DNA from: Escherichia coli
Lineage (GTDB): Bacteria; Pseudomonadota; Gammaproteobacteria; Enterobacterales; Enterobacteriaceae
Strand: one strand, 5' to 3'
Assembly (NCBI RefSeq): GCF_003019035.1
Contig: NZ_CP027447.1
Length of the DNA stretch: 64,000 bases
Shown here: one piece after another, positions 1 through 64,000 of the stretch
Numbering within the stretch: position 1 is the stretch's first letter
Layout: every line of letters begins with the position of its first letter
Made by a program: the position numbers and the translations under genes
The notes under the pieces: model-generated
What the model was told of the DNA's origin: nothing
The model's database searches: none
What the model saw: only the letters and a program-made list of their open reading frames with translations

Positions 1-505
1 AAATCCCCTGATCTTCACGGTTGAGACGCTGCTTAACCGCTTCTTTGTTGATCATCTGGTTAACGGAGAAGTGTTTGCCAATATCGCGCAGGAAGGTCAG
101 CACATTCATATTGCCGAACCAGTCATAGTTGTTCGCCGCGATAGCAGAGTTTTCTCCACAGTCGAAATCGAGGAACGGGGCAACCTGCTTGCGGATTTTG
201 TCCACCCATTCCTGAACAGTTTCTTCGGTGTTCAGCTTACGCTCAGCAGCTTTGAAGCTCGGGTCGCCAATCAGACCCGTCGCGCCGCCTACCAGCGCAA
301 CCGGCTTGTGGCCCGCCTGCTGGAAGCGTTTCAGGCATAACAATGGAACAAGATGCCCCAAATGCAAGCTGTCAGCGGTAGGATCGAAGCCGCAATAGAG
401 CGCGATCGGGCCTTGCGCCAGTCGCTCTGCTAACGCTTCCTCGTCCGTCACCTGGGCTACCAGCCCCCGCTCTTGCAATTGTTTAATCAAGTTACTGCTT
501 GCCAT
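1..505 (-). CDS. tyrS: Tyrosyl-tRNA synthetase, N-terminal ~168 codons only (gene continues beyond window start)
   Basis: Reverse-complement translation from the ATG at 503-505 reads [19 protein letters not shown]...[14 protein letters not shown] (HIGH motif); no stop within window. Confidence 0.9.
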
Positions 506-633
506 CAAAATCTCCATGTATATAACGACTGCACCTTTGCCGGTACACGACTTTTCGCCAGATGCGAAAGAGACATAGAATAAAGTGCCAGAATCAGGAG
601 TACCAGCGATTAAAGCAAGATTTTTGCATCTTT

Positions 634-1290
634 TCAGGGGGCAAGACGATCAATCTTCCACGCATCATTTTCACGCTGGTACAAAAAGCGGTCATGCAGG
701 CGATGCTCACCGCCCTGCCAGAACTCAATCTGTTCAAGGCTGACGCGAAAACCGCCCCAAAAACTCGGCAATGGCACTTCGCCCTGTTGAAACTTCTGCT
801 TCAGCTCCAGGAATTTACTTTCAAGGATACCGCGGGCAGAAATGCGACTGGACTGCTTCGAAACCCATGCACCAATCTGGCTATCACGGGGGCGACTATG
901 AAAATATTTCATCACTTCGAGAGTCGAAAGTCGTTCCGCTTTACCGATCACCATCACCTGGCGTTCAAGGGTATGCCACGGGAACAGCAGGCTAACGCGC
1001 GGATTATTTTCAATTTGATGTGCTTTACGGCTGCCGAGGTTGGTGTAAAACACCATGCCTTTTTCGTCGTAATGTTTGAGTAAAACGATGCGCTGATAAG
1101 GCTGACCATGTTCATCCACGGTAGCGACCACCATCGCGGTAGGGTCCGCCAGTTTGGCGTCACAAGCCTGAGAGAGCCAACGTTCAAAAAGGGTTAATGG
1201 CTCGGCAGGAAGATCGCGGCGGCGTAACCCGCCTTTGGTGTATTCACGGCGCAGATGCGCGATTTGCTGCAATTCGTCGTTATCAGACAT
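634..1290 (-). CDS. pdxH: Pyridoxine/pyridoxamine 5'-phosphate oxidase
   Basis: 218-aa [30 protein letters not shown]..., recognised as PdxH; lies upstream of tyrS on the same strand. Confidence 0.9.
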
Positions 1291-1348
1291 GGTTTTCTTT
1301 ACGGATTGTCAGTGGGTGACGCTATTGTGCGCCGCCCCTGGAAAAATC

Positions 1349-1678
1349 TCAACGCTGTGGATTTTGTAACTGACAGTTATTCAAGACGATGCGGTCGCGT
1401 TTATAGACAGTCGCTTCCTCGCCTTTCGACCAGAAAACATAGATCCCGTCGGTGTAACGTGCACCAGACGCAGAAATGCCCTGTTTGAGATGCAATAGTT
1501 GATTATCATAAACAAAACTGACTTCCTGGCGCGGATTATTCAGTTTGACCGTCAACGGTTTTTCATCACACTGGTATTCCAGCGTATCGGTTTGCATGCG
1601 CTCAACCAGTTGATTGAACGCGCTACAGCCGGTGAGAAGGACCGGCAAACAGATCAGTAACAGTTTTTTCATAGACAT
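1349..1678 (-). CDS. mliC: Membrane-bound lysozyme inhibitor of C-type lysozyme (lipoprotein)
   Basis: 109-aa ORF with signal peptide and lipobox LLTGC; recognised as MliC/YdhA. Confidence 0.85.
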
Positions 1679-1775
1679 ATCCCGAAGACTTTCCTGGTCT
1701 GGAGGGCAATACGCCCTCCCTAACGTTCCAAGTGTAACGGCAGACGCGGTAAGAAAAATTCAGTTAACTCTGATA

Positions 1776-2885
1776 TCACGGGTTAGCGGGGAAAATAGCC
1801 CCCAGTACCGTCTCCTGGCTTGCGCCAGTGACGGAAGGCAGATTTCCTGGTAATCCCGCCAGCGTTCGCCAGGCAAGCCAGGCGAACGCCAATGCTTCCA
1901 TGTCATCGCCACTAATGCCAACGGCATCGGTGGTGGTGACTTCTGTGCCTGGCAGTAATGCCGCCAGACGCGCCATGAGTAGCGGATTACGACTTCCTCC
2001 ACCACATACCATCAATCGTTCGCAGCCACCGCTCAACAAAACTTGTTCAGAAATGGTCACGGCGGTTAGTTCTGCCAGTGTCGCCTGTACATCTCGGGGA
2101 TCAACCCCCGGAAAATGGCGCAAATGGCGCTCCAGCCAGCCGTAGTTAAAGTATTCGCGTCCGGTACTTTTCGGTGCAGGTTGCGAGAAATATGGGTCGC
2201 TGAGCATATTTTGCAGCAGTGGGAGAATGACTTTACCCGCCCGTGCCCACTCGGCATCTTTATCGTAAGGTTTACCGGCCTGACGCCAGATCCAGGCATC
2301 CATCAGCATGTTACCAGGGCCGGTATCGTAGCCCCCTACCGGCTGCCCAGGAATGAGCAGTGACAGATTGGCGATGCCACCAATATTGAGCACCATTCGT
2401 CGCTCGGTTGGGTGAGCCAGCAGCGCATGATGGAACGCAGGTACCAGCGGTGCGCCTTGTCCTCCCAAGGCAATATCGCGACGGCGAAAATCACCGACAA
2501 CCGTAATTCCGGTGCGCGCCACAATTTGATTGTTATCGCCAATCTGTAAAGTGTGTGGTGCCACGCCCGTCGGTTCATGCCAGACGGTTTGACCGTGACA
2601 GCCGATCGCAACGATATCTCTCGCCTGCAGGTTTTGTTCCTTAAGCAAGGCATTGACCGCATCAGCAAAAAGTCGCCCGAGTTGAGTATCAAGTTGTCCA
2701 AACTGCGAAAGTGTAAGCTGCTGGCCCTGGCAAATATCCAGTACAGCCTGTTTCAAAGACACCGGGATCGGCCAGCTCAAACTTGCCAGCTGTGCGACCC
2801 GGTGTTCATCAATTGTCGCCAACACAACATCAACACCATCAAGGCTGGTGCCTGACATAACGCCAATAAAGCGGCCCGATTTCAT
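1776..2885 (-). CDS. anmK: Anhydro-N-acetylmuramic acid kinase
   Basis: 369-aa [26 protein letters not shown]...; recognised as AnmK/YdhH. Confidence 0.9.
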
Positions 2886-2994
2886 AGTTCATCCTTTTTC
2901 AATCTGACGTTTGCGCACCACTCAAACATAAACTTTTCGTGAATACTATGCGGAATGACCGATTTTTACCGTTGGTAGTAAAACATTATCTTCA

Positions 2995-3000
2995 AATCAA
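2995..3000. repeat. Target-site duplication, low-coordinate copy, (A)ATCAA
   Basis: AATCAA immediately precedes the TG prophage terminus at 3001; the same hexamer follows the CA terminus at 40272..40277. Confidence 0.6.
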
Positions 3001-3045
3001 TGATGCGCCGCGCGATAAACGTACCTATTTCCGTGAGATAAATTA
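3001..3045. repeat. Right-end terminal inverted repeat with two putative transposase-binding motifs
   Basis: TGATGCGCCGCGCGATAAACG...CCGTGAGATAAAT; motifs GCGATAAAC (3012..3020) and CCGTGAGATAAAT (3031..3043) are mirrored at the other end. Confidence 0.55.
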
Positions 3046-3078
3046 CATCGCCGCGGCATTTCAATATCAGAAAAAGAA

Positions 3079-3651
3079 TTACAACTCAGCTTGAGTTTGA
3101 AGTTCCTCTACAGGGTGATAACGATAAATCGTCGATATACCGATATCGTAAATAATTGCCAACTGTTTCCTGCTATAGCCATTTTTGATCAGCCTTGCTA
3201 TTTGTTCATGTTGCTCTTTTGTCAGTTTCGGACGACGTCCACCAATACGCCCCTGTGCACGTGCTGCTTCAAGTCCGGCCAGTGTTCGTTCGACTATTAA
3301 TTCACGCTCCATTTCCGCTAAAGCCCCCATGACGTGAAAAAAGAAACGTCCCATGGGTGTTGACGTATCAATGCTGTCTGTAAGACTACGGAAGTTAACC
3401 CCTTTTTCCCGCAGTTCCTCAATAAGAGTGATTAGGTGTTTCATGCTTCTGCCCAGCCTGTCCAGCTTCCAGACAACGAGCGTATCTCCTTCTGATAACG
3501 TTCTGAGCAGCTTTTTCAATCCCGGTCGGGCTGACTTTGTTCCGCTGATTTTATCCTCAAAAATCAGTTCACATCCTGCGCAGTTCAGTGCGTTTCGTTG
3601 TAAATCTGTATTCTGGTCATTTGTTGACACACGAATGTAGCCAATTTGCAT
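3079..3651 (-). CDS. Site-specific DNA invertase, serine recombinase of the Gin/Pin/Hin/Cin/Min family
   Basis: 190 aa from the ATG at 3649-3651: MQIGYIRVSTNDQNTDLQRNAL... with the catalytic Ser motif and a C-terminal HTH (GYSRKQLAIIYDIGISTIYRY). The track ORF extends further upstream from a non-ATG start. Confidence 0.9.
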   Translation of the reverse strand: MQIGYIRVSTNDQNTDLQRNALNCAGCELIFEDKISGTKSARPGLKKLLRTLSEGDTLVVWKLDRLGRSMKHLITLIEELREKGVNFRSLTDSIDTSTPMGRFFFHVMGALAEMERELIVERTLAGLEAARAQGRIGGRRPKLTKEQHEQIARLIKNGYSRKQLAIIYDIGISTIYRYHPVEELQTQAEL

Positions 3652-3705
3652 GAAAAATATCCTCTTTGTTTTGTTAAAAATACATAGCTGGTATAGGTGG
3701 GAGTT

Positions 3706-3930
3706 AAGACGAAAACGTTGGTTTGGGGGAAGGCTCTGCACTACCTGTTGGTGTGCCTGTTCCATGGCCGTCAGCCACACCGCCAACAGGGTGGCTGAAA
3801 TGTAACGGTGCAGCATTTTCTTCTGAAATGTACCCCAATCTGGCAAAGGCTTACCCCACGAATAAATTACCGGATTTACGGGGCGAATTTATCCGTGGCT
3901 GGGATGACGGACGAGGTATTGATGCAGGAC
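3706..3930 (+). repeat. Repeat copy A (~215 bp) starting with a candidate invertase crossover site
   Basis: GAAAACG-TT-GGTTTGGGGGAA at ~3706..3731 (core TT 3718-3719) resembles hix/gix half-sites (TTnnnnnAAACC); followed by the conserved tail-collar coding block GEGSALPVGVPVPWPSATPPTGWLKCNGAAFSS... Confidence 0.7.
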
Positions 3931-4184
3931 GAGAGATACTTTCATTTCAGGAAGGCACTATCGTCTCCGGTTTTGATGATAATGATACTGGGGATATCAG
4001 TTCACTTAGCTCAACACAATACGGATTTGGTGACACTCTAACCTCTAATCAATGGGGGGCCATAAATGGCAAAAAGTGGATATTTGATGCATCCAGTAAA
4101 GGTGCACAAAAATATGACTGGTGGGCTTATGTATCAGCTCGTCCGCGTAATATTGCATTTAATTACATCGTAAGAGCGGCATAG
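3723..4184 (+). CDS. Silent alternative tail-fibre C-terminal cassette A (tail-collar half plus variable receptor-binding end)
   Basis: 153 codons opening at TTG, no canonical start; shares the N-terminal ~68 aa and the terminal SARPRNIAFNYIVRAA with the expressed fibre; inverted relative to the fibre gene. Confidence 0.65.
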   Translation: MGEGSALPVGVPVPWPSATPPTGWLKCNGAAFSSEMYPNLAKAYPTNKLPDLRGEFIRGWDDGRGIDAGREILSFQEGTIVSGFDDNDTGDISSLSSTQYGFGDTLTSNQWGAINGKKWIFDASSKGAQKYDWWAYVSARPRNIAFNYIVRAA

Positions 4185-4402
4185 AAACGTTGGTTTGGGG
4201 GAAGGCTCTGCACTGCCCGTTGGTGTACCTGTTCCGTGGCCCTCAGCCACTCCACCAACGGGCTGGCTGAAATGCAACGGCGCAGCATTTTCTTCTGAAG
4301 ATTACCCCAAACTGGCACAGGCTTACCCCGCGAACAAATTACCGGATCTACGGGGTGAATTTATCCGTGGCTGGGATGACGGGCGAGGGATTGATGCAGG
4401 AC
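4179..4402 (+). repeat. Repeat copy B (~215 bp) starting with a candidate invertase crossover site
   Basis: AGAAACG-TT-GGTTTGGGGGAA (core TT 4191-4192) directly after the stop of cassette A; same conserved coding block. Confidence 0.7.
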
Positions 4403-4671
4403 GTGCTTTATTAAGCTTTCAAACTGGGATGCTGGAAAAACACCGCCATATTGTTGTAGCTAACGATGGGTATGACACAAAGGATGAATGGGAGTTGGCC
4501 ACAATTTTCAAAAAAACATATACACAAGGACGGGGACTTGATGCCACAAGTACAGGCGGGAGTCTGATCCCATCACCGACACTTCATTCACGAGGGAGTA
4601 TTGGTAACACTGGTGGTAGTGAAACTCGCCCCCGCAATATCGCATTTAACTATATCGTGAGGGCGGCTTAA
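4195..4671 (+). CDS. Silent alternative tail-fibre C-terminal cassette B
   Basis: 158 codons opening at TTG; conserved N-terminal block and terminal ETRPRNIAFNYIVRAA; distinct variable middle. Confidence 0.65.
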   Translation: MGEGSALPVGVPVPWPSATPPTGWLKCNGAAFSSEDYPKLAQAYPANKLPDLRGEFIRGWDDGRGIDAGRALLSFQTGMLEKHRHIVVANDGYDTKDEWELATIFKKTYTQGRGLDATSTGGSLIPSPTLHSRGSIGNTGGSETRPRNIAFNYIVRAA

Positions 4672-4677
4672 TTATAC

Positions 4678-5295
4678 TCAACTGGCTGCTGCCAGAGGCA
4701 TTTCCGGCCAGTTGATATCCGGTGCAGTGCTGATGTCAGTCGCATTAAGCGTATCTATGAAATCAAGCACGGCGTTTAGTTTTTCCGTCTCCTGGGGCGT
4801 CAATCGGCGTCCGGCTCGTAGTTTGAGATTAATAAGCTCAACAGATGCCATTGCCTGTTCCTCAAGTTGCTGACGATGCGCTCCGGCAGCTTCCAGTTCT
4901 GCTGCGTGCTGTCGTCTCGTATCTGTCACCCAAATCTCACCATCCCAGACATCATAGATAGTAGCTGGCTGTTTCACCGTCGTATCAGGAGGGTAATCTC
5001 CCGGTTGTGTGATTTGCACAGCGTTACCATTCTCTGTGCTGTAAACCGTTTCGCCTCTGTGGTCTGGAACATATTTCCAGATGTTCTGGTCGGTATCACG
5101 ACAGACAGCGAAGCCGGGGCGTTTTTCTGGTGGCGCGTCAATGCATGAGTGAGCCGGAATTCCAACACCATAAGCGAGATACTCAACAGTGGCAGAGAGA
5201 TATTCACGGTTTTCAGCATCGTAGTTATAAACGGTAATATCGCCTGCAGTTATAGCGATACCATTCTGATCAAGTACTGCAGCAGCATTATTCAT
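4678..5295 (-). CDS. Tail fibre assembly protein (Tfa; Mu U / P2 G-like chaperone)
   Basis: 205 aa with the Tfa-type C-terminus ...LNAVLDFIDTLNATDISTAPDINWPE...; its ATG overlaps the stop of cassette 3 (TAATG); the only tfa in the region. Confidence 0.8.
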   Translation of the reverse strand: MNNAAAVLDQNGIAITAGDITVYNYDAENREYLSATVEYLAYGVGIPAHSCIDAPPEKRPGFAVCRDTDQNIWKYVPDHRGETVYSTENGNAVQITQPGDYPPDTTVKQPATIYDVWDGEIWVTDTRRQHAAELEAAGAHRQQLEEQAMASVELINLKLRAGRRLTPQETEKLNAVLDFIDTLNATDISTAPDINWPEMPLAAAS

Positions 5296-5768
5296 TAAGT
5301 AGCCCTTACAATATAGTTAAACGCAATATTACGGGGGCGGTTTTCCGTTCCTGTATTCCCTCCGTTGGCACCTAATCTATAAACACCACGAGTGCCAATA
5401 GCACGTAGTGAAGATGGAACTTTTACACCTGACTCATCTGTTTTAACAATCCCGCCATCACCGTATGTAGCCAGTATACCAGGGTTTGTTCCTGCACGGG
5501 TGCTGTTTGCGGCAAGCCCTTCACCAGTCCATAACTCCATATAATGAATATGATCTATAACCGAATGTGATTGTGCATTAAGCAAGGAACGCCCTGAATC
5601 AATTCCCCGCCCGTCATCCCAGCCACGAATAAACTCGCCCCGTAAATCCGGTAATTTATTGGTGGGGTAAGCCTTTGCCAGTTTGGGGTACATTTCAGAA
5701 GAAAATGCTGCACCGTTACATTTCAGCCACCCCGTTGGCGGCGTGGCTGAAGGCCATGGAACGGGCAC
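5295..5768 (-). CDS. Alternative tail-fibre C-terminal cassette 3 (same orientation as the fibre gene, translationally coupled to tfa)
   Basis: 157 codons from a GTG; conserved block then unique variable region, ending ...RPRNIAFNYIVRAT. Confidence 0.65.
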   Translation of the reverse strand: MPVPWPSATPPTGWLKCNGAAFSSEMYPKLAKAYPTNKLPDLRGEFIRGWDDGRGIDSGRSLLNAQSHSVIDHIHYMELWTGEGLAANSTRAGTNPGILATYGDGGIVKTDESGVKVPSSLRAIGTRGVYRLGANGGNTGTENRPRNIAFNYIVRAT

Positions 5769-5815
5769 ACCAACGGGCAGCGCCGAGCCTTCCCCTAAAC
5801 CAACGTTTTCATGCG
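5588..5815 (-). repeat. Repeat copy 3 with candidate crossover site
   Basis: Minus-strand GAAAACG-TT-GGTTTAGGGGAA (plus-strand core 5802-5803) directly after the stop of cassette 2. Confidence 0.7.
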
Positions 5816-6147
5816 GCTCTTACGATGTAATTGAATGCAACGTTGCGGGGGCGTGTTTCTGCTGTGCCGACAATACTGGTACTCAGTCCTGTCGCTGTTC
5901 GTTTGTTATTTTTATTCCCTTCGATAAGACAGTTGTAATCGTCATTACCAATTAACGAGTTGGTGGCATCAATACCGTCCGGGGACAAGGCATTAGTTGT
6001 GGAACTTAAAGTCAGCATCTCGTCTGAACTTGGAAGATTTTTTAATGGGGTCTCATTACGTGAAATACCCGCATAAAAAAAGGACTCATGCCTGTGCGCT
6101 TCAAAAGAGTCATCCTGAAGACTTAGCAAGGCACGCCCAGCATCCAA
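5809..6147 (-). CDS. Alternative tail-fibre C-terminal cassette 2 (variable part; conserved block lies upstream at ~6135..6357)
   Basis: Track ORF opens at TTG within ...WDDGRGLDAGRALLSLQDD...; ends ETRPRNVAFNYIVRAA. Confidence 0.6.
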   Translation of the reverse strand: MDAGRALLSLQDDSFEAHRHESFFYAGISRNETPLKNLPSSDEMLTLSSTTNALSPDGIDATNSLIGNDDYNCLIEGNKNNKRTATGLSTSIVGTAETRPRNVAFNYIVRAA

Positions 6148-6358
6148 GCCACGTCCATCATCCCAGCCACGGATAAATTCACCCCGTAGATCCGGTAATT
6201 TGTTCGCGGGGTAAGCCTGTGCCAGTTTGGGGTAATCTTCAGAAGAAAATGCTGCGCCGTTGCATTTCAGCCAGCCCGTTGGTGGAGTGGCTGAGGGCCA
6301 CGGAACAGGTACACCAACGGGCAGTGCAGAGCCTTCCCCAAACCAACGTTTCTATGCT
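6135..6358 (-). repeat. Repeat copy 2 with candidate crossover site
   Basis: Minus-strand AGAAACG-TT-GGTTTGGGGAAGG (plus-strand core 6345-6346) abutting the stop of the expressed fibre gene. Confidence 0.7.
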
Positions 6359-7317
6359 GCTCTCACAATGTAGTTAAAGGCGATGTTGCGTGGACGAGTT
6401 ACATTAAAAAAGGACCCACTTAAAGCAGCTTTGGCACGACCAGCGACGTTACCCAGAATTGCATACCATAAATAATCACTCCTGTAATTCGTTGAAAATG
6501 TTTTATCGCCACCGTAATCAATACTATTTCCGTTACTCATATATGAAATATCAACTGCGGCATCATTGTCATCTCTACCACCAACCAAAGTACCTTTCTG
6601 CCACCCAAGCAACTGGCGACCAGGATCAATCCCGCGCCCGTCATCCCAGCCACGGATAAATTCACCCCGTAAATCCGGTAATTTATTGGTGGGGTAAGCT
6701 TTTGCCAGTTTGGGATACATTTCAGAAGAAAATGCTGCACCGTTACATTTCAGCCAGCCCGTTGGTGGTGTTGCTGAGGGCCACGGAACAGGCACACCAA
6801 CGGGCAGCGCAGAGCCTTCCCCCAAACCAAGGTTTTTGACAAACAGCGCAGGATCAGGAATATCTGCGCCGTTCTGGTCTTTAGCCAGCTTTTCCGCCAG
6901 CTTGTTCAGTACCGTAGTCGCAAAGTTTGGATCATTACCGAGAGCGTCAGCCAGCTCTTTAAGCGTATCCAGTGTCTCAGGGGCGCTGCCTGCAAGCGCC
7001 GCAAGTGCTTTGGCCACAAACTCCGTTGTCGCCAGCTTTTTGCTGTTATCGCCATTTGCAGGTGTAGGTGCTGTTGGTGTGCCGGTGAATGTCGGACTGG
7101 CTTTCTGTGCGTACTGGGTATGCGGGTCTGCTGCCGCGATGTGTTTCGCAAGGTCAGCCCCGCCTTTTTCAACCTGTTGCTTCAGGTACAGCGTGCGGCT
7201 GGCCAGTTGTTTACCCTGACGGTTAGAAATTCCGTCAGGTCCGCCCAGAACGGGGTCAGAGACCTCAATCTGGTAGATGCCGTCTTCCCACTGCGGGGTT
7301 TCGGGTAGATTTGCCAT
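6352..7317 (-). CDS. Tail fibre protein (constant N-terminal part fused to currently expressed variable C-terminus 1)
   Basis: 321 aa; N-terminal fibre region (TTEFV motif), tail-collar block from residue ~164, ends VTRPRNIAFNYIVRAA; position matches Mu S. Confidence 0.85.
   Translation of the reverse strand: MANLPETPQWEDGIYQIEVSDPVLGGPDGISNRQGKQLASRTLYLKQQVEKGGADLAKHIAAADPHTQYAQKASPTFTGTPTAPTPANGDNSKKLATTEFVAKALAALAGSAPETLDTLKELADALGNDPNFATTVLNKLAEKLAKDQNGADIPDPALFVKNLGLGEGSALPVGVPVPWPSATPPTGWLKCNGAAFSSEMYPKLAKAYPTNKLPDLRGEFIRGWDDGRGIDPGRQLLGWQKGTLVGGRDDNDAAVDISYMSNGNSIDYGGDKTFSTNYRSDYLWYAILGNVAGRAKAALSGSFFNVTRPRNIAFNYIVRAA
6612..6843 (-). repeat. Repeat copy 1, inside the expressed fibre gene, with the crossover site joining constant and variable parts
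   Basis: Sense-strand GTCAAAAACC-TT-GGTTTGGGGGAAGG (plus-strand core 6829-6830), a near-palindrome AAACCAAGGTTT resembling hix. Confidence 0.7.
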
Positions 7318-7319
7318 AA

Positions 7320-7898
7320 TTAACTGCTCCCGTGGTTGTAACTACCGTTATAACGGGTAGTACTGTTGTATCGAATGGCGACAGACTGATATTCCAGACT
7401 TGCCAGATGACAGCGAGCCGGAGCAAAGGCAGCAAGCGTCTGACGTAACAGCGCCGCCTGATCGTTAGTGATGGGTTGTTGAAGGATGACGCGATAGACT
7501 GCCCAGGCTTGTGCATCACCATGGACGAAAAGCCCGTTGTACGTGTGTCTGCCGTCATAGCCAATCTGCCCCGTACCTTCAATCAGATCCACTTCGCCGA
7601 AGCCAAAACGGCGGATAATTTCCCGGATTGACCACGGTGTTCCTTTATAGCGGTGTAGCTCGATAGCGGATTTGATAAGCATGCGGCGCACATCGTCCGA
7701 TTCCGCCAGTTCCCAGCCATCGCCGAACAGCGAGAACTGCTCGCCAAGCCATGGCAGCGCGGAACTGTCGACAATATCGACGAGACCGACCATCAGTACG
7801 CTCAGGTCGATGTTATCCAGCCGTCCGGCCAGTCTTCCCAGCGTTCTGAGACTGATATCACCCTCAAGCGGTGGCGGGAGTTGTAGCACCTCAGCCAT
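7320..7898 (-). CDS. Baseplate/tail protein (P2 gpI / Mu gp48-like)
   Basis: 192 aa; position immediately upstream of the fibre gene and resemblance to P2 gpI-type proteins. Confidence 0.6.
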   Translation of the reverse strand: MAEVLQLPPPLEGDISLRTLGRLAGRLDNIDLSVLMVGLVDIVDSSALPWLGEQFSLFGDGWELAESDDVRRMLIKSAIELHRYKGTPWSIREIIRRFGFGEVDLIEGTGQIGYDGRHTYNGLFVHGDAQAWAVYRVILQQPITNDQAALLRQTLAAFAPARCHLASLEYQSVAIRYNSTTRYNGSYNHGSS

Positions 7899-7976
7899 CG
7901 GACACCCCGGTCATGTTAAGAGTGATCGCCGTACAGTTTGCCCATTCGTTTTCTGCCACCACCCTCAGTGCCGGTG

Positions 7977-8993
7977 TCACCAGTTCGACCGGTACACCCC
8001 GGAAACGGACAACACGCTGATAATCTGGCTGGGAACAATATCGCGCCCCAGCGTGGCGGTACGGGATGCCACCCAGTTCTGTATGGCGCTGTTAGCGTTG
8101 TCCTTTACCAACCTTGCATCCTGATCACGATAGATCGTAATCCTGGCTTCAATGGTGTAATCCACCTGAACAGGTGTTTTAGCCCGCACGGTATCAGTGA
8201 GTGGTCTGACTTTTTCGTCAGAACAGAAACTCTCTACCAGAGTGAGGATACTGCTGTCCGGCAGACCAGTGCTGAGCAGCGGATACAGCTCGACAGTGCC
8301 GGGAGCGGGAGAAAGAACAGCAACGTCGACAATGCCGGGATGCGCCCCCATAGCATGAAAACGGTATGCACCACGGCTTCCGGCATTGGTGAATGACTCC
8401 GGGGCCAGCCTGATACGCTCCCGGAGTCGGTCATCGTCTTCCTGCTCTGAACCGCCAGAGCTGGCCGTCAGATTGGTCACCAGCAGGTCAATGTTATCAA
8501 TCTCATCGAGTAACTGACTGACCTGCGCCGGTTGCCAGCCGTTGCCAGCGGTACCCGGCTCGGTACAGGTGGCCGTGACATTGACCAGCAGCAATCCGGC
8601 CTTCAGCACCACATCTGTATCGGTGGCAAAAATAATACTGTCGGAAGCGCTGACGCGGGTGCCTGCCGGGATCAGCACATCAATGGCCAGTGCCTCATCC
8701 ACAGAGAACTGAAGTGTGGTGGTGGCAGGCTGCGCAGCAAGGCGGTATACACCGACCAGTTCACCGAGGTAATCAATCATCGGCTCCCGGGAAAAGGCGA
8801 CCAGATTCAGCTTCGCCGCCTCCTGTACCGCCACCCTGACCAGCATTTCGCGATAGGCCCACAGGTCTATCAGCAGACGTTCTGCCTGTGCCGGGTACAA
8901 CGTTTTGCCGGTATCCGCTTCATACTTCGCAATCATTTCTGCCGTGATTTTATCGGCATCGCGTTCAATAAAATCGGGTTCTGTCAGCGCCAT
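7977..8993 (-). CDS. Baseplate protein J-like (Mu gp47-like)
   Basis: 338 aa; gene order and size match baseplate J. Confidence 0.65.
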   Translation of the reverse strand: MALTEPDFIERDADKITAEMIAKYEADTGKTLYPAQAERLLIDLWAYREMLVRVAVQEAAKLNLVAFSREPMIDYLGELVGVYRLAAQPATTTLQFSVDEALAIDVLIPAGTRVSASDSIIFATDTDVVLKAGLLLVNVTATCTEPGTAGNGWQPAQVSQLLDEIDNIDLLVTNLTASSGGSEQEDDDRLRERIRLAPESFTNAGSRGAYRFHAMGAHPGIVDVAVLSPAPGTVELYPLLSTGLPDSSILTLVESFCSDEKVRPLTDTVRAKTPVQVDYTIEARITIYRDQDARLVKDNANSAIQNWVASRTATLGRDIVPSQIISVLSVSGVYRSNW

Positions 8994-9331
8994 AGCAGTT
9001 CCTGAGTACGGGGTTGTCCGTCTGAGCCTTTCCAGCTCACCCGGAGCGTAAGATGTTCGCCGTCGACGGCGGGTTTAACCGACATAAGCTGGCAGCGGGG
9101 TTCCCAGCGCCTGATGGCATCGACGGATTCGCGAACCACATGCGGAATGGCCCGGTCGACAGGCCAGTCGATATAAAGGTGCAGATTGCTGCCGAACTCC
9201 GGGCGATGCGGGTCGCTGCCGCGGGGAGTCCGCAGGATGATCTGGATGGACTGCCGGATATCATCCAGCCCCCGGACGATTTCGCCGGGAGCCTGCAGAG
9301 CTGGTTGCCAGAATACTGAGGTCGTTTTCAT
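8984..9331 (-). CDS. Baseplate wedge protein W/gp25-like (Mu gp46-like)
   Basis: 115 aa; size and position typical. Confidence 0.6.
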   Translation of the reverse strand: MKTTSVFWQPALQAPGEIVRGLDDIRQSIQIILRTPRGSDPHRPEFGSNLHLYIDWPVDRAIPHVVRESVDAIRRWEPRCQLMSVKPAVDGEHLTLRVSWKGSDGQPRTQELLWR

Positions 9332-9387
9332 GGAGGCAGTATTGCCCCCGGGAAGTAAGCACCGATATTAAAGGCGTTTAAGAAGGT

Positions 9388-9915
9388 TCAATGGGAATGG
9401 TGATTAGAGTTCTGACCATCTGCAAATATGTTACCCGTTGCATGGGCGCTTCCGTTGATTTCCAGATCACCATTGAGTGTCGCGGGGCCGTTGATCGTGG
9501 TAACTCCCGTGAGGTCGAGGTTTTTCCCTTTGAGAGAGATATCAGCGGCAACCTCCACCACGATACGCTCAATACCTCCTCTGACCGTCAGCGTATGGGT
9601 CGCGCGGTTATAACTGAACTCCGCGCCATCAGCGTATTTCGTACCCCGGACGTTTTTATCTCTGAACGGCGGTTTATCGACGTCTGAGTACACCGCGCCC
9701 AGAATAACACCATCCTCGCCGTTGGCATCGAGCAGCACCTCAACCTGCTCCCCCACGTCAGGGAGCCAGTAATCCTTGTTATCCTGGGTATTGCGCTGCA
9801 GCACGTTAAGCCAGTTTGTGCGCAGATTATCGCATTCAGGCAGACGAACGCGGGCCTGAACCCTGTCGGCATCCACGGCACTGACCGTACCGACCTGACG
9901 GGTGACACCAGTCAT
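9388..9915 (-). CDS. Baseplate assembly/spike protein V-like (Mu gp45-like)
   Basis: 175 aa; position between hub and W genes. Confidence 0.6.
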   Translation of the reverse strand: MTGVTRQVGTVSAVDADRVQARVRLPECDNLRTNWLNVLQRNTQDNKDYWLPDVGEQVEVLLDANGEDGVILGAVYSDVDKPPFRDKNVRGTKYADGAEFSYNRATHTLTVRGGIERIVVEVAADISLKGKNLDLTGVTTINGPATLNGDLEINGSAHATGNIFADGQNSNHHSH

Positions 9916-11066
9916 TTTTTCTTCTCCTTAATCACCGTCGATGTACTGCCATCCGGGTGATAAACCGTGAGTTTCTGAGTTTTTTGTTTTTTCCCTCTTG
10001 TGACTGGCCCCCGTGCCACTTCCAGCTCTGTGGTGTAGCCGCTGTTACGCTCAAACGCATGGCGGGCAGTGGTTATGAGCCATGGCCCGGATAACTGCCC
10101 AAAGCCCACCAGTTCAATTTTGTTGCCTGCTGTCAGTTGAGGCGTTCCCGTCAGCGTCAGGGAGCCGTTCTGCTGGTATTCGTTATGTCTGGCCAGTGCT
10201 GAATCCGCTTTAATCCGGGCACTGTCCGGGTCGCTGACGCGACTGTTAACTTTAAGTGAGTCAGCGCTGGTAACCTTACCACCTTTGAGCTTTTTGTCGC
10301 TTTCACGGGTACCACCATCAGCTTCGTAGACGATCAGTTTTTTACTGCTGCTTTTCTGGTGTTTTACCTTTGCAGATTTATAGACCCGGTTGATGGTGTC
10401 ACGCAGGGAAAAGCGGGCCACATCCTGCGGTTTTAACTGCCTGACCGGCTCCTGACTGCGCAGTGTGGCCAGATGAGAAAAAATCAGCTGGTCACTGACC
10501 ACTTTCACTGCATAACCATACTCGCTGGCCAGCCGGCGCAGAAAACCCACGTCGGTTTCAGCATACTGGGTCACCCGGTCGATTCTGATGGACTCAATGC
10601 TGCCCACCAGTTTCAGCCGGTGCTTTCTGGCAATCCGCCCCGCAACAGCTGCCAGCGTGGTGTTCTCAAAACCACGGCTGGATTTAGTCCGCAGAGCACT
10701 GTTAACCGAGGTGGCCACCCCACGGATAGCGACAACGGACGCGGGCGAACTCACTTCGATCTCGTCTATTGAGAATGTACCGCAGGACAGCAGTTTCTCG
10801 CCCTGATAACCCATTTTCAGCGTCAGCGTGTCACCCTTGCCCGGATACCACTTATCCAGCCAGCGGCCATCGGTGTCGTCCAGCTCCACCTCAATGGTAT
10901 CGGACTCATTTTTGATGTTATCGCTCCAGACCACACGGGTGACATAAGGCGCGATATCAGAGGTGATGTTTTTCTGCAGATACCACAGAGTGAATACCGG
11001 CGTCAGCACATCGCTGACGCCGGTTAACGCTGATGTGGCTTGCGCAGTACTGTTTATCTCAGCCAT
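9912..11066 (-). CDS. Baseplate hub protein (P2 gpD / Mu gp44-like)
   Basis: 384 aa, size and position of late control D / Mu P. Confidence 0.6.
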   Translation of the reverse strand: MAEINSTAQATSALTGVSDVLTPVFTLWYLQKNITSDIAPYVTRVVWSDNIKNESDTIEVELDDTDGRWLDKWYPGKGDTLTLKMGYQGEKLLSCGTFSIDEIEVSSPASVVAIRGVATSVNSALRTKSSRGFENTTLAAVAGRIARKHRLKLVGSIESIRIDRVTQYAETDVGFLRRLASEYGYAVKVVSDQLIFSHLATLRSQEPVRQLKPQDVARFSLRDTINRVYKSAKVKHQKSSSKKLIVYEADGGTRESDKKLKGGKVTSADSLKVNSRVSDPDSARIKADSALARHNEYQQNGSLTLTGTPQLTAGNKIELVGFGQLSGPWLITTARHAFERNSGYTTELEVARGPVTRGKKQKTQKLTVYHPDGSTSTVIKEKKK

Positions 11067-11269
11067 GGGGCAATATCCTCTTCTGTACGGGCATCTTCAG
11101 CCTCAATAACCGGGATCAGTAACAACAACCCGGAGGGCAGCACCGGCGTAATGGCCACGTGCGGATTGGCTGCAATAATCCGGGGATAGCCCAGCGGGTC
11201 ACCGTAGTACTGCCATGCCAGCGAATCCCAGCGCTCTCCGTCACGGGTAATATGTTCAAGAAACATCAC
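11054..11269 (-). CDS. Tail protein X-like
   Basis: 71 aa small protein between the U-like and hub genes. Confidence 0.45.
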   Translation of the reverse strand: MMFLEHITRDGERWDSLAWQYYGDPLGYPRIIAANPHVAITPVLPSGLLLLIPVIEAEDARTEEDIAPWLR

Positions 11270-12150
11270 ACACTCCTCGTCAGTATTCTGGCGGCCATTG
11301 CACTTAATCCCGGAGACATGCGGTTGAATGCTGTGCCGGCGGCGTTAAGCTGCCCGGAAACGGTATCCAGAGCACCTGCAATATTTCTTTTGTCCACACC
11401 ACTCAGCGCCGACTGCGCCTGCTGTACATACGTGGCTGCCTCACTGGCTGTTCTGGCCAGACTGATGGCATCGGGCATGGATTCAGAGAGTGCATTAAAC
11501 GCCGGAACACTTTTCCCCAGAGCTCCGGATATATTACCCAGTCCGCTCATCAGTCCCGGCACACGGGTCAGCGCGACAACGGGGTTACCCTTCATTTTCT
11601 GCGCCACCCGAACGGCACTGATAGTGGTCTGGAGTACAGACTGCGCCTGTTTCGCATAGTTGACGCCGTTACGGACGAACTGCGCCACCCCGGAAGGCGA
11701 TGGAACAGCACCAGATACGGCCCCGGCACCGGGAACCTGCCTGCGTATTGCCGGCGGTTGCAGAGGATTTTTCGGGTCACCGGTGTATTCCCGGAGAGAC
11801 ACGGTGGCACTGACAGCCAGCACGTTACCGGTGCTGTCTGTCTGCTCGCTGGTTGCGGTCACATCGGTAATCACGAACCAGCCGCGATAGTCACCGTTGC
11901 CGAAGACCAGCGCCAGTGCCTGATGGGCCTTCATGGCTGTTCGCACTCTCGCCAGCTCCACGTCGGGCACACAATAATGCTGATGGAAGACCAGGCTTAT
12001 CTGGATTTCGTCCAGCCTGTCGCCGACGAACTGCAGGCCGGGTTTACCCTCGATGCGGGCATGCTCCGCATAATCGACGCCAAACGTGGCCTCGAAGCCG
12101 TCCCAGTAGGTAATCAGTTCAAACTCAATATCACCCAGTACGGCAAACAT
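11266..12150 (-). CDS. Tail protein U-like / DNA circularisation protein N-like
   Basis: 294 aa; N-terminal ~130 aa resembles P2 gpU; Gly/Ala/Ser-rich C-terminal extension; directly downstream of the tape measure gene. Confidence 0.55.
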   Translation of the reverse strand: MFAVLGDIEFELITYWDGFEATFGVDYAEHARIEGKPGLQFVGDRLDEIQISLVFHQHYCVPDVELARVRTAMKAHQALALVFGNGDYRGWFVITDVTATSEQTDSTGNVLAVSATVSLREYTGDPKNPLQPPAIRRQVPGAGAVSGAVPSPSGVAQFVRNGVNYAKQAQSVLQTTISAVRVAQKMKGNPVVALTRVPGLMSGLGNISGALGKSVPAFNALSESMPDAISLARTASEAATYVQQAQSALSGVDKRNIAGALDTVSGQLNAAGTAFNRMSPGLSAMAARILTRSV

Positions 12151-14615
12151 CAGCTGTACTCCTTACGTTGTTTCTGAGCCAGCAGACGCTCCAGCATTTT
12201 TTCCAGCTCATGCAGGCTCATATTCAGGGCACCAGCCAGCCCGGCAGGCGCTGCGGTTTCCTTACCATTGAGGAAAAACTGAGGATTAAAGCTGACCTGG
12301 ATACCGCCAGACGCTCCACCGCCGGTTGCCGTTGCGCCACGGCCTGAATATCCGGCAGCCATGATTTCCGGCGACGGGATACGGGGAACATCCGGTGTCA
12401 TTTCAGCGGCCAGACGCTGCCCGGCCAGTGCAGCAAGCGGAGTGGTCCGTTGCAGGCCAATGGCGGCACCCTGCGCGATATTGTCACCAAAGCCTATAAA
12501 CACGCGACTCGGTGAATGGATGCCCAGCTTTTCGCTGAACCAGTCACTGATGCTGTCACCCATTCCGGTTATGCTGGTTTTCAGTGACTCCCATTTGTTT
12601 CTGATGCCATTTATCAGCCCGTCAATAAGATGACCACCGAAGTCGGTGAATTTCGCCGGCAAATCAACGCCGAGATATTTCAGCGCAGCCGCAAAGGCTT
12701 TATAAAGCAGACCTGCCGGAGACCAGTTAACCAGCAGTTTACCAATTCCCGCGATACCGCCGTTAAAGGCTTCCTGAATGTCAGCCCAGCGCTGTTTAAA
12801 CCAGCTACTGACCGCGCCCCAGTTGCGGTAGATAAGGTAAGCTGCTGCCGCGACGGCGGTGATAGCGAGACCGATGGGATTCATCATCAGCGCCCGGCCA
12901 ATCCAGAGAACGGCACGCCCGGCGCTCATAATTCCGCGAACCAGCCCCCCTGAGAGCACACCCCCCAGTGTTCTGGCTCCTCTGGCGACGGCACCAAAGC
13001 CTGTCACCAGCCAGCGGAGTTTACCGCCTTCCCCCAGTGCGAGCATCAGACGAAGCCAGTTGGCCCGAAGTAAAACAGCATTTTTCCAGACGCTTACAAA
13101 GGGGGAAATAAGGAGATTCAGCCCAAACTTGAGACCGATAGTGGCCATCCTGAAAGCGAGTAATGCGCCCACAACCTTTATGGTGCTGCTGACGAGCTGC
13201 GGATTTGCCGCTATCCATTTGCCGACGCTGTCCATTAAAGGAATAAATGTTTCACCCAACTGGAGCAAAGCCGGACGCAAGGATTGCCCGATGCTGATAG
13301 CAGAATCATTAAAGCCGATCTGCATTCTGCGCCAGCGACCTTCAAGCGTATCATTCTGCTTTGCAGCATCCTTATCCAGGGTAGACATTGCAGCCGGAGC
13401 ATTCATTTCCTGCTTACTGGAAAGGTATTTATCCCAGCCCTGTCGCATTGACAGTAAATGGTTGACAGTCTGAATATCGGTAAAGACCTCAGCCAGACCA
13501 AATGACTCCATGAGTTTCTGCTGACCTTCCTGATCGCCTCTTGCTCCTGCAGCTTTCCATTGCTGCAAAAACGCTTTGCCTTTACTGTCGATAAAACGGT
13601 TGGCAATCATCAGTGAAGCTTCGTACTGCGAAAAACCCTGAGCGACGTAATTCTGCATTGACCCCGGGTAATCCACCCCGGCTTTAGCATATTTCTGGAT
13701 GGTATCTCCGCGGCCCATTGCTGCCAGCCAGTTGGACATATTGGTGACCGCTTCCTCTGCAGAGCCACTACCTTTACCGACCTCCAGACTGGCAACAATC
13801 TGGGTAATCGCATCTTTTCCATAAATACCACGAGCAGCGAAGGCTTTAGCCATACCGGGTAATGCTTTTGCCATATCCTTCAGCTCAAATGACCCAAGTT
13901 TGGCTCCTGTTGCCGCAATACCAAATGCCTGTTCAAGTTCTTTCGCATCAGTGATTCTGAGTGCATCGCTGAAGGCATAAGTCATTTTGGCAAGGTCGGT
14001 CATATCGGCTTTGGTTGCTGTAGCGGTCTTTCCAAGCATCTCTGCAAACGTTGCTGCCCGTTCGGGGGCCATACCATCAGCAACTAATTGTCCGACTCCC
14101 CCTAACAGAGACTCCTGCAGTTGGTTAACCTTCAGCGAGGCCTGTCTGATAGCCAGGCCAATTGCACGTTCCTGTTTTGCATCCAGGTCTCCTGTGACAC
14201 TGATATCCCGTAACTGTGATTCAAACGAGGCATATTGTTTAACCGAGGCCATGACCGGTGCGCCCAGCGTTCTGCCAATAGCATAGGTTTCTGCACCCTG
14301 ACCATAGAGCGCCAGGCGGTTAGCCTTCAACGCATCACCGGTGGCTGATACTGCTGACAGACGGCGCTGCTGACGTTCAATTTGCTCCATGGTGCGGCTT
14401 ACCCGCAGCAACTCGCTGTTGAGATGCTGCATCCGGGAAGAACCCAGTTGACCATAACGTTCTGTTGCCCGGGTTAAGGCATTCTGGCGTTCCTGCAGAC
14501 GGCGGGAGGTATCACCAAGGGAATCAAGGGCGCGTCGGGTGCCACTGACGGCTGAGCGGAAGCTGCTCCCGACAATGCCGCCAATAATGACGCCGACTGA
14601 AAATTCACTGGCCAC
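12150..14615 (-). CDS. Tail tape measure protein
   Basis: 821 aa, alpha-helical N-terminus and Gly-rich hydrophobic central segments; downstream of the chaperone pair, as in Mu and P2. Confidence 0.8.
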   Translation of the reverse strand: MASEFSVGVIIGGIVGSSFRSAVSGTRRALDSLGDTSRRLQERQNALTRATERYGQLGSSRMQHLNSELLRVSRTMEQIERQQRRLSAVSATGDALKANRLALYGQGAETYAIGRTLGAPVMASVKQYASFESQLRDISVTGDLDAKQERAIGLAIRQASLKVNQLQESLLGGVGQLVADGMAPERAATFAEMLGKTATATKADMTDLAKMTYAFSDALRITDAKELEQAFGIAATGAKLGSFELKDMAKALPGMAKAFAARGIYGKDAITQIVASLEVGKGSGSAEEAVTNMSNWLAAMGRGDTIQKYAKAGVDYPGSMQNYVAQGFSQYEASLMIANRFIDSKGKAFLQQWKAAGARGDQEGQQKLMESFGLAEVFTDIQTVNHLLSMRQGWDKYLSSKQEMNAPAAMSTLDKDAAKQNDTLEGRWRRMQIGFNDSAISIGQSLRPALLQLGETFIPLMDSVGKWIAANPQLVSSTIKVVGALLAFRMATIGLKFGLNLLISPFVSVWKNAVLLRANWLRLMLALGEGGKLRWLVTGFGAVARGARTLGGVLSGGLVRGIMSAGRAVLWIGRALMMNPIGLAITAVAAAAYLIYRNWGAVSSWFKQRWADIQEAFNGGIAGIGKLLVNWSPAGLLYKAFAAALKYLGVDLPAKFTDFGGHLIDGLINGIRNKWESLKTSITGMGDSISDWFSEKLGIHSPSRVFIGFGDNIAQGAAIGLQRTTPLAALAGQRLAAEMTPDVPRIPSPEIMAAGYSGRGATATGGGASGGIQVSFNPQFFLNGKETAAPAGLAGALNMSLHELEKMLERLLAQKQRKEYS

Positions 14616-14707
14616 GGTGGCTATCCTCTGAAAGCAAAAAAACGGAAGGGAAGTGTCTGAACCCCATGCAGAACAGCCGCGACTGGCGGCTGTTAAGTGA
14701 TACGTTG

Positions 14708-14965
14708 TTACTGATTGTCGCCGAACTCGCTTTTGATTTGCTCTTCAGCCTGCTCCAGCCACATCTCCAGATCGTCAGTATCGAGGGCATCAATCTCCCC
14801 CGGCTGAAACCTGAACCATCTCGCCAGCAGGCCCTGCGCCTGCATCAGTGTTTTTGTCGCTCTTGCCCAGCCCAGTGATTTTCTGAAATCGTTTCTGCAG
14901 CTCCATATAGTCGGCAAGATCCATGTTATCGAGGTCTTCCGGGAGGATACCGGTGCTACGGGCAA
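14708..14965 (-). CDS. Overlapping ORF, candidate frameshift extension of the tail assembly chaperone
   Basis: 85 codons in the +1 frame relative to 14790..15131, overlapping its 3' half and ending ~90 bp before the tape measure start. Confidence 0.4.
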   Translation of the reverse strand: MPVAPVSSRKTSITWILPTIWSCRNDFRKSLGWARATKTLMQAQGLLARWFRFQPGEIDALDTDDLEMWLEQAEEQIKSEFGDNQ

Positions 14966-15131
14966 TCAGTGGTTCGTCCCAGTCTGCCGGGTCTTTGTTG
15001 ATTTTGCGCACCTGCTTCAGGTCTTTAACTGTCAGGCGTTTCAGTTCAATCTGTTCAATTCTGGTACCTGCAGCAGTGGTGAAAGGATAAGACAGCGTAA
15101 AAGTATCGGACTGGGTCTGTGACATGATCAT
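14790..15131 (-). CDS. Tail assembly chaperone (P2 gpE / Mu gp41-like)
   Basis: 113 aa ORF immediately upstream of the tape measure gene. Confidence 0.6.
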   Translation of the reverse strand: MIMSQTQSDTFTLSYPFTTAAGTRIEQIELKRLTVKDLKQVRKINKDPADWDEPLIARSTGILPEDLDNMDLADYMELQKRFQKITGLGKSDKNTDAGAGPAGEMVQVSAGGD

Positions 15132-15222
15132 ACTCCTTTGTAAATTCAGAGCAGTATGTCTGGCGGTGGACGTGACGGATATTAAAGGGGATTAAGAAGA
15201 AGGGGCCGGAGCCCCTGTGATG

Positions 15223-15504
15223 TCAGCAAGTGCGAAAACCCTTGCAGTTACGCAGGAAAGCGATGAGAAGCGCCTTTCCCTCAGATTTGCCGATGCCGGA
15301 GAACCAGTGGTCGGGCGGCTCCCATGCTTCAATCAAATCGGCCAGTTTTCGGGCCTTTGAACGTGTGCAGTCAATCGGGTCATTGGTTTTACGGGTATTA
15401 AAAAGGGTTTCCACCCCCGGAATATCAAGGAGGGTAAACCACGTACCATTTGACATGCCCAGTGACGCACATCGCCCTCCTTTGTCAGTCAGTTCAACAC
15501 TCAC
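15223..15504 (-). CDS. Hypothetical protein
   Basis: 93-aa ORF between the tube and chaperone genes; no recognisable motif. Confidence 0.3.
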   Translation of the reverse strand: MSVELTDKGGRCASLGMSNGTWFTLLDIPGVETLFNTRKTNDPIDCTRSKARKLADLIEAWEPPDHWFSGIGKSEGKALLIAFLRNCKGFRTC

Positions 15505-15506
15505 CG

Positions 15507-16028
15507 TCAGCCCCCGATATTGATCCGATAGTCAGTCAGTTGATCAACGCCACCGACGCGGAAGATGTTGGCCAGATAGTCCAGTTGCAGCAACTCTTCA
15601 CCATCCAGTACCTGTCTGATATACGTGCAGGTGAAGCTACTGGAGAACTCGGCGTTCTCGTGCTGTTTAAACGTCCCCAGCGGGTTCTTCTTGAACATAA
15701 TTGTCAGGAAGGTGACCAGCGGGATTTCGTCGATCAGCCCCTGCGAGCTGTAGCGCTGGACGCTGGAGCGACACTGCAGCGCCAGCGACCTGTACGGGTT
15801 CGCGGCAGACAGCATCGCATCGCGGTAAAAGCTGTTCCATTTGATTTCGCCTTCCAGTTTGTCAAAACCAGCCGGGAGTTCCACCTTACCCACCATCCCC
15901 AGTGCCTTGTGCTCCTGCATAATCATGGAGACATCGGGGAGTTTAACCTCCTCAGCCCGTCCCAGCAGGTTAGTACCATCCAGATAGATGTTGGCATTCG
16001 TGATTCGGTTTATCTCAATCTTTGACAT
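15507..16028 (-). CDS. Tail tube protein (Mu M / P2 FII-like)
   Basis: 173 aa directly downstream of the sheath gene. Confidence 0.7.
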   Translation of the reverse strand: MSKIEINRITNANIYLDGTNLLGRAEEVKLPDVSMIMQEHKALGMVGKVELPAGFDKLEGEIKWNSFYRDAMLSAANPYRSLALQCRSSVQRYSSQGLIDEIPLVTFLTIMFKKNPLGTFKQHENAEFSSSFTCTYIRQVLDGEELLQLDYLANIFRVGGVDQLTDYRINIGG

Positions 16029-17455
16029 CAGTTGCCCCCTTTCAGGGTTAACAGGTATTCCGAGGTGATCTCAGTCTCAAACGTCAGTCGCTCCAGCGGC
16101 GGTGGTGGCGTATATTTGTAGCTCAGCAACAGGTGCCCGGCGGCCAGCTCCGTTTCCGGATTGCGGGCCGGATCAAACCAGCAACGGAAGCCCAGTACCG
16201 CGCCATCACCAGTCATTTTGCGACCGTAAGCGTTGACCGACTCCGTCAGTGCATCAATCAGCGCCTGAGTAATCGGCATGTCGATGTACTGCTGGCTGAA
16301 GTAACGAATGGACTCATTGATCACATCACCGGTGCGGCGAACGTTCTCAAAGTTACGCATATGGGTGACCGTTGGCCATGCTGCCGTCCGGTTACCCCAC
16401 AGACGAAGGCCGCTGCCGTAACTGCTGAATACCGTGGTGATCCCCTGTTCGTTAAGCAGGTTCACCTCGCTCTGCGGATCGTCAATCATTGCCGACAGCT
16501 GGCGCTCCACGCCGGTGATCCCCAGAATCTCCTGATTGGAGGATGACCACCAGTACCCTTTGTCCAGGTCGACTCTGGCACGCAGGCCCGCCGCACGCTG
16601 GCTCAGTGGCTCCAGACGCTCCGTGTTCGTCACCGGGTCATATACCTTCACATGCGGGTAGCACAGGCGGACACGGTCAGAGCTGGTATTAAAGTTAATG
16701 GTGCCTTCCGGGCCACGTCCCGCCAGAGCCTGCGCAAAAGTGGTACCAACCGGCGCATCAATATAGGTTACTGCTCCCAGTTTCTCAGCCATGGCGATAA
16801 GCTCAACCGAGACGCTGTTCTGGGTGCAGAATACCGGAGCAATCAGGATTTTGGCGAAGTAGCCAAACAGGTTAAAACTGTCGTTAAGCAGCTTCATGCC
16901 GGTACGGTTGCCTGCAGCGTTAACGGTACCGATGATATCAGCCGGGGTGACTTTGGTCGGATCAGCATAGTTATAGCTGGCCTTCACCGTTGCATCTGCA
17001 GCAATGCTTTTACCCAGGTTAGTAATCACCCCGGTCTGTGCATCAAGCGAGTAGTCCTGACCTTCAACATAAGGCTGACCGTCGCTGTCCGGTTTCAGTA
17101 CCAGCTGCGCGACCACCGGATTAGCCAGCCGGGCTCTGCCTGTCGCCTTGTCGAACGACACATTCTCACTGACCACAGCGGTTTTATGCACAGACGGATC
17201 GAGTACGTTAATGACCAGAACGGTGCCTGCACCATGGTCATAAATCGCATCCAGCGCCTGCGGAATGGTAAAGCCGGTGAACTGGCTGCCAAATGCCGCT
17301 GCGTCTTTCTCAGACAGGCACTGTACCAGCGTATTGACATCCCCCATTGGTGCGGTACCAATCAGGCCAATAACGGCAGATTTCACCGTTTTAACCGGGC
17401 GGGCACCGTTTTCCACTTCAATGGTTTCGACGCCATGCAGATAGTTAGCTGCCAT
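16028..17455 (-). CDS. Contractile tail sheath protein (Mu L / P2 FI-like)
   Basis: 475 aa; size and position typical of a sheath protein. Confidence 0.8.
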   Translation of the reverse strand: MAANYLHGVETIEVENGARPVKTVKSAVIGLIGTAPMGDVNTLVQCLSEKDAAAFGSQFTGFTIPQALDAIYDHGAGTVLVINVLDPSVHKTAVVSENVSFDKATGRARLANPVVAQLVLKPDSDGQPYVEGQDYSLDAQTGVITNLGKSIAADATVKASYNYADPTKVTPADIIGTVNAAGNRTGMKLLNDSFNLFGYFAKILIAPVFCTQNSVSVELIAMAEKLGAVTYIDAPVGTTFAQALAGRGPEGTINFNTSSDRVRLCYPHVKVYDPVTNTERLEPLSQRAAGLRARVDLDKGYWWSSSNQEILGITGVERQLSAMIDDPQSEVNLLNEQGITTVFSSYGSGLRLWGNRTAAWPTVTHMRNFENVRRTGDVINESIRYFSQQYIDMPITQALIDALTESVNAYGRKMTGDGAVLGFRCWFDPARNPETELAAGHLLLSYKYTPPPPLERLTFETEITSEYLLTLKGGN

Positions 17456-17699
17456 GGGAGTCCTCCGTTTTCACTTCGCTGTCACTGCTGCTTCTGCGCT
17501 TTGGTGACTGCACTGCCGGTGTGACGGCGGGTTTAGTATCTTCTGGTACCGGCGTCAGATGCTTCAGCGCCACCAGTACCTTCACGTAGTCATGCTCCTC
17601 CGGCAGGGAAACCGTCTTCCCCGGCCAGAGCAGGATTTCGGTTCCGTCCCACAGCGTGACGCCGCTGGCCGGGCCGGAATAGCGGTATTCTTTCATCAC
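17445..17699 (-). CDS. Hypothetical head-tail connector region protein
   Basis: 84-aa ORF overlapping neighbours in operon style. Confidence 0.4.
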   Translation of the reverse strand: MMKEYRYSGPASGVTLWDGTEILLWPGKTVSLPEEHDYVKVLVALKHLTPVPEDTKPAVTPAVQSPKRRSSSDSEVKTEDSHGS

Positions 17700-18160
17700 T
17701 CGCTTTCCTCATAGTTCACTTCGGTTAACAGCGGGCCGGACGGTAAATCGCTGTCTTCGATAAAGACGCTTTCAGTCGCGAAGTCGAGGGCGTATTGCCA
17801 CAGCCCCCTGACTTCACCGATGAACACCTCGCGGGTCAGCCAGATACGGCGGCGGCAGCCGGGCGGGGTGTGGCCGCCGAGAATGCGGCGGACAGCATCC
17901 AGGACATTAATCGCCCCTTTTTTACCGTTGAGCTGGCGGAAGACCACCGTGACGCAGAGCTGGATAGTCTGAGACTGGATCACCGCACCGGTATCATCCG
18001 GCCTGTCAAAGCGCGAACCGGCATAGCTCAGCAGCAACGCGCCAACCGGATGGTTCAGGCGATATTCAGCCGGTTTCTCCGGGAAGTACTCCACCTGCAG
18101 TTGCGGCAGCTTCTCGCGTAACCGGGCCAGTACCGCATCAAGGACGGGCAGAACGTTCAT
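17696..18160 (-). CDS. Putative head-tail joining/completion protein (Mu gp37-like position)
   Basis: 154 aa; gene order. Confidence 0.45.
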   Translation of the reverse strand: MNVLPVLDAVLARLREKLPQLQVEYFPEKPAEYRLNHPVGALLLSYAGSRFDRPDDTGAVIQSQTIQLCVTVVFRQLNGKKGAINVLDAVRRILGGHTPPGCRRRIWLTREVFIGEVRGLWQYALDFATESVFIEDSDLPSGPLLTEVNYEESE

Positions 18161-18606
18161 CAGTATTTCTCCAGTAAACCGTCACGACCGCCGAAAGTGG
18201 CCAGGCGGCTGCGTACACGAAACTCGCCAGGCTCAGGCACATCTTTCTGAGTGGACGGCAGCCCCAGCGTGAGCCTGTTATCACGTAACTCCCTGAGTTG
18301 CCGCAGCGCTTCTTTGTGGTCATCCTTCACCGTATCCGGGAGGTCACCTTCCGGGCGGCGGGCGTAGAGCCGGTAACGGACCAGCGTGATGGCAATGTCC
18401 CGCAGAACAGTCGGTATCTCTGCCAGTGGCAGGATATAGCGTCCGCGCAGATGGGCATCAATCAGCTCGTCGGCATAGCGGATACAGCTGTCCACCACAC
18501 GGGTATTCACTGTTGCAGGCGAGTCGAAGTCCATCTCTTCACTGGTGAGCTCGATCAGCGTTCGTTCCGGCACCTGCGCAAGCAAATCCTCCAGGGTGCA
18601 GTACAT
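18160..18606 (-). CDS. Putative head completion protein (Mu gp36-like position)
   Basis: 148 aa from the ATG MYCTLEDLLAQV...; the track ORF is longer from an upstream alternative start. Confidence 0.45.
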   Translation of the reverse strand: MYCTLEDLLAQVPERTLIELTSEEMDFDSPATVNTRVVDSCIRYADELIDAHLRGRYILPLAEIPTVLRDIAITLVRYRLYARRPEGDLPDTVKDDHKEALRQLRELRDNRLTLGLPSTQKDVPEPGEFRVRSRLATFGGRDGLLEKY

Positions 18607-18607
18607 G

Positions 18608-18946
18608 TCACACCCCGCGCAGGATACGAATGACGTCGCCTTCACCCCCGGCTTCATCAAGTGCAATACCACAGGATTTACCGTCGCCGGACTGCGGCAC
18701 GGCTCTGGCCTGAGCATCTGACTGAACAGCCACACCACGGCTGACCGCAGCACCGGCCTCAACAGCAATAATGCCCAGAACGCTCACCGGCGTGCTGTCG
18801 CCGGTAACAGCATCCACATCGGCAACCCCGAGCGCTGCGGCACCGGCTTTACAGGGGGTATTATCTGCCCCGACAAAACGCTGCTGTGCCAGTTCTGCCC
18901 CTGCCGTTACGGTTGTAATCAGAATGACCTGCTGAGTGGTTCCCAT
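18608..18946 (-). CDS. Hypothetical Gly/Ala-rich head protein
   Basis: 112 aa directly downstream of the major capsid gene. Confidence 0.4.
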   Translation of the reverse strand: MGTTQQVILITTVTAGAELAQQRFVGADNTPCKAGAAALGVADVDAVTGDSTPVSVLGIIAVEAGAAVSRGVAVQSDAQARAVPQSGDGKSCGIALDEAGGEGDVIRILRGV

Positions 18947-18955
18947 AACGCCTCC

Positions 18956-19909
18956 TTATTTACTGATACCGGTGATGAGATACCCGGCATCGCCACCAAC
19001 CACGGCGACTTTGTAGATATCGGTATAACGGCAGTACTTCACCTTGCCACCGGCTCCGTCGTATTTGTCAGCAACAGGCATCCCCTTACGACGCAGAGTG
19101 TAGCCGAAGGACGGCTCGTTCTCGTCCGCGCTGTCCGCCCCGGGCTGCGGTTTGCCGACATAGTGCAGCATCAGGTTGTCTCCCCAGATATCCGCCGGCA
19201 CGCTGTTTTTATCCATTGCCGCTTTCATGGATGGCAGGGAAACAGGAGCACCGATGACGATCTCTTCGATCTGAAAGAGGTCCTGCAGGATCTCCGTGGT
19301 GATGCGCTTACGCTCGTTGGCTCCGATGGCTGCCTGAAGTGCTGGATGGAACTTCAGCAGCGCCATCACGCCGGCACCCATGGTCATCAGGTTAGGACGC
19401 AGCCCTGTGGCCGTACGGACCGCTTCCATACCGGCTTCAATCACCCCGATGGGGTCACCCTTACCACCGGCCCAGCGGTCGCCGGACGTCAGTTTTTTGA
19501 CGTGTCCGGTACGGTAGACCTTTTCATCCTGAGCCAGACGGGCAGCGATAAGTTCACGGCGCAGGTTCACGCCATTCGTGGCGCGACGGATGGCCTTGCT
19601 CTCCTCGTTAAACATGGACTCCGCCTGTTCGCGGTAATCCACCGGCGCTGCCAGATCGTGTTCACCCAGCACCAGATCAAGCGTGTCGGTTTTCTCACGG
19701 ACCAGAACATTGCTGTCCGCCCCGACGGCGCGCTCGGTGTCATATTCCACAAAGGCGGTTTTCCCGAAGGTCGGTACACGCACGCCTTCCTTGTCCGTCA
19801 GCACGACGGGGAAAATACGTTCGCCGATGAATGCGGCATTTTTATAGCCACGGGCGATACTGGTCAGTACCGGATCAACGACACGTTTACCTTTTAAGTA
19901 ATCAGACAT
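18956..19909 (-). CDS. Major capsid protein (Mu T-like)
   Basis: 317 aa MSDYLKGKRVVDPVLTSIARGYKNAAFIGERIFPV...; ATG preceded by AGGAGA; follows the protease/scaffold gene as in Mu. Confidence 0.8.
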   Translation of the reverse strand: MSDYLKGKRVVDPVLTSIARGYKNAAFIGERIFPVVLTDKEGVRVPTFGKTAFVEYDTERAVGADSNVLVREKTDTLDLVLGEHDLAAPVDYREQAESMFNEESKAIRRATNGVNLRRELIAARLAQDEKVYRTGHVKKLTSGDRWAGGKGDPIGVIEAGMEAVRTATGLRPNLMTMGAGVMALLKFHPALQAAIGANERKRITTEILQDLFQIEEIVIGAPVSLPSMKAAMDKNSVPADIWGDNLMLHYVGKPQPGADSADENEPSFGYTLRRKGMPVADKYDGAGGKVKYCRYTDIYKVAVVGGDAGYLITGISK

Positions 19910-19923
19910 GATTTCTCCTTAAA

Positions 19924-21039
19924 TTACAGGCAGCGTGCGACAGCAGCCTCATAGCTGATGCCTTCTTTTTTGGACAGGGCCACTGCTTTCTGATGCAGGG
20001 CCAGACGCTCAGGATCGGCTTCCGCAAACTCCGCCACATCCACCTTCACCGTGTCGCCGACACGCTCTTTTGTGGCCTGTTCGGCGAAATTCATCACCGG
20101 CTCCCCGTCGGAGAGCAATGAACGAAAGGCGGTGGCCAGCGGTGTGCGGCTTTCCCCCTCAGCAAACTCCACCGGCTTGTCGCCACCGGCGACGGCATCC
20201 AGCAGGGCAACCACCACGGAGGAGGCGCGGGGAGCCAGACGGCCCTCTGCGACAAGTTTTTCTGCAAAGGCCACATTGTCCTTATGCAGTTGCTCCTGTC
20301 TGACCTGTGCATCACGCGCATCGCGATCAGCAGCCTGCTGCTTCAGGCGGCGGTTCTCCTCCTGAAGGGCTTCAATCTCTTCTTTTGTCATCGATGATTC
20401 CTCGTTACTTGCGGAAGACGGCCCCGGGCCTGTCTCACTGAATTGGGCACCTGCTGCATCCTGCGACAGTGTGTCGCGGTACGCCTCTTCGCGCAGACTG
20501 TTGAGCTGCCATTCCGGCAGGACTTTTTCTGCCTCGTCCAGACTGAAGCGGGCGATCAGAAAATCGCGCAGCTTTCCCCACAGGGAGGCATTCGTGATGG
20601 CCTGCCAGTCGGCGAACTCCACCACACCTTCTTCCTGCTCACTGAAGGACACCTGTTTCAGCCCCTTGACGGAAGGTGGCTGTGCCCCGAGAAAGCCCAC
20701 ATGGCGCAGGTAGAGCACGCCGGGCTTCGGATTGGACGGTGAATCCGGGAGGTAGAAAGAGGCGGACACTTTTTTGAATCGTCCGTCGGTGACCATCTCA
20801 GCAAACTGCGGGTCCAGCTGGGCAGGCTCTGCCATCAGATCGACGCCGCTGAGCGACAGGGCTTTCACCCAGCCCCACGCCGGGTCTTCCGTTCTGGGAT
20901 GACCAATCACGAGTGGTGCTTCATGGACGGACGGGTCATAGGCTTTCACGCAGGCGGCAAGATCGTCTGGCGTGAACGGCAGTTTTTTGCCGTGCATATC
21001 GGTATGAGTACCGGCTTTAAAAATGTGAATGGCTGACAT
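19924..21039 (-). CDS. Head maturation protease/scaffold (Mu I-like)
   Basis: 371 aa with an acidic, coiled-coil-like middle region; position upstream of the capsid gene. Confidence 0.7.
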   Translation of the reverse strand: MSAIHIFKAGTHTDMHGKKLPFTPDDLAACVKAYDPSVHEAPLVIGHPRTEDPAWGWVKALSLSGVDLMAEPAQLDPQFAEMVTDGRFKKVSASFYLPDSPSNPKPGVLYLRHVGFLGAQPPSVKGLKQVSFSEQEEGVVEFADWQAITNASLWGKLRDFLIARFSLDEAEKVLPEWQLNSLREEAYRDTLSQDAAGAQFSETGPGPSSASNEESSMTKEEIEALQEENRRLKQQAADRDARDAQVRQEQLHKDNVAFAEKLVAEGRLAPRASSVVVALLDAVAGGDKPVEFAEGESRTPLATAFRSLLSDGEPVMNFAEQATKERVGDTVKVDVAEFAEADPERLALHQKAVALSKKEGISYEAAVARCL

Positions 21040-21253
21040 TTTGCTGTCCCGCGTTATGTTGTCGGAGACAGTTTGTGAGAAATGCAGGCCCGGCGATTTT
21101 AATCTGCTTTAGAAAACATCAGGGGAGAAGGACAGGGAAAGCAATGCGGTGAACCGGAAGCGGTTATAAAACAGAGGCTGTAAAGCCTTTATAAAGGTAA
21201 TACAGCCCCTCATTCGCTGGCAATGATAAATCACCCGCCTGAAGAGAGAAAAC

Positions 21254-21712
21254 TCAGCGACGGGCCGCTGATTCAAGATGGCGGACAATGGTATCGAGGA
21301 TGGGGATTACCACTTCAGGCTGTAGTTCTCCATCCCCCGTCACCGGCAGGAACGGGCGGGCCGGAAGTTCAACAGACTCATTACGCCCCGTTTTACCCCC
21401 GAACTGGTGAATGGCACCGTAAACAACGTTGGTCCCCACAACAGCCTGCCGGGCGTCATGGTCGGTTGATACTGACCCCATCAGACGCCCGGTATCCTGC
21501 AGTGTCTGCCCGTCACGTTCTTCCGCTGCCAGCGAGGGCATCCACCCCGGACGCCCCTCATCAAGAAAGTTAAACTGTGTTTCCGCCAGCAGGGTTCCGG
21601 CGATTTTGCGCATCGCGGGCTCCAGGTCTGTGGCAGCAAGATCCAGCGCACGGAGGCTCCGGCGCAGGGATTTATCGTTAATGGTGATACTGACCAGGTT
21701 ATCGGAAGCCAT
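21254..21712 (-). CDS. Virion morphogenesis protein (Mu G-like)
   Basis: 152 aa between the F-like and I-like genes. Confidence 0.6.
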   Translation of the reverse strand: MASDNLVSITINDKSLRRSLRALDLAATDLEPAMRKIAGTLLAETQFNFLDEGRPGWMPSLAAEERDGQTLQDTGRLMGSVSTDHDARQAVVGTNVVYGAIHQFGGKTGRNESVELPARPFLPVTGDGELQPEVVIPILDTIVRHLESAARR

Positions 21713-21714
21713 TG

Positions 21715-22536
21715 TTATCCTCTCAGTTCCTGTTGTGCCAGTGGCTGAAGCGTACCCTGATAGCGGGCCAGGTCGGGACGGTATGCTGCCCCCGGTGCAT
21801 AAGACCAGCCGACGTCGGTGGTCACCTTCGTGGTGCCGGTATTAAAGGTGGCCACGTTCCGCATTTCGCCGGTTTTCTCTGAGACCAGTTTCAGTTCCTG
21901 GCCCATGGCAGAGCCGGAGCTGATAACCTTCAGGCCCCGGGCACGTACATCCGCCGCACTCAGGGCAATCACACTACAGCGGCAGCGCCAGCCGTTCGGC
22001 GGGTAAAATGCCTGCCAGAACGGGTCATCCCAGCGCAGCACCAGACCATGCAGCGCCAGATGGCTCCTGCGGGTATGGCTGTCGTTGATGCCGGTATACA
22101 TCCAGTACGGCCTGTCGTCGACGTTTTCCATCTGCTCCGCCCAACGACCGGCGCTGTAGAGTACGGACATATTGGTGCGAAAGATGGTGTCGAGCCGCCA
22201 CGGGCTGCCCTGCTGAATGGTGACCGGCTCACCCGTTACCGGGTCAGTCGTGTCACGTGGTCCCCACCATCCCTTACGCTTCAGCACCGGCTCCAGCTCC
22301 TGCCGGAACCAGCGATCGGTTTTTCCTTCATCGACAGCCTGCTGCAGTGCCCCGCGAATATCTTCCAGAATATCCAGGCGGGTCACTTTAGCGACGGTAA
22401 AGGCGCGGGCATGGGCTTCCTGCCACATTTCTTCCCAGTCCCAGGTAATCTGATACCCTTTGGACTTCAGGTAACTGACTGCCCGCTTCGGGGGAAGCGT
22501 CATGCAGTACGCCAGTTCAGCCGTTGTCACGCTCAT
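21715..22536 (-). CDS. Minor head / head morphogenesis protein (Mu F-like)
   Basis: ATG at 22534-22536 (MSVTTAEL...) overlapping the portal gene end. Confidence 0.65.
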   Translation of the reverse strand: MSVTTAELAYCMTLPPKRAVSYLKSKGYQITWDWEEMWQEAHARAFTVAKVTRLDILEDIRGALQQAVDEGKTDRWFRQELEPVLKRKGWWGPRDTTDPVTGEPVTIQQGSPWRLDTIFRTNMSVLYSAGRWAEQMENVDDRPYWMYTGINDSHTRRSHLALHGLVLRWDDPFWQAFYPPNGWRCRCSVIALSAADVRARGLKVISSGSAMGQELKLVSEKTGEMRNVATFNTGTTKVTTDVGWSYAPGAAYRPDLARYQGTLQPLAQQELRG

Positions 22537-24013
22537 GCAGACGCCCCCGGATATTTGCCACAAAGAGAATGCGGGCCAGCCGCTCCTGCAGATCGTCCGT
22601 GTTCATCTGAGGGTAGAGCTCCGCCAGTTCGCCCAGCAGCTCAGACGGGTTAACCCCGTTTTCGACCCGCTTAAACAGAGGTGCCAGGACGGGTTCCAGC
22701 GTGCCATTTAACACACCTCCGTTCATCAGAATGTCCAGTGCGTCGTCAAGCTGCTGTTGAGCCTGAATATCGGCATCAATCGCCTCGGCAAATGACAGCG
22801 GCAGCATGTTCTTCTCGCGTTCTGACGGTGGTGTCTCGTCAATATCGCCGTCCTGCAGCTGGTACTCACGCTTGAAGTATTGCGGGGTCAGACGCAGACC
22901 CGCCCGGGTGAGTTTTTCGTCGCGGGTGGCACGGGTGTCATCAATGGCCTCCTGTTCCCACATGGCCCAGACCGGACACGGCACATCGCCGAAGTTCAGG
23001 GTGACCACCGTTCTTATGACCTGATTCACTGCCGCCTGAATGATGTCCGCATCCGCATCGCGGATATCAGCCGTCACCTCCAGCCCGGCCTGTGCAGAGG
23101 CCTTGTTACTGTTCGCTTCCGTGGTCTGATTCTGACCGAGTAATGCAATGGAGATCTCACTGCGTGACAGTGTGATCAGCTCGCGGAATACCTCGCTGCT
23201 GTCCGCCTTGCCATCCGCTGCTTTGAGTTCGATACTGCTGTCATCGGGGATGGCGGCCACCGCGTCCTCCACCATCTGCTCCATGGAGTCCAGCAGTTTT
23301 TCAATCTCTGCATCATTTGCACCCCTCGGGTGCTTACCGATCACCCACGGGGAGCCAAACTTTTCGGCAAAGCGGAGCCAGAATTTCATCCCGCCTTTCT
23401 TGAAGGCGACCGGCCAGAAGCACATGGACAGGTCCGGGAAACCGTAAGGATTGTCATAGGATGCATCCTGTGCCGGCACCACGAATTTTGACGGTGACAG
23501 CAGCTCACCCTCCACACCCGCATCACGCGCCCGGAAGCGCAGGCAGTTGTCCGTATCAAACTGGAACCACTCAGGTGGTTTGCCGACAATATCCGTCACC
23601 GCCCACGCCCTGACCGAACGGCCCCACATGATTTCACAGGGCTGATACCCGTAGAGCACGGCATCGCTCATCTCACCGATGATGCGGGACAGATCCAGAT
23701 CGTCGAGCATGTCGCGGATGAAACGGAAGACCCGGGCAGAAGCGTGACCGCGCTCCAGTCCACGCTCCAGCGATTTGAGCGCTGCTTTACGTCTGCGGAT
23801 ACAGCCCCCGACCAGCGGGTCGGTGCGCAGTTCGCGGTAGATACGGATATCCCGTCCCTGAGCCTTGAGAATGGGATCAGGATTGGGCAGATACATGCCC
23901 AGTCCGTAAAAGTCGATCGCGCGGCTGCGGGAGGCAATCTGCGCGGTCAGTGATTTCTGAGGCTCAGAAAAAGCAACAAATTCATCGGGTGAAACCCAGA
24001 TACCCCTCGCCAT
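22517..24013 (-). CDS. Portal protein (Mu H/gp29-like)
   Basis: 498 aa; its ATG overlaps the terminase stop (ATGA). Confidence 0.8.
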   Translation of the reverse strand: MARGIWVSPDEFVAFSEPQKSLTAQIASRSRAIDFYGLGMYLPNPDPILKAQGRDIRIYRELRTDPLVGGCIRRRKAALKSLERGLERGHASARVFRFIRDMLDDLDLSRIIGEMSDAVLYGYQPCEIMWGRSVRAWAVTDIVGKPPEWFQFDTDNCLRFRARDAGVEGELLSPSKFVVPAQDASYDNPYGFPDLSMCFWPVAFKKGGMKFWLRFAEKFGSPWVIGKHPRGANDAEIEKLLDSMEQMVEDAVAAIPDDSSIELKAADGKADSSEVFRELITLSRSEISIALLGQNQTTEANSNKASAQAGLEVTADIRDADADIIQAAVNQVIRTVVTLNFGDVPCPVWAMWEQEAIDDTRATRDEKLTRAGLRLTPQYFKREYQLQDGDIDETPPSEREKNMLPLSFAEAIDADIQAQQQLDDALDILMNGGVLNGTLEPVLAPLFKRVENGVNPSELLGELAELYPQMNTDDLQERLARILFVANIRGRLHERDNG

Positions 24014-25329
24014 CAGAATCCCTCCAGTATATGACCAGCCTCACGGCGGTGACGCGAACGGGCCATCACCGGCCCTGACGGTCCGTCAGTGGCGTTTATT
24101 GCCAGAAAACAGGCCCATGTGCGGTCGGCGTGACCTGCTGCATCACTTTCGGCCACAAAGCGGGGAGTTCCGGTAGGCCCGGTAACCTTGCGAAGTTTAT
24201 GCAGATCACTGCGCAGGACCACATCTCCCGCCGGAATACGCAGGCGGCGGTCCTCAAACATCTCCCTGCCACGGGTCGCGAGGGTGAGCTTGTTCGGGCT
24301 GTTAAATATCACCCCCTCCACACGGCTTCTGCCATGGCGACCCTGTGCATCCTCCACCGGCTTTTCTCCCATCCCGGTCTGATCCATACAGCAGCGCAGC
24401 ACGCGGTAACGGAAAAATACGTCATCCAGCAAAGCATCCTGCTCAGCAAAGGTGGCCCGTTTACGGGTGATGATTTCCCGGGTCCAGTAGACATCCCCCA
24501 CCTGTTCAAGCACCCAGATGACAAACAGGTCATTACGAACAGCAATATCCACCCCCACAAAGCAGGGGCCACCCGTATAGTGCACCGGCAGCCCGGCAGC
24601 ATCGTGCTCCACGCCGTCAATCAGTTCAAACGTCAGCCAGGCCGATGCCTCATCCAGCCACTTCAGTTCAAACTCCTGTGCCCAGGCGTCATCATCGTTG
24701 AGCGCCTGTCGCATCTGTGCAATATCCCGCGGCAGACCATCACGCACGGCACGGTAAATATCCACGATGTGACGTGACCAGACATTTTCAAGGGCGTTGC
24801 TGGTCATCAGTTCATAAAACTTGTTTCCCTTGCCGTTCGGTGTCGATGTCACACGCAGTCTGTAGCCGTTGGAAATGACCGGAAACAGAGCGGTCCAGAT
24901 TTTGCGACTGTCGGCATGGAAGGCGAACTCATCCAGAAAGACGTTAGCCGCAAACCCACGAGCCGTGTCGGGATTCGCCGGCAGGGCCGTGATACGGGAG
25001 CCGCCGGGTAACTCCACCTCAAGCATGGTGTAGCGTTCGCCGCTTTCAGCACGGTAATAACTTTCCACCTCACGGGCCGCCATCCGGTAGGCGCTGCAGT
25101 GTTTTTTCACCCCCTCCACCATGGCTTCTTTTGCCTGACGCTCCCCGCGCGAGAGGATCACCCAGCGTGTACGTCCCCCTGAGGCCTCCGTTTCAAAACA
25201 GTCATCAACCAGTTCCAGCGTGGTGGTGAACGTCTTGCCCGTCTGACGGGCAAACATACCAATCTTGAAACGGGCACGATCCAGAAACCACGACTGCTGA
25301 TAGGGATACAGCTGAATGGCCGCTGTCAT
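24013..25329 (-). CDS. Terminase large subunit (Mu gp28-like)
   Basis: 438 aa with an N-terminal ATPase motif (ARQTGKTF) and C-terminal nuclease-like acidic residues. Confidence 0.8.
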   Translation of the reverse strand: MTAAIQLYPYQQSWFLDRARFKIGMFARQTGKTFTTTLELVDDCFETEASGGRTRWVILSRGERQAKEAMVEGVKKHCSAYRMAAREVESYYRAESGERYTMLEVELPGGSRITALPANPDTARGFAANVFLDEFAFHADSRKIWTALFPVISNGYRLRVTSTPNGKGNKFYELMTSNALENVWSRHIVDIYRAVRDGLPRDIAQMRQALNDDDAWAQEFELKWLDEASAWLTFELIDGVEHDAAGLPVHYTGGPCFVGVDIAVRNDLFVIWVLEQVGDVYWTREIITRKRATFAEQDALLDDVFFRYRVLRCCMDQTGMGEKPVEDAQGRHGRSRVEGVIFNSPNKLTLATRGREMFEDRRLRIPAGDVVLRSDLHKLRKVTGPTGTPRFVAESDAAGHADRTWACFLAINATDGPSGPVMARSRHRREAGHILEGF

Positions 25330-25880
25330 GAGATCACCCCGTAAATCTGTTCCCGCACCATCTTCAGGGTTTCCAGACTCAGGCGGGTGTCGCCGGACTT
25401 CGCCTGTTTTTCCAGAGCATTCATCCGCGCCTCAATTTTTGCCAGCACCTCGGCCCGGAATCGCTTGTGGGTCACCGAAGCCCGTACCAGTGTGGCTATA
25501 CTTTCCGAAGCAGTGGCCAGCAGTTTTGCGCGTTTTGCAGGATCATCACTTTCCCCGATTTCCTGCAGACGCATCAGAACATCCAGCATCTCGGTCTGAA
25601 TCAGTGCCATCATCCCGGCAGAACGATCGTCCGCCTCGTCACCGGCTTCCTGCGCCATCAGACGCGCGGCCTCGGTGGCGGCGCGGATGCGGGCCAGTTG
25701 TCGCTCCATTTTGTAGCCAAACCGCTGCAGGGAAGAGCGGGTGATGACGTATCCCTTCTCCTTCAGCAGGGCTTCCAGCCGGGCATATCCACTGAAGTTA
25801 TTCTCCGTCAGTGCCCGCTCCAGCCAGCGGCGGACCTCCGTCGGCAGAGAATCAATGCTGCTGCGACGTCCCATAATCAC
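25326..25880 (-). CDS. Putative terminase small subunit (Mu gp27-like)
   Basis: 184 aa, helical, immediately upstream of the large subunit. Confidence 0.55.
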   Translation of the reverse strand: MIMGRRSSIDSLPTEVRRWLERALTENNFSGYARLEALLKEKGYVITRSSLQRFGYKMERQLARIRAATEAARLMAQEAGDEADDRSAGMMALIQTEMLDVLMRLQEIGESDDPAKRAKLLATASESIATLVRASVTHKRFRAEVLAKIEARMNALEKQAKSGDTRLSLETLKMVREQIYGVIS

Positions 25881-26188
25881 TCACTCCAGTATTTTTCCGG
25901 GCGGGCAATACCCGGGCCGCATTCCACGGTGTATTCCACAATATCCACACCAAGGCGACTCAGATCGGCAAACCAGTCACCGGACGGTCTCTTCTCCAGC
26001 TCCACCATTTTGCGATCTGCCAGATAATCAAGCTCCCGGCGCAGCTCCAGTTGCGTGGTGTCCGGGTAGATGGCACGGGACACGTCCAGCAGCAACGTTT
26101 CGCTGGCGGTGTAAGGGCGGGTTTTGTTCAGGGCAACCAGCAGACTCCAGCGCAGGGATTCGCGGCGTACCCGGGTAATATCGACCAT
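25877..26188 (-). CDS. Hypothetical protein (Mu gp26-like position)
   Basis: 103-aa ORF in operon overlap with neighbours. Confidence 0.4.
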   Translation of the reverse strand: MVDITRVRRESLRWSLLVALNKTRPYTASETLLLDVSRAIYPDTTQLELRRELDYLADRKMVELEKRPSGDWFADLSRLGVDIVEYTVECGPGIARPEKYWSE

Positions 26189-26514
26189 TATTGACCTCCG
26201 GTATTGCGGTACTGCTGTACCACTTCCAGTTTGTTGTAAAGTGCGTCCAGTTTGGCCTCGATGACTGTCTGGCCACGGATATAATCCTCGCGACGGACAT
26301 AATTCAGCGGTAAATCCGCTTTAAATCGCATAAATTCCTTTTCCAGCTCGCCCCAGTTGGAGGCGGACTGTTGCAGGGCCTGTTCAAGGGAGGCGAATCG
26401 TGCCGCCTGGCGTTCTTCTGTTTTACTGAACAACCATTTGGCGAGCCCTCCAACAAACCCCATGAAGGTGAGCAGAAAACTCACCACCGTCCAGAATTCA
26501 ACCTGCAGTGTCAT
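26188..26514 (-). CDS. Hypothetical membrane protein (Mu gp25-like position)
   Basis: 108 aa with an N-terminal TM helix and coiled-coil tail. Confidence 0.4.
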   Translation of the reverse strand: MTLQVEFWTVVSFLLTFMGFVGGLAKWLFSKTEERQAARFASLEQALQQSASNWGELEKEFMRFKADLPLNYVRREDYIRGQTVIEAKLDALYNKLEVVQQYRNTGGQ

Positions 26515-27164
26515 TTCTGTAATCCTTCCCGTTCATCCAGCAGCGCGTTTATCTGGTTTCGCCAGCGACGACATTGCCCTGCGTTGTCGATGATGTTGGC
26601 GAGGACGTCACGCTGGGAGACACCCGAATTGCGTAACCGGGCGTCAGCGGTTTCAGGTTGCCCGGTCGCTGCGCCAGTGCCGGTGCCAGCGGCGGCAGTT
26701 GCGTCTGAATGACCGGTGTCGACGGATGCGTTGTCATACCCGAGTGCGGCGTTGTACTGGCGCACGAAACCGCGAGTAAACACGCACTCAATGGGATGGC
26801 TCTTACCTTTTTCATCAATCCAGCGCTGTGTGACATCGTTAATTTGCCCCTGTAGTTGTTTGTTCAGGCTCTCCAGTTGAGCAATCTGCTCAAGATAACC
26901 GGCTTCAGCCCGCTGCCCGGCGGCCACCTGCTCCTGATACCGTTTTGCCCATGCTCGCAACGCAGCGTTCTCAAGCATTGCCTGCTCCGTTTTGTATGTG
27001 TCGAATGCTGACTGCAACTCACTGATCGCCTTATCGCCGTCGCGCGTGGCGTTTTCATGCCCGCTTTTGTAGCCCAGGTAATAAAGTCCAATCAGAAAAG
27101 CATTTATGAGCACAGCCAGCAGCAGACTGCGCCACGGCAGATTTTTTAGCAGGTTAGTCCACAC
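26511..27164 (-). CDS. Inner-membrane spanin (Rz-like)
   Basis: 217 aa, N-terminal TM helix then coiled coil; directly downstream of the endolysin. Confidence 0.6.
   Translation of the reverse strand: MWTNLLKNLPWRSLLLAVLINAFLIGLYYLGYKSGHENATRDGDKAISELQSAFDTYKTEQAMLENAALRAWAKRYQEQVAAGQRAEAGYLEQIAQLESLNKQLQGQINDVTQRWIDEKGKSHPIECVFTRGFVRQYNAALGYDNASVDTGHSDATAAAGTGTGAATGQPETADARLRNSGVSQRDVLANIIDNAGQCRRWRNQINALLDEREGLQK
26549..26815 (-). CDS. Outer-membrane lipoprotein spanin (Rz1-like), fully embedded in the Rz-like gene
   Basis: Alternative-frame ORF MKKVRAIPLSAC... with lipobox LSAC and a proline-rich mature part. Confidence 0.5.
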   Translation of the reverse strand: MKKVRAIPLSACLLAVSCASTTPHSGMTTHPSTPVIQTQLPPLAPALAQRPGNLKPLTPGYAIRVSPSVTSSPTSSTTQGNVVAGETR

Positions 27165-27882
27165 AGCTGCCGCCCCCCCATGTCAGATAACGGGGGGCCA
27201 GTTCGTGCAGGATGCGCTGCGGATAATGGCGGTTCTCCCGCCAGCTGGCAGCATTGCGTCCGGCATTCACCGTGGCGACATGCCCGAACCAGCGGGTACT
27301 GTCCAGGCCTTTCTGTGATGCTAGCTGCCTGTCCCGTTGTACCCAGCCCAGACCACCGTTATAGCCCGACAGTGTCATGGCCATACGTTCGCAGTCACTG
27401 GCGGCGCTGACGCGCTGCCACAGCCAGCGGTCATAGCTGACCAGCGCCCGGATGGCCCATGCCGGATTAAACGGCTCACGGCTGTTAAGCCCCGGCATCA
27501 GCTGACTTATCCAGTCAGCAGTGGCGGGCATGAACTGCGCCAGTCCCTGAGCGCCAGCCGGCGAGACCGCATCAGGTCGCCAGCCGCTTTCCTGATGCAG
27601 TTGCGCAGCGAAATCGGCCACCGGCGCAGACAGTCCCCATTCAAGCCGGGCATTACGGATCACATCATCGCGATACTGCAGCGCAGCCTGCGGAGGCTGC
27701 GCTGCGCGGGCCTGACTGAAGAAGCCGCCACACCAGAGCAGCCAGACAATCACCAGGTTGCCAGCAAGCTGCCACCAGAAGCTGTATTTATCGTTACGTG
27801 GTTCTCCGTGTCTGATGGCGGTTACGCCCAGACCAAAGGCGAACAGAATAATGAGGGTGATTTGAGGCCAGTTCATGGTCAC
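27154..27882 (-). CDS. Endolysin, SLT-type lytic transglycosylase with N-terminal signal-anchor
   Basis: 242 aa; hydrophobic N-terminus followed by ...LHQESGWRPDAVSPAGAQGLAQFMPATADW... Confidence 0.8.
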   Translation of the reverse strand: MTMNWPQITLIILFAFGLGVTAIRHGEPRNDKYSFWWQLAGNLVIVWLLWCGGFFSQARAAQPPQAALQYRDDVIRNARLEWGLSAPVADFAAQLHQESGWRPDAVSPAGAQGLAQFMPATADWISQLMPGLNSREPFNPAWAIRALVSYDRWLWQRVSAASDCERMAMTLSGYNGGLGWVQRDRQLASQKGLDSTRWFGHVATVNAGRNAASWRENRHYPQRILHELAPRYLTWGGGSCVD

Positions 27883-28229
27883 AGTCCTGTTGCCACAGCC
27901 AGACAGACCGCTGCAACAATCAGTGCACGGCGGATTAACGCAGCAGAAAATACAAGGTGAAGGCCGGTCTGCACAGGGAAACGCCCTTCAGCCATCAGCC
28001 TGTCTTCATGTTTCAGGTACTGACCGGGACGGGCTTTGGGGAAGAGTGAACGGTCAAGCCAGTAACCCAGCACTGCTGCCAGCGTGATGAGTGCCAGCTT
28101 GTAGATCACAACAGGCAGCTGCTGTGGCGAGACCAGAGCGATGGTGCCCAGCAACAGCACTGAGGTCAGCAGCCAGCCGCTGAGGCGAGGTTTTTTAACA
28201 GGGGGAATGAATTTTTTCAGGTTTTTCAT
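27879..28229 (-). CDS. Putative holin (3 TM segments)
   Basis: ATG at 28227-28229 preceded by AAGGAG (MKNLKKFIPP...); three hydrophobic helices; first gene of the lysis cassette. The track ORF begins at an upstream GTG. Confidence 0.5.
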   Translation of the reverse strand: MKNLKKFIPPVKKPRLSGWLLTSVLLLGTIALVSPQQLPVVIYKLALITLAAVLGYWLDRSLFPKARPGQYLKHEDRLMAEGRFPVQTGLHLVFSAALIRRALIVAAVCLAVATGL

Positions 28230-28359
28230 GTGTGTCTCCTTGTCTGGTGGAGACAGCATCACAAATACAGGGCGCGAAGGATTTTAAAGCGCGTTAAGAG
28301 AGCCGGGGATACGGGATGTGCAGGATAAACGATGAATTATTCACAGAGGAGAATACGAT

Positions 28360-28785
28360 ATGACGCAGACACTGAATCCGGTCATCACTGTCACCGTGTC
28401 CGGTCCTGTGGGCAGCGGTAAAAGTTACGTACTGGCGCGGATAGAAGAGATGGTGAAACAGGAACCCGGAAACAGCGTCATTGTCGATGCTGCTGACGTG
28501 GAGAATGAGCGCCGTATGAGTGGGGATGATCTGAGCACATGGCAGAAACCACAGGCAGGTACAATTATCCGACTGGAAGAATACACTGAGCGGGTAACTC
28601 TATCATATAGTGAGGAGCGCATTTGCCTGACGAATGCACTGCTGGAAGTTATATGTCCCGAAGGCAAGAGCCCCTGGATACTACCCGATGCTGTACATGC
28701 CGCAATTGCTGCATTGTTCGTATTATACGATCAGGAGCTGGTTTTAATGGAGTTATGTAAGGTTATTAAAGCTACAGAAAAGTAA
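28360..28785 (+). CDS. Hypothetical small P-loop protein (Walker A GPVGSGKS), orphan accessory gene
   Basis: 141-aa ORF with GAGGAG RBS; Walker A at residues 15-22; divergent from the late operon; no family recognised. Confidence 0.6.
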   Translation: MTQTLNPVITVTVSGPVGSGKSYVLARIEEMVKQEPGNSVIVDAADVENERRMSGDDLSTWQKPQAGTIIRLEEYTERVTLSYSEERICLTNALLEVICPEGKSPWILPDAVHAAIAALFVLYDQELVLMELCKVIKATEK

Positions 28786-28860
28786 AAATATTATCGGTAT
28801 CCTGTGGATGATAAAAACACGCTACCCACAGGATTACTTGTATAAAACCGTGGATAACAA

Positions 28861-29382
28861 CTAGATAAAACCATCATAGAAGTCATCCCTCTTACGAGAC
28901 CTGATACGAACTGGATTTGGCTCTCCTTTCAACCATACAGCACTGTTTTGACCACAAACCGGACACATGCAAAAACTGTCTTTTCGTATATGCAGGATAC
29001 TTTTCAGGTTTTTGGAATCAAAACAAGTCTGGCAAATATAATGTTCAGTTTCATCGTTTCCCGTATAACGATAAGCATAGAAGCCTTTTTCTTCACTCAG
29101 TAACGTCAGTTTATAATTACCGCGAAAGTTAAGAAGGTCTTCCAGAGAGCGAATTTTCTCTTCCAGATTGGTAATGGTTTTTTGCTGTTCTCCTAGCTTG
29201 CTCGTTACCTCAAAGAACTGCCCCTGTGCTTCAATAATTTTACTCTGTAATTCACTGGTCAAAGCGGCCTGTTTTATTTGATCACGCTCTTTTATTATTT
29301 TCTGAGCAGTACTGCTGATATAGCCAAGAGCTGTTAATAAAGCGTTTGTATCCATAGCACCCCGATATCCTCTAAACCACAT
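28861..29382 (-). CDS. Hypothetical coiled-coil protein with C-terminal zinc-ribbon (CxxC...CxCxxC), orphan accessory gene
   Basis: 173 aa (or 164 aa from the second ATG at 29355); heptad-like N-terminal half; C-terminal YICQTC...CMCPVCG; visibly AT-rich DNA. Confidence 0.55.
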   Translation of the reverse strand: MWFRGYRGAMDTNALLTALGYISSTAQKIIKERDQIKQAALTSELQSKIIEAQGQFFEVTSKLGEQQKTITNLEEKIRSLEDLLNFRGNYKLTLLSEEKGFYAYRYTGNDETEHYICQTCFDSKNLKSILHIRKDSFCMCPVCGQNSAVWLKGEPNPVRIRSRKRDDFYDGFI

Positions 29383-29422
29383 TAACAGAAATCACTTCAT
29401 CCCTGCCGCATCATGAAAGAAC

Positions 29423-29454
29423 GACCAGCCCGGCACCCGAAAGCCGGGCTGGTC
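29423..29454. other. Perfect 12-bp GC-rich stem-loop in the divergent intergenic region
   Basis: GACCAGCCCGGC-acccgaaa-GCCGGGCTGGTC between the 173-aa gene start and the methyltransferase gene. Confidence 0.5.
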
Positions 29455-29557
29455 ATCGTCCCACAGGAATGCACTGTGAGCCGACCGAGGTTCAGTCAGT
29501 CTCGCGAGACCAGACTAGCCTGCCATATTTTTAATAATTGTAAAAGGCTTACAGATT

Positions 29558-30322
29558 ATGAAAATGCAGTCATTACCCATCGTTCCATGGATTGGTGGCA
29601 AACGCCGCCTTGCAAAACACATTCTGCCGCTGTTTCCGGCGCATGAATGTTATGTGGAGCCGTTTTGTGGGGCAGCAGCGCTCTATTTTCTTAAGACACC
29701 CGGCAAGATCGAAGTCATTAATGATATCAACGGTGAACTGGTGAATCTGTACCGGGTGGTAAAGCATCACCTGGAAGAATTTGTCCACCAGTTCAAATGG
29801 GCGCTGGTCAGCCGTCAGATCTACAAGTGGCTGCAGATCACCCCGGAAGAAACACTGACGGATATCCAGCGTGCAGCACGGTTCTACTACCTCCAGAAGC
29901 AGGCGTTTGGCGGCAAGGTAGCAGAACACAGCTTCGGTACCTCCACCACATCCCCGCCACGCTTCAACCTGCTGCGTATTGAAGAAGAACTGTCAGCGGC
30001 ACACCTGCGACTTTCCAGAACAGTCATAGAACACATGGACTGGCAACAGTGCATTGAGCGCTATGATCGTCCGCACACGCTGTTCTACTGTGATCCGCCG
30101 TATCTGGGTACGGAAGGCTATGGTGTGGATTTTCCTGAAGGGAACTACTCGCGGCTGGCAGAGCTGGCCCGGTGCATCAGAGGAAAAATGATAATTTCGG
30201 TGAACGACATCCCGCAGATGCGCGAGGTGTTCACTGGACTGAACATACAGACAGTGAATATCAACTACAGTCTGGCGGGGAAACCCACGCCGCGCCGTGA
30301 ACTGATAATCTGCAACTTCTGA
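29558..30322 (+). CDS. DNA adenine methyltransferase, Dam-like
   Basis: 254 aa with the N-terminal AdoMet-binding region (FCGAAALYF) and the catalytic DPPY motif (YCDPPYLG). Confidence 0.85.
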   Translation: MKMQSLPIVPWIGGKRRLAKHILPLFPAHECYVEPFCGAAALYFLKTPGKIEVINDINGELVNLYRVVKHHLEEFVHQFKWALVSRQIYKWLQITPEETLTDIQRAARFYYLQKQAFGGKVAEHSFGTSTTSPPRFNLLRIEEELSAAHLRLSRTVIEHMDWQQCIERYDRPHTLFYCDPPYLGTEGYGVDFPEGNYSRLAELARCIRGKMIISVNDIPQMREVFTGLNIQTVNINYSLAGKPTPRRELIICNF

Positions 30323-30329
30323 AACAGAA

Positions 30330-30352
30330 CCGGAAAGCACAATGCTTTCCGG
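30330..30352. terminator. Hairpin between the convergent methyltransferase and repressor genes
   Basis: CCGGAAAGCA-caa-TGCTTTCCGG, 10-bp perfect stem, 8 bp after the methyltransferase stop. Confidence 0.45.
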
Positions 30353-30438
30353 TAAATCAGCCCATTCCTGCCATGCTACTGACGGCGCTTTCTGAAAGCG
30401 TCCAGATCAACCACCTGTCCTTTGTGTCCGGGTCAGAA

Positions 30439-30816
30439 TCAGCCTGTAAATTTACTTGGTTTGGGTTGAGTATAGAATCGCCCAACCTCAAGAAATGAGC
30501 GTCGTTGTTCCGGAGTCATTTCATCAAATGCGTCCATTAATTTTTGTTTTTCTGGTGACATTTTTGGGACAACATTGGTCATTACATCCCCTCTCTGTCC
30601 TGTAACAACGTAAAGCACGTCAAGCCCTAAAGTAGCCCAAATTGCCAAAGCATCTGCTCCGGGAGCGGATTCATCCTTTTCCCACCGCAATTGGCTTTTA
30701 TAGGATGCCCCCACCAATTCAGCAAACTCAGACTGACTAAATCCTAGGCGGTTTCGTTCTTCTTTTAATCGTGAGCCAAGTGACATTTTTGTCCAATACC
30801 TATTTACATGTCCCAT
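30439..30816 (-). CDS. Phage repressor, XRE-family HTH
   Basis: 125 aa with HTH LGFSQSEFAELVGASYKSQLRWEKDE; divergent from the early operon. Confidence 0.7.
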   Translation of the reverse strand: MGHVNRYWTKMSLGSRLKEERNRLGFSQSEFAELVGASYKSQLRWEKDESAPGADALAIWATLGLDVLYVVTGQRGDVMTNVVPKMSPEKQKLMDAFDEMTPEQRRSFLEVGRFYTQPKPSKFTG

Positions 30817-30878
30817 TTTTGGGATAATAATCTAACATATATAGAGCAAACATCATTGCGTTAATAAAGGAGGCAACA

Positions 30879-31067
30879 ATGACTGCAGAGCAGGTCAAAG
30901 CCCATTTCCGCCGCAACGGAATCACCTTTACCCAGTGGGCAAAACAGAACAACTACACCCGAGCAGAGGTTTACCGCGTACTGAATGGACAGGTAAAAGC
31001 GAACTATGGCAAAGCCCATGAAATCGCCGTCAAGCTGGGATTAAAAACCATCACTGACGCCGCTTAA
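30879..31067 (+). CDS. Small DNA-binding early regulator (Ner/Cro-like by position)
   Basis: 62 aa, strong RBS AAGGAGG; first gene of the early operon, divergent from the repressor. Confidence 0.5.
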   Translation: MTAEQVKAHFRRNGITFTQWAKQNNYTRAEVYRVLNGQVKANYGKAHEIAVKLGLKTITDAA

Positions 31068-31113
31068 AAAGATACAGCATGCGAAAAAGATTATCACATA
31101 TTGAAAAAGAGGT

Positions 31114-31428
31114 ATGCAGATGAGTAAGACGAATGTTTCAAGCTCCGGCAGTCGTATCCTCCGGGTACTCAAAGCGCTGCGCGGTCATGCCCTGAACGGT
31201 ATTTCCAACGGTGAACTGGCAGCAGCACTGCACGAGTCACCGGCAAACATCAACCGGGCACTCAACACCCTCATTGAAGAAGGGCTGGCCCTGAAACTGG
31301 AGAATGGACGTTTTGCTCCTGGCATCCAGTTACTGCAGATCGCCATGGCTCACAGTAACGAGATGGCACGAGCGCAGGATCGTATTAACGAAATCAACCA
31401 ACGTGTCATTTCAGGTAGTCGTTTGTAA
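31114..31428 (+). CDS. Winged-helix (IclR-type HTH-like) DNA-binding protein
   Basis: 104 aa; RILRVLKALRGHALNGISNGELAAALHESPANINRALNTLIEEGLA pattern. Confidence 0.45.
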   Translation: MQMSKTNVSSSGSRILRVLKALRGHALNGISNGELAAALHESPANINRALNTLIEEGLALKLENGRFAPGIQLLQIAMAHSNEMARAQDRINEINQRVISGSRL

Positions 31429-31438
31429 GGAGTAATCA

Positions 31439-32350
31439 ATGGGACGCACTAAATCACCAATGACCACAGATCTGAATGCTGAGGTGCCGCTTTCTGATGA
31501 TCTCAACGTCAGCCTGAATACCATGACACAGCATCGTATGGAGATCATGCAGCAGTTCGGCGACGGCCTGCCCTATGAACGTAATCGCATCGTTCACGAA
31601 GCTCGGTTTTATATGGACCAGAGTGCGGAGGCTATGCTGGAGGCAGGTAAACGTTTGGTTATCCTGAAGGAAAATGAACCTCATGGAGAATACGTACAAA
31701 TCGTCAAAGAACAGTTGAACCTTGAGCCACGCATAGCCCAAAAAATGGCCCAAGCTGCTCTGAAGTTTTTATCTCCAGAGCTGACATCAAAAGCGAAAAC
31801 GTTTTCGCATTTGGGAAGATCAAAACTGTACGAATTGATGTTAGAGGATGATGAAGACCTTGCCGAACTGGCCGACGGTGGCACAGTTGCCGGCCTGACG
31901 CTTGACGACGTTGATCGCATGTCAGTACGTGAATTGCGTCAGTCTCTTCGCGAAGCCCGCGAAACCAACGCAGCACAACAGCGCGTACTCGCCGACAAAA
32001 ATGAAAAAATAGACTCACTCTCCACCAGACTGGAGAAGAAATCCCGTATTCAGCCGCCTGAGCCTGATGAGGAGGTTAAGAAGCTGCGGGCGGAAGTGAC
32101 AGCATTAGCGGTTGAGGCGGAATCTGCCATCGCCGTTCGATTGTCCAGCGCTTTTGAGACGCTGTGTGCATATTGTGCTGAAAACATGATTGATACCCCC
32201 AGAGACTTCATGGCAGGCCTGGTCTGTCAACTGGAAAGCACAGCGCGTAGCCTGCGCTCCACATTTGACCTGCCGGACGAGCCAACAGGCAATGCAGCGC
32301 CTTCATGGCTGACTGAGCCGACGCCACAGATTAACGGGCTGGAGGCATAA
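31439..32350 (+). CDS. Hypothetical early protein
   Basis: 303 aa, helical/acidic, RBS TAAGGAG; immediately upstream of the transposase. Confidence 0.45.
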   Translation: MGRTKSPMTTDLNAEVPLSDDLNVSLNTMTQHRMEIMQQFGDGLPYERNRIVHEARFYMDQSAEAMLEAGKRLVILKENEPHGEYVQIVKEQLNLEPRIAQKMAQAALKFLSPELTSKAKTFSHLGRSKLYELMLEDDEDLAELADGGTVAGLTLDDVDRMSVRELRQSLREARETNAAQQRVLADKNEKIDSLSTRLEKKSRIQPPEPDEEVKKLRAEVTALAVEAESAIAVRLSSAFETLCAYCAENMIDTPRDFMAGLVCQLESTARSLRSTFDLPDEPTGNAAPSWLTEPTPQINGLEA

Positions 32351-32353
32351 CCA

Positions 32354-34135
32354 ATGAATGCTGCCCTGACTGAACGACTGGTTTATGTCGCCCGCGCGGC
32401 ACGTGACGCGGGGCATGGTAAACGCGGTGCAATATACGACGCTGCCTGTGCTGAACTTGGCATGTCCCGCGCCACTCTGCTGCGCAGGCTGAAGGAGGTC
32501 TCTGTGACTGATAAACGCAAAAAACGCGCCGATGCCGGGCGCAGCGCTCTGACCCGCGACGAAGCCGCGCTGATATCTGCCACACTGCGTGAGGCCACCC
32601 GCAAGAACGGTAAGCGTCTCTATTCCATCGCAGATGCAGTGGAAACCCTGCGGGCTAACGGCTTTATCTCCGCAGGCAGAACAGATGAAACCACCGGTGA
32701 GTTTTTCCCGTTGTCCGAAGATGCCATCAGTCGTGCCCTGCGTAACTATGGCCTGCACCCGGAACAACTGGATGCCCCTGCACCGCATACCGAAGTGGCC
32801 AGTCTGCATCCCAATCATGTCTGGCAGATTGACGCCTCACTCTGCACGCTTTACTACCTGAGCAATGGACATAAAGGGCTGCAGGTGATGGACAGCGCGA
32901 AGTTCTACAAGAACAAGCCCGCTAACCTTGCCCGTATCGCCAGTGACCGCGTGTGGAGTTACGAGATTACCGACCATGCCAGCGGCTGGATTTACGTTGA
33001 GTATGTGACGGGCGCGGAATCCGGTGAGAACCTGTGTTCTGTGCTTATCAACGCCATGCAGGAGCGCGGTGGCGCAGACGTGCTGCACGGCGTGCCGAAA
33101 ATACTCTATCTCGACCCTGGCTCGGCAAACACCGCGGGTATGACGAAAAACATGTGCCGCTCACTGGGCATCGACCTGATAGCGCACAGGCCGCATAACG
33201 CCCGCGCCACCGGACAGGTGGAAAAGGCGCGTGACATTATCGAACGCAAGCTGGAGCCGGGTCTGAAGTTCCGGCCGGTTCACAGTCTGGAAGAACTCAA
33301 CGCGCTGGCCGCGAAATGGCGCAGCCACTTTAACGCCACGGCTGTTCACAGCCGCCACGGTAAAACCCGCACGGATATCTGGCTGAAGATTACTGCTGAG
33401 CAGCTGAAAAAAGCGCCTTCCGTTGAAGTATGCCGTGAACTGGCTGTGGCGACACCAGAACTCCGCAAAGTCACGCCAAAACTTCGTGTCTCGTTCCGGG
33501 GCACTGAATTTGACGTATCAACGGTACCGGGCGTACTGGTTGGTGAAAAACTGATGATTACCCGTAACCCATGGCGCAGCGATGTGGCACAGGTGGTTCT
33601 GACCGGTGAGGACGGCCACGAGACGTTCTTCCTGGTCGAAGAGGTCAGAAAGAACGAGTTTGGCTTTGCTGAAGGCGCGGCGGTATTTGGCGAAAGTTAC
33701 AAAGCCCTGCCGGAAACCCCGGCACAGATGGCGGCAAAAGAAACCGAAGCGCTGGTTACCGGTACAGACAACGCCGCAGATGCAGCCGCCGCACGCAAGG
33801 CGAAGGCGCTGCCGTTCGGCGGGCGGCTTGACCCGTATAAACATATCGACGACACCACACTTCCGGCCTATATGCCGAAGCGTGGTCAGGCCTCTGACGT
33901 ACGCGGGCCGCGCACTGAACAACGTCCCATGACTCATGTGGAGGCCGCGAAAGCCCTGCGCGATAAGTTCAGCGCCGACGGCCTTACCTGGACGCCGGAA
34001 CATTACCGCCAGTTAACGGCACAGTACCCGGACGGCGTACCGGAAGCTGCACTGGATGAAGTCATGGCCACGCTGACCACGCCGGCCCGCAGCAGCGTTA
34101 TCAGCAGCGTTATCAGCATTGTTAACGGCAACTGA
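32354..34135 (+). CDS. DDE transposase (integrase catalytic core; functional analogue of Mu A)
   Basis: 593 aa; candidate catalytic region HVWQIDAS...YLDPGSANTAG; followed by the transposition ATPase gene. Confidence 0.8.
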   Translation: MNAALTERLVYVARAARDAGHGKRGAIYDAACAELGMSRATLLRRLKEVSVTDKRKKRADAGRSALTRDEAALISATLREATRKNGKRLYSIADAVETLRANGFISAGRTDETTGEFFPLSEDAISRALRNYGLHPEQLDAPAPHTEVASLHPNHVWQIDASLCTLYYLSNGHKGLQVMDSAKFYKNKPANLARIASDRVWSYEITDHASGWIYVEYVTGAESGENLCSVLINAMQERGGADVLHGVPKILYLDPGSANTAGMTKNMCRSLGIDLIAHRPHNARATGQVEKARDIIERKLEPGLKFRPVHSLEELNALAAKWRSHFNATAVHSRHGKTRTDIWLKITAEQLKKAPSVEVCRELAVATPELRKVTPKLRVSFRGTEFDVSTVPGVLVGEKLMITRNPWRSDVAQVVLTGEDGHETFFLVEEVRKNEFGFAEGAAVFGESYKALPETPAQMAAKETEALVTGTDNAADAAAARKAKALPFGGRLDPYKHIDDTTLPAYMPKRGQASDVRGPRTEQRPMTHVEAAKALRDKFSADGLTWTPEHYRQLTAQYPDGVPEAALDEVMATLTTPARSSVISSVISIVNGN

Positions 34136-34145
34136 GGAGGAAAAC

Positions 34146-35312
34146 ATGCTGGTACTGAAGCAGCAACTGAAAGAGGCCCGTATCCCACAGGCGGTGGTGG
34201 CGAGAGCTGTCGATGTTTCTGAGGCCACGCTGGCCCAGATTGTGAATCATAACGCGTGGCCCCGCACCCGCCCCGGAGAAGTGCGCCGGCGTCTTGCGTC
34301 CTGGCTGGAAAGTCAGGGGATTGATACAACGAAGAGTTTTGATGCTGTACAGGGCGCGGCCACGCCCCGTACAGCGGGTACCACAGATAAAACGAGCCTC
34401 AGTGAGGAAGAGAATATGTTACTCAAAAAACAGGTGTTATTTCCAGCAACCAAAAAAGCGTTTGGTCTTTTCCGTGACCCGTTCGCCGACGAAGCCATGC
34501 AGGGTTCTGATGATGTGTTCACCACCCCGGACATTCGCTACGTGCGTGAGGCGCTGTACCAGACAGCCCGTCATGGTGGGTTTATGGCCGTCATCGGTGA
34601 GTCCGGTGCGGGTAAATCCACGCTGCGCCGCGACCTGACTGAACGTATCAACCGCGAGAATGCGCCGGTAATTGTTATCGAGCCATACATCATCGCTATG
34701 GAAGACAACGATGTGAAAGGGAAAACCCTGAAGGCAGCAGCTATTGCCGAAGCCATTATCAGTACCATCGCACCACTGGAAAGCATCAGACGCAGTCAGG
34801 ACGCCCGCTTTCGCCAGTTGCATCGCGTCCTGAAAGACAGCAGCCAGGCGGGGTTCAGCCACGTTCTGGTGATTGAGGAGGCTCACAGTCTGCCCATTCC
34901 GACACTGAAACACCTCAAACGCTTTTTTGAGCTGGAGTCCGGTTTCAAAAAACTGCTGTCCATCGTGCTGATTGGTCAGCCGGAACTGGCGACAAAACTG
35001 TCTGAACGCAATATGGAAGTCCGTGAAGTCGTTCAGCGCTGTGAGGTGGTCGAACTTCTGCCTCTGGACAATAACCTTGAAGAGTTTCTGACGTTCAAAC
35101 TGCAACGGGCCGGTAAACAACTGACGGACATTATGGACGCCAGTGCAGTGGATGCCATACGTGCCCGCCTGAGCAATCCGGGAAGTCATCGTAAAAATAT
35201 GGTCAGCCTGCTGTATCCGCTGGCCGTCAGTAACCTGGTGATAGCCGCCATGAATCTGGCCGCTGAAATCGGGGTTCCACAGGTCAACGCTGACGTTGTC
35301 AAAGGGGTTTAA
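34146..35312 (+). CDS. AAA+ transposition ATPase (Mu B / TniB-like)
   Basis: Walker A GESGAGKST and Walker B VLVIEEAH; ATG at 34146 with GAGGAGG RBS; the track ORF opens at an upstream TTG. Confidence 0.75.
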   Translation: MLVLKQQLKEARIPQAVVARAVDVSEATLAQIVNHNAWPRTRPGEVRRRLASWLESQGIDTTKSFDAVQGAATPRTAGTTDKTSLSEEENMLLKKQVLFPATKKAFGLFRDPFADEAMQGSDDVFTTPDIRYVREALYQTARHGGFMAVIGESGAGKSTLRRDLTERINRENAPVIVIEPYIIAMEDNDVKGKTLKAAAIAEAIISTIAPLESIRRSQDARFRQLHRVLKDSSQAGFSHVLVIEEAHSLPIPTLKHLKRFFELESGFKKLLSIVLIGQPELATKLSERNMEVREVVQRCEVVELLPLDNNLEEFLTFKLQRAGKQLTDIMDASAVDAIRARLSNPGSHRKNMVSLLYPLAVSNLVIAAMNLAAEIGVPQVNADVVKGV

Positions 35313-35314
35313 TA

Positions 35315-35584
35315 ATGAAATCCACCACAGGTATCAACCAGCAAATCAGCAAAGTGCAGTCAGCCATTATGGCGCTTAAGGCGACGAACACGGATGTACA
35401 AAGCATCACCATCAGGGGTAACAAACCTGTCATCCGCGTTTCCCGGAGTGCGCATTGCATGCGCATGCTTGAGCAGGGAAAGGCCTGTTATCTGTATACC
35501 GGACATGACCACAGGGGATATTTCCGTCAGGGCGTTTTCGAACTGCACGGCTGTCGCGTCGTGTGGCCGGAATCTTTGTGGTAA
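35315..35584 (+). CDS. Hypothetical early protein
   Basis: 89-aa ORF directly after the ATPase gene. Confidence 0.4.
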   Translation: MKSTTGINQQISKVQSAIMALKATNTDVQSITIRGNKPVIRVSRSAHCMRMLEQGKACYLYTGHDHRGYFRQGVFELHGCRVVWPESLW

Positions 35585-35611
35585 TCAGCACAACTGGAGA
35601 AATCATAAAAT

Positions 35612-36142
35612 ATGGCAAAAAGTACAAAAGGGGCAAAACGTATCAAGTCCGCAGCGGCACTCTGGGTACCAGGGACACGCGAAGAGGTCATTGAGGGCAT
35701 CAGACTGCTCGGTGACGCACAACGTGAACTGGTCAGGGCTGAAACAGAAATGAATGACGCCATTGGCGATATCACCGCACGTTATGCCCCGCTCACCGAG
35801 AGCCTGAAAAAACGCATGGCCGAACTGCAGTCCGGTATTCAGACATGGTGTGAGGCACACCGTGATGAACTGACCGGCAACGGGAAGGTGAAGTTCGCTA
35901 ACCTCACCACCGGCGAGGTGCAGTGGCGAAACCGTCCGCCATCAGTCAGTATCCGTGGAGCGGATAATGTTATTGAACTACTGAGACGTCTGGGGCTTGA
36001 GCGCTTTATTCGTGTAAAAGAGGAAATAAATAAAGATGCCATTCTGAATGAAAAAGAGGCCGTGAAAAATATTCCCGGTATTACCATAAAAAGTGATATT
36101 GAGGATTTTTCAATAATTCCTTTTGAGCAGGATGTGCAGTAA
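35612..36142 (+). CDS. Gam-like host-nuclease inhibitor / DNA-end binding protein
   Basis: 176 aa, size and sequence character of Mu Gam; RBS GGAGA. Confidence 0.6.
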   Translation: MAKSTKGAKRIKSAAALWVPGTREEVIEGIRLLGDAQRELVRAETEMNDAIGDITARYAPLTESLKKRMAELQSGIQTWCEAHRDELTGNGKVKFANLTTGEVQWRNRPPSVSIRGADNVIELLRRLGLERFIRVKEEINKDAILNEKEAVKNIPGITIKSDIEDFSIIPFEQDVQ

Positions 36143-36239
36143 ACACACCACGTTAATTATTTAATAAAAATATTTTCTTTTTTATTCCGGCGTCAGCGCC
36201 GTGGGCTTCTGCACGCCGGAAACAGAGGAGAATTAAATT

Positions 36240-36434
36240 ATGATATTTAAATGTATTCAGTGCGAGAGGGATATAACAGCCCTGCGTTTTCACAGCGCCA
36301 TCGCCGTGATGTCCGGTAAATACCACATCCCTGCGGTACGCGTCACCCTGGTCTGCCCGTACTGCAGCCAGCATTTTTCGGCGGACGTGCCCGTCATGGA
36401 ATTCTCCCGCCCTGACAGGGAGGACGCGCAATGA
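36240..36434 (+). CDS. Small zinc-ribbon protein
   Basis: 64 aa with CIQC...CPYC; RBS GAGGAG. Confidence 0.45.
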   Translation: MIFKCIQCERDITALRFHSAIAVMSGKYHIPAVRVTLVCPYCSQHFSADVPVMEFSRPDREDAQ

Positions 36435-36703
36435 TTACCCCACAGGAAGCACGACAGCGCACCCGAACCCTTGTTGAACACTATGTCAACGAGTGTGAAT
36501 GCCGCGACCTCACCGATGTGAAGCACGTCCTGACGGCGCTAATCAGCATGGCCGCTCAGGCCATTGTGGCGACCAACGGAAAGGCGGCTGCCCTGCAGGT
36601 ACTGGTGAACACACTCACCCACACGGCAGAGCATGAGGTGCCGTACCGGATGGAAACCACTGCAGAAGGCGGCCTGCACATCACCGTCAGCCGGAAGCAC
36701 TGA
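36431..36703 (+). CDS. Hypothetical early protein
   Basis: 90 aa; ATGA overlap with the upstream gene. Confidence 0.4.
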   Translation: MITPQEARQRTRTLVEHYVNECECRDLTDVKHVLTALISMAAQAIVATNGKAAALQVLVNTLTHTAEHEVPYRMETTAEGGLHITVSRKH

Positions 36704-36712
36704 GGGCGCGGC

Positions 36713-37009
36713 ATGACACGAAACACCGAACTCACCCGCACCGCCCTCTACCGTCTGGCCCTGCACCGTTTCGGGCCGGACGCACAGGCCCTGAAACTGA
36801 CAGAAGAGGCCGCTGAACTGGCGGCCAGTGCTGCCCGCAATCTGAACGGACAGGGCAACGAAAGTGACCTCGCGGCAGAGCTGGCAGACGTGGAAATCAT
36901 GACAGAGCAATTGCGCCTTCAGGGGATGGACCGGCTGATTGACTTCCACAAACAGAAAAAACTGGAACGTCTGGCTGCACGACTGGGCGTGATTTACACG
37001 AACGAGTAA
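36713..37009 (+). CDS. MazG-like nucleotide pyrophosphohydrolase domain protein
   Basis: 98 aa with EExxE and ExxD motifs (LTEEAAELAA...ELADVEIM) typical of all-alpha MazG/HisE-type NTP pyrophosphatases. Confidence 0.5.
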   Translation: MTRNTELTRTALYRLALHRFGPDAQALKLTEEAAELAASAARNLNGQGNESDLAAELADVEIMTEQLRLQGMDRLIDFHKQKKLERLAARLGVIYTNE

Positions 37010-37023
37010 CCGGGAGGCATTCA

Positions 37024-37239
37024 ATGGCTGACATACTCAGGGAAATCACCGCATGGATACTGATTCTTACTGGCCTGGCGACATGCCTCAGTGCGGGGGC
37101 AGCCCTGGCTGCCCTGCTGATGCACATAACAACACAGTGGTTATGGGAAAAGCTTAAAGCAGCATACAGCCTGAAAGAGCTGTCCGACGCTGTCCGGGCA
37201 TGGAAACGGCAGAAAAATACCGGAGATACAGAACAATGA
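37024..37239 (+). CDS. Small membrane protein
   Basis: 71 aa with one hydrophobic helix; RBS GGGAGG. Confidence 0.4.
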   Translation: MADILREITAWILILTGLATCLSAGAALAALLMHITTQWLWEKLKAAYSLKELSDAVRAWKRQKNTGDTEQ

Positions 37240-37919
37240 CAGACCAGAATAAACACATTGAGAAACTGAAAAAGTTGCTGGCGCTGGCCGCATCCGGCAA
37301 CCCGCACGAGGCCGCTCTGGCACTGCGCCGAGCCCGTAAACTGATGGATGTTCACGGCATCACACATTCCGACATTGCTATGAGTGATATTGATGAAACC
37401 ATCAGTCATTACTGGCCGACAGGCAGTCTCCGTCCACCGCGCTACATGCTGGGCCTGATGAACATCATCCGCGAGGCATTTGGTGTTAACTCCATCATTC
37501 ACCCCGGCACGCATCCGTCTGTGGGGTTCTACGGTAACCGGGAACGAGCGGCACTGGCTGCGTACACCTGGGAAGTGCTGGTCCGCCAGCTGAAAAAGGC
37601 GCGTCAGCAGTATATCAGCGCACAGAACAAAAGAATAAAAAACGCCACCCGTACCAGCCGTGGAGACCAGTTTGCTGAAGGCTGGGTACTGGCCGTTATC
37701 AGTGAAATACAGTCCTTTGCCCTGACCGATGATGAGCGTGAACTGATGCAACAGTGGCTGGAACATAAATACCCGCAAACGCAAACCACCAGGGCGCGTA
37801 AACCGGGAAGAAGCCGCAATGGCGACGCCTCGCGCTATGCGGGGTTTCGTGAAGGGCAGAACGTCAGACTGCACCGCCCGGTCAGTGGGCAGGAACAACA
37901 GAAACTGGAGGCCAGATGA
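37236..37919 (+). CDS. Early protein with DUF2786-like N-terminal domain
   Basis: MTDQNKHIEKLKKLLALAASGNPHEAALALRRARKLM...; ATGA overlap with the upstream gene. Confidence 0.5.
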   Translation: MTDQNKHIEKLKKLLALAASGNPHEAALALRRARKLMDVHGITHSDIAMSDIDETISHYWPTGSLRPPRYMLGLMNIIREAFGVNSIIHPGTHPSVGFYGNRERAALAAYTWEVLVRQLKKARQQYISAQNKRIKNATRTSRGDQFAEGWVLAVISEIQSFALTDDERELMQQWLEHKYPQTQTTRARKPGRSRNGDASRYAGFREGQNVRLHRPVSGQEQQKLEAR

Positions 37920-38146
37920 TTACGCTATCAGGTAACAGCCGGAAATTAAAAGCCTGCCGAATATCTGCCAGATACCTTTTTGCCCGCGCCTTTTTTAAGA
38001 ACGTCAGGCCGGGGATCACAATTGGTGTTATTGCCGGACGCGAACAGGTTGAAAAATACATGTCAGGTGCATGGTGGGATAACGACCCTGTCATTGCTGC
38101 CCGTAATATTCATATCAGTTGGGGGGATATTCAGAATGACGGCTGA
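37916..38146 (+). CDS. Hypothetical protein
   Basis: 76-aa ORF, ATGA overlap with the upstream gene. Confidence 0.35.
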   Translation: MITLSGNSRKLKACRISARYLFARAFFKNVRPGITIGVIAGREQVEKYMSGAWWDNDPVIAARNIHISWGDIQNDG

Positions 38147-38351
38147 ATCTGTTGTATGTGCCCTGTTCTGGTATTGTTTTGTCGGTTGGTGTACTGCTGA
38201 ACTGCACCGCCGTTCAGGGTTTTATTCACGTTACAGTGGTGCCGGCTACTGGATTAGCTGGTCGGTGATGTTCCTGTGCTGGCCTGTGGCGCTTCCTTTA
38301 TATGTCGGTTATATCGGTGGCGCAGGTAAAAGGAGCAACGATGATGACTAA
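38136..38351 (+). CDS. Small membrane protein
   Basis: 71 aa from the ATG at 38136 after a G-rich RBS; two hydrophobic helices. Confidence 0.4.
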   Translation: MTAESVVCALFWYCFVGWCTAELHRRSGFYSRYSGAGYWISWSVMFLCWPVALPLYVGYIGGAGKRSNDDD

Positions 38352-38793
38352 ACAACGTCTTATCCAGCTCATTCATATTGCCCGTAATGAACTGGGTATG
38401 GATGAAGACACCTACCGCCAGATGTTACAGGGGCTGACCGGTAAAGCCTCAACCAAAGGAATGGATACCACACAACTAAACTGCGTGCTGGAATCCATGA
38501 AAAGGAAAGGCTTTCGCGTTAAGCCTGCCGGAAAAGCCAGCTCCGGTTTACCGCTGGATAACCATCCGCAGTCCAGGAAAATCCGTGCGCTATGGCTTGA
38601 AATGGCTGCTGCCGGCATTGTTCGTGACCGTTCAGAAAATGCATTAGCGCGGTGGATCAAGCGGGAAACGGGCATCAGCGCCCTGCGCTGGCTCAATACT
38701 GAACAGGCAAGCAGTGTTATTGAGAAACTGAAGAAGTGGCAGCACAGAGCTGCGGGAGTAAAACATGAGCGACCTGAATCAGTTTCGAAGTAA
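38341..38793 (+). CDS. GemA/gp16-like protein
   Basis: MMTKQRLIQLIHIARNELGMDEDTYRQMLQGLTGKAS... matches the GemA family pattern. Confidence 0.6.
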   Translation: MMTKQRLIQLIHIARNELGMDEDTYRQMLQGLTGKASTKGMDTTQLNCVLESMKRKGFRVKPAGKASSGLPLDNHPQSRKIRALWLEMAAAGIVRDRSENALARWIKRETGISALRWLNTEQASSVIEKLKKWQHRAAGVKHERPESVSK

Positions 38794-39163
38794 AGGGCCG
38801 GAACTCCTGGTGGAGCTGGCACAGCATACCTCTGAGACCGTTCGCGAGATTATTGATATTGAGCCCGCAATTGCCGACCAGATTGGTCAGGCCGTCGCGA
38901 ACCGAATGATGCAGGTCTGGGGCGGGCAAAACGTTTATTTCCCGATGGGCATGGTATGGAAGGTCAGTCAGCGCGACCGGGAAATCTTCAGGGAGTTTAA
39001 CGGACGCAACCACCACGAACTGGCCCGCAAGTTTGGTGTTTCGCTTCAGTGGGTCTACAGCGTGGTTAAGCGGGTCAGAAAAGAAGAACTGGATCGGATG
39101 CAGGGCAGGTTGTTTGATGAAGATCTGCCAGAGGAGACGAAAGACGTTAACAAATCCAGATAA
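38765..39163 (+). CDS. Mor/C-family transcription activator
   Basis: C-terminal GGQNVYFPMG...RDREIFREFNGRNHHELARKFGVSLQWVYSVVKR matches the Mor/C pattern (GGxxVYIPxG...FNGRN..EL...YGV...VY). Confidence 0.7.
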   Translation: MSDLNQFRSKGPELLVELAQHTSETVREIIDIEPAIADQIGQAVANRMMQVWGGQNVYFPMGMVWKVSQRDREIFREFNGRNHHELARKFGVSLQWVYSVVKRVRKEELDRMQGRLFDEDLPEETKDVNKSR

Positions 39164-39205
39164 TTCCTGCTTGTTAAAGTCCTTTCAAAAATCTCCTTAT
39201 TGTAT

Positions 39206-39240
39206 AAAAGCACGGTAGACCCCTTACCGTGCTTTTTTTA
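39206..39240 (+). terminator. Rho-independent terminator after the Mor-like gene
   Basis: GCACGGTA-gacccct-TACCGTGC followed by a run of seven T. Confidence 0.7.
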
Positions 39241-39277
39241 TGCTCTCTCTTTAGTATTCAGGATGCAGGGAGAAAAT

Positions 39278-39910
39278 ATGTTTGACGTTTCGTTGTTAAA
39301 TCTGCCATGGGCAACACTGGTGACCCTGACCAGTGGCTATATTGGGTATTTTATTGCGAATGTGGGACTGAAGGATCACCACAAGCCCATTGAGGTGACT
39401 TTTTCTTCGCTGATTTTTGGCCTGACAGCAATGATGGCTTACCAGGCTGTTATGTGGGCAGGTCTGAATGCCTGGCTGGCAACACCACCAGCACTTCTGT
39501 GTGCCGTTACATGCGGTGCGTGGTGGCGCAGGTACGGTCGCAAATGGATGTACAGATTACTGTGGAATAATGATATTTCATGGTCTGACGATACCAGCTC
39601 AGCATGGCAGGCAATGTTTGATCAAACAGGCTTCAGCGTTACCGAGGTCAGAGTGATTCTTCGCGATGGTTCCGGTATGATGTCACGGCTGCCAGGGAAC
39701 TTTGAAGAGTGGCCTAACGGTCCGTTTACCCTGGGGAATAAAGGCGATATGGTTCTTTACGTCACGCACAGCAGCCCTTCAGGCAGTAACGAATGGGAAG
39801 AGTATAAAGGCGTGGTTGATAAGTACTGGGGAGCTCTGGCAACCTATATTCCAGCAGATCAGATTGCCAGAGTGGAGATCAGGCGCGTTCGTGCAACGAA
39901 CGATGAATGA
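39278..39910 (+). CDS. Hypothetical membrane protein (3 predicted TM helices plus soluble C-terminal domain), terminal accessory gene
   Basis: 210 aa from the ATG at 39278 with RBS AGGGAG; follows a terminator; last gene before the prophage end. Confidence 0.55.
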   Translation: MFDVSLLNLPWATLVTLTSGYIGYFIANVGLKDHHKPIEVTFSSLIFGLTAMMAYQAVMWAGLNAWLATPPALLCAVTCGAWWRRYGRKWMYRLLWNNDISWSDDTSSAWQAMFDQTGFSVTEVRVILRDGSGMMSRLPGNFEEWPNGPFTLGNKGDMVLYVTHSSPSGSNEWEEYKGVVDKYWGALATYIPADQIARVEIRRVRATNDE

Positions 39911-40226
39911 TGTTTATTTTTTCCCTGGGGCAGGGGCTGCCGGCATAGTGGTTTTATTGGCAGAGGAAGACGATTCTCCTTTTCTACCGGAATCGCGCTC
40001 GAACGTCACGATGTGCTTGCTTTTGGGCTTTTCTGAGTAATCCAGGCTATCATGCTTATTGTTTTGAGTAGTCATTGGAATCATCCTTTTTGTTGCGGGT
40101 CATGTTTCAGCAAACTCGATTCTAAGTTGCCAGGAAGGATGATTTCAATGCCCGACTTATCTATCGTATAGCGGAAAAGAATTTCAGTTCTGTTCACCAG
40201 AACCCATGTTAACCCACTCCAATTCG

Positions 40227-40271
40227 TTATTTATCTCACGGATCCCCCTTCATTTATCTCATGTCTGATCA
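40227..40271. repeat. Left-end terminal inverted repeat with two putative transposase-binding motifs
   Basis: Reverse complement reads TGATCAGACATGAGATAAATG...CCGTGAGATAAAT, mirroring the right end. Confidence 0.55.
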
Positions 40272-40277
40272 AATCAA
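40272..40277. repeat. Target-site duplication, high-coordinate copy, (A)ATCAA
   Basis: AATCAA immediately after the CA terminus at 40271; identical to 2995..3000. Confidence 0.6.
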
Positions 40278-40435
40278 TAATCATCATGAATGTTTTGTTT
40301 ATAATTGGTTGATCCTACTTTCATTATGATTTGCTCATATTTGGTAGAACATGTAACCATGGATTCACATATGCCATATACTTTGACCATGAGGGATGCT
40401 TGCGTGGCGTTTCATGGTGAACAGGAGATTTTTCA

Positions 40436-40903
40436 ATGATTAAACGCGTATTGGTTGTTTCAATGGTAGGTCTGTCTCTTGTCGGTTGTGTTAATAACGA
40501 CACCCTGTCAGGGGATGTTTATACCGCTTCTGAAGCGAAACAAGTACAGAATGTCAGCTATGGCACCATCGTTAACGTACGTCCGGTACAGATTCAGGGC
40601 GGTGATGATTCCAACGTTATCGGTGCAATTGGCGGTGCTGTTCTTGGTGGTTTCCTGGGGAATACTGTTGGCGGCGGAACCGGGCGTTCTCTGGCTACTG
40701 CAGCAGGCGCTGTTGCAGGTGGCGTAGCCGGTCAGGGCGTACAGAGTGCAATGAACAAAACGCAGGGTGTCGAGCTGGAAATTCGTAAAGACGATGGTAA
40801 TACCATCATGGTGGTACAGAAACAAGGCAACACTCGTTTCTCTCCGGGCCAACGTGTCGTACTGGCCAGCAATGGCAGTCAGGTGACCGTTTCCCCGCGC
40901 TAA
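40436..40903 (+). CDS. slyB: Outer membrane lipoprotein SlyB
   Basis: 155 aa MIKRVLVVSMVGLSLVGCVNN... with lipobox and Gly-rich repeats. Confidence 0.9.
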   Translation: MIKRVLVVSMVGLSLVGCVNNDTLSGDVYTASEAKQVQNVSYGTIVNVRPVQIQGGDDSNVIGAIGGAVLGGFLGNTVGGGTGRSLATAAGAVAGGVAGQGVQSAMNKTQGVELEIRKDDGNTIMVVQKQGNTRFSPGQRVVLASNGSQVTVSPR

Positions 40904-40911
40904 ATAAGTTT

Positions 40912-40939
40912 GCGTGTGGTCAGGTTACTGACCACACGC
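40912..40939. terminator. Hairpin shared by convergent slyB and slyA
   Basis: GCGTGTGGTCAG-gtta-CTGACCACACGC, 12-bp perfect stem. Confidence 0.5.
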
Positions 40940-40949
40940 CCCCTTCATT

Positions 40950-41384
40950 TCACCCTTTGGCCTGTAACTCAATGATATTATGCTCAAGTTTTGCGATGAG
41001 CTTAATCAGTTGTTCCAGTTCCTCTGCGGAGATGCCATGTAAAATTTCCGCGCGGGTTTTGTTAATAACAGCTTCCATTTCGCTGATCAGCGGCTCTGCC
41101 TTTTCCGTCAGTTTAATACGTTTAGCCCGACGATCGCTGGCACAAGTTTGACGCGAAATTAACCCTTTTTCTTCCAGTTGGTCCAGAGTACGGACCAGTG
41201 ATGGCTGCTCGATGCCAATCGCTTTTGCCAGTTGAATTTGCGACTGGTCTGGAGGTAACTGATGGATATTGTGTAACGTAACCCAATGGGTTTGTGTTAA
41301 CTCCAGCGGTTTCAGGCGATGGTCTATCAGAGCACGCCATATGCGCACCAACCGTGCCAGATCAGAACCTAGTGGCGATTCCAA
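40950..41384 (-). CDS. slyA: MarR-family transcriptional regulator SlyA
   Basis: ...[33 protein letters not shown]...; start taken at the TTG with AAGGAG spacing (the track ORF starts two codons upstream at 41390). Confidence 0.85.
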
Positions 41385-41584
41385 TTTCATCTCCTTATAA
41401 TTAGCTTGCTAAGATATTATGCGGCTTTTAGAATAGTGTGCAGCAATTGTATTGCTAAAACAAATGTATTGCTGCATTTGGTTACCGTCAGACATATTTT
41501 TCAGAAATTGCGCGTAAATTTTTCGCACTTAAAGAATATTTATTAATCTAACGCAATATATTCGGTCGTAAAGGAATCTACTTT

Positions 41585-41821
41585 GTGAAGTTTATGCTCA
41601 ATGCAACAGGATTGCCCTTACAAGATCTGGTGTTCGGTGCGTCCGTATACTTTCCTCCGTTTTTCAAAGCCTTCGCGTTTGGATTCATCATCTGGCTTGT
41701 CGTACACCGCCTGCTTCGTGGCTGGATCTACGCCGGTGACATCTGGCATCCCTTGTTAATGGATTTATCGCTGTTTGCGATTTGCGTTTGCCTTGCCCTG
41801 GCAATACTGATTGCGTGGTAA
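41585..41821 (+). CDS. ydhI: Small inner membrane protein YdhI
   Basis: 78-aa hydrophobic ORF upstream of ydhJ. Confidence 0.8.
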
Positions 41822-41823
41822 CT

Positions 41824-42681
41824 ATGTCAATTAAAACAATTAAGTATTTCTCAACAATCATTGTAGCGGTAGTTGCGGTTCTTGCCGGATGGTGGCTGTG
41901 GAATTATTACATGCAATCTCCGTGGACACGCGACGGGAAAATACGCGCAGAACAGGTTTCTATCACCCCTCAGGTGTCGGGACGTATTGTTGAGCTGAAT
42001 ATAAAAGACAACCAACTGGTTAACGCGGGGGATCTTCTGCTCACGATCGATAAAACGCCCTTTCAGATCGCCGAGCTGAACGCACAGGCTCAGCTGGCGA
42101 AAGCGCAATCTGACCTCGCAAAAGCCAATAACGAAGCGAATCGTCGTCGTCATCTCTCACAAAATTTTATTTCTGCCGAAGAACTCGATACCGCTAACCT
42201 CAATGTTAAAGCGATGCAGGCCAGTGTTGATGCCGCACAGGCGACGCTGAAACAGGCACAATGGCAACTGGCGCAAACGGAAATTCGCGCCCCGGTGAGT
42301 GGATGGGTGACTAACCTCACTACCCGCATCGGCGATTACGCTGACACCGGGAAACCGCTGTTTGCCCTTGTCGACAGCCACTCGTTTTACGTCATTGGTT
42401 ATTTTGAAGAAACCAAGTTGCGCCATATCCGCGAAGGTGCACCAGCACAAATTACCCTCTATAGTGATAACAAAACGTTACAGGGTCACGTTTCCAGTAT
42501 CGGTCGGGCGATTTATGATCAGAGCGTTGAAAGTGACTCAAGCCTTATTCCGGATGTGAAACCTAACGTCCCCTGGGTTCGACTCGCCCAACGCGTTCCC
42601 GTCCGCTTTGCGCTGGATAAAGTCCCAGGCGATGTCACGCTGGTGTCGGGCACCACCTGTAGCATTGCCGTAGGTCAATAA
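41824..42681 (+). CDS. ydhJ: HlyD-family membrane fusion protein YdhJ
   Basis: Start at MSIKTIKYF... right after the ydhI stop; periplasmic coiled coil. Confidence 0.8.
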
Positions 42682-44693
42682 TGAACGCATCGTCATGGTC
42701 CTTGCGCAATTTGCCCTGGTTCAGGGCCACGCTGGCGCAATGGCGTTATGCGTTACGCAATACCATTGCCATGTGTCTGGCGCTGACGGTTGCCTATTAT
42801 TTGAATCTTGATGAACCCTATTGGGCGATGACCTCGGCTGCCGTGGTTAGCTTTCCCACCGTTGGCGGTGTCATCAGCAAAAGCCTCGGACGCATCGCTG
42901 GCAGTTTGCTCGGAGCCATTGCGGCACTGCTTCTTGCCGGACATACACTTAATGAGCCGTGGTTTTTTCTTTTGAGCATGGCGGCGTGGCTTGGCTTTTG
43001 TACCTGGGCCTGTGCGCACTTCACGAATAATGTCGCGTATGCATTTCAACTGGCGGGCTACACGGCTGCCATCATCGCCTTTCCGATGGTTAATATTACT
43101 GAGGCCAGCCAGCTGTGGGATATCGCTCAGGCGCGCGTTTGCGAGGTGATTGTCGGTATTTTGTGCGGCGGCATGATGATGATGATCCTGCCGAGCAGTT
43201 CCGATGCTACAGCCCTTTTAACCGCATTGAAAAACATGCACGCCCGATTGCTGGAACATGCCAGTTTACTCTGGCAGCCTGAAACAACCGATGCCATTCG
43301 TGCAGCACATGAAGGGGTGATTGGGCAGATACTGACCATGAATTTGCTCCGTATCCAGGCTTTCTGGAGCCACTATCGTTTTCGCCAGCAAAACGCGCGC
43401 CTTAATGCGCTGCTCCACCAGCAATTACGTATGACCAGTGTCATCTCCAGCCTGCGACGTATGTTGCTCAACTGGCCCTCACCGCCAGGTGCCACACGAG
43501 AAATTCTCGAACAGTTGCTGACGGCGCTCGCCAGTTCGCAAACAGATGTTTACACCGTCGCACGTATTATCGCCCCGCTACGCCCGACCAACGTCGCCGA
43601 CTATCGGCACGTCGCCTTCTGGCAGCGACTACGTTATTTTTGCCGCCTTTATCTGCAAAGTAGTCAGGAATTACATCGTCTGCAAAGCGGTGTAGATGAT
43701 CATACCAGACTCCCACGGACATCCGGCCTGGCTCGTCATACCGATAACGCCGAAGCTATGTGGAGCGGGCTGCGTACATTTTGTACGTTGATGATGATTG
43801 GCGCATGGAGTATTGCTTCGCAATGGGATGCCGGTGCCAATGCATTAACGCTGGCAGCAATTAGCTGCGTACTCTACTCCGCCGTCGCAGCACCGTTTAA
43901 GTCGTTGTCACTGCTGATGCGTACGCTGGTGTTACTTTCGCTATTCAGCTTTGTGGTCAAATTTGGCCTGATGGTCCAGATTTGCGATCTGTGGCAATTT
44001 TTACTGTTTCTCTTTCCACTGCTGGCGACGATGCAGCTTCTTAAATTGCAGATGCCCAAATTTGCCGCACTGTGGGGGCAACTGATTGTTTTTATGGGTT
44101 CGTTTATCGCTGTCACTAATCCCCCAGTGTATGATTTTGCTGATTTTCTTAACGATAATCTGGCAAAAATCGTTGGCGTTGCGCTGGCGTGGTTAGCGTT
44201 CGCCATTCTGCGTCCAGGATCGGATGCTCGTAAAAGTCGCCGTCATATTCGCGCGCTGCGCCGGGATTTTGTCGATCAACTAAGCCGCCATCCATCACTG
44301 AGTGAAAGCGAATTTGAATCGCTCACTTATCATCACGTCAGTCAGTTGAGTAACAGCCAGGATGCGATGGCTCGCCGTTGGTTATTACGCTGGGGTGTAG
44401 TGCTGCTGAACTGTTCTCATGTTGTCTGGCAATTGCGCGACTGGGAATCGCGTTCCGATCCGTTATCGCGAGTACGGGATAACTGTATTTCACTGTTGCG
44501 CGGAGTGATGAGTGAGCGTGGCGTTCAGCAAAAATCACTGGCGGCCACACTTGAAGAATTACAGCGAATTTGCGACAGCCTTGCCCGTCATCATCAACCT
44601 GCCGCCCGTGAGCTGGCGGCAATTGTCTGGCGGCTGTACTGCTCGCTTTCGCAACTTGAGCAAGCACCGCCGCAAGGTACGCTGGCCTCTTAA
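42681..44693 (+). CDS. ydhK: FUSC-family efflux/inner membrane protein YdhK
   Basis: 670 aa multi-TM protein. Confidence 0.8.
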
Positions 44694-45215
44694 TTACTTA
44701 ATTACACCACAGGCATAGCGTTCACCGCCACCGCCCAGCGGTTTAGGTTGATCGGACATATTATCCCCGCCAACGTGGACCATCAGCGCTTTGCCTTTGA
44801 TTTCATCCAGTGATTTCAGACGAGGCGCGATGACGGCATCGGTAGCTTTGCCATCATTATTGACGACCAGTGCAGGCAGATCGCCTAAATGCCCGGCACC
44901 TTCTGGCCCTTCATGTTTACCGGTATTTTGTGGATCAAGATGCCCGCCTGCGGATTCCGCGGCGCTGGCTTTGCCATCTTTGGTGGCTGGCTGGCAGCTT
45001 CCTTTGGCATGAATATGGAAGCCATGTTCACCGGGAGGTAATGCTTTCAGATCGGGTGAGAACTCCAGACCTTTATCGGTTTCAGTAATGGTAACGCTAC
45101 CAATTGACTGCCCAACCCCTTGCGACGTGACGAGGTTCATCTCGACTTTTTCACTGGCAGCTTGTGCGCCGGTCGCAACAACCAGCGCCAGAATGGCCAG
45201 ACTAAAACGTTTCAT
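44694..45215 (-). CDS. sodC: Periplasmic Cu/Zn superoxide dismutase
   Basis: 173 aa from MKRFSLAILALVVATGAQA (signal peptide); Cu/Zn SOD His-rich motifs. Confidence 0.9.
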   Translation of the reverse strand: MKRFSLAILALVVATGAQAASEKVEMNLVTSQGVGQSIGSVTITETDKGLEFSPDLKALPPGEHGFHIHAKGSCQPATKDGKASAAESAGGHLDPQNTGKHEGPEGAGHLGDLPALVVNNDGKATDAVIAPRLKSLDEIKGKALMVHVGGDNMSDQPKPLGGGGERYACGVIK

Positions 45216-45295
45216 AGGACCTCCGTTCATTGTGCATTCCTGAATAAGTGTAAACCAGTGACACATTTTTGAACGGCGGCTATTCCTAAAAGTGC

Positions 45296-46192
45296 TTACG
45301 GTACGTCGTAACCCAATGCCGCTTTACGGATACGGAACCATTGTTGACGGGTCATTTTCAGTGTTTCAGCTTCGACAGCTGCCCGTACGCGCTCAATTTT
45401 ACCTGAGCCGATAATTGGCAGCGGCTGCGACGGTAAACGTAATACCCAGGCGTAAACCACCTGTTCAATCGAGCCCGCGTTTAACTCCTCCGCCACCACA
45501 GCCAGTTCATCACGCAGCGGCTGGAAATAATCATCATTAAACAGACGACCACCACCAAGGCAGGACCACGCCATCGGACGAACACGCAGTTGTTGCAGTT
45601 GGTCGAGCGTGCCATCCAGCAGTAACGGCTGATGCACCGGGGATATTTCCACCTGATTAGTGGCAAGGGTAAACGGCAGGCGTGATTGCAACAGGGCAAA
45701 TTGCGCGGGCGTGAAGTTGGATACACCAAAATGGCGCACTTTGCCGCTCTGATGCAGATGTTTAAACGCGTCCGCCACTTCATCGGCATCCATTAACGGG
45801 TCTGGTCGGTGGATTAACAGCAGATCCAGATGATCGGTCGCGAGATTAATTAGCGACTGTTCGGCGCTCTTAATGATGTGATCGCGGTCAGTGATGTAAT
45901 GACCAATGACGTTTTCTTCACGCGCGGTCGTCGCGATACCGCATTTACTGACGATTTCCATCCGTTCACGCAGGTGAGGAGCCAGTTTCAGCGCCTCGCC
46001 AAACGCCGCTTCGCACTGATAGCCACCATAAATATCAGCATGGTCCACGGTGGTCACGCCGAGATCCAGATGCTCTTCAATAAAACTGACCAGCTGGCGG
46101 GCGGACATATTCCAGTCCATCAATCGCCAGTAGCCCATCACAAAACGGGAAAACTCCGGGCCTTGCGGCGCAATAGTAATACGCTGAACCAT
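45296..46192 (-). CDS. ydhF: Aldo-keto reductase family oxidoreductase YdhF
   Basis: 298 aa MVQRITIAPQGPEFSRFVMGYWRLMDW... Confidence 0.85.
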   Translation of the reverse strand: MVQRITIAPQGPEFSRFVMGYWRLMDWNMSARQLVSFIEEHLDLGVTTVDHADIYGGYQCEAAFGEALKLAPHLRERMEIVSKCGIATTAREENVIGHYITDRDHIIKSAEQSLINLATDHLDLLLIHRPDPLMDADEVADAFKHLHQSGKVRHFGVSNFTPAQFALLQSRLPFTLATNQVEISPVHQPLLLDGTLDQLQQLRVRPMAWSCLGGGRLFNDDYFQPLRDELAVVAEELNAGSIEQVVYAWVLRLPSQPLPIIGSGKIERVRAAVEAETLKMTRQQWFRIRKAALGYDVP

Positions 46193-46240
46193 AATCGCTT
46201 CCTCTTATCAGATATGAGAGGAGTATACGCAAGATTAGGC

Positions 46241-46480
46241 TCAAAAGAGTGATGGTTGCTCCGGTTCGTCTGATGACGCTGGCTTATTTGCGCGTAATTT
46301 GCGCATTAATCGCTGCCGACAAAGGCGCAGCACCTCTTGTTTTTCGCCATCGCTCATTTTATTCCAGTTAAAACGCTCATCCCGACTACGAAAACAGCCG
46401 CGACAAAACCCGCGTTCGTCAGACTGGCAAATTCCCCGGCACGGGCTCTGGACGGGAAAGAACTCTAATTGCTCCGCCAC
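46241..46480 (-). CDS. ydhL: DUF1289-family Cys-rich protein YdhL
   Basis: 79 aa from GTG (…AEQLEFFPVQSPCRGICQSD...); the track ORF is extended upstream. Confidence 0.7.
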   Translation of the reverse strand: MAEQLEFFPVQSPCRGICQSDERGFCRGCFRSRDERFNWNKMSDGEKQEVLRLCRQRLMRKLRANKPASSDEPEQPSLF

Positions 46481-46582
46481 TTCGCCCTCCTCAAATAAGA
46501 TTATTACCATTATTGAAGCTGTTAATGCCCAAAGTAGCAACTTTGCTTGCACTAGACCGACTGGTCTACTACACTCCAACGC

Positions 46583-47182
46583 ATGAACAAACACACCGAA
46601 CATGATACTCGCGAACATCTCCTGGCGACGGGCGAGCAACTTTGCCTGCAACGTGGATTCACCGGGATGGGGCTAAGCGAACTCCTAAAAACTGCTGAAG
46701 TGCCGAAAGGGTCCTTCTATCACTACTTTCGCTCTAAAGAAGCGTTTGGCGTTGCCATGCTTGAGCGCCATTACGCCGCATATCACCAGCGACTGACTGA
46801 GTTGCTGCAATCCGGCGAAGGTAACTACCGCGACCGCATACTGGCTTATTACCAGCAAACACTGAACCAGTTTTGCCAACATGGAACCATCAGTGGTTGC
46901 CTGACAGTAAAACTCTCTGCCGAAGTGTGCGATCTGTCAGAAGATATGCGTAGCGCGATGGATAAAGGCGCTCGCGGCGTGATCGCCCTGCTCTCGCAGG
47001 CGCTGGAAAATGGCCGTGATAGCCATTGTTTAACCTTTTGTGGCGAACCGCTGCAACAGGCACAAGTGCTTTACGCACTATGGCTGGGTGCGAATCTGCA
47101 GGCCAAAATTTCGCGCAATTCCGAGCCACTGGAAAACGCGCTGGCACATGTAAAAACTATTATTGCGACGCCTGCCGTTTAG
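46583..47182 (+). CDS. nemR: TetR-family repressor NemR
   Basis: 199 aa with an N-terminal TetR HTH. Confidence 0.9.
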   Translation: MNKHTEHDTREHLLATGEQLCLQRGFTGMGLSELLKTAEVPKGSFYHYFRSKEAFGVAMLERHYAAYHQRLTELLQSGEGNYRDRILAYYQQTLNQFCQHGTISGCLTVKLSAEVCDLSEDMRSAMDKGARGVIALLSQALENGRDSHCLTFCGEPLQQAQVLYALWLGANLQAKISRNSEPLENALAHVKTIIATPAV

Positions 47183-47218
47183 CAGGCATTTTTTATCACC
47201 AGACGACCGGGAGCCTTT

Positions 47219-48316
47219 ATGTCATCTGAAAAACTGTATTCCCCACTGAAAGTGGGCGCAATAACTGCGGCAAACCGTATTTTTATGGCACCGCTGACGC
47301 GTCTGCGCAGTATTGAACCGGGTGACATCCCTACCCCGTTGATGGCGGAATACTATCGCCAACGTGCCAGTGCCGGTTTGATTATTAGCGAAGCCACGCA
47401 AATTTCTGCCCAGGCAAAAGGATATGCAGGTGCGCCTGGCATCCATAGTCCGGAACAAATTGCCGCATGGAAAAAAATTACCGCTGGCGTTCATGCTGAA
47501 AATGGTCATATGGCCGTACAGCTGTGGCACACCGGACGCATTTCTCACGCCAGCCTGCAACCTGGCGGTCAGGCACCGGTAGCGCCTTCAGCACTTAGCG
47601 CGGGAACTCGTACTTCTCTGCGCGATGAAAATGGTCAGGCGATCCGTGTTGAAACATCCATGCCGCGTGCGCTTGAACTGGAAGAGATTCCGGGTATCGT
47701 CAATGATTTCCGTCGGACCATTGCTAACGCGCGTGAAGCCGGTTTTGATCTGGTAGAGCTCCACTCTGCTCACGGTTATTTGCTACATCAGTTCCTTTCC
47801 CCTTCTTCAAACCATCGTACCGATCAGTACGGCGGCAGCGTGGAAAATCGCGCACGTCTGGTGCTGGAAGTGGTCGATGCAGGGATTGAAGAATGGGGTG
47901 CCGATCGCATTGGCATTCGCGTTTCGCCAATCGGTACTTTCCAGAACACAGATAACGGCCCGAATGAAGAAGCCGATGCACTGTATCTGATTGAACAACT
48001 GGGTAAACGCGGCATTGCTTATCTGCATATGTCAGAACCAGATTGGGCGGGGGGTGAACCGTATACTGATGCGTTCCGCGAAAAAGTACGCGCCCGTTTC
48101 CACGGTCCGATTATCGGCGCAGGTGCATACACGGTAGAAAAAGCCGAAACGCTGATCGGCAAAGGGTTAATTGATGCGGTGGCATTTGGTCGTGACTGGA
48201 TTGCAAACCCGGATCTGGTCGCCCGCTTGCAGCGCAAAGCTGAGCTTAACCCACAGCGTGCCGAAAGTTTTTACGGTGGCGGCGCGGAAGGCTACACGGA
48301 TTACCCGACGCTGTAA
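47219..48316 (+). CDS. nemA: N-ethylmaleimide reductase (Old Yellow Enzyme family)
   Basis: 365 aa [28 protein letters not shown]... Confidence 0.9.
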
Positions 48317-48396
48317 TCCAACATTGCGAGCGGCGCAAAGCCGCCGCTATACTAAAACAACATTTTGAATCTGTTAGCCATTTTGAGGATATAAAG

Positions 48397-48804
48397 ATGC
48401 GTCTTCTTCATACCATGCTGCGCGTTGGCGATCTGCAACGCTCCATCGATTTTTATACCAAAGTACTGGGCATGAAACTGCTGCGTACCAGCGAAAACCC
48501 GGAATACAAATACTCACTGGCGTTTGTTGGCTACGGCCCGGAAACCGAAGAAGCGGTGATTGAACTGACCTACAACTGGGGCGTGGATAAATACGAACTC
48601 GGCACTGCTTATGGTCACATCGCGCTTAGCGTTGATAACGCCGCTGAAGCGTGCGAAAAAATCCGTCAAAACGGGGGTAACGTGACCCGTGAAGCGGGTC
48701 CGGTAAAAGGCGGTACTACGGTTATCGCGTTTGTGGAAGATCCGGACGGTTACAAAATTGAGTTAATCGAAGAGAAAGACGCCGGTCGCGGTCTGGGCAA
48801 CTAA
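48397..48804 (+). CDS. gloA: Glyoxalase I (lactoylglutathione lyase)
   Basis: 135 aa [30 protein letters not shown]... Confidence 0.9.
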
Positions 48805-48906
48805 TCTCCTGCCGGGCGTGAACTCCTCGCGCCCGCATCTTTACTGCATCGACAAGTAATATTTGTCATAATGCGCGCTGCAATTTATCCGTATTAAGAG
48901 AATCAG

Positions 48907-49554
48907 ATGTCCGATAACGCTCAACTTACCGGTCTGTGCGACCGTTTTCGTGGTTTTTATCCTGTTGTGATCGATGTTGAAACAGCCGGATTTAACGCCA
49001 AAACCGATGCGCTGCTTGAGATTGCCGCCATCACCCTGAAAATGGATGAACAAGGCTGGCTGATGCCGGACACCACATTACATTTCCACGTCGAACCATT
49101 TGTCGGCGCAAATTTGCAGCCAGAGGCCCTCGCCTTCAACGGTATTGACCCGAACGATCCCGATCGCGGCGCGGTCAGCGAATACGAGGCGCTGCACGAA
49201 ATTTTTAAAGTTGTACGTAAAGGCATTAAAGCGAGCGGCTGTAACCGCGCCATTATGGTGGCGCACAACGCCAATTTCGATCACAGCTTTATGATGGCCG
49301 CCGCAGAACGCGCCTCACTGAAACGTAACCCGTTCCACCCTTTCGCCACTTTTGACACTGCTGCACTGGCCGGGCTGGCACTCGGACAAACCGTATTGTC
49401 AAAGGCTTGCCAGACCGCTGGCATGGACTTCGACAGCACCCAGGCGCACTCCGCGTTGTACGACACCGAACGCACTGCTGTGCTGTTTTGTGAAATCGTC
49501 AACCGCTGGAAACGTCTGGGAGGCTGGCCGCTACCTGCCGCCGAAGAGGTGTAA
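48907..49554 (+). CDS. rnt: Ribonuclease T
   Basis: 215 aa DEDD exonuclease (...[12 protein letters not shown]...). Confidence 0.9.
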
Positions 49555-49646
49555 TCGAGTCGATGCCTGATGACATGCAATGATTCAGGCATCTATAGTG
49601 AGGCTATTCCACGCATCATGCATGATATTCACGGGGAATAGCGTTA

Positions 49647-52600
49647 ATGGCAGATAATCTAAACCCTTCATCGCCCCTGCCGGACGTGTTTTCACCGGCG
49701 ACCCGCGACTGGTTTCTTCGCGCCTTTAAACAGCCGACCGCTGTCCAGTCGCAAACCTGGCATGTGGCGGCGCGAGGCGAACATGCGCTGGTGATTGCAC
49801 CGACTGGCTCCGGGAAAACGCTGGCAGCATTTCTCTACGCCCTCGATCAGCTCTTCCGCGAAGGCGGCGAAGATACCCGCGAGGCGCATAAGCGTAAAAC
49901 CTCACGCATTCTCTATATTTCACCGATCAAAGCTCTGGGCACCGACGTTCAGCGCAACTTGCAGATCCCGTTACAGGGTATTGCCGATGAACGGCGGCGG
50001 CGCGGCGAAACGGAAGTCAATCTTCGCGTGGCGATCCGTACTGGCGATACGCCTGCACAGGAACGCAGCAAACTCACCCGTAATCCGCCGGATATTCTGA
50101 TCACCACACCCGAATCACTCTATCTGATGCTGACCTCCCGCGCGCGCGAAACGCTACGCGGCGTCGAAACGGTAATTATTGATGAAGTCCACGCGGTAGC
50201 GGGCAGTAAACGTGGTGCGCATCTGGCGTTAAGTCTGGAGCGGCTCGATGCGCTGCTCCACACCTCAGCACAGCGAATTGGCCTTTCTGCCACTGTACGC
50301 TCAGCCAGCGATGTGGCAGCATTTCTTGGTGGCGATCGCCCGGTTACGGTAGTCAACCCGCCCGCAATGCGCCATCCGCAGATACGGATTGTCGTACCGG
50401 TCGCCAATATGGATGATGTCTCATCGGTCGCCAGCGGCACCGGCGAAGACAGCCATGCCAGCCGGGAAGGCTCCATCTGGCCATATATTGAAACGGGTAT
50501 CCTTGATGAAGTTTTGCGCCATCGCTCGACCATTGTCTTTACTAATTCGCGGGGGCTGGCGGAAAAACTGACGGCACGATTGAATGAGCTTTACGCCGCT
50601 CGCTTACAGCGTTCCCCGTCTATCGCCGTTGATGCGGCCCATTTCGAGTCGACCTCCGGCGCAACCTCTAACCGTGTACAAAGTAGCGACATTTTTATTG
50701 CCCGCTCACACCACGGCTCCGTCTCTAAAGAACAACGAGCAATCACCGAACAGGCGCTGAAATCGGGTGAATTACGCTGCGTGGTCGCAACCTCCAGTCT
50801 CGAACTGGGGATTGATATGGGCGCGGTGGATCTGGTGATTCAGGTGGCGACGCCGCTTTCTGTTGCCAGTGGGTTACAACGCATTGGACGTGCCGGACAT
50901 CAGGTTGGCGGTGTATCTAAAGGGCTTTTTTTCCCCCGAACCCGGCGTGACTTAGTCGATTCCGCAGTCATTGTAGAGTGTATGTTCGCAGGCAGGCTGG
51001 AAAACCTGACACCACCGCATAATCCACTCGACGTCCTTGCGCAGCAAACCGTTGCCGCCGCGGCGATGGATGCATTACAGGTAGACGAATGGTACTCCCG
51101 CGTACGCCGTGCCGCACCGTGGAAAGATCTGCCAGGACGTGTTTTTGACGCCACGCTGGATATGCTTTCCGGGCGCTATCCCTCTGGCGATTTTTCTGCT
51201 TTTCGCCCCAAACTAGTCTGGAACAGGGAGACCGGGATATTGACCGCCCGACCTGGCGCTCAATTGTTGGCGGTTACCAGCGGCGGCACCATTCCGGATC
51301 GTGGCATGTATAGCGTGTTATTACCCGAAGGTGAAGAACAGGCCGGTTCGCGGCGGGTGGGTGAACTGGATGAGGAGATGGTATATGAGTCACGGGTGAA
51401 CGATATTATCACTCTTGGCGCAACCTCATGGCGGATCCAGCAAATCACCCGCGATCAGGTGATTGTGACTCCTGCTCCAGGTCGTTCTGCCCGCCTTCCC
51501 TTCTGGCGTGGTGAAGGTAACGGACGTCCGGCAGAATTAGGCGAGATGATCGGCGATTTTCTCCATTTACTGGCGGATGGCGCGTTCTTTTCCGGGACTA
51601 TTCCCCCGTGGTTGGCAGAAGAAAATACGATCGCCAATATTCAGGGGTTGATTGACGAGCAGCGCAACGCGACGGGTATCGTTCCAGGTAGTCGTCATCT
51701 TGTCCTCGAACGGTGCCGTGATGAAATTGGTGACTGGCGTATTATTTTGCACTCTCCCTATGGAAGACGGGTGCATGAACCCTGGGCGCTGGCGATTGCC
51801 GGGCGAATACATGCACTATGGGGCGCTGACGCGTCTGTGGTTGCCAGTGATGACGGCATTGTTGCGCGCATTCCTGACACCGATGGTAAATTGCCTGATG
51901 CCGCGATTTTTTTGTTTGAACCAGAAAAGTTGCTGCAAATTGTCCGCGAGGCGGTAGGCAGCTCGGCACTTTTCGCCGCCCGTTTTCGCGAATGCGCCGC
52001 GCGGGCATTATTAATGCCGGGCCGCACGCCGGGCCATCGCACCCCGCTCTGGCAACAACGACTGCGCGCCAGTCAGTTGCTGGAAATCGCTCAGGGATAT
52101 CCGGATTTTCCGGTCATTCTCGAAACCCTACGCGAATGTCTGCAAGATGTTTATGATCTTCCCGCGCTGGAACGTTTGATGCGTCGCCTGAACGGTGGCG
52201 AAATTCAAATATCCGATGTAACGACCACTACGCCCTCGCCTTTCGCCGCCAGTTTATTGTTCGGCTATGTCGCGGAATTTATGTACCAGAGCGACGCCCC
52301 GCTGGCAGAGCGCCGGGCATCCGTACTGTCGCTGGACAGCGAGTTACTGCGCAATCTACTCGGACAGGTCGAACCGGGGGAATTACTCGACCCGCAGGTC
52401 ATTCGCCAGGTGGAAGAAGAGTTGCAACGACTGGCTCCTGGCAGAAGAGCGAAAGGTGAAGAAGGATTGTTCGACCTGCTGCGCGAACTGGGGCCAATGA
52501 CCGTTGAAGACCTGGCGCAACGGCATACAGGCAGCAGTGAAGAGATTGCGTCGTATCTGGAAAATCTTCTTGCAGTAAAACGAATCTTCCCGACGATGAT

Positions 52601-54263
52601 TAGCGGGCAGGAGCGTCTTGCCTGTATGGATGATGCCGCCAGGCTGCGCGATGCCCTCGGCGTACGACTACCAGAGTCACTGCCAGAGATTTATTTGCAC
52701 CGAGTCAGTTACCCGCTTCGCGACCTCTTTCTGCGCTATCTCCGGGCTCATGCTCTGGTCACGGCTGAACAACTGGCTCATGAGTTTAGTCTCGGTATTG
52801 CCATTGTCGAAGAGCAACTTCAGCAACTGCGCGAACAGGGTCTGGTGATGAATCTGCAACAAGACATCTGGGTGAGCGATGAAGTATTTCGTCGTCTGCG
52901 TTTGCGCTCGCTGCAAGCCGCCAGAGAAGCGACACGTCCCGTTGCGGCCACGACCTATGCGCGATTGCTGCTGGAACGTCAGGGCGTATTACCCGCCACC
53001 GATGGTAGCCCGGCACTCTTTGCCTCAACATCGCCAGGCGTTTATGAGGGCGTGGATGGCGTGATGCGGGTGATCGAACAGCTTGCTGGCGTTGGTTTAC
53101 CCGCCTCACTCTGGGAAAGCCAGATCCTGCCTGCCCGCGTACGCGACTATTCGCCAGAAATGCTCGATGAATTACTGGCAACCGGAGCGGTTATCTGGTC
53201 GGGGCAAAAAAAGCTGGGTGAAGATGACGGCCTGGTGGCACTGCATCTACAGGAATATGCCGCAGAATCGTTCACTCCCGCCGAAGCGGATCAGGCGAAT
53301 CGTTCGGCGCTGCAGCAAGCGATAGTCGCTGTTCTGGCTAACGGAGGAGCCTGGTTTGCACAACAAATCAGCCAACGGATACGCGATAAAATCGGCGAAT
53401 CGGTTGATCCCTCGGCACTGCAAGAGGCGTTATGGGCGCTGGTCTGGCAAGGCGTCATCACCAGCGATATTTGGGCACCGTTACGCGCCCTCACCCGCAG
53501 CAGTTCCAACGCACGCACCTCAACTCGCCGCAGTCACCGGGCTCGTCGTGGGCGTCCTGTCTATGCGCAACCCGTCTCGCCGCTGGTATCTTACAACACA
53601 CCAAAGCTGGCCGGACGCTGGTCGTTATTGCAGGTGGAGCCACTAAACGATACCGAAAGGATGCTGGCGCTGGCGGAAAATATGCTCGACCGCTACGGCA
53701 TCATCAGTCGTCAGGCGGTGATAGCCGAAAATATCCCTGGCGGTTTTCCATCGATGCAAACGCTTTGTCGAAGTATGGAAGACTCCGGGCGAATTATGCG
53801 GGGTCGTTTTGTAGAAGGTCTGGGTGGCGCGCAATTCGCTGAACGTCTGACTATTGACCGATTGCGTGACCTGGCGACACAAACCGCGCAAACGCGCCAC
53901 TATACACCAGTGGCGCTCTCCGCCAACGATCCGGCTAATGTGTGGGGAAATCTTCTGCCCTGGCCTGCACATCCGGCAACGCTGGTTCCAACGCGTCGGG
54001 CGGGTGCGCTGGTGGTCGTTTCTGGCGGCAAATTGTTACTTTATCTGGCGCAAGGTGGCAAAAAAATGCTGGTCTGGCAGGAAAAAGAGGAATTACTCGC
54101 CCCAGAGGTTTTCCACGCGCTGACTACCGCACTGCGTCGCGAACCACGGCTGCGCTTTACGCTGACAGAAGTGAATGATCTACCAGTCCGACAAACGCCG
54201 ATGTTTACGCTGCTGCGTGAGGCGGGATTTTCAAGTTCGCCACAAGGGCTGGATTGGGGATAG
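49647..54263 (+). CDS. lhr: Large ATP-dependent helicase-related protein Lhr
   Basis: 1538 aa; DEAD/DEAH helicase motifs (APTGSGKT, DEVH). Confidence 0.9.
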   Translation: MADNLNPSSPLPDVFSPATRDWFLRAFKQPTAVQSQTWHVAARGEHALVIAPTGSGKTLAAFLYALDQLFREGGEDTREAHKRKTSRILYISPIKALGTDVQRNLQIPLQGIADERRRRGETEVNLRVAIRTGDTPAQERSKLTRNPPDILITTPESLYLMLTSRARETLRGVETVIIDEVHAVAGSKRGAHLALSLERLDALLHTSAQRIGLSATVRSASDVAAFLGGDRPVTVVNPPAMRHPQIRIVVPVANMDDVSSVASGTGEDSHASREGSIWPYIETGILDEVLRHRSTIVFTNSRGLAEKLTARLNELYAARLQRSPSIAVDAAHFESTSGATSNRVQSSDIFIARSHHGSVSKEQRAITEQALKSGELRCVVATSSLELGIDMGAVDLVIQVATPLSVASGLQRIGRAGHQVGGVSKGLFFPRTRRDLVDSAVIVECMFAGRLENLTPPHNPLDVLAQQTVAAAAMDALQVDEWYSRVRRAAPWKDLPGRVFDATLDMLSGRYPSGDFSAFRPKLVWNRETGILTARPGAQLLAVTSGGTIPDRGMYSVLLPEGEEQAGSRRVGELDEEMVYESRVNDIITLGATSWRIQQITRDQVIVTPAPGRSARLPFWRGEGNGRPAELGEMIGDFLHLLADGAFFSGTIPPWLAEENTIANIQGLIDEQRNATGIVPGSRHLVLERCRDEIGDWRIILHSPYGRRVHEPWALAIAGRIHALWGADASVVASDDGIVARIPDTDGKLPDAAIFLFEPEKLLQIVREAVGSSALFAARFRECAARALLMPGRTPGHRTPLWQQRLRASQLLEIAQGYPDFPVILETLRECLQDVYDLPALERLMRRLNGGEIQISDVTTTTPSPFAASLLFGYVAEFMYQSDAPLAERRASVLSLDSELLRNLLGQVEPGELLDPQVIRQVEEELQRLAPGRRAKGEEGLFDLLRELGPMTVEDLAQRHTGSSEEIASYLENLLAVKRIFPTMISGQERLACMDDAARLRDALGVRLPESLPEIYLHRVSYPLRDLFLRYLRAHALVTAEQLAHEFSLGIAIVEEQLQQLREQGLVMNLQQDIWVSDEVFRRLRLRSLQAAREATRPVAATTYARLLLERQGVLPATDGSPALFASTSPGVYEGVDGVMRVIEQLAGVGLPASLWESQILPARVRDYSPEMLDELLATGAVIWSGQKKLGEDDGLVALHLQEYAAESFTPAEADQANRSALQQAIVAVLANGGAWFAQQISQRIRDKIGESVDPSALQEALWALVWQGVITSDIWAPLRALTRSSSNARTSTRRSHRARRGRPVYAQPVSPLVSYNTPKLAGRWSLLQVEPLNDTERMLALAENMLDRYGIISRQAVIAENIPGGFPSMQTLCRSMEDSGRIMRGRFVEGLGGAQFAERLTIDRLRDLATQTAQTRHYTPVALSANDPANVWGNLLPWPAHPATLVPTRRAGALVVVSGGKLLLYLAQGGKKMLVWQEKEELLAPEVFHALTTALRREPRLRFTLTEVNDLPVRQTPMFTLLREAGFSSSPQGLDWG

Positions 54264-54270
54264 ATAAAGA

Positions 54271-54300
54271 ACTGACGGATGCCCGTTCGCATCCGTCAGT
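54271..54300. terminator. Hairpin between convergent lhr and grxD
   Basis: ACTGACGGATGC-ccgttc-GCATCCGTCAGT, 12-bp stem; T-rich on the grxD side. Confidence 0.6.
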
Positions 54301-54313
54301 ATTGCAGGACGGA

Positions 54314-54661
54314 TTATTCCGCGTCCGGCTCTTCAGACTTGTATTTAGCGGCAGTTTCTTTGATCAGCTGCTGCAGTTCGCCACGCTGATACATTTCGAT
54401 CACGATATCACAACCGCCGACCAGCTCGCCGTCAACCCACAGTTGCGGGAAAGTCGGCCAGTTAGCATATTTCGGCAGTTCCGCACGAATGTCCGGATTC
54501 TGCAGGATATCAACATAGGCAAAACGTTCGCCACATGCGGCAAGCGCCTGGACTGCCTGGGCAGAGAAACCGCAGCTCGGCAGTTTCGGTGAACCTTTCA
54601 TGTACAGCAGGATCGGGTTTTCAGCAATCTGGCGTTGGATTTTTTCGATAGTGGTGCTCAT
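54314..54661 (-). CDS. grxD: Monothiol glutaredoxin 4
   Basis: 115 aa with CGFS active site (...GSPKLPSCGFSAQ...). Confidence 0.9.
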   Translation of the reverse strand: MSTTIEKIQRQIAENPILLYMKGSPKLPSCGFSAQAVQALAACGERFAYVDILQNPDIRAELPKYANWPTFPQLWVDGELVGGCDIVIEMYQRGELQQLIKETAAKYKSEEPDAE

Positions 54662-54995
54662 TGTCTTGCTTCCTCAAACTTCTTTACGGCAGTAATCTGA
54701 CATTGTAGCGGGTCAGTGCGGCATCGGAAAATAACATTTTCATCACGCTTTTGCTATTTTATCCCTTTGTTCTATTTGTTGCATTTCAAATATTCGTTTC
54801 TTCCCTTATGCACGGCAAACTGGCGTGTTTATAACCATTTTTAGCTTTCACTGCTGCATTTTTTTGCGCTCGCCGACGAAACGTATTTTTTAACAATAAA
54901 AGCTATTAACTTTCTCTTCTTCTATGCATTAGAATCATCAAGTTTTGTAAATCAGACGCAGGCATGATAGACCTGCCTTAACAGAGGGACGCTCA

Positions 54996-55823
54996 GTGGC
55001 GCGGATAAACCGTATTTCGATCACGCTCTGTGCTTTACTTTTTACCACCCTGCCTTTAACGCCTATGGCCCATGCTTCAAAGCAAGCCAGGGAGAGTTCT
55101 GCTACCACTCATATCACCAAAAAAGCAGATAAAAAGAAAAGCACGGCAACCACCAAAAAGACCCAGAAAGCCAGCCAGAAAACAGCGAAAAAAGCCGCCA
55201 GTAAAAGTACGATCAAAAGCAAAACCGCTTCTTCCGTTAAAAAATCTTCCATTACCGCTTCTAAAAACGCCAAAACTCGCAGCAAACACGCCGTCAATAA
55301 AACGGCCTCAGCCAACTTTACCGAAAAGTGTACCAAACGTAAGGGCTATAAATCGCATTGTGTGAAAGTCAAAACTGCCGCGTCAGGAACCCTTGCCGAC
55401 GCGCACAAAGCGAAGGTGCAAAAAGCCACGAAAGTGGCAATGAATAAACTGATGCAGCAAATTGGTAAGCCATATCGTTGGGGCGGCAGCTCACCGCGTA
55501 CCGGTTTTGATTGCAGCGGCCTGGTTTATTACGCTTATAAAGATTTGGTGAAAATTCGTATTCCGCGTACGGCGAATGAAATGTATCACCTGCGAGATGC
55601 AGCGCCAATCGAACGTAGTGAACTGAAAAACGGCGACCTGGTCTTTTTCCGTACTCAGGGACGCGGTACAGCCGATCATGTCGGCGTATATGTCGGCAAC
55701 GGCAAATTTATTCAGTCACCGCGTACGGGTCAGGAAATTCAAATCACTTCTCTCAGTGAAGACTACTGGCAGCGCCACTATGTTGGCGCTCGCCGGGTAA
55801 TGACCCCAAAAACACTTCGCTAA
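54996..55823 (+). CDS. mepH: NlpC/P60-family peptidoglycan DD-endopeptidase MepH
   Basis: 275 aa; signal peptide, Lys-rich linker, C-terminal NlpC/P60 domain (...FDCSGLVYYAY...). Confidence 0.85.
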   Translation: MARINRISITLCALLFTTLPLTPMAHASKQARESSATTHITKKADKKKSTATTKKTQKASQKTAKKAASKSTIKSKTASSVKKSSITASKNAKTRSKHAVNKTASANFTEKCTKRKGYKSHCVKVKTAASGTLADAHKAKVQKATKVAMNKLMQQIGKPYRWGGSSPRTGFDCSGLVYYAYKDLVKIRIPRTANEMYHLRDAAPIERSELKNGDLVFFRTQGRGTADHVGVYVGNGKFIQSPRTGQEIQITSLSEDYWQRHYVGARRVMTPKTLR

Positions 55824-55950
55824 AACTTTACCCTGTTGTTACGGCAACAGGGTAAGTTCATCTTTTGTCTCACCTTTTAATTTGCTACCCTATCCATACG
55901 CACAATAAGGCTATTGTACGTATGCAAATTAATAATAAAGGAGAGTAGCA

Positions 55951-56532
55951 ATGTCATTCGAATTACCTGCACTACCATATGCTAAAGATGCTCTGGCACC
56001 GCACATTTCTGCGGAAACCATCGAGTATCACTACGGCAAGCATCATCAGACTTATGTGACTAACCTGAACAACCTGATTAAAGGTACCGCGTTTGAAGGT
56101 AAATCACTGGAAGAGATTATTCGCAGCTCTGAAGGTGGCGTATTCAACAACGCAGCTCAGGTCTGGAACCATACTTTCTACTGGAACTGCCTGGCACCGA
56201 ACGCGGGTGGCGAACCGACTGGAAAAGTCGCTGAAGCTATCGCCGCATCTTTTGGCAGCTTTGCCGATTTCAAAGCTCAGTTTACTGATGCAGCGATCAA
56301 AAACTTTGGTTCTGGCTGGACCTGGCTGGTGAAAAACAGCGATGGCAAGCTGGCTATCGTTTCAACCTCTAACGCGGGTACTCCACTGACCACCGATGCA
56401 ACTCCGCTGCTGACCGTTGATGTCTGGGAACACGCTTATTACATCGACTATCGCAATGCACGTCCTGGCTATCTGGAGCACTTCTGGGCGCTGGTGAACT
56501 GGGAATTCGTAGCGAAAAATCTCGCTGCATAA
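55951..56532 (+). CDS. sodB: Fe superoxide dismutase
   Basis: 193 aa [35 protein letters not shown]... Confidence 0.95.
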
Positions 56533-56554
56533 TAACTGATGGCAAATGCAGCAT

Positions 56555-56616
56555 TGCCTGATGCGCTTCGCTTACCATGCCAACACGGATGAGTCGTTAA
56601 CACCGCATCCGGCAAG
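56555..56616. repeat. REP-like extragenic palindromic sequence
   Basis: GCCTGATGCGCTTCGCTTACC...CACCGCATCCGGCAAG resembles REP units; after sodB. Confidence 0.4.
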
Positions 56617-56643
56617 ATAAATCGCACGTTGCCAGCAACTGTA

Positions 56644-56675
56644 ACGCAGAAGGTTATCCTTCTGCGTTTTTGTTT
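56644..56675. terminator. Rho-independent terminator after sodB (near the convergent ydhP end)
   Basis: ACGCAGAAGG-ttat-CCTTCTGCGT followed by TTTTTGTTT. Confidence 0.7.
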
Positions 56676-56677
56676 AA

Positions 56678-57847
56678 TTAGCTGTTGGCAACGCAAACTG
56701 TTTCAGGTTGTTTTCTGGCTGACATAAACACCAGCAATAATGCCAGTCCCGCGACAATCGCCCCCATCACCGGCACAAAGCTGTATCCCAGCCCAGCAGA
56801 AATTACCGCACCACCAGCAGCTGCTCCCAGCGCATTTCCAAGATTAAAGGCACCAATATTGACTGATGAAGACAGACCTGGCGCTTCACTGGCGACACGC
56901 ATCACGCGCATCTGTAACGGCGGTACGACCGCAAAGGTTGCAGCGCCCCACACCACCATGCTAATAGCTGCGCCGAACTCATTGCGGGCCAGGAACGGGA
57001 TTGCCAGCATAATCACCATCAGCAGCAACAAAAAGCCTTTCAACGTGCCGTTAACTGAACGATCTGCCAGTTTGCCGCCGAGATAGTTACCGATAGAGAA
57101 TCCGACACCAATCAGCACCAGCATTGCTGTGACGAACACCGGTGTTGCGTGGGTAATACTTTGCAGTACCGGAGAGATATAGGTGTAGAGGGTAAACATT
57201 GCACCAGCTCCCAGTACCGTCGTCAGCAATGCAGACCGCACCTGCGGACGCATTAATACCGCCAGCTCTTTTTTCACTTCAGGTCGTGCCCCTGCACCAC
57301 CTTTAGGTAATGAGAAGAACAGACTTACCATTGAAATCACGCCCAGCCCCGCCGTTGCCAGAAATGACATCCGCCAGCCGATGGTTTCACCCAACCAGGT
57401 CGCCGCCGGCACGCCACCGATATTTGCCAGGGTTAACCCCATAAACATAGTGGCAACTGCGCTGGCCTGTTTATGTTTTGGCACCACGCTTGCGGCCACG
57501 ACTGAACCCAAACCAAAAAATGCTCCGTGATTCAGGCTGGTCAAAATGCGAGAAAGCATCAGGGTCATATAATCCGGCGCGATGGCGGAAAGTACGTTGC
57601 CGAGCGTGAAAATCGCCATCAGGAAAATCAACGCACTGCGGCGGGCACGATGAGAAAGTAGAAGCGTCATCAGCGGCGCGCCCACCATTACGCCAACTGC
57701 ATAGGCACTGATTAACATTCCGGCAGCGGGAATCGAGACATCTACACCGCGCGCAATGACGGGCAACAAGCCCATTGGCGAGAACTCCGTTGTCCCGATA
57801 CCAAACGCGCCAATCGCCAGCGCCAGCAACGGATAGTTAATTTTCAT
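56678..57847 (-). CDS. ydhP: MFS transporter YdhP
   Basis: 389 aa, 12-TM-like hydrophobic profile. Confidence 0.85.
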   Translation of the reverse strand: MKINYPLLALAIGAFGIGTTEFSPMGLLPVIARGVDVSIPAAGMLISAYAVGVMVGAPLMTLLLSHRARRSALIFLMAIFTLGNVLSAIAPDYMTLMLSRILTSLNHGAFFGLGSVVAASVVPKHKQASAVATMFMGLTLANIGGVPAATWLGETIGWRMSFLATAGLGVISMVSLFFSLPKGGAGARPEVKKELAVLMRPQVRSALLTTVLGAGAMFTLYTYISPVLQSITHATPVFVTAMLVLIGVGFSIGNYLGGKLADRSVNGTLKGFLLLLMVIMLAIPFLARNEFGAAISMVVWGAATFAVVPPLQMRVMRVASEAPGLSSSVNIGAFNLGNALGAAAGGAVISAGLGYSFVPVMGAIVAGLALLLVFMSARKQPETVCVANS

Positions 57848-58012
57848 GCCTTATCTCCACCTCTTCGCGTCATTACGCGATATTCATTAAAGTGGCGAAA
57901 GCATGACAGCAATCACAAAAAAATGAAAATAACAAAAAGAGAAAACACTTTTGCCATTTTGCTAACAAACAGGAAGGAGATGCGAGGGAGAGCGCGCTCC
58001 CTCGAGAGGAAA

Positions 58013-58102
58013 TCAGTGCAGCGCGGCAGTCAAACCCACGGCCACGATCAAACCGAGGACGATAATCGTTGTTACCAGTGAAAATTTAAGGTCGGTGCTC
58101 AT
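58013..58102 (-). CDS. ynhF: Small membrane protein YnhF (29 aa)
   Basis: Not in the ORF track; reverse-complement translation gives MSTDLKFSLVTTIIVLGLIVAVGLTAALH. Confidence 0.6.
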   Translation of the reverse strand: MSTDLKFSLVTTIIVLGLIVAVGLTAALH

Positions 58103-58400
58103 CAAGTTTTCTCCTTTTTTATTACCACACAAAAAGTGATATTACGCATTTTTACACACTGTGATGAAAAAATCTCCCGTCATTTATAATGATAAGTGTT
58201 TTTACCACTTCCCCTTTTCGTCAAGATCGGCCAAAATTCCACGCTTACACTATTTGCGTACTGGCCATTGACCCCTTCCTGACGCTCCGTGTCGTTTTTC
58301 CGGCGTACCGCAACACTTTTGTTGTGCGTAAGGTGTGTAAAGGCAAACGTTTACCTTGCGATTTTGCAGGAGCTGAAGTTAGGGTCTGGAGTGAAATGGA

Positions 58401-59426
58401 ATGGCAACAATAAAAGATGTAGCGAAACGAGCAAACGTTTCCACTACAACTGTGTCACACGTGATCAACAAAACACGTTTCGTCGCTGAAGAAACGCGCA
58501 ACGCCGTGTGGGCAGCGATTAAAGAATTACACTACTCCCCTAGCGCGGTGGCGCGTAGCCTGAAGGTTAACCACACTAAGTCTATCGGTTTGCTGGCGAC
58601 CAGCAGCGAAGCGGCCTATTTTGCCGAGATCATTGAAGCGGTTGAAAAAAATTGCTTCCAGAAAGGTTACACCCTGATTCTGGGTAATGCGTGGAACAAT
58701 CTTGAGAAACAGCGGGCTTATCTGTCGATGATGGCGCAAAAACGCGTCGATGGTCTGCTGGTGATGTGTTCTGAGTACCCAGAGCCGTTGCTGGCGATGC
58801 TGGAAGAGTATCGCCATATCCCAATGGTGGTAATGGACTGGGGTGAAGCAAAAGCTGACTTCACCGATGCGGTCATTGATAACGCGTTCGAAGGCGGCTA
58901 CATGGCCGGGCGTTATCTGATTGAACGCGGTCACCGCGAAATCGGCGTTATCCCCGGCCCGCTGGAACGTAACACTGGCGCAGGCCGCCTTGCCGGTTTT
59001 ATGAAGGCGATGGAAGAAGCGATGATCAAGGTGCCGGAAAGCTGGATTGTACAGGGTGACTTTGAACCTGAATCCGGTTATCGCGCCATGCAGCAAATAC
59101 TGTCGCAGCCGCATCGCCCTACTGCCGTCTTCTGTGGTGGCGATATCATGGCAATGGGCGCACTTTGTGCTGCTGATGAAATGGGTCTGCGCGTGCCGCA
59201 GGATGTTTCGCTGATCGGTTATGATAACGTGCGCAACGCCCGCTATTTTACGCCGGCGCTGACCACGATCCATCAGCCAAAAGATTCGCTGGGTGAAACA
59301 GCGTTCAACATGCTGTTGGATCGTATCGTCAACAAACGTGAAGAACCGCAGTCCATTGAAGTGCATCCGCGCTTGATTGAACGCCGCTCCGTGGCTGACG
59401 GCCCGTTCCGCGACTATCGTCGTTAA
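58401..59426 (+). CDS. purR: Purine repressor (LacI family)
   Basis: 341 aa [33 protein letters not shown]... Confidence 0.95.
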
Positions 59427-60355
59427 TCACCCGTTGCGGGAGTCTCTTCCGGCTCCCGCAGCCACTCCTTATTCAGCGTCTCACTATCGCCGAGATACTC
59501 AAGCAACCAGGTTAACGCAGGCGACATATCATTTTGCTGCCATGTCAGACAACATGCCGAATCCGGAAAGGGGTTTTCCAGTTCTAATGCTACCCACTTC
59601 CCCTCATTAAGCCACGGTTTGGCGAAATGTGTTGGCACCATCCCTATGCATAATCCTGCCGAGATACAGGTTGCCGATGATTCCCAGTCAGGCACGACAA
59701 GTCTTTTTTGGTTATCCAGCAACCAGGTAATACGTTTAGGTAGCGTTCGCGAGGTGTCTTCGCGCACCAATGACGGCCAGTTGCGCAACGTATCATCGCT
59801 GAACGGGCCATCCATCAACGCCAGCGGGTGGTGACTGGCAACAACGCAACTCCAGCTTAGCATCCCCATATCCCGGAAGGCATAACGACCACCTACCGGA
59901 ATCGCGCGTGTTGCGCCAATCGCCAGTTCCACGCGCCCGTCGGAAAGCGCATCCCAGACACCATTGAACACTTCCTGAAAGACAAGAAGTTCGACATCAT
60001 CAAAATGGCGATAAAAATCAACGATCATCTGCCGTGTACGTTCTGGCCTGACAATATTATCCACTGCGATAGCTAACTGACCGCGCCAGCCGTTCGCTAT
60101 CTGCTGACATTGCTGCCGGGTGATCTGCATTTTTTTGACAACAGAGCGCCCTTCTTTGAGAAACCACGCCCCGGCAGCGGTCAGTTCCACATCACGGTGA
60201 CGTCGTTCAAACAGCGGCACCGCCAGCCACTCTTCCAGCTGACGCACGGTATAGCTGACCGCAGAAGGAACGCGATGCAACTCCTGTGCCGCAGCGCTAA
60301 AACTACCATTACGCGCTACCGCATCAACAACTTCGAGTGAATATTCTGACCACAT
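59423..60355 (-). CDS. punR: LysR-family transcriptional regulator PunR (YdhB)
   Basis: 310 aa with an N-terminal LysR HTH; divergent from punC. Confidence 0.85.
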
Positions 60356-60467
60356 AGTCTGCCTGCAAAATTTTTGAAACCAGTCATCAAATATTACCGT
60401 TTCACAACACTAATTTCACTCCCTACACTTTGCGGCGGTGTTTAATTGAGAGATTTAGAGAATATAC

Positions 60468-61679
60468 ATGCAACCTGGGAAAAGATTTTTAGTCTGGCTG
60501 GCGGGTTTGAGCGTACTCGGTTTTCTGGCAACCGATATGTATCTGCCTGCTTTCGCCGCCATACAGGCCGACCTGCAAACGCCTGCGTCTGCTGTCAGTG
60601 CCAGCCTTAGTCTGTTCCTTGCCGGTTTTGCCGCAGCCCAGCTTCTGTGGGGGCCGCTCTCCGACCGTTATGGTCGTAAACCGGTATTATTCATCGGCCT
60701 GACAATTTTTGCGTTAGGTAGTCTGGGGATGCTGTGGGTAGAAAACGCCGCTACGCTGCTGGTATTGCGTTTTGTACAGGCTGTAGGTGTCTGCGCCGCG
60801 GCGGTTATCTGGCAAGCGTTAGTGACGGATTATTATCCTTCACAGAAAGTTAACCGTATTTTTGCGACCATCATGCCGCTGGTGGGTCTATCTCCGGCAC
60901 TGGCTCCTCTGTTAGGAAGCTGGCTGCTGGTCCATTTTTCCTGGCAGGCGATTTTCGCCACCCTGTTTGCCATTACCGTGGTGCTGATTCTGCCTATTTT
61001 CTGGCTCAAACCCACGACGAAGGCCCGTAACAATAGTCAGGATGGTCTGACCTTTACCGACCTGCTACGTTCTAAAACCTATCGCGGCAACGTGCTGATA
61101 TATGCGGCCTGTTCAGCCAGTTTTTTTGCATGGCTGACCGGCTCACCGTTCATCCTTAGTGAAATGGGCTACAGCCCGGCAGTTATTGGTTTAAGTTATG
61201 TCCCGCAAACTATCGCGTTTCTGATTGGTGGTTATGGCTGTCGCGCCGCGCTGCAGAAATGGCAAGGCAAGCAGTTATTACCGTGGTTGCTGGTACTGTT
61301 TGCTGTCAGCGTCATTGCGACCTGGGCTGCGGGCTTCATTAGCCATGTGTCGCTGGTCGAAATCCTGATCCCATTCTGTGTGATGGCGATTGCCAACGGT
61401 GCGATCTACCCGATTGTTGTCGCCCAGGCGCTGCGTCCCTTCCCACATGCAACTGGTCGCGCCGCAGCGTTGCAGAACACTCTGCAACTGGGTCTGTGCT
61501 TCCTCGCAAGTCTGGTAGTTTCCTGGCTTATCAGTATCAGCACGCCATTGCTCACCACCACCAGCGTGATGTTATCAACAGTAGTGCTGGTCGCTCTGGG
61601 TTACATGATGCAACGTTGTGAAGAAGTTGGCTGCCAGAATCATGGCAATGCCGAAGTCGCTCATAGCGAATCACACTGA
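60468..61679 (+). CDS. punC: MFS transporter PunC (YdhC)
   Basis: 403 aa multi-TM protein. Confidence 0.85.
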
Positions 61680-61969
61680 TCTATATCGATATACTTATAC
61701 TTAGGCTGCTAACAAAATTTTGTTGTATGATTGAAATTAGCGGCCTATACTAATTTCGAGTTGTTAAAGCTACGATAAATATTATGTTTTTACGGGGACA
61801 GGATCGTTCCCGACTCACTATGGATGGTCATTTCGGCAAGGGTTCCTCCTTTCCCTCTGTTCTACGTCGGATTATAGACTCGCGGTTTTTTCTGCGAGAT
61901 TTCTCACAAAGCCCAAAAAGCGTCTACGCTGTTTTAAGGTTCTGATCACCGACCAGTGATGGAGAAACT

Positions 61970-63118
61970 ATGAGTTCATCGTGTATAGAAGAAGTCAGTG
62001 TACCGGATGACAACTGGTACCGTATCGCCAACGAATTACTTAGCCGTGCCGGTATAGCCATTAACGGTTCTGCCCCGGCGGATATTCGTGTCAAAAACCC
62101 CGATTTTTTTAAACGCGTTCTGCAGGAAGGATCGTTGGGGTTAGGCGAAAGTTATATGGATGGCTGGTGGGAATGTGACCGACTGGATATGTTTTTTAGC
62201 AAAGTCTTACGCGCAGGTCTCGAGAACCAACTCCCCCATCATTTCAAAGACACGCTGCGTATTGCCGGCGCTCGTCTCTTCAATCTGCAGAGTAAAAAAC
62301 GTGCCTGGATAGTCGGCAAAGAGCATTACGATTTGGGTAATGACTTGTTCAGCCGCATGCTTGATCCCTTCATGCAATATTCCTGTGCTTACTGGAAAGA
62401 TGCCGATAATCTGGAATCTGCCCAGCAGGCGAAGCTCAAAATGATTTGTGAAAAATTGCAGTTAAAACCAGGGATGCGCGTACTGGATATTGGCTGTGGC
62501 TGGGGCGGACTGGCGCACTACATGGCGTCTAATTATGACGTAAGCGTGGTCGGCGTAACCATTTCTGCCGAACAGCAAAAAATGGCTCAGGAACGCTGTG
62601 AAGGCCTGGATGTCACCATTTTGCTGCAAGATTATCGTGACCTGAACGACCAGTTTGACCGTATTGTTTCTGTGGGGATGTTCGAACACGTCGGACCGAA
62701 AAATTACGATACCTATTTTGCGGTGGTGGATCGTAATTTGAAACCGGAAGGTATATTCCTGCTCCATACCATCGGTTCGAAAAAAACCGATCTGAATGTT
62801 GATCCCTGGATTAATAAATATATTTTTCCGAACGGTTGCCTGCCCTCTGTACGCCAGATTGCTCAGTCCAGCGAACCCCACTTTGTGATGGAAGACTGGC
62901 ATAACTTCGGTGCTGATTACGATACTACGTTGATGGCGTGGTATGAACGTTTCCTCGCCGCATGGCCAGAAATTGCGGATAACTACAGTGAACGCTTTAA
63001 ACGGATGTTTACCTATTATCTGAATGCCTGTGCAGGTGCTTTCCGCGCACGTGATATTCAGCTCTGGCAGGTGGTGTTCTCTCGCGGAGTCGAAAACGGC
63101 CTTCGAGTCGCTCGCTAG
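61970..63118 (+). CDS. cfa: Cyclopropane-fatty-acyl-phospholipid synthase
   Basis: 382 aa with SAM-binding motif (VLDIGCGWGG). Confidence 0.9.
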   Translation: MSSSCIEEVSVPDDNWYRIANELLSRAGIAINGSAPADIRVKNPDFFKRVLQEGSLGLGESYMDGWWECDRLDMFFSKVLRAGLENQLPHHFKDTLRIAGARLFNLQSKKRAWIVGKEHYDLGNDLFSRMLDPFMQYSCAYWKDADNLESAQQAKLKMICEKLQLKPGMRVLDIGCGWGGLAHYMASNYDVSVVGVTISAEQQKMAQERCEGLDVTILLQDYRDLNDQFDRIVSVGMFEHVGPKNYDTYFAVVDRNLKPEGIFLLHTIGSKKTDLNVDPWINKYIFPNGCLPSVRQIAQSSEPHFVMEDWHNFGADYDTTLMAWYERFLAAWPEIADNYSERFKRMFTYYLNACAGAFRARDIQLWQVVFSRGVENGLRVAR

Positions 63119-63128
63119 AGGCTATTCT

Positions 63129-63151
63129 ATCGCCCCCGCTCCGGGGGCGAT
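63129..63151. terminator. Hairpin between convergent cfa and ribC
   Basis: ATCGCCCCCG-ctcc-GGGGGCGAT then TTTCAG. Confidence 0.6.
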
Positions 63152-63157
63152 TTCAGA

Positions 63158-63799
63158 TCAGGCTTCTGTACCTGGTTGATTCATGGCATTTTCTCGTGCC
63201 GCCAGCACACGTTCTACCGTATCAACCACTGCCTGAGTTTGTGGATCGATTTCAATGTTGACGCGTGCGCCAAGTTTTTTCTTCCCAAGAGTCGTGCGTT
63301 CCAGTGTTTCCGGAATTAAATGGACGCAAAAACGCGTTGGCGTGACTTCGCCGACGGTCAGGCTAATACCGTCGATGCCAATAAATCCTTTGTACAGGAT
63401 ATATTTCATCAACTGACTATCCTGGACTTTAAACCAGATCTGACGATTATTTTCCGAGGTTAATATTTTCGCTACTTCAGCGGTGGTCATAATATGACCT
63501 GACATTAAGTGTCCGCCAATTTCATCGCTGAATTTCGCCGCTCGCTCAACGTTTACCCAATCCCCCACTTTTAAATCGCCAAGATTAGTAATGCGTAACG
63601 TTTCTTTCATCAGGTCAAAACTGACATGGTTGCCGTTAATTTCCGTCACGGTCAGGCAGCAACCGTTATGCGCCACGGAAGCACCGGTTTCCAGACCGTC
63701 CAGCATGTGGTCGGGTAACTCCACCACATGCGTGCGAAAATTTGGTTTCTCGTCAATCGACACCAGTTTTGCGGTGCCCTGTACAATCCCCGTAAACAT
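63158..63799 (-). CDS. ribC: Riboflavin synthase
   Basis: 213 aa [29 protein letters not shown]... Confidence 0.9.
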
Positions 63800-64000
63800 A
63801 CTTACAACTCCTGAAATCAGTTAAGACATTCTGTTCAGCACAATAGCAGGTGGCAAACGCCCTTACCAGTGAAGGGGTAAGAATGGCTATTTTTTCACTG
63901 GAGAATTAATAAATCCTCGCTACAATAGACTGAATTTCCCCTGCTTCTTCTTTTTGCTGCCCATTCAGGCGGCTTTTTAGTCTCTCATATAACTACAAAT

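Follow-up and report, generated by a model that had tools for sequence, protein, structure and literature searches.

A conserved structured RNA element, probably antisense, at the start of an orphan D12 adenine methylase gene in a BcepMu-like prophage of Escherichia coli

Cis-encoded antisense RNAs are known to control translation, with IS10 RNA-OUT, the plasmid ctRNAs and the antisense RNAs of some restriction-modification (R-M) systems as examples. A different set of described systems concerns phage methylases. Among Mu-like phages an adenine methylase gene placed behind com replaces mom, phage B3 ORF47/48 being an example (Drozdz et al. 2012, PMC3299994). Hia5, Hin1523 and Nma1821 resemble the methylase described here in being Dam-related DPPY adenine methylases of Mu-like prophages; they are non-specific, replace mom and are silent in the lysogen, and they belong, by published description, to a different subfamily (Drozdz et al. 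2012, PMC3299994). The same paper reports that the 1,000 relatives closest to Hia5 do not include the B3 ORF48-type methylase (PMC3299994). The closest system of all is M.EcoMIV (EC958_1101), the methylase of prophage Phi2 in the ST131 strain EC958. When examined by qRT-PCR in LB at mid-log phase, the one condition used, its transcript was significantly below that of dam, low but not zero (Forde et al. 2015, PMC4659465). SMRT sequencing of EC958 gave no motif assignable to M.EcoMIV, with the proviso that a GATC activity would be masked by host Dam (PMC4659465).

The stretch of DNA analysed here (the window) comprises 64,000 nucleotides of E. coli contig NZ_CP027447.1 and includes a prophage in which such a methylase gene occupies a central position. 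The features of the prophage that are needed below are as follows.

3002..40268 (37.3 kb), no strand assigned: BcepMu-like transposable prophage, inserted between slyB and anmK
28360..29382, no strand assigned: variable accessory slot between holin and methylase, holding different genes in other relatives
28360..28785, plus strand: P-loop gene (phrog_3787), truncated (141 vs 247 aa)
28861..29382, minus strand: coiled-coil/zinc-ribbon gene (phrog_1244)
29558..30322, plus strand: orphan D12-class N6-adenine DNA methyltransferase of 254 aa with an ATG start, an allele of M.EcoMIV (251/254)
30330..30354, no strand assigned: hairpin of 11 perfect bp, ACCGGAAAGCA-caa-TGCTTTCCGGT, between the methylase and repressor genes
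30439..30816, minus strand: repressor-like HTH_3/XRE gene, a homologue of BcepMu gp17

Strain SCU-301 has an empty site where the window holds 37.3 kb of extra DNA, the right flank of the window is 100% identical to SCU-301 and a 10-bp direct repeat is found at the prophage ends. The prophage is collinear with Escherichia phage PhiKM, which is classified in Bcepmuvirus, at 79-98% nucleotide identity. Its gene order and homology to both BcepMu and PhiKM, the target duplication and the otherwise intact insertion site place it among the BcepMu-like phages (Bcepmuvirus). From the holin, at about 28260, the late genes extend to the left, and from 30879 the early genes extend to the right, the latter comprising an HTH gene, an IclR-type HTH gene, DUF3102 and an rve transposase, followed in relatives by ExeA-like, Gam and Mor genes. 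The methylase gene lies in the central slot with the lysis cassette on one side and the repressor on the other, a placement common to PhiKM, E. coli A20, Klebsiella KP12 and EC958 prophage Phi2; in BcepMu this slot holds other small genes and no methylase. The product of the HTH gene at 30439..30816 on the minus strand shares 36% identity (E 7e-12) with BcepMu gp17, whose annotation is the cro/cI repressor, and the gene is divergent from the homologue of BcepMu gp16. Homology and position together suggest that this gene serves immunity.

The first-pass annotation of the locus had described a prophage-encoded, DPPY-type D12-class adenine methyltransferase and this description was confirmed. A profile search matched residues 11-234 of the methylase to positions 1-248 of the 253 in Pfam PF02086 (MethyltransfD12) at 102.9 bits against a cutoff of 22 (E 3.1e-29), and further matches were obtained with phrog_56 (E 2e-99) and with PADLOC MTase_II PDLC03253 ('Type II MTase', E 2e-111), the best PADLOC model. 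The DPPY tetrapeptide occupies residues 179-182 within a motif IV reading 'FYCDPPYLG', while the AdoMet motif I reads 'EPFCGAAALYF' (the FxGxG-like 'PFCGAAA', with the last G changed to A). Motif I, the recognition region and motif IV follow one another in the same order as in the aligned EcoDam and DpnM. The full-domain match and the presence of both motifs make the protein a member of the D12 class.

Comparison of the methylase with five relatives gave dN/dS values of 0.05-0.10, indicating that the gene is maintained by purifying selection. The protein family has thousands of entries across Enterobacterales, and the gene together with the RNA element described below was present in 528-555 of 5,426 complete E. 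coli genomes, or about 1 in 10; ST131 and ABU 83972 are among the E. coli carrying the methylase. The methylase is real, widespread, already named as a prophage orphan and ordinary in itself. Prophage Phi2 was located in EC958 via published invertible-segment coordinates (PMC4134206), and its methylase is identical to the present one at 251 of 254 residues. The two share the upstream element, and each lies in a BcepMu-like prophage with accessory genes towards the holin on one side of it and the repressor on the other; they differ in the three amino-acid substitutions, the identity of the holin-side accessory genes and the chromosomal insertion site.

The reading put forward here, to which a probability of roughly 55% is attached, is that of a functional orphan D12 m6A methylase with an anti-restriction role in lytic growth, kept off in the lysogen probably via an RNA element at its start, with GATC specificity not being assumed. 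The anti-restriction part was approached through relatives of the methylase. Viral contigs were scanned, yielding 80 loci, and many of the methylases 60-74% identical to the query were found at the extreme ends of Mu-like viral contigs of 30-43 kb, directly behind, and often overlapping, an ORF of 51-64 codons with two CxxC motifs. This ORF matched Pfam Zn_ribbon_Com, the profile of the Mu-like prophage protein Com, above its cutoff (E ~4e-16), and it was taken as com, the translational activator gene. In Mu this genome-end position is occupied by mom, an anti-restriction gene. The ribosome-binding site (RBS) of the methylase in these com-type loci is paired with CCUCU inside the 3' end of com. 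This pairing resembles the translation-inhibition stem of mom. At one locus, L043, com is followed by a second methylase, of the beta class, and then by the D12 methylase.

The present locus therefore shares with the Mu com-mom and B3 ORF47/48 arrangement a transposable phage host, relatives that lie behind a Pfam-confirmed com at contig ends, and an RBS that is paired in both types, B3 being likened by its published description. Mu Mom itself is an acetamido-transferase, unrelated to the methylase. Unlike that arrangement, the prophage in the window has no com and its methylase gene is central rather than terminal. No com gene was found in the window by tblastn with seven Com sequences or by a regular-expression scan; the zinc-ribbon neighbour at 28861..29382 was considered as a candidate and rejected since it is on the opposite strand and varies between relatives. 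Of the features of a com-methylase module, the locus thus shows the homology (60-74% identity) and neither the upstream com nor the late-end position, so that the analogy with mom rests on family relationship. Given that the relatives occupy the mom position behind com, the most likely role of the methylase would be to protect phage DNA by methylating it in the lytic cycle, under tight control, and so to let the progeny escape restriction in the next host. The earlier suggestion that the enzyme protects against host restriction is plausible and is reinforced by the 60-74% identical methylases in com operons at the mom position. In this way a methylase gene present in roughly a tenth of complete E. 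coli genomes is tied to the mom-replacing methylases of Mu-like phages and given a concrete candidate role, lytic anti-restriction.

The first-pass annotation had also presented the methylase gene as standing as its own unit. This was incomplete, because a conserved structured RNA element that had gone unseen abuts the start codon. Its parts are as follows.

29409..29575, minus strand favoured: conserved structured RNA element of about 165 nt, abutting and overlapping the methylase start, with a three-way junction of P1, P2 and P3 and a U/C-rich tail
29423..29454, no strand assigned: helix H1/P3, GACCAGCCCGGC (29423-34) pairing with GCCGGGCTGGTC (29443-54), strong covariation
29458..29482, no strand assigned: helix H2/P2, CACAG (29462-66) pairing with CTGTG (29474-78)
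29488..29521, no strand assigned: helix H3 with the apical 12-bp palindrome GTCTCGCGAGAC (29499-29510)
29544..29554, plus strand: Shine-Dalgarno AAGG (29544-47) and segment e, GGCTTACAG (29546-54)

The roughly 200 bp 5' of the methylase ATG are conserved more strongly than the coding sequence; in Klebsiella KP12, for example, identity is 87.5% in the upstream region against 82.4% over the stretch of element plus gene. A 77-codon ORF at 29413..29646 was considered and rejected as the cause. Relatives lack its start codon and have indels that do not come in threes, hence the upstream region is non-coding. Folding of the element was much more stable than that of shuffled sequence, with z -4.97 on the plus strand and z -5.6 on the minus strand. 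Covarying hairpins were found at H1 (29423-54), H2 (29462-78) and H3 (29488-521), and the apex of H3 is altered in relatives yet stays palindromic, as in TTCTCGAGAA and TCATCGATGA. A segment denoted b, CTGTGAGCC (29474-82), which includes one arm of H2, is also complementary to 29546-54. With a covariance model built from the plus-strand structure described below, the element was found immediately upstream of methylase genes whose products are as little as about 60% identical.

The structured element at the methylase start has not been described previously and is absent from Rfam. A search of Rfam 15 gave no match at E<=1 in the interval 28200-31200 of the window, and the best resemblances of the element, on the minus strand, fell below the gathering scores (ctRNA_pGA1, 32.7 against 45 bits; Pxr, 23.8 against 80 bits). 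No conserved promoter was found at the element on either strand. Conservation of a sigma-70-like sequence, TTTTCA-16-TACAAT, at 29564-29537 on the minus strand is limited to the E. coli clade, and no sigma-70 promoter for the methylase was found upstream on the plus strand. Some candidate signals were discarded. In distant loci, A/T-rich hexamers that precede the element are stop codons of the upstream gene; the palindrome GTCTCGCGAGAC, which occurs once in the window and has no copy upstream of the holin, was dismissed as a shared late-promoter (Mor/C) site; and H1 was dismissed as a plus-strand terminator, there being no U tract after it.

The element is found preceding the methylase module mostly in versions without the protein activator Com. 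Two com-type loci also gave weak matches to the minus-strand model immediately 5' of com, which suggests that the element may lie ahead of the module as a whole instead of standing in for com.

An RNA was modelled on each strand of the element. On the plus strand the model has an extra 9-bp helix between CUGUGAGCC (29474-82) and GGCUUACAG (29546-54), with one G.U pair, which extends over the spacer and over the Shine-Dalgarno sequence in its 3' half. In this model 95.4% of cells were paired, whereas sliding left no more than 52% paired; 11 pairs covaried and 0 of 500 shuffles equalled it. The minus-strand model, built on 18 diverse sequences, had 92.4% of cells paired and 19 covarying pairs, again with 0 of 500 shuffles. 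The outer helix P1 of the minus-strand model shows covariation at 5 of its 6 pairs, H2/P2 extends to 9-11 bp by way of three near-invariant G.U pairs, and H1 closes the three-way junction ahead of the U/C-rich tail, which is not a canonical terminator tract. The number of G.U pairs had been considered as proof of a plus-strand RNA and this was rejected; each strand has its own G.U-rich helices and such counts therefore do not discriminate between the strands.

The strands were compared in a held-out test. Two models (R1 and R2), one for each strand, were built from the same 15 sequences and scored on 19 unseen distant loci. The minus-strand model scored higher in all 19, by about 10 bits on average, for example 80.9 against 67.1, 63.8 against 44.3 and 54.4 against 34.2 bits. 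The consensus folding energy over the 18 diverse sequences was -40.5 kcal/mol for the minus strand against -17.4 kcal/mol for the plus strand of the same loci. The held-out test and the covariation together favour a minus-strand RNA, that is, the element is favoured as a cis-encoded antisense RNA that would be complementary to the methylase leader. Since almost every relative keeps the complementarity of the plus-strand helix over the RBS, the minus strand is favoured and not proven.

It is on the unlikely side that the plus-strand leader acts alone, with 29474-82 pairing with 29546-54 to hide the RBS and the hairpin 29462-66/29474-78 acting as the switch, an arrangement that would correspond to the control of mom translation by com, with RNA as the sole component. 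The 9-bp helix is present in the plus-strand minimum-free-energy fold that gave the z of -4.97, it is 95-96% paired across 15-27 relatives with all variation keeping the pairing, and its central G.U is possible only on the plus strand. The L038 lineage has a U-to-C change in the shared segment which is matched in both partner segments. The com-type loci also pair the RBS, there inside the 3' end of com, and in distant loci the element sits between two plus-strand genes so that the plus strand is certainly transcribed. Set against this are the result at all 19 held-out loci, the difference in consensus energy and the near absence of two-sided changes in the RBS helix. Moreover, the double change in loci L026 and L027 includes a G-to-A that breaks the RBS helix, while on the minus strand it is compensated and mends the extended P2.

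The antisense RNA, in its predicted form with a three-way junction, would be complementary to the 5' leader of the methylase and probably help to keep the methylase silent in the lysogen. Alternatively, the plus-strand leader with 29474-82 over the RBS may do so, and the two might act as a sense/antisense pair. As a structured RNA predicted on the strand complementary to the leader and first codons of the gene it would control, the element resembles IS10 RNA-OUT and the plasmid ctRNAs, and the sub-threshold resemblance to ctRNA_pGA1 is to the same effect; the three-way junction is not typical of the ctRNAs. It is possible, as a tentative proposal somewhat short of even odds, that the element represents a new family of phage regulatory RNA, antisense and maybe combined with an RBS-hiding leader, which silences an orphan methylase, one of perhaps relaxed specificity, carried by about 10% of E. 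coli genomes and releases it only in lytic growth. Such a candidate regulator could explain why prophage methylases of this kind are absent from the methylomes of lysogens, and altering the element would offer a handle by which to switch the methylase on and read its specificity.

The methylase had been called Dam-like in the first-pass annotation. That it is Dam-related holds, by its D12 class and DPPY motif; that it is GATC-specific cannot be read from this. The closest solved relatives are DpnM (E 9e-17) and EcoDam (E 7e-14), and the methylase shares with these and with T4 Dam the fold family and the order of motif I, recognition hairpin and DPPY, whereas its identity to them is 25-33% and both the GATC-reading residues and the recognition-hairpin signature differ. 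In pairwise and 14-sequence alignments EcoDam K9, L122, R124 and P134 correspond to P10, K120, A122 and S132 of the methylase. These four EcoDam residues are reportedly GATC-contacting, in work attributed to Horton and colleagues in 2006. The only match among the GATC-contact positions checked is the intercalating aromatic residue, EcoDam Y119 being F117 in the methylase. The recognition hairpin reads 'AFGGKV..FGT.TT..PR.NLLR' in the methylase family, kept down to 61% identity, as against '[YF]NGL.R.N..FNVP.GRYK' in Dam and DpnM. The TIGR00571 'dam' subfamily model was passed narrowly (116.7 bits against a cutoff of 114.85) and the Dam equivalog NF008152 was failed by a wide margin (66.7 bits against 441). 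On neither the equivalog model nor the GATC-contacting residues does the methylase belong to Dam proper and, since those residues are not conserved, GATC cannot be assumed as its site.

It is nonetheless conceivable, if unlikely, that the enzyme is a GATC-specific paralogue of Dam which supplements GATC methylation while phage DNA is rapidly replicating or transposing, thereby countering MutH nicking or restriction of the DpnII/MboI type, and which is invisible in Dam+ methylomes. The passing of the TIGR00571 cutoff, however barely, and the GATC specificity of DpnM and EcoDam would agree with this, and GATC specificity predicts that no new motif would be seen in EC958. The substitutions at K9, L122, R124 and P134, the replaced hairpin signature and the failure of the equivalog model speak against it. 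GATC is under-represented in the prophage, with an observed to expected ratio of 0.58 compared with 0.77 in the host flanks, although this is weak evidence at best. REBASE had no recognition site for any homologue of M.EcoMIV of more than 65% identity (Forde et al. 2015, PMC4659465). In the literature found after Forde et al. 2015 no recognition site was assigned to M.EcoMIV, nor has a motif been assigned in the literature to the homologue in Campylobacter CJIE1.

The first-pass annotation had also raised the possibility that the methylase, lying next to the repressor gene, is expressed in the lysogen and alters host methylation. This was not supported, because the 99% identical M.EcoMIV is transcribed below dam and yields no SMRT motif (PMC4659465). 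The data point to a methylase that is essentially off in the lysogen, going by the 99% identical EC958 copy in one growth condition, and thus to silence rather than epigenetic conversion of the host. The corresponding alternative, a lysogenic-conversion gene expressed alongside the repressor and methylating the host chromosome in a pattern new to it, is distinctly improbable. The methylase gene does adjoin the immunity gene and is part of neither the early nor the late operons, the EC958 transcript is low rather than zero, and the 65% identical homologue in phi1026b is well expressed in the Burkholderia pseudomallei lysogen, at 21,563 RPKM (PMC2920897). However, M.EcoMIV is the copy with the matching context, and a Salmonella Typhimurium genome with a reported BcepMu-type prophage, which may carry a copy of the methylase, showed five motifs, all of which belong to other enzymes. 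The RNA element at the start of the gene and the com-linked relatives also suggest tight control.

The remaining alternative, that the methylase is the modification half of an R-M or other defence system formed with the neighbouring P-loop and zinc-ribbon genes, can be set aside as very improbable: the best PADLOC model is labelled 'Type II MTase' and the neighbours give faint P-loop and LmuB-like matches, but no neighbour has a nuclease domain, the P-loop gene is truncated, and the genes of the accessory slot are swapped for unrelated ones in EC958, A20, PhiKM, KP12 and locus L020, with the methylase itself retained. The same grounds led to rejection of the neighbours as a restriction partner or defence system. 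The earlier remark that no cognate endonuclease is apparent nearby agrees with Pfam, TIGR/NF, PADLOC and phrog matches, which revealed no nuclease domain within about 5 kb on either side of the methylase. Varying flanking genes, a constant methylase and the lack of a nuclease domain thus identify the methylase as an orphan and not half of an R-M pair. The convergent arrangement of methylase and repressor genes with a hairpin between them was also as first described, the repressor gene being on the minus strand and the 11-bp stem at 30330..30354 scoring as terminator-like on that strand.

The slot between the holin gene and the orphan methylase acts like a hotspot at which accessory genes recombine. 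The P-loop gene of this slot (phrog_3787, window 28360-28785, plus strand) encodes only 141 aa, whereas its counterpart in L020, a relative's locus, has 247 aa and the profile spans 242 positions. It appears to have been truncated by a cassette exchange which brought in the following gene.

28861..29382, minus strand, zinc-ribbon gene, 173 aa

The upstream RNA element, the conserved structured element abutting the methylase start, occurs twice in L020, at 2217-2383 and 2852-3018, with 95% and ~70% identity to that of the window. The stretch between the two copies holds what is left of the methylase start, together with an inserted gene on the minus strand. This suggests that the element marks a recombination boundary. 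In L043, another relative's locus, a weak match to the element is visible at 1827-1994, just 5' of com. In the operon there (L043:1973-3762), com is followed by a 288-aa methylase of the beta class (SPPY), and this in turn by the D12 methylase.

At the other edge of the slot, the holin ORF as listed (27879-28262, minus strand) has a GTG start. The first residue matching the holin profile (phrog_1528) lies 11 codons downstream of this GTG. Translation probably begins at the ATG near 28229.

A direct repeat of 10 bp, TCAAATCAAT (window 2992-3001 and 40269-40278), borders the prophage ends at 3002 and 40268 and is present as a single copy in the empty site of E. coli strain SCU-301. The target duplications made by Mu are 5 bp. 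Inverted end motifs, GTGAGATAAAT (3033) and ATTTATCTCAC (40229), were observed near the ends. At the right end (..ATTTATCTCACGGATCCCCCTTCATTTATCTCATGTCTGA), the two terminal repeat motifs have a GATC between them (window 40241-40244), whose location there could be due to chance. Transposase binding is sensitive to methylation in IS10 and Tn5.

GATC is rarer than expected in the prophage (3002-40268), with 97 sites observed where 167 would be expected (O/E 0.58); for the host flanks the O/E is 0.77. In the prophage, CCGG is slightly commoner than expected (O/E 1.15).

The tail-fibre end of the prophage contains five copies, in both orientations, of a repeat of ~94-100 bp.

3715-3808, repeat copy
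4187-4280, repeat copy
5713-5806, repeat copy
6257-6349, repeat copy
6740-6839, repeat copy

The arrangement resembles that of tail-fibre cassettes which are invertible or shufflon-like. An invertible segment of 2,067 bp is documented (PMC4134206) in EC958 Phi2, the prophage carrying M.EcoMIV.

Follow-up and report, generated by a model that had tools for sequence, protein, structure and literature searches.

By which device does a transposable prophage of Escherichia coli hold its early operon in check, and what does a very short palindrome located at the head of this operon have to do with it? The question arose from a preliminary description of 64,000 nucleotides of E. coli DNA (henceforth the window, meaning the whole of this stretch), in which the inverted repeat TCCCA-TTTT-TGGGA (TCCCAttttTGGGA, positions 30811-30824) was proposed to belong to the lysis-lysogeny switch. 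The repeat is certainly there. Yet taken by itself it had to be rejected as a significant feature, being at the level of chance: when the 92-bp intergenic region is shuffled, 69% of the copies contain an inverted repeat whose arms are 5 bp or longer. Palindromes of the form seen here, 5-bp arms around a 4-nt gap, number 65 in the 64 kb of the window, and 674 if the gap is allowed to vary between 0 and 8. What follows is an account of the locus and of its relatives, where the answer is to be sought.

The prophage and its divergent repressor

Judged by its sequence, the transposable prophage of the window is BcepMu-like. Open reading frames and domain searches place its early genes in the following order: a repressor gene on the minus strand, then gp16, a gene for an IclR-type helix-turn-helix (HTH) protein, a DUF3102 gene, a transposase and an AAA+ protein. 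The transposase (32354-34135) matches the rve (DDE) domain, and the protein that occupies the position of MuB (34119-35312) is of the AAA_22 ATPase type. The order is that of the Mu c/Ner type, with the repressor and the early operon preceding the transposase and its ATPase partner. Membership of the BcepMu-like group is indicated both by the family of gp16 (TIGR04111) and by nucleotide similarity: Escherichia phage PhiKM, a Bcepmuvirus according to its taxonomy, is 85.8% identical to the DNA of the window over 77% of 1,151 bp. The prophage of E. coli A20 is 99.6% identical, and homologous DNA is present in 617 of 5,426 complete E. coli genomes. In KS10 the repressor corresponds to BcepMu gp17/KS10 gp13, and the divergent DNA-binding protein to BcepMu gp16/KS10 gp14 (PMC2628397). 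Gene content, similarity to PhiKM and the KS10 layout agree with the setting proposed at the outset, in which the region governs the early (transposition) operon of a Mu-type prophage and a repressor gene divergent from it. Our literature search, which covered work other than the original BcepMu paper, found no published description of promoters or operators of BcepMu-like phages, and the repressor gene is unannotated in the PhiKM record. At the other end of the repressor gene, 3′ of it, a terminator-like hairpin (30329..30353, minus strand; 11-bp stem with six G-C pairs, poor T-run) separates it from the convergent dam gene.

The leftward protein has an HTH domain of the XRE/cI type, as seen in Pfam, PDB and PHROG alike. 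The longest open reading frame of the gene runs from an ATG at 30816 (30439-30816, minus strand, 125 aa, beginning MGHVNR). Residues 13-60 of this 125-aa frame match HTH_3 (E = 2.9e-4; 21.3 bits, just missing the cut-off of 23) and HTH_31. The PHROG matches belong to families of transcriptional regulators or repressors, down to E = 2e-12, and the structures recovered from PDB include the N-terminal domain of P22 C2 (E = 0.0035) and ICEBs1 ImmR (E = 2.9e-4), two DNA-binding domains that bind dyad operators. Matches to the DicA and RstR subfamilies are below their cut-offs (for RstR, 31.7 bits against 80). The protein ends in a short tail, conserved among several of the repressor clusters defined below, and no match to the Peptidase_S24 autocleavage domain was found in Pfam or NCBIfam.

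The early promoter and the palindrome in its spacer

A promoter scan of the plus strand identifies a promoter of the sigma-70 type, Pe, with a -35 hexamer TTTACA (30803..30808) and a -10 hexamer AATAAT (30826..30831) separated by a 17-bp spacer, making 10 out of 12 consensus matches. Its transcription start is predicted at about 30837-30839. Most of some 60 distinct upstream regions from related loci carry a promoter of the same design, its -35 beginning 76 nt before the ATG of gp16 and its spacer almost always palindromic, and the -10 is kept as (A/C)ATAAT across immunity types. It is at the -10 of Pe, around position 30827, that the BLAST homology with heteroimmune E. coli prophages starts. 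The 62-bp region (30817-30878) that was said to house both divergent promoters does not include the -35 of Pe, and leftward candidates are all weak.

The core of the palindrome (30811-30824) is wholly inside the spacer of Pe. It is the perfect part of an 18-bp quasi-dyad, TgTCCCA-TTTT-TGGGAtA (30809..30826), which occupies the entire spacer and which we propose as the primary operator, O1. Its symmetry is broken in the window by a G at 30810. Five other aligned E. coli genomes have an A at this position, which extends the arms to 7 bp (TATCCCAttttTGGGATA), and eight genomes of this immunity type each differ from the window at 1 of 111 bases. Strains with this type include A20, R9, ST69 and MS1657. 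With perfect arms of just 5 bp and its outer symmetry lost at 30810, the window has the weakest version of O1. Two relatives, L069 and L072, also have a G at the equivalent position, matched there by a C on the opposite arm.

Further copies of O1 in the 64 kb do not exceed chance, with one match to the 10-base core at one mismatch and four to the 14-base form at three mismatches. The absence of a second copy fits a single control point; internal replication is not something that it provides. Among the other repeats of the region, a direct repeat, D2 (30814-30830, 30851-30867), and long-range inverted repeats (I1-I3) are without counterpart in relatives, and we treated them as chance. Another direct repeat, D3 (30777-30791, 30807-30821), is the pair formed by O1 and the site O2 considered below.

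The palindrome follows the repressor

About 90 loci were compared, 80 of them viral and collected via gp16, 13 collected via the repressor, in addition to chromosomal loci of E. coli. Clustering the repressors at 60% identity or more distributes 69 loci over 14 clusters, the window belonging to cluster 3. Each of the 14 clusters has a spacer palindrome of its own, as exemplified by ATGAGAACaataGTTCTCAT, TATACACgattGTGTATA, GTGATCTATAGATCAC and TGCTCATAATTATGAGCA, the last being the operator of PhiKM, which is of a different immunity type (the PhiKM-type spacer reads TGCTCATAATTATGAGC). In nearly all clusters the spacer holds a palindrome with perfect arms 5 to 10 bp long, cluster 6 being the exception. 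Across the 14 clusters the type of palindrome tracks the N-terminal HTH domain of the repressor, not gp16. This is illustrated by L035, a member of the window's cluster, and L027, a member of another: from the -10 to the start of gp16 their DNA is identical at 53 of 53 bases and their gp16 proteins are 100% identical, whereas the HTH domains of the two repressors share 28% identity and the two spacer palindromes are unrelated. More generally, loci whose palindromes are unrelated have gp16 proteins of 95-100% identity, and the gene for the IclR-type protein is likewise common to immunity types. Because the palindrome follows the repressor HTH, and neither gp16 nor the other conserved early proteins, we identify it as the likely operator of the repressor. 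At the level of sequence, it has the features of a dyad-symmetric operator, specific to a repressor type and overlapping the lytic promoter. This tracking, together with its position in the spacer, makes it very probable that the palindrome takes part in the lysis-lysogeny switch, as had been suspected, and does so as a repressor operator overlapping Pe.

Within the cluster of the window, an alignment of eight distinct sequences (67-99% protein identity) has the arms TCCCA/TGGGA invariant save in L069, where the right arm has a single G-to-A change. The four central nucleotides are variable (TTTT, TTTA, ATTT, GAAA, TTAA, AAAT). The resulting consensus, TATCCCA-N4-TGGGATA, is an 18-bp dyad, with one outer position at which a G·C pair symmetrically replaces A·T. 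The operator of phage 434 has conserved arms and a variable AT-rich centre. Symmetry is kept at 94.6% of the positions of O1 (89.6% for O1 and O2 together), compared with 30-51% in shifted controls. Covariation comes down to one symmetric double change, with a score that was reached by 41 of 500 shuffles. Symmetric changes within the cluster are thus too few to decide, and the argument for an operator rests on the comparison between clusters.

Is the palindrome nonetheless a chance feature of AT-rich intergenic DNA, the true operator being elsewhere or devoid of dyad symmetry? Arms as short as those of the window, which most shuffled regions would match, speak for it. Yet nearly all clusters have a palindrome at this position when just 4.8% of random 19-nt windows hold such an inverted repeat, and the arms are kept within the cluster while the centre is free to vary; we find this explanation very improbable. 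It might also be imagined that the site is bound by gp16, by another early protein or by a host factor, or that the repressor and gp16 share it in the manner of lambda. Indeed, the Cro and cI proteins of lambdoid phages use common operators, and the small HTH protein gp16 has a predicted fold resembling that of 434 Cro. Against this stands the near-identity of gp16 at unrelated palindromes, and the IclR-type gene is also the same from one type to another: the N-terminal HTH domain of the repressor is alone in changing with the palindrome, which makes a role for these other proteins at O1 hard to credit.

Where the repressor gene begins

A minus-strand ATG (CAT at 30814-30816) lies, as was correctly noted, within the palindrome. 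It is in frame and opens the longest XRE-HTH reading frame, and it had led to the view that the palindrome overlaps the start of a repressor gene comparable to leaderless cI genes. Relatives and annotation lead to a different start, the ATG at 30786, 30 bases further left, which gives a repressor of 115 aa (30439..30786, minus strand), the positional equivalent of BcepMu gp17. Conservation of the protein begins at MSLG, the first residues of the 115-aa form (MSLGSRL...), and PGAP annotates this form (WP_000052056.1) from ATG 30786 in five of the five near-identical E. coli genomes inspected. In four of nine distinct cluster-3 relatives, with repressors 67-89% identical, the ATG of O1 is missing or unusable: L069, L093 and L094 (the last 89% identical) have an operator without ATG, and in L072 a 1-nt insertion has put it out of frame. 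In three of these four, L069, L072 and L094, the frame is closed by a stop six codons ahead of MSLG; in L069 and L072 the stop is a TAA, the complement of which is within the -35 hexamer TTTACA. An in-frame operator ATG is confined to a sub-branch in which the operator contains CCCAT. The repressor thus most likely starts, on this comparative evidence, at ATG 30786. With this conserved start, the real intergenic region is 30787-30878, that is, 92 bp and not 62 bp. The repressor had been described as lacking a Shine-Dalgarno sequence, and this is true whichever ATG is used: the sequence before ATG 30816 pairs with the 16S rRNA tail at +0.4 kcal/mol and that before ATG 30786 at -3.7 kcal/mol, to be compared with -11.6 kcal/mol for gp16. 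Since 40% of random 20-mers reach -3.0 kcal/mol or lower, the value at ATG 30786 is random-like.

One may still wish to have the repressor start at ATG 30816, inside the palindrome, on a leaderless mRNA similar to that of lambda cI transcribed from PRM, the palindrome controlling both starts. That this ATG opens the longest frame, that it is devoid of pairing with the rRNA tail, that a TATTAT lies 7 nt from it, at a compatible spacing, and that the extension is open and in frame in five of nine distinct cluster-3 sequences are all in its favour. However, the relatives just cited are without this start or have it closed off by stops, and L072 would yield an out-of-frame upstream reading frame; conservation from MSLG and the choice made by PGAP go the same way. 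Moreover, the consensus CCCAT..ATGGG of the operator is enough to account for the ATG, operator phasing explains the in-frame spacing of 30 bp equally well, and the TATTAT has no usable -35 (TGTTTG, 1/6). We consider such a start improbable, and the leaderless-cI analogy, its ATG not being the conserved start, finds no comparative support. Another possibility would be that the palindrome operates as an RNA hairpin in a putative leader of the repressor mRNA, masking the upstream AUG or tuning translation or stability. The predicted fold does comprise a 5-bp stem, UCCCA/UGGGA, closed by an AAAA loop, with GACA/UGUC making a second small hairpin. Yet its energy, -9.3 kcal/mol, is that of shuffled sequences (-8.9 ± 2.5 kcal/mol; z = -0.15), the perfect palindromes of several clusters leave no loop, and the tracking of the HTH protein type would not be explained. 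The hairpin was rejected on its z value, and we deem it barely conceivable.

A candidate second operator

To the left of O1, at a distance of exactly 30 bp, the sequence TGACA-TTTT-TGTCC (TGACAttttTGTCC, 30781..30794) has the same 5-4-5 geometry. This candidate operator, O2, overlaps the conserved start of the repressor gene, ATG 30786, together with the final 8 nt of the 5′ UTR. Its pairs GACA/TGTC are invariant in the eight distinct cluster-3 sequences, and in L093 the symmetry of the site is perfect (TGACAttttTGTCA). If the 60 bp leftward of O1 are searched for the best O1-like match, it is located 29-34 bp away in 13 of 14 clusters, 30 being the commonest value, and across clusters this left-hand second site overlaps the translation start of the repressor. 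Several clusters have there a near copy of O1, matching it at 15 to 18 of 19 positions; for O2 in the window the figure is 12 of 19, equal to the best cross-cluster control. The arms of O2 depart from those of O1 at two positions out of five, the likeness being confined to T..CA in each arm. Constraints of coding (ATG TCN) and of translation initiation could explain part of the conservation of O2. From its geometry, spacing and conservation, we tentatively propose O2 as a second operator.

The promoter of the repressor gene

Between 30300 and 31200, the promoter scan identified no leftward promoter with at least 9 of 12 matches. A looser positional scan brings out a weak candidate, Pc (30829..30856, minus strand), made of ATGATG (30856-30851), 16 bp, and TAGATT (30834-30829), the latter overlapping the -10 of Pe. 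This combination occurs at a fixed position in 19 loci of seven clusters and is the sole recurring leftward candidate. It is absent, when read by eye, from the L008/L026 variant, where the -35 is missing. The underlying sequence may perhaps be conserved for other reasons. Three more leftward candidates found by eye, TTAACG-17-TATATG, TTGCCT-16-GATGTT and a TATTAT without -35, were no better than ATGATG-16-TAGATT. The minus-strand TATTAT (30829-30824) resembles a -10 at five of six positions and ends 7 nt from ATG 30816. Any leftward promoter placed to the right of O1 would produce a transcript that crosses both O1 and O2, from which we infer negative autoregulation.

The gp16 protein and the early leader

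The first gene of the early operon, gp16 (30879..31067, plus strand), encodes a small HTH protein of 62 aa that belongs to the NCBIfam family TIGR04111, BcepMu_gp16 (96.5 bits for a cut-off of 34), and to phrog_925. It is preceded by a Shine-Dalgarno sequence, AAGGAGG (30867..30873), responsible for the strong pairing reported above. An AF2 model of the protein (pLDDT 84) is a five-helix bundle; its top fold matches, at a TM of 0.55-0.61 and with E-values that are weak, are to the 434 repressor and to Cro of the same phage. The protein had been labelled Ner-like. Ner structures are absent among the 50 fold matches listed, Pfam at E ≤ 0.01 returns weak matches to HTH_31 and HTH_7 only and not the Ner family (HTH_35), and the sequence search of PDB did not bring up a Ner structure. 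The likeness to Ner or Cro is one of position and of general fold class, not of membership in the Ner family.

The early transcript has in its 5′ UTR a conserved motif (30846..30865, plus strand), with consensus CAAACATCATTGCATCAC and, in the window, GCAAACATCATTGCGTTAAT. The sequence TTGCATCAC, about 10 nt before the Shine-Dalgarno sequence of gp16, is near-invariant in all clusters, including the distant ones. A search for conserved RNA structure in this 5′ UTR, using 16 diverse sequences, predicted no pairs. We conjecture that the motif is a candidate site for gp16 or for a host factor.

A model for the switch

We hold it likely that O1 is the operator of the 115-aa repressor inside the spacer of Pe, within a switch that would also comprise O2 and would have gp16 acting elsewhere. 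From the anatomy of the locus, its conservation and the way in which the operator tracks the repressor type, we infer how the repressor would bind, with what stoichiometry and cooperativity, how it would regulate itself and what gp16 would do. The early operon would be transcribed rightward from Pe. The 115-aa repressor would bind O1, probably as a dimer with one HTH for each TCCCA arm, leaving the AT-rich centre without contact. Once bound, it would exclude RNA polymerase from Pe, and lysogeny would be kept. O2, 30 bp (some three helical turns) to the left, would probably take a second dimer of the repressor; we would guess that its occupancy strengthens repression and blocks the repressor's own transcript, closing a loop of negative autoregulation. 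As for gp16, it would stay outside the repressor operators, which it cannot share because it is all but the same protein where operators are unrelated, and it would most likely act on the conserved sequence downstream of Pe.

At the scale of the family, immunity may be a plug-in function, with at least 14 mutually distinct pairs of repressor HTH and operator swapped as a cassette. The edges of such a cassette would be the -10 of the shared promoter on one side and the middle of the repressor gene on the other, the operator always fitting the 17-bp spacer. The conserved site at which gp16 acts would then be outside the cassette, in a logic unlike that of lambda. A reading that we rank as less likely than this exchange, and in itself improbable, is that in the E. 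coli branch that includes the window the operator has gained an in-frame AUG just downstream of the TATTAT, allowing a leaderless, N-terminally extended isoform of the repressor to be expressed from a promoter covered by the repressor itself. A family-wide cassette design would be tidy and possibly useful, if unsurprising in principle. A single promoter scaffold accommodating many distinct repressor/operator pairs could supply orthogonal regulators, and knowledge of the repressor/operator types could help forecast superinfection immunity groups from sequence. For the locus itself, the analysis corrects the start of the repressor, explains a palindrome that would otherwise look like noise and supplies a testable map (Pe, O1, O2) of the lysis-lysogeny switch of a BcepMu-like prophage.

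Relation to known systems

The element is of an ordinary kind, the dyad of an XRE-type prophage repressor set in the spacer of a lytic promoter, and its principle is in textbooks. Likeness to the lambdoid phages (lambda, 434, P22) is seen in a repressor with an XRE/cI-type HTH, similar in sequence to the N-terminal domain of P22 C2, divergent from the lytic operon; in dyad operators of 14-18 bp over the lytic promoter, with a neighbouring second site that is here a candidate; and in immunity set by a matched repressor/operator pair. The differences are no less clear. The operator of the window fills the spacer between -35 and -10 instead of covering a hexamer, there are two sites (counting the candidate O2) and not three, and the repressor, at 115 aa, is without the S24 autocleavage domain. 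The protein in the position of Cro, gp16, is outside the immunity cassette, and the operon downstream is for transposition, not for N, cro and replication functions.

With Mu and its c/Ner pair, the locus shares a divergent repressor and an early operon in which the gene for a small DNA-binding protein comes first, those for a transposase and, at the position of MuB, for an ATPase-type protein coming later. The lytic regulator presumably also has its own site, apart from the repressor operators. Unlike the Mu repressor, that of the window has an XRE-type HTH and not the winged helix of the Mu c/MuA type, and gp16 is not of the Ner family. Mu has three operators spread over about 200 bp plus an IHF site, and nothing of this kind is seen in the window. 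BcepMu, KS10 and PhiKM have the same divergent pair of repressor and DNA-binding protein, gp16 of the window being above the TIGR04111 cut-off, and PhiKM differs from the window in its immunity type.

In CTXphi, the small XRE repressor RstR is swapped as a cassette together with the adjacent intergenic operators of ig-2, the flanking genes being conserved. The phage is of another type with another operator layout, and the repressor of the window, below the RstR cut-off, is not a member of that family. What the two have in common is a small XRE repressor, cassette exchange and the weak RstR match itself.

Putative operators: sequence variation and GATC sites

At position 30810 the window has a G where five other aligned E. 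coli genomes that share its immunity type (same repressor type and matching spacer palindrome) have an A. This base is the sole difference between the window and the same-type E. coli genomes within a 111-base stretch; each of the eight genomes of this type departs from the window at one of those 111 bases. The G disrupts the outer symmetric pair of the putative operator O1, and its effect on repressor binding could be a slight weakening or neutral. Two related loci, L069 and L072, also carry G at the equivalent position, where it is matched by a C in the opposite arm.

The operators of cluster 7 (loci L074, L077 and L079), TGTGATCTATAGATCACA, hold two GATC sites each. GATC is absent from O1 and from the candidate second site O2 of the window. 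The prophage encodes, near the repressor gene, a D12-class (Dam-like) adenine methyltransferase (29558-30322 in the window). Together, the GATC sites and this enzyme suggest that repressor binding could be methylation-sensitive in the cluster-7 immunity type.

Repressor modularity and annotation

The repressor is modular in architecture, with a variable N-terminal HTH domain followed by a C-terminal tail that is common to several clusters (repressor groups at 60% identity or more; the window is in cluster 3). Between clusters, the N-terminal HTH shows 24-42% identity; the tail, SPEKQKLxDAFDxMTPEQRRxxLExGxxxxQPKPxKxxG, is 50-83% identical across clusters 1, 3, 5, 8 and 11. In the window it spans about 48 residues (30439-30585); the other loci covered are L002 (phage PhiKM), L017, L027, L033, L045 and L072. 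The L072 repressor joins a window-type HTH to an unrelated C-terminus. The tail matched no Pfam family; it may act in oligomerisation or be a target for induction.

In E. coli SCU-387 (L004, 1464-1502, of the cluster-0 loci), PGAP starts the 153-residue heteroimmune repressor at an ATG within its operator. This ATG is absent from the relatives L032, L084 and L044, and a conserved GTG, preceded by GAGG or GGGG, is found 12 codons downstream of the annotated ATG, so the PGAP start is probably too far upstream, and the protein too long. The repressor gene of the window presents the same pitfall. In the GenBank record of PhiKM (PQ738613.1), the repressor gene is unannotated: an intact ORF for a 118-residue XRE repressor lies at 1640-1996 of L002, and the sole annotation there is a 41-residue hypothetical protein on the opposite strand.

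The early gene gp16 and flanking features

All gp16 loci carry a conserved motif about 10 nt 5′ of the gp16 Shine-Dalgarno sequence (30846-30865 in the window). Its consensus is CAAACATCATTGCATCAC, with TTGCATCAC near-invariant, and it is present in every cluster, distant ones included; the window version has diverged to TTGCGTTAAT. Prediction found no conserved RNA fold in it. The motif could be where the highly conserved gp16 protein binds.

At L094 and L022 (same contig) and at L010, an additional gene (beginning MLANPSKHD) separates the early promoter and operator from gp16, so that gp16 is not invariably the first early gene.

Between the convergent Dam-like gene (end 30322) and repressor gene (end 30439) lies a hairpin with an 11-bp stem (30329-30353), a possible bidirectional terminator despite its poor T-run. 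The minus strand at 26511-28262, upstream of the immunity region, carries three ORFs (217, 242 and 127 aa) that overlap or abut one another. Judged by their sequences and by the gene layout of BcepMu, they resemble a lysis cassette that would include a putative membrane protein and a putative transglycosylase-like one.

Follow-up and report, generated by a model that had tools for sequence, protein, structure and literature searches.

The window analysed here, 64,000 nucleotides of Escherichia coli DNA (contig NZ_CP027447.1), contains an intact 37.3-kb BcepMu-like transposable prophage at 3001-40271, with TG...CA ends and a 6-bp target duplication at 3001 and 40271, where the BLAST break points agree. 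The closest phage match is the Bcepmuvirus PhiKM (97.7% identity), and prophage copies disrupt differing host genes, e.g., phoA and irp2. The prophage houses an early block of nine tightly packed same-strand ORFs (35315-38351) between a B-like ATPase gene and the genes for GemA and Mor. A preliminary description had correctly placed a run of small, tightly coupled ORFs in this interval; its count of ten genes requires the inclusion of GemA, which extends across the right edge. The same nine ORFs are annotated by RefSeq in near-identical copies. The block and its surroundings comprise the following features.

30803-30831, + strand: promoter-like site, candidate early promoter, 5′ of a ner-like gene (TTTACA-17-AATAAT, 10 of 12 matches, a consensus match only)
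34119-35312, + strand: B-like transposition ATPase (ExeA/AAA_22 type), left boundary; 'ExeA family protein' in RefSeq for identical copies, AAA_22 Pfam marks in relatives
35315-35584, + strand: O1, 89 aa; RefSeq 'HI_1482 family protein'; phrog_2041, 3.1e-36; pN/pS 0.17
35612-36142, + strand: Gam, 176 aa, Mu-type (Ku-like) DNA-end-binding host-nuclease inhibitor by homology; PF07352, 5.6e-41; phrog_491, 9.7e-74; pN/pS 0.05
36171-36225, + strand: non-coding boundary element; U-rich tract (36171-36185), GC-rich hairpin (36186-36220), then AAACAG directly 5′ of the O3 ribosome-binding site
36240-36434, + strand: O3, 64 aa, zinc ribbon; phrog_3401; pN/pS 0.10
36431-36703, + strand: O4, 90 aa, mostly helical by sequence; phrog_3691; pN/pS 0.54
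36713-37009, + strand: O5, 98 aa, probable MazG/HisE-like all-alpha NTP pyrophosphohydrolase (phrog_2245, acidic motifs and RefSeq naming)
37024-37239, + strand: O6, 71 aa, optional single-pass membrane protein; pN/pS 0.75 on few changes
37236-37919, + strand: O7, 227 aa; DUF2786 helical hairpin, DUF7168 alpha/beta core, basic disordered tail
37916-38146, + strand: O8, 76 aa, narrow and weakly constrained; phrog_3681; pN/pS 0.84
38136-38351, + strand: O9, 71 aa, probable two-segment membrane protein; phrog_6436; two alleles about 39% identical
38344-38793, + strand: GemA homologue, right boundary; PF06252, 1.3e-40
38765-39163, + strand: Mor-family transcription activator by RefSeq annotation; 56% identical to BcepMu Mor
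39206-39236, + strand: strong intrinsic-terminator-like hairpin just after mor; 13-pair stem, then a T run

All of the genes are co-directional, and neighbours overlap or are separated by gaps of at most 27 nt, save for one gap of 97 nt. The several ATGA overlaps reported earlier are three in number (O3/O4, O6/O7, and O7/O8), with further overlaps of 11 nt between O8 and O9 and of 8 nt between O9 and GemA, and a Shine-Dalgarno-like motif is present for each of the nine ORFs. Between copies, pN/pS is 0.05-0.20 for Gam, O3, O7, O1, O5, and O9; values of 0.54-0.84 for O4, O6, and O8 indicate weak constraint, yet these three have diverged homologues. The ORFs of the block exceed chance reading frames. 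The layout suggests one long early transcript, which would run from a ner-like/repressor switch through transposase A, ATPase B, the nine genes, GemA, and Mor to a terminator. The hairpin just after mor, the strongest terminator-like hairpin of the + strand in a terminator scan, is the probable end of the early operon. By layout and by analogy with Mu, the block is most likely the distal part of this transcript, with early timing.

Gam belongs to its family by homology, as had been proposed. Against PF07352 it scores 140.4 bits (cut-off 28.3), with residues 23-169 covering profile positions 1-148 of 149 and thus the full length; it is 63% identical to Mu Gam and 68% to JBD24 Gam, and it matches PDB 2p2u ('Gam, putative') at 8.8e-8. 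Mu-type Gam blocks RecBCD loading by binding DNA ends, an activity known for Mu Gam and JBD30 gp13 and restated and extended to a Pseudomonas Mu-like phage (PMC12407980). The protection comes at a cost, since Gam also renders phages visible to Gabija (PMC12407980). In this prophage Gam would hold the linear phage DNA ends and keep RecBCD and other exonucleases away, and on the strength of homology it is the block's one genuine counter-defence factor. Upstream, O1 occurs in 64 of 91 related loci, always 5′ of the slot that holds Gam or DUF3164, and is a conserved anchor. A relationship of O1 to BcepMu gp07 was considered and rejected, the sequences being without similarity.

O7 is the most widely conserved protein of the block without an assigned function. 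Its description as DUF2786-like holds, with 43 bits against PF10979 (cut-off 23.9; residues 8-44), and extends to DUF7168, with 92.2 bits against PF23771 (cut-off 25.5; residues 46-189), the two domains standing in their usual order. Mu-like phages of Pseudomonas and Ralstonia have homologues, and that of the lytic phage Mallos lies in a replication module, adjoining genes for a polymerase, a helicase, a Cas4-like exonuclease, and a nucleotide pyrophosphohydrolase. Single-sequence and profile searches of O7 against PDB sequences gave nothing meaningful, and its predicted fold (the sole in-window ORF modelled) had no convincing match among solved structures. The model combines a weak KH-like fold with the basic tail; a type I KH domain was rejected for the core, which did not combine a beta-alpha-alpha-beta-beta-alpha fold and GXXG loop with a significant structural match. 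Literature searches on DUF2786, DUF3164, and the RefSeq accessions returned nothing relevant. In O3, both CxxC knuckles (C5-x2-C8 and C39-P-x-C42) are kept in 29 of 29 distinct variants of its cluster, which agrees with the zinc ribbon named earlier; Pfam zinc fingers match it only weakly. Conservation and neighbourhood suggest that O7, O1, and O3 are conserved anchors that probably act on nucleic acid or on the transposition/replication machinery.

O5 is probably a small MazG-like nucleotide pyrophosphohydrolase, an assignment that is likely at the level of the family. It matches phrog_2245 ('NTP pyrophosphohydrolase') at 7.9e-34, over only positions 113-211 of the 218 in the profile, and within the motif EExxE...ExxD residues E31, E32, E56, and D59 are invariant, and E35 nearly so, among 22 homologues. 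Proteins identical to O5 are named 'nucleoside triphosphate pyrophosphohydrolase family' in RefSeq. O5 itself falls below the curated Pfam cut-off (PRA-PH, 15.7 bits vs. 21.3), and weak profile matches occur in its family, to PRA-PH in 17 of 22 members (best 4e-4) and to MazG in 4 of 22 (best 0.019). Searches against PDB sequences gave nothing meaningful with the single sequence and only 5ie9 (E 0.72) with the profile. The close relatives of O5 all belong to this enterobacterial phage group. The enzyme would hydrolyse some nucleotide, whether non-canonical dNTPs, an alarmone, or a signal.

The remaining ORFs vary more, and O4, O6, and O8 are narrow families. O4 varies most among the ORFs of the block; its N-terminus is mosaic, with recombinant alleles, and its diversity comes largely from recombination between old alleles; a search of 1.84 billion proteins found about 12 representatives, down to 35% identity, and the pattern MITPxEA...ATNGK...H is conserved. 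Homologues of O8 occur in a few loci of the Salmonella type (75% identity) and, at 47-50%, among representatives. Two small membrane proteins had been announced, of which O6 is clear, with one strong transmembrane segment (hydropathy peak 2.0, residues 8-33), and O9 only probable, because its two segments (about residues 5-22 and 40-62) are weaker and aromatic-rich. A match to O6 is absent from six related loci (L013, L036, L037, and L039-L041), and in VG38-53E1 (L014) a 127-aa additional ORF adjoins it.

Across the 91 related loci the order is A-B-O1-(Gam or DUF3164, never both)-O3-[O4][pyrophosphatase][O6]-O7-[O8]-O9-GemA-Mor. As compared by sequence, the block is a conserved scaffold and not an island whose genes shuffle freely. 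Three enzymes without sequence relationship occupy the pyrophosphatase slot, i.e., O5, a PF04447 protein (5e-44), and BcepMu gp06; BLASTP and hhalign found no similarity of O5 to gp06 or to the PF04447 cassette, so that 'same enzyme class, same slot' rests on separate annotations.

A conserved non-coding element marks the boundary 3′ of the Gam/DUF3164 slot. It occurs once within the window, folds with a z-score of -4.4, and is, as judged by eye, about 90% or more identical in relatives that have DUF3164 upstream and an O3 of only 33-58% identity. It still lies 3′ of DUF3164 in a locus where another gene comes next (L055), and a homologous element is present in Mu between gam and gp11. In the alignment, 95% of the hairpin cells are paired and three pairs are changed on both sides. 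Rfam contained no match to the element. An intrinsic terminator was considered and rejected, since the U run is 5′ of the stem and the A run 3′, on both strands, and since the hairpin is absent from the terminator-scan list. Literature searches on Mu early-region stem-loops, which did not extend to the Mu genome paper (PMID 11922669), found nothing relevant. One speculation is that the hairpin acts at the RNA level, through processing, stability, or translation re-initiation, and would thereby tune expression of the downstream half of the block.

Taken together, these features make it reasonably probable that the block is the counterpart of the Mu semi-essential early (SE/SEE) region within an intact BcepMu-like prophage, read as the distal part of the early transcript, and that its products would together support replicative transposition and host takeover as a mixed kit. 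It is mostly an ordinary Mu-type early accessory region, in which only Gam has a known function and O5 a probable enzymatic family. Speculatively, O4, O6, O8, and O9 (two of them membrane proteins) are lineage-restricted genes and the best host-directed candidates, for a kil-like division block, exclusion, or counter-defence.

The preliminary description had proposed a candidate anti-defence arsenal, in which most of the nine ORFs would each inhibit a specific host immune system. Gam, as a RecBCD antagonist, is the part of that proposal that stands by homology. O5 is a plausible addition, since weakening of TIR-based defence has been reported for Atd1, a MazG-like pyrophosphatase of phage origin that acts on (p)ppGpp (bioRxiv 10.1101/2022.06.09.495361). 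The narrow, fast-changing O4, O6, and O8, whose weak constraint would also fit arms-race proteins, the presence or absence of O6 between copies, the ORF added in some, and the two O9 alleles point the same way. The idea is only partly supported, since no ORF of the block other than Gam matches a known defence or anti-defence protein. PADLOC, whose models are of defence systems and not of anti-defence proteins, gave no match for the nine ORFs and the right-end cargo ORF (E up to 0.1). The homology and structure searches that had been suggested linked Gam to 2p2u and O5 to phrog_2245, and left O5 and O7, the two unassigned ORFs covered by the sequence search of solved structures, without relatives there; fold comparison within the block covered O7. 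The lineage keeps the gene order and most of the gene content, unlike what is typical of anti-defence islands, and purifying selection on O7, O1, O3, and O5 is strong. An arsenal of this breadth is therefore unlikely, O4 diversity being mostly recombination of old alleles and O7 being found in replication modules. The lack of PADLOC and structure matches, the syntenic scaffold, and the place of O7 in a lytic-phage replication module favour DNA-transaction or host-takeover roles. An extended form of the conflict idea is similarly improbable: a conflict with host immunity would be under way in the block, where Gam and the sequence- and fold-unrelated DUF3164 are interchangeable end-protection cassettes, swapped repeatedly at the Mu-shared boundary hairpin to escape Gabija- or retron-type sensing of RecBCD blockade, and where O4, O6, O8, and O5 are counter-defence proteins.

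The opposite extreme, that the ORFs are purely accessories of replication, transposition, or regulation and that none targets the host besides Gam end protection, draws on the anchors conserved beside A/B and beside GemA/Mor, on the Mallos neighbourhood of O7 together with its weak KH-like fold and basic tail, and on the HU-like and SSB-like genes in the same interval of BcepMu. It is also unlikely, because the small membrane proteins O6 and O9 are unlikely replication factors, the equivalent Mu region kills its host, and optional, fast-changing ORFs are unlike core machinery. Least likely is that O4, O6, and O8 are decaying or spurious reading frames. Their high pN/pS would fit, as would the similar synonymous and non-synonymous counts of O8 in other frames and the tiny families (54 matches for five ORFs in 1.84 billion representatives); each of the three, however, has a good Shine-Dalgarno motif and start coupling, conserved motifs are kept in homologues at 35-75% identity, and the ORFs are intact in hundreds of genomes. 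The mixed kit for transposition and host takeover remains the preferred reading.

Among 5426 complete E. coli genomes, 618-639 carry the block at 95-99% identity, which puts the prophage family in about 12% of the set. With this frequency, and with PhiKM in a phage sequence collection, its early genes without assignment are widespread and probably accessible to experiment. If some of these genes turn out to encode counter-defence or host-takeover factors, the small set of such factors known from transposable phages would grow, and the alternation of Gam and DUF3164 would be a natural experiment on DNA-end protection versus being sensed.

Several known systems can be compared with the block. 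The Mu SE region, from kil to gemA between B and mor, likewise lies between a B ATPase and GemA/Mor, is co-directional, holds many small unassigned ORFs along with a gam gene, and has the homologous non-coding hairpin 3′ of gam. The transposase and ATPase here are instead of the BcepMu/B3 type (Tn552-like rve and ExeA-like), whereas Mu has MuA and MuB. A tblastn search against Mu 1-12000 recovered Gam alone from the block, along with GemA and Mor from beyond it, and a kil homologue was not found; equivalence to the Mu region is thus positional and not gene-by-gene. Anti-restriction functions had also been ascribed to that region, which does not appear to be right; mom, with which Mu counters restriction, is a late gene and lies at the opposite end of the genome. 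What the SE region is known for is kil, gam, and host killing; it lies in the long early transcript, with about 14 mostly unassigned ORFs, and its deletion restores viability to infected cells (PMC3325207).

The early regions of BcepMu (gp02-gp07) and Pseudomonas phage B3 (ORF2-ORF10) share the backbone of DUF3102, transposase, ExeA-type ATPase, small ORFs, GemA, and Mor. B3 ORF5 is an O7 homologue (34% identical), and BcepMu gp06 is a pyrophosphatase within the same interval; both phages have DUF3164 where this one has Gam, and no BcepMu homologue was detected for O1, O3, O4, O6, O8, or O9. PhiKM (PQ738613) and the prophage of E. coli IAI39/CE10 are essentially the same phage as this one, with 97.7-98.9% nucleotide identity over the block and the same nine ORFs, but their cargo left of the repressor and at the right end is unlike, and PhiKM and most E. 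coli copies have the other O9 allele. Finally, Atd1 and O5 are alike, by description and motifs, in being a small phage-encoded MazG-type catalytic domain with twin acidic motifs; hydrolysis of (p)ppGpp and rescue of cells or phage from TIR effectors are properties described in the literature for Atd1.

An intact, Mu-like transposable prophage of 37.3 kb occupies window 3001-40271, limits that are set by its termini, TGAT...ATCA, and by the 6-bp direct repeat AATCAA (a target duplication) that flanks them, ends and repeats together falling at window 2995-3006 and 40266-40277. When genomes were compared, matches in other genomes ended at window ~3000 and ~40272, and CGTGAGATAAAT motifs are repeated close to each prophage end. 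The insertion point is upstream of slyB/slyA, while other copies of the prophage disrupt phoA or irp2; such differing insertion genes are the behaviour expected of a Mu-like element. The late genes are on the minus strand, and the early string, read rightwards, comprises the repressor, ner-like, HTH and DUF3102 genes, the rve transposase, the ExeA-type ATPase, the block of small genes at window 35315-38351, GemA and Mor. The early genes placed by coordinate are:

30439-30816, minus strand: repressor
32354-34135, rightward in the early string: rve transposase
34119-35312, rightward in the early string, directly before the block: ExeA-type ATPase

The left end (window ~3000-8500) carries tail-fibre, tail-fibre assembly and recombinase-family genes, a set that recalls Gin and the invertible G segment of Mu. 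A search of 5426 complete E. coli genomes found the block in 639, with at least 80% of its length matched in 618 and identity nearly always at 95-99%; the closest sequenced phage is Escherichia phage PhiKM (Bcepmuvirus), 97.7% identical to the block.

The preliminary description had reported ten tightly coupled small genes here. The run is real, and its members number nine (O1, Gam and O3 to O9, in order), the same nine that RefSeq annotates in near-identical copies; the GemA ORF overlaps the block's right edge. Coupling was borne out by three ATGA junctions and two overlaps of 8 and 11 nt, each ORF is preceded by a Shine-Dalgarno-like motif, and the sole real intergenic gap, of 97 nt, lies 3′ of Gam. 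Constraint, estimated as pN/pS from polymorphism among about 30 copies of the block, varied widely:

Polymorphism-based constraint on the nine ORFs (pN/pS)
Gam: 0.05
O7: 0.09
O3: 0.10
O5: 0.16
O1: 0.17
O9: 0.20
O4: 0.54
O6: 0.75
O8: 0.84

Since diverged homologues of O4, O6 and O8 keep conserved motifs, these three are treated as real genes under weak constraint. Together, O3, O4, O6, O8 and O9 drew just 54 matches among 1.84 billion representative proteins.

Several of the products had been named correctly. The Gam-like protein belongs to PF07352, matching at full length (5.6e-41); it shares 63% identity with Mu Gam and 68% with JBD24 Gam, and its sequence matches the solved putative Gam 2p2u. 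O3 is the 64-aa zinc ribbon, with four cysteines kept in all 29 distinct cluster variants, and O7 is the DUF2786-like protein, with DUF2786 and DUF7168 domains. The confident AF2 model of O7 (pLDDT 85.7) has a helical hairpin at its N terminus, then a beta-alpha-beta-beta-alpha core, more helices and a disordered basic tail. A KH domain was considered for this core and rejected: the model places a single helix before the strand pair, leaving the KH helix-GXXG-helix element without a counterpart, so that the core resembles a KH domain without belonging to the family. Of the two small membrane proteins proposed, O6 has one strong transmembrane segment and O9 is a weaker case, with two weaker segments. 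RefSeq places O1 in the 'HI_1482 family'. O5 probably belongs to the MazG-like NTP pyrophosphohydrolases, judging from its match to phrog_2245 (annotated as NTP pyrophosphohydrolase; 7.9e-34) and an EExxE...ExxD signature in which E31, E32, E56 and D59 are invariant; matches to Pfam PRA-PH and MazG were weak and under cut-offs, and some RefSeq records name an identical protein NTP pyrophosphohydrolase family protein.

The block had also been put forward as an anti-defence arsenal, a reading that is only partly supported, the underlying observation being essentially right. GamMu-type proteins block RecBCD loading (PMC12407980), and by homology Gam qualifies as a counter-defence factor; the same blocking also licenses Gabija attack, as does a GemA homologue (preprint, PMC12407980). 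O5 may be a counter-defence candidate through its likeness to Atd1, a phage MazG-like pyrophosphatase with reported anti-TIR activity (bioRxiv 10.1101/2022.06.09.495361). The other ORFs gave no positive evidence for such a role, and none of the nine matched PADLOC models. Conserved gene order, strong constraint on O1, O3, O5 and O7, and the replication-module neighbours of O7 instead point to DNA-transaction or takeover roles for the remaining ORFs. The preliminary description credited the corresponding region of Mu with anti-restriction, a role it is not known to have; mom, Mu's anti-restriction function, is located elsewhere and expressed late.

Other parts of the prophage carry possible cargo. 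The slot to the left of the repressor, which is variable, lower in GC and filled by different genes in IAI39, holds an orphan D12-class DNA adenine methyltransferase (PF02086, 3.1e-29; window 29558-30322), possibly anti-restriction or regulatory cargo. Past the mor terminator, the right-end cargo slot holds a 210-aa ORF (phrog_12870; window 39278-39910) with N-terminal hydrophobic segments and no match in Pfam or PADLOC, which may be a moron for exclusion or defence; in a Salmonella relative, the gene immediately 3′ of Mor is a homologue with 65% identity. In a Xenorhabdus relative (L012), a gene bearing Tad2-like (PF11195) and DUF7823 marks is found at 8999-9751, ~1.3 kb beyond Mor and near or just outside the right end of the related prophage, a hint that genuine anti-defence cargo may be located there instead of in the block.

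The comparison drew on 80 viral loci carrying O7 relatives, together with loci from genomes and phages, and homologues were tabulated by tblastn and by clustering. The common scaffold runs A-B (transposase and ATPase)-O1-(Gam or DUF3164)-O3-[O4 or a possibly related 67-aa ORF]-[pyrophosphatase]-[O6]-O7-[O8]-O9-GemA-Mor, followed by the cargo slot. Across related loci L005-L095, the slot equivalent to window 35612-36142 held Gam without DUF3164 in 43 loci, DUF3164 without Gam in 38, and both in none. Both types occur in every O7-identity class below 90%, and the swap therefore occurred several times; neither profile comparison nor fold detected a relationship between the two proteins. The pyrophosphatase slot is occupied by O5, by a PF04447 dATP/dGTP pyrophosphohydrolase (5e-44) or by both; BcepMu has an unrelated 'pyrophosphatase', gp06, within the same interval. 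O6 is optional among copies and O9 exists as two alleles. Some E. coli copies (L014, 3197-3580; L033; L034) carry an extra 127-aa ORF (phrog_18739) between O5 and O6, marking this junction as an insertion hot spot. O7 is the most widespread member, reaching Pseudomonas B3 and JBD24 and Mu-like phages of Ralstonia and Curvibacter; in the lytic Xanthomonas phage Mallos its relative adjoins polymerase, helicase, Cas4-like exonuclease and nucleotide pyrophosphohydrolase genes.

The gap between Gam and O3 contains an element, overlooked in the preliminary description, at window 36171-36225, in which a U-rich tract is followed by a GC-rich hairpin (36186-36220) and then by AAACAG, immediately 5′ of the O3 ribosome-binding site (fold z-score -4.4). 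It is nearly invariant in Salmonella-type relatives in which O3 is 33-58% identical and the upstream gene is DUF3164, a conservation far above that of the flanking genes. At one locus it lies 3′ of DUF3164 and 5′ of a different gene, staying with the Gam/DUF3164 slot regardless of what follows. In pair counts, 95% of cells were paired and three pairs had changed on both sides; this counts as support of limited strength, since one of the counted sequences also supplied the structure. A terminator was ruled out on both strands, Rfam gave no match, and the element is confined to this phage group; the favoured role, that of an RNA-level boundary element, is speculative.

The mutual exclusivity of Gam and DUF3164 and the conserved post-Gam hairpin are modest additions from this analysis. 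Phage Mu shares the latter, with a homologous element between gam and gp11, an unrelated gene. The block is a Mu-type semi-essential early region; that of Mu comprises ~14 ORFs, mostly unassigned, lies within the long early transcript and reduces the viability of the host (PMC3325207).

Follow-up and report, generated by a model that had tools for sequence, protein, structure and literature searches.

What does a 98-residue protein encoded among the early genes of an Escherichia coli prophage do, and how much can be read from the acidic pattern, EExxE...ExxD, that it carries? The gene lies in a 64,000-nucleotide stretch of E. coli DNA (the window). An initial annotation had assigned its product to the all-alpha MazG/HisE fold of NTP pyrophosphatases, and had proposed that such an enzyme, expressed from an early operon, could counter nucleotide-based host defences or the stringent response.

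The gene and its place in a transposable prophage

The reading frame proved to be exactly as first described, with both its coordinates and its motif residues confirmed (Table 1): in the protein, Leu-Thr precedes E31-E32-A-A-E35, 20 residues follow, and the second half of the pattern reads E56-L-A-D59-V-E61. The ATG lies only 9 nt past the stop of the preceding ORF, with a GAGGG Shine–Dalgarno-like site 6 nt to its 5' side. No Rfam families, tRNAs, or notable repeats were found at or around the locus.

The prophage in the window is a BcepMu-like transposable element. The region shares 97% identity with Escherichia phage PhiKM, a phage placed in Bcepmuvirus, whose copy of the gene is annotated as 'hypothetical protein'. 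On the + strand, the genes run in the order DUF3102 protein, 593-aa transposase (A), MuB-like AAA ATPase (PF13401), Gam, 64-aa zinc-ribbon ORF, phrog_3691, the MazG-like ORF, 71-aa membrane ORF, DUF2786/DUF7168 protein, GemA, and Mor. The gene thus shares a strand with, and sits among, transposase A, the MuB-like ATPase, Gam, GemA, and Mor, and its placement in an early operon is borne out. 'Early operon' is a fair description of the arrangement, with co-transcription suggested by the gene order, a promoter-like site at the head of the early genes, and a terminator hairpin at their end; between these two elements (30803–30831 and 39206–39236), no comparably strong terminator-like hairpin was found on the + strand. 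The position is also conserved in a Dickeya prophage, where the homolog stands directly after gam and before gemA/mor, and the phrog_3958 and phrog_421 ORFs are both conserved in the prophage family.

Several observations concern the borders of this region. A 125-aa HTH repressor-like ORF (30439–30816, − strand) is divergent from the promoter-like site at 30803–30831 (+ strand), and the region 30439–30831 as a whole resembles a Mu c/Pe-type switch region. At the right prophage end, past the mor terminator, lies a 236-aa multi-pass membrane ORF (39200–39910, + strand), which may be a moron; the label given to its equivalent in PhiKM, 'Fe2+ ABC transporter permease protein 2', looks doubtful. 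In E. coli N61 (locus L009, 15557–16078), the end of the same prophage adjoins a cysteine hydrolase gene truncated at its N-terminus, a junction that is consistent with transpositional insertion into a host gene.

Table 1. Features of the early region, in window coordinates.
Feature	Coordinates	Strand	Basis or remark
Putative early promoter, TTTACA-17-AATAAT, at the head of the early genes	30803..30831	+	10/12 consensus match; function inferred
Gam, inhibitor of host nucleases; upstream marker of the semi-essential early region	35612..36142	+	PF07352, E=5.6e-41
Zinc-ribbon ORF, CxxC...CxxC, 64 aa, phrog_3401	36240-36434	+	Two genes upstream of the MazG-like ORF
Intergenic junction; upstream stop TGA (36701-36703) overlapping the GAGGG Shine–Dalgarno-like site	36698..36712	+	Sequence read
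98-aa single-domain all-alpha NTP pyrophosphohydrolase-like gene	36713..37009	+	ATG start; stop codon included
First putative metal-binding motif EExxE, codons E31-E32-A-A-E35	36803..36817	+	Aligns to EcMazG E171/E172/E175; 98–100% conserved in A2
Second putative metal-binding motif ExxD, codons E56-L-A-D59	36878..36889	+	Aligns to EcMazG E193/D196 and to EELGD of Bacillus MazG 5ie9
C-terminal-helix basic residues, codons K80-Q-K-K83-L-E-R86	36950..36970	+	Conserved; phosphate binding inferred
71-aa predicted membrane ORF, phrog_3958	37024-37239	+	Directly after the MazG-like gene
DUF2786/DUF7168 protein, phrog_421	37200-37919	+	Start overlapped 40 nt by ORF 37024-37239
GemA and Mor; downstream landmarks closing the early/middle region	38302..39163	+	PF06252, E=1.6e-40; PF08765, E=1.1e-43
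Terminator-like hairpin, 13-bp stem and T-run, immediately past mor; putative end of the early unit	39206..39236	+

The acidic motif is conserved across a large family

Taken alone, EExxE...ExxD is weak evidence. The bare pattern EE..E(12-28)E..D turns up in 0.35% of composition-preserving shuffles of the MazG-like protein, and among the window's 451 stop-to-stop segments that reach 60 aa or more, two contain it; besides the MazG-like protein, this is the unrelated Gam, which bears it by chance as EEVIEGIRLLGDAQRELVRAETEMND. Such a chance occurrence counsels caution over MazG-like calls based on the motif alone, and it is conservation within the family that raises the present call above chance.

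That conservation was assessed in a 78-sequence alignment and profile of diverse relatives of the MazG-like protein (A2). The motif survives careful alignment: E31 and D59 never vary, and 76–77 of the 78 sequences keep E32, E35, and E56. Around these residues lies a conserved signature specific to the family, consisting of A16, an aromatic residue at position 20 (F in the window protein, W in most relatives), G21, Q25, A58-D59-V-E61-I62-M63-x-E65-Q66, K80, K83, and R86-L87, with the basic residues retained in 69 (K80), 76 (K83), and 77 (R86) of the 78. An exhaustive profile search recovered 10,441 cluster representatives at E ≤ 1e-3 and 1,908 at E ≤ 1e-10, mostly of 85–110 aa, and close homologs occur in E. 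coli, Salmonella, Citrobacter, Enterobacter, Klebsiella, Proteus, Dickeya, Erwinia, and Yersinia. Within E. coli, DNA of the gene is present in 620 of 5,426 complete genomes (~11%, about one in nine), chromosomal in all of them and in up to three copies per genome. Comparison with the Dickeya ortholog, the only informative one for dN/dS (close pairs have too few substitutions), gave saturated synonymous sites and a dN of 0.26. The gene is under purifying selection, and it is real.

These results bear directly on the possibility that the motif is an accident in a spurious or non-functional ORF. The ease with which the bare pattern arises, in shuffles and in Gam, would fit such an accident, as would the long antisense ORFs that overlap the locus; against it stand thousands of homologs, purifying selection, conserved synteny, and a confident structure model that matches the expected fold (see below). 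We rejected this explanation on the number of homologs, the conserved acidic residues, the fold match, and the purifying selection, and regard its probability as negligible. The antisense ORFs themselves (161 aa at 36539–37024 and 333 aa at 36897–37898, both on the − strand) overlap the early genes, are without homology support, and are probably by-products of a G+C-rich coding strand.

Some family members are longer than the window protein. Three relatives from Klebsiella-type prophages (P0012, P0030, and P0031) have 169 aa, with an extra C-terminal segment of ~70 aa that carries a conserved LPxRELLEDWCGAVP. We considered whether homologs of 166–169 aa might be fusions with the downstream 71-aa membrane ORF, and rejected this, since the C-terminal extension, which is missing from the window protein, is unrelated to ORF 37024–37239. 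Homologs extended at the N-terminus are instead merged with the upstream zinc-ribbon ORF: in database entries P0026 and P0036, a zinc-ribbon homolog and the MazG-like ORF are joined as one protein, which reflects either a gene-calling or frameshift artefact or direct adjacency of the two genes in those relatives.

Probable assignment to the all-alpha NTP pyrophosphohydrolases

Against standard domain models, the protein stays under the cutoffs: it scores 13.1 bits (E=0.12) with Pfam MazG (PF03819; cutoff 22), 15.7 bits with Pfam PRA-PH (PF01503; cutoff 21.3), and 15.6 bits with NCBIfam TIGR03188 (HisE; cutoff 42.7), and no precomputed Pfam domain was present for any family member listed. Some of its relatives come closer, with 21 of the 78 A2 members matching Pfam MazG at E ≤ 0.01 (best 2.2e-5) and 5 matching PRA-PH. 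Among phage protein families, the window protein matches phrog_2245 over its full length (residues 1–97; E=7.9e-34, 118 bits); this family is labelled 'nucleoside triphosphate pyrophosphohydrolase', a functional label that is an annotation and not assay-based, and the remaining PHROG matches are likewise to NTP-PPase or MazG-like families.

Comparison of the A2 profile with solved structures gave matches that were all marginal, namely Bacillus MazG (5ie9) at E=0.009, iMazG (2q73/2q5z), YpjD (2gta), and SSO3215 (1vmg); in the 5ie9 alignment, TEEMGE and EELGD stand opposite the two acidic motifs. Searches of the PDB with the single sequence or a narrow profile had yielded noise or marginal matches, and were replaced by those with the broader profile. 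For comparison with E. coli MazG (EcMazG), we used a 35-sequence alignment of Pfam-positive MazG catalytic domains (A3), having discarded an hhalign comparison of the family with the single EcMazG sequence, which is meaningless with a template that lacks depth. Profile-profile alignment of A2 with A3 gave P=0.0011 over 43 columns, with an HH probability of 20%, and placed E31/E32/E35/E56/D59 on EcMazG E171/E172/E175/E193/D196. The active site of EcMazG consists of E171, E172, E175, E192, E193, and D196, with Mg2+ bound by E172, E193, and D196 (PMC10014863). The window protein therefore keeps all three Mg-ligand positions and five of the six acidic active-site residues; the equivalent of the sixth, E192, is Ala55, a position at which 58 of the 78 relatives have E.

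Structure prediction points in the same direction. The AlphaFold2 model built from A2 (pLDDT 94.7) is all-helical, with long helices as expected for a four-helix-bundle core, and matches the superfamily fold. It replaced a first model made from a shallow alignment, which had a pLDDT of 74 and was uninformative in Foldseek. No Foldseek match obtained with the AlphaFold2 models was significant on its own.

The assignment to the MazG/HisE all-alpha NTP pyrophosphatases consequently holds at the level of the superfamily, through the conserved residues that map onto the EcMazG site, the fold matches, and the PHROG assignment, and fails at the thresholds of the Pfam MazG and PRA-PH families; scores under those cutoffs make the protein a superfamily member, and not a member of the MazG family in the strict sense. 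Judged from sequence and predicted structure, it is very probably a divergent single-domain member of the all-alpha NTP-PPase superfamily with a predicted intact catalytic apparatus, and we have high confidence in the predicted class, an all-alpha (MazG/HisE/dimeric-dUTPase) NTP pyrophosphohydrolase.

Two other readings were weighed. One is that the protein is a HisE-type phosphoribosyl-ATP pyrophosphatase of histidine biosynthesis. Its PRA-PH and TIGR03188 scores are far under the cutoffs, more family members match MazG (21) than PRA-PH (5), and there are no his genes nearby, the surroundings being entirely phage; we consider this exceedingly unlikely. The other is that it has become a non-catalytic or moonlighting regulator that binds another protein or DNA. 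Staphylococcal phage dimeric all-alpha dUTPases derepress SaPI elements through binding, and the window protein is likewise a small helical protein, here amid many small regulators, that has lost the Glu192 equivalent (A55). Nevertheless, the metal-ligand positions, together with K83 and R86, are near-invariant in 78 sequences from unrelated phages, which points to retained catalysis and leaves a purely regulatory role very unlikely.

Comparison with characterized members of the superfamily

Among the closest known counterparts are the short single-domain all-alpha NTP-PPases, SSO3215 of Sulfolobus solfataricus (1vmg), iMazG of a Vibrio integron (2q5z/2q73), 5ie9, YpjD of B. subtilis (2gta), and AF1178 of A. 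fulgidus (4qgp), to which the window protein shows 20–27% identity with marginal profile E values of 0.009–0.45. Unlike these, the window family is phage-borne and has a signature of its own (A16, G21, Q25, A-D-V-E-I-M-x-E-Q, K-L-x-R-L). EcMazG (PF03819; 3cra/3crc) is a chromosomal protein of 263 aa with two tandem domains, encoded in the relA-mazEF operon, whereas the window protein has 98 aa and one domain, falls under the Pfam cutoff, has Ala in place of E192, and is linked to EcMazG by a family HMM score of only ~2 bits. HisE/PRA-PH enzymes (PF01503, TIGR03188; 1yvw, 6j22, 7bgm) differ in that the window protein is under the cutoffs and occurs in a phage setting without histidine context. 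The mammalian DCTPP1/RS21-C6 proteins (7mu5, 2oig, 2a3q) are eukaryotic and longer, with 20–24% identity and matches that are individually not significant.

Among phage proteins, cyanophage S-PM2 MazG and S-2L MazZ (7ody) are MazG-type enzymes with the dNTP pool as their target, as proposed here for the window protein; their links to it are not significant at the sequence level, and 7ody ranks 37th among the Foldseek matches. Cyanophage S-2L MazZ serves the synthesis of 2-aminoadenine DNA, whereas we know of no base substitution in a Mu-like phage, whose DNA is copied by the replisome of its host.

A proposed role in conditioning the nucleotide pool

From these comparisons we can sketch how the protein would work. 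It would be a small, single-domain, divalent-metal-dependent NTP pyrophosphohydrolase, which by analogy with its superfamily would catalyse the Mg2+-dependent reaction (d)NTP + H2O -> (d)NMP + PPi, and its gene would be transcribed together with those for transposition and replication, starting at the BcepMu-like prophage's early promoter, as the operon structure suggests. Each subunit is predicted to be a long helical hairpin, with two subunits probably forming the four-helix-bundle core and further assembly into a tetramer possible, as in other short members. Mg2+ would be bound by E32, E56, and D59, helped by E31 and E35, and the phosphates may be held by K80, K83, and R86 on the last helix. 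This last assignment is made by analogy with C. jejuni dUTPase, which acts on its substrate through the basic residues Lys175, Arg182, and Lys194 (PMC10014863). The conserved aromatic residue at position 20, Q25, and Q66 probably aid in positioning the substrate.

For such an enzyme, the most likely role during the lytic cycle would be to prepare the nucleotide pool for replication of the phage DNA: it could clear away non-canonical (d)NTPs (dUTP and oxidised or deaminated species), or else cut back certain canonical dNTPs. Genomic context favours this role. In all four contexts sampled, distant relatives (about 35–45% identity) lie in phage or prophage replication/recombination modules. In the first, the gene is flanked by DNA polymerase A, C5-methylase, and ThyX genes and, on the opposite flank, by those for VapE primase, an SNF2 helicase, and terminase. 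In the second, it follows genes for a helicase, VRR-NUC, a methylase, and a Mom-like product; in the third, PcfJ, ParB, and terminase genes are nearby; and in the fourth, a Clostridium prophage, it comes after those for RecT, an MBL hydrolase, and DnaB/DnaC-like loaders. It is this steady link with genes of replication and nucleotide metabolism that argues for a nucleotide-pool role, and the preference of cyanophage S-PM2 MazG for dGTP and dCTP (PMC6850273) fits the same reading. A counterpoint is that the E. coli host already has Dut and MazG, so that the need for a phage house-cleaner is not obvious. We therefore hold the pool-conditioning role only tentatively, as a possibility that falls just short of an even balance, whereas the explanation as a whole, enzyme class and pool role together, is one we consider moderately probable, a grading that is a compromise between the two parts.

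Two further features of these neighbourhoods may be recorded. In three of the four unrelated contexts (L003–L006, L012–L013, and L016), DNA (cytosine-5) methyltransferase genes are no more than a few kb away from the MazG-like gene, once accompanied by ThyX and once by a Mom-like gene. In the Clostridium formicaceticum prophage (L016, 956–1696), a gene beside RecT encodes a metallo-beta-lactamase-fold protein with a weak match to the Anti-Pycsar Apyc1 Pfam family, ~3 kb upstream of the distant MazG-like homolog.

Alarmones and defence-made nucleotides as alternative substrates

The proposal that the protein counters nucleotide-based defences or the stringent response takes its most concrete form in hydrolysis of (p)ppGpp or (p)ppApp early in infection, which would damp the stringent response and toxins such as MazF. 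One superfamily member sets a precedent: Atd1, a short MazG-like enzyme encoded by Pectobacterium phage PcCB7V, hydrolyses ppGpp with a Km of about 50 uM, is without activity on rNTPs or cGG, depletes (p)ppGpp, and blunts TIR-STING and retron-TIR toxicity and TIR-driven abortive infection (bioRxiv 10.1101/2022.06.09.495361). The window protein is similarly small, single-domain, and early-placed, and E. coli hosts carry relA-mazEF-mazG.

A direct comparison with Atd1 required that its gene be located in the phage genome (MW367417). A tblastn search with the EcMazG catalytic domain did not recover PcCB7V. The accession of Atd1 is absent from the paper and its supplements (bioRxiv 10.1101/2022.06.09.495361). 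The only MazG/HisE-type gene near the PcCB7V NTase, two genes away from it, encodes QQG33500.1 (86 aa, 'phosphoribosyl-ATP pyrophosphatase'), which by its position is the probable Atd1. It resembles the window protein in being short and phage-encoded, with the twin catalytic motifs of the superfamily, but it belongs to phrog_6408 and not phrog_2245, has a shorter motif spacing, and shows no detectable specific similarity: a BLASTP comparison with the window protein gave E=0.24, out of register, and the family HMM gave 1.9 bits. The settings also differ, the probable Atd1 gene lying beside an NTase in a virulent 146-kb myovirus, and the window gene in a Mu-like early operon without an NTase. 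Elsewhere in PcCB7V (L010, 39109–40854; L011, 40954–43686) are genes for PnuC, NMN adenylyltransferase, ribose-phosphate pyrophosphokinase, and nicotinamide phosphoribosyltransferase; together they make up a set for NAD salvage, which could work against defences that deplete NAD.

The surroundings of the window gene and the record of other phage enzymes also weigh against an alarmone substrate. No NTase or recognised anti-defence gene adjoins the MazG-like ORF (its neighbours are the zinc-ribbon ORF, phrog_3691, phrog_3958, and the DUF2786/DUF7168 protein), the PADLOC defence models gave no match, and relatives keep company with replication genes and not with anti-defence islands. Moreover, cyanophage MazG, long presumed to be a (p)ppGpp enzyme, neither binds nor hydrolyses (p)ppGpp (PMC6850273). 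The phage enzymes that have been tested thus disagree on (p)ppGpp, and superfamily membership cannot decide the substrate. Of the initial proposal, then, what stands is the single superfamily precedent, and what speaks against it is the lack of similarity to Atd1 and of any NTase or anti-defence neighbour; we judge an alarmone or anti-abortive-infection role unlikely, albeit well ahead of the other alternatives considered here. Cyclic oligonucleotides are chemically unlikely substrates, because the fold cleaves an alpha-beta phosphoanhydride bond that they do not contain.

A related alternative is that the enzyme detoxifies nucleotide analogues made by the host for defence, such as the ddhCTP made by prokaryotic viperins or the ITP/dITP made by RADAR-type deaminases. 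The general activity of the superfamily is house-cleaning of non-canonical NTPs (PMC10014863), and the presumed early expression would suit this role; our literature search found no published tests of such detoxification by MazG-type phage enzymes. The idea is purely inferential, without a hint from co-occurrence or experiment, and we rate it as quite improbable. More broadly, that the subfamily as a whole might be a general counter-defence enzyme destroying immune or stress nucleotides, whether (p)ppGpp and (p)ppApp or ddhCTP and ITP/dITP, seems to us an unlikely possibility, on a par with the alarmone role.

Annotation status and significance

Assignment of the protein as an NTP pyrophosphohydrolase is already public in PHROGs and RefSeq: RefSeq/PGAP now lists WP_000197788.1 as 'nucleoside triphosphate pyrophosphohydrolase family protein', in place of the 'hypothetical protein' of older records, and one JGI record labels a homolog 'NTP pyrophosphatase (non-canonical NTP hydrolase)'. 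Our literature search found no paper that characterises or assays the subfamily, nor any on a MazG-type gene in Mu-like phages.

If the enzyme class preferred here is right, the protein would be one more phage-borne nucleotide pyrophosphatase, in itself unsurprising, and the finding would be of use in mending 'hypothetical protein' labels in hundreds of E. coli genomes. The family is missed by Pfam, and a dedicated model would improve its annotation. With ~10,000 sequence clusters, the subfamily is a large one that, in the contexts sampled, appears tied to phage replication modules. Were the counter-defence reading true, the enzyme would shield early phage replication from abortive-infection pathways, and if its substrate were an alarmone or a defence-made nucleotide, the family would represent a common and unrecognised means by which temperate phages protect their replication.
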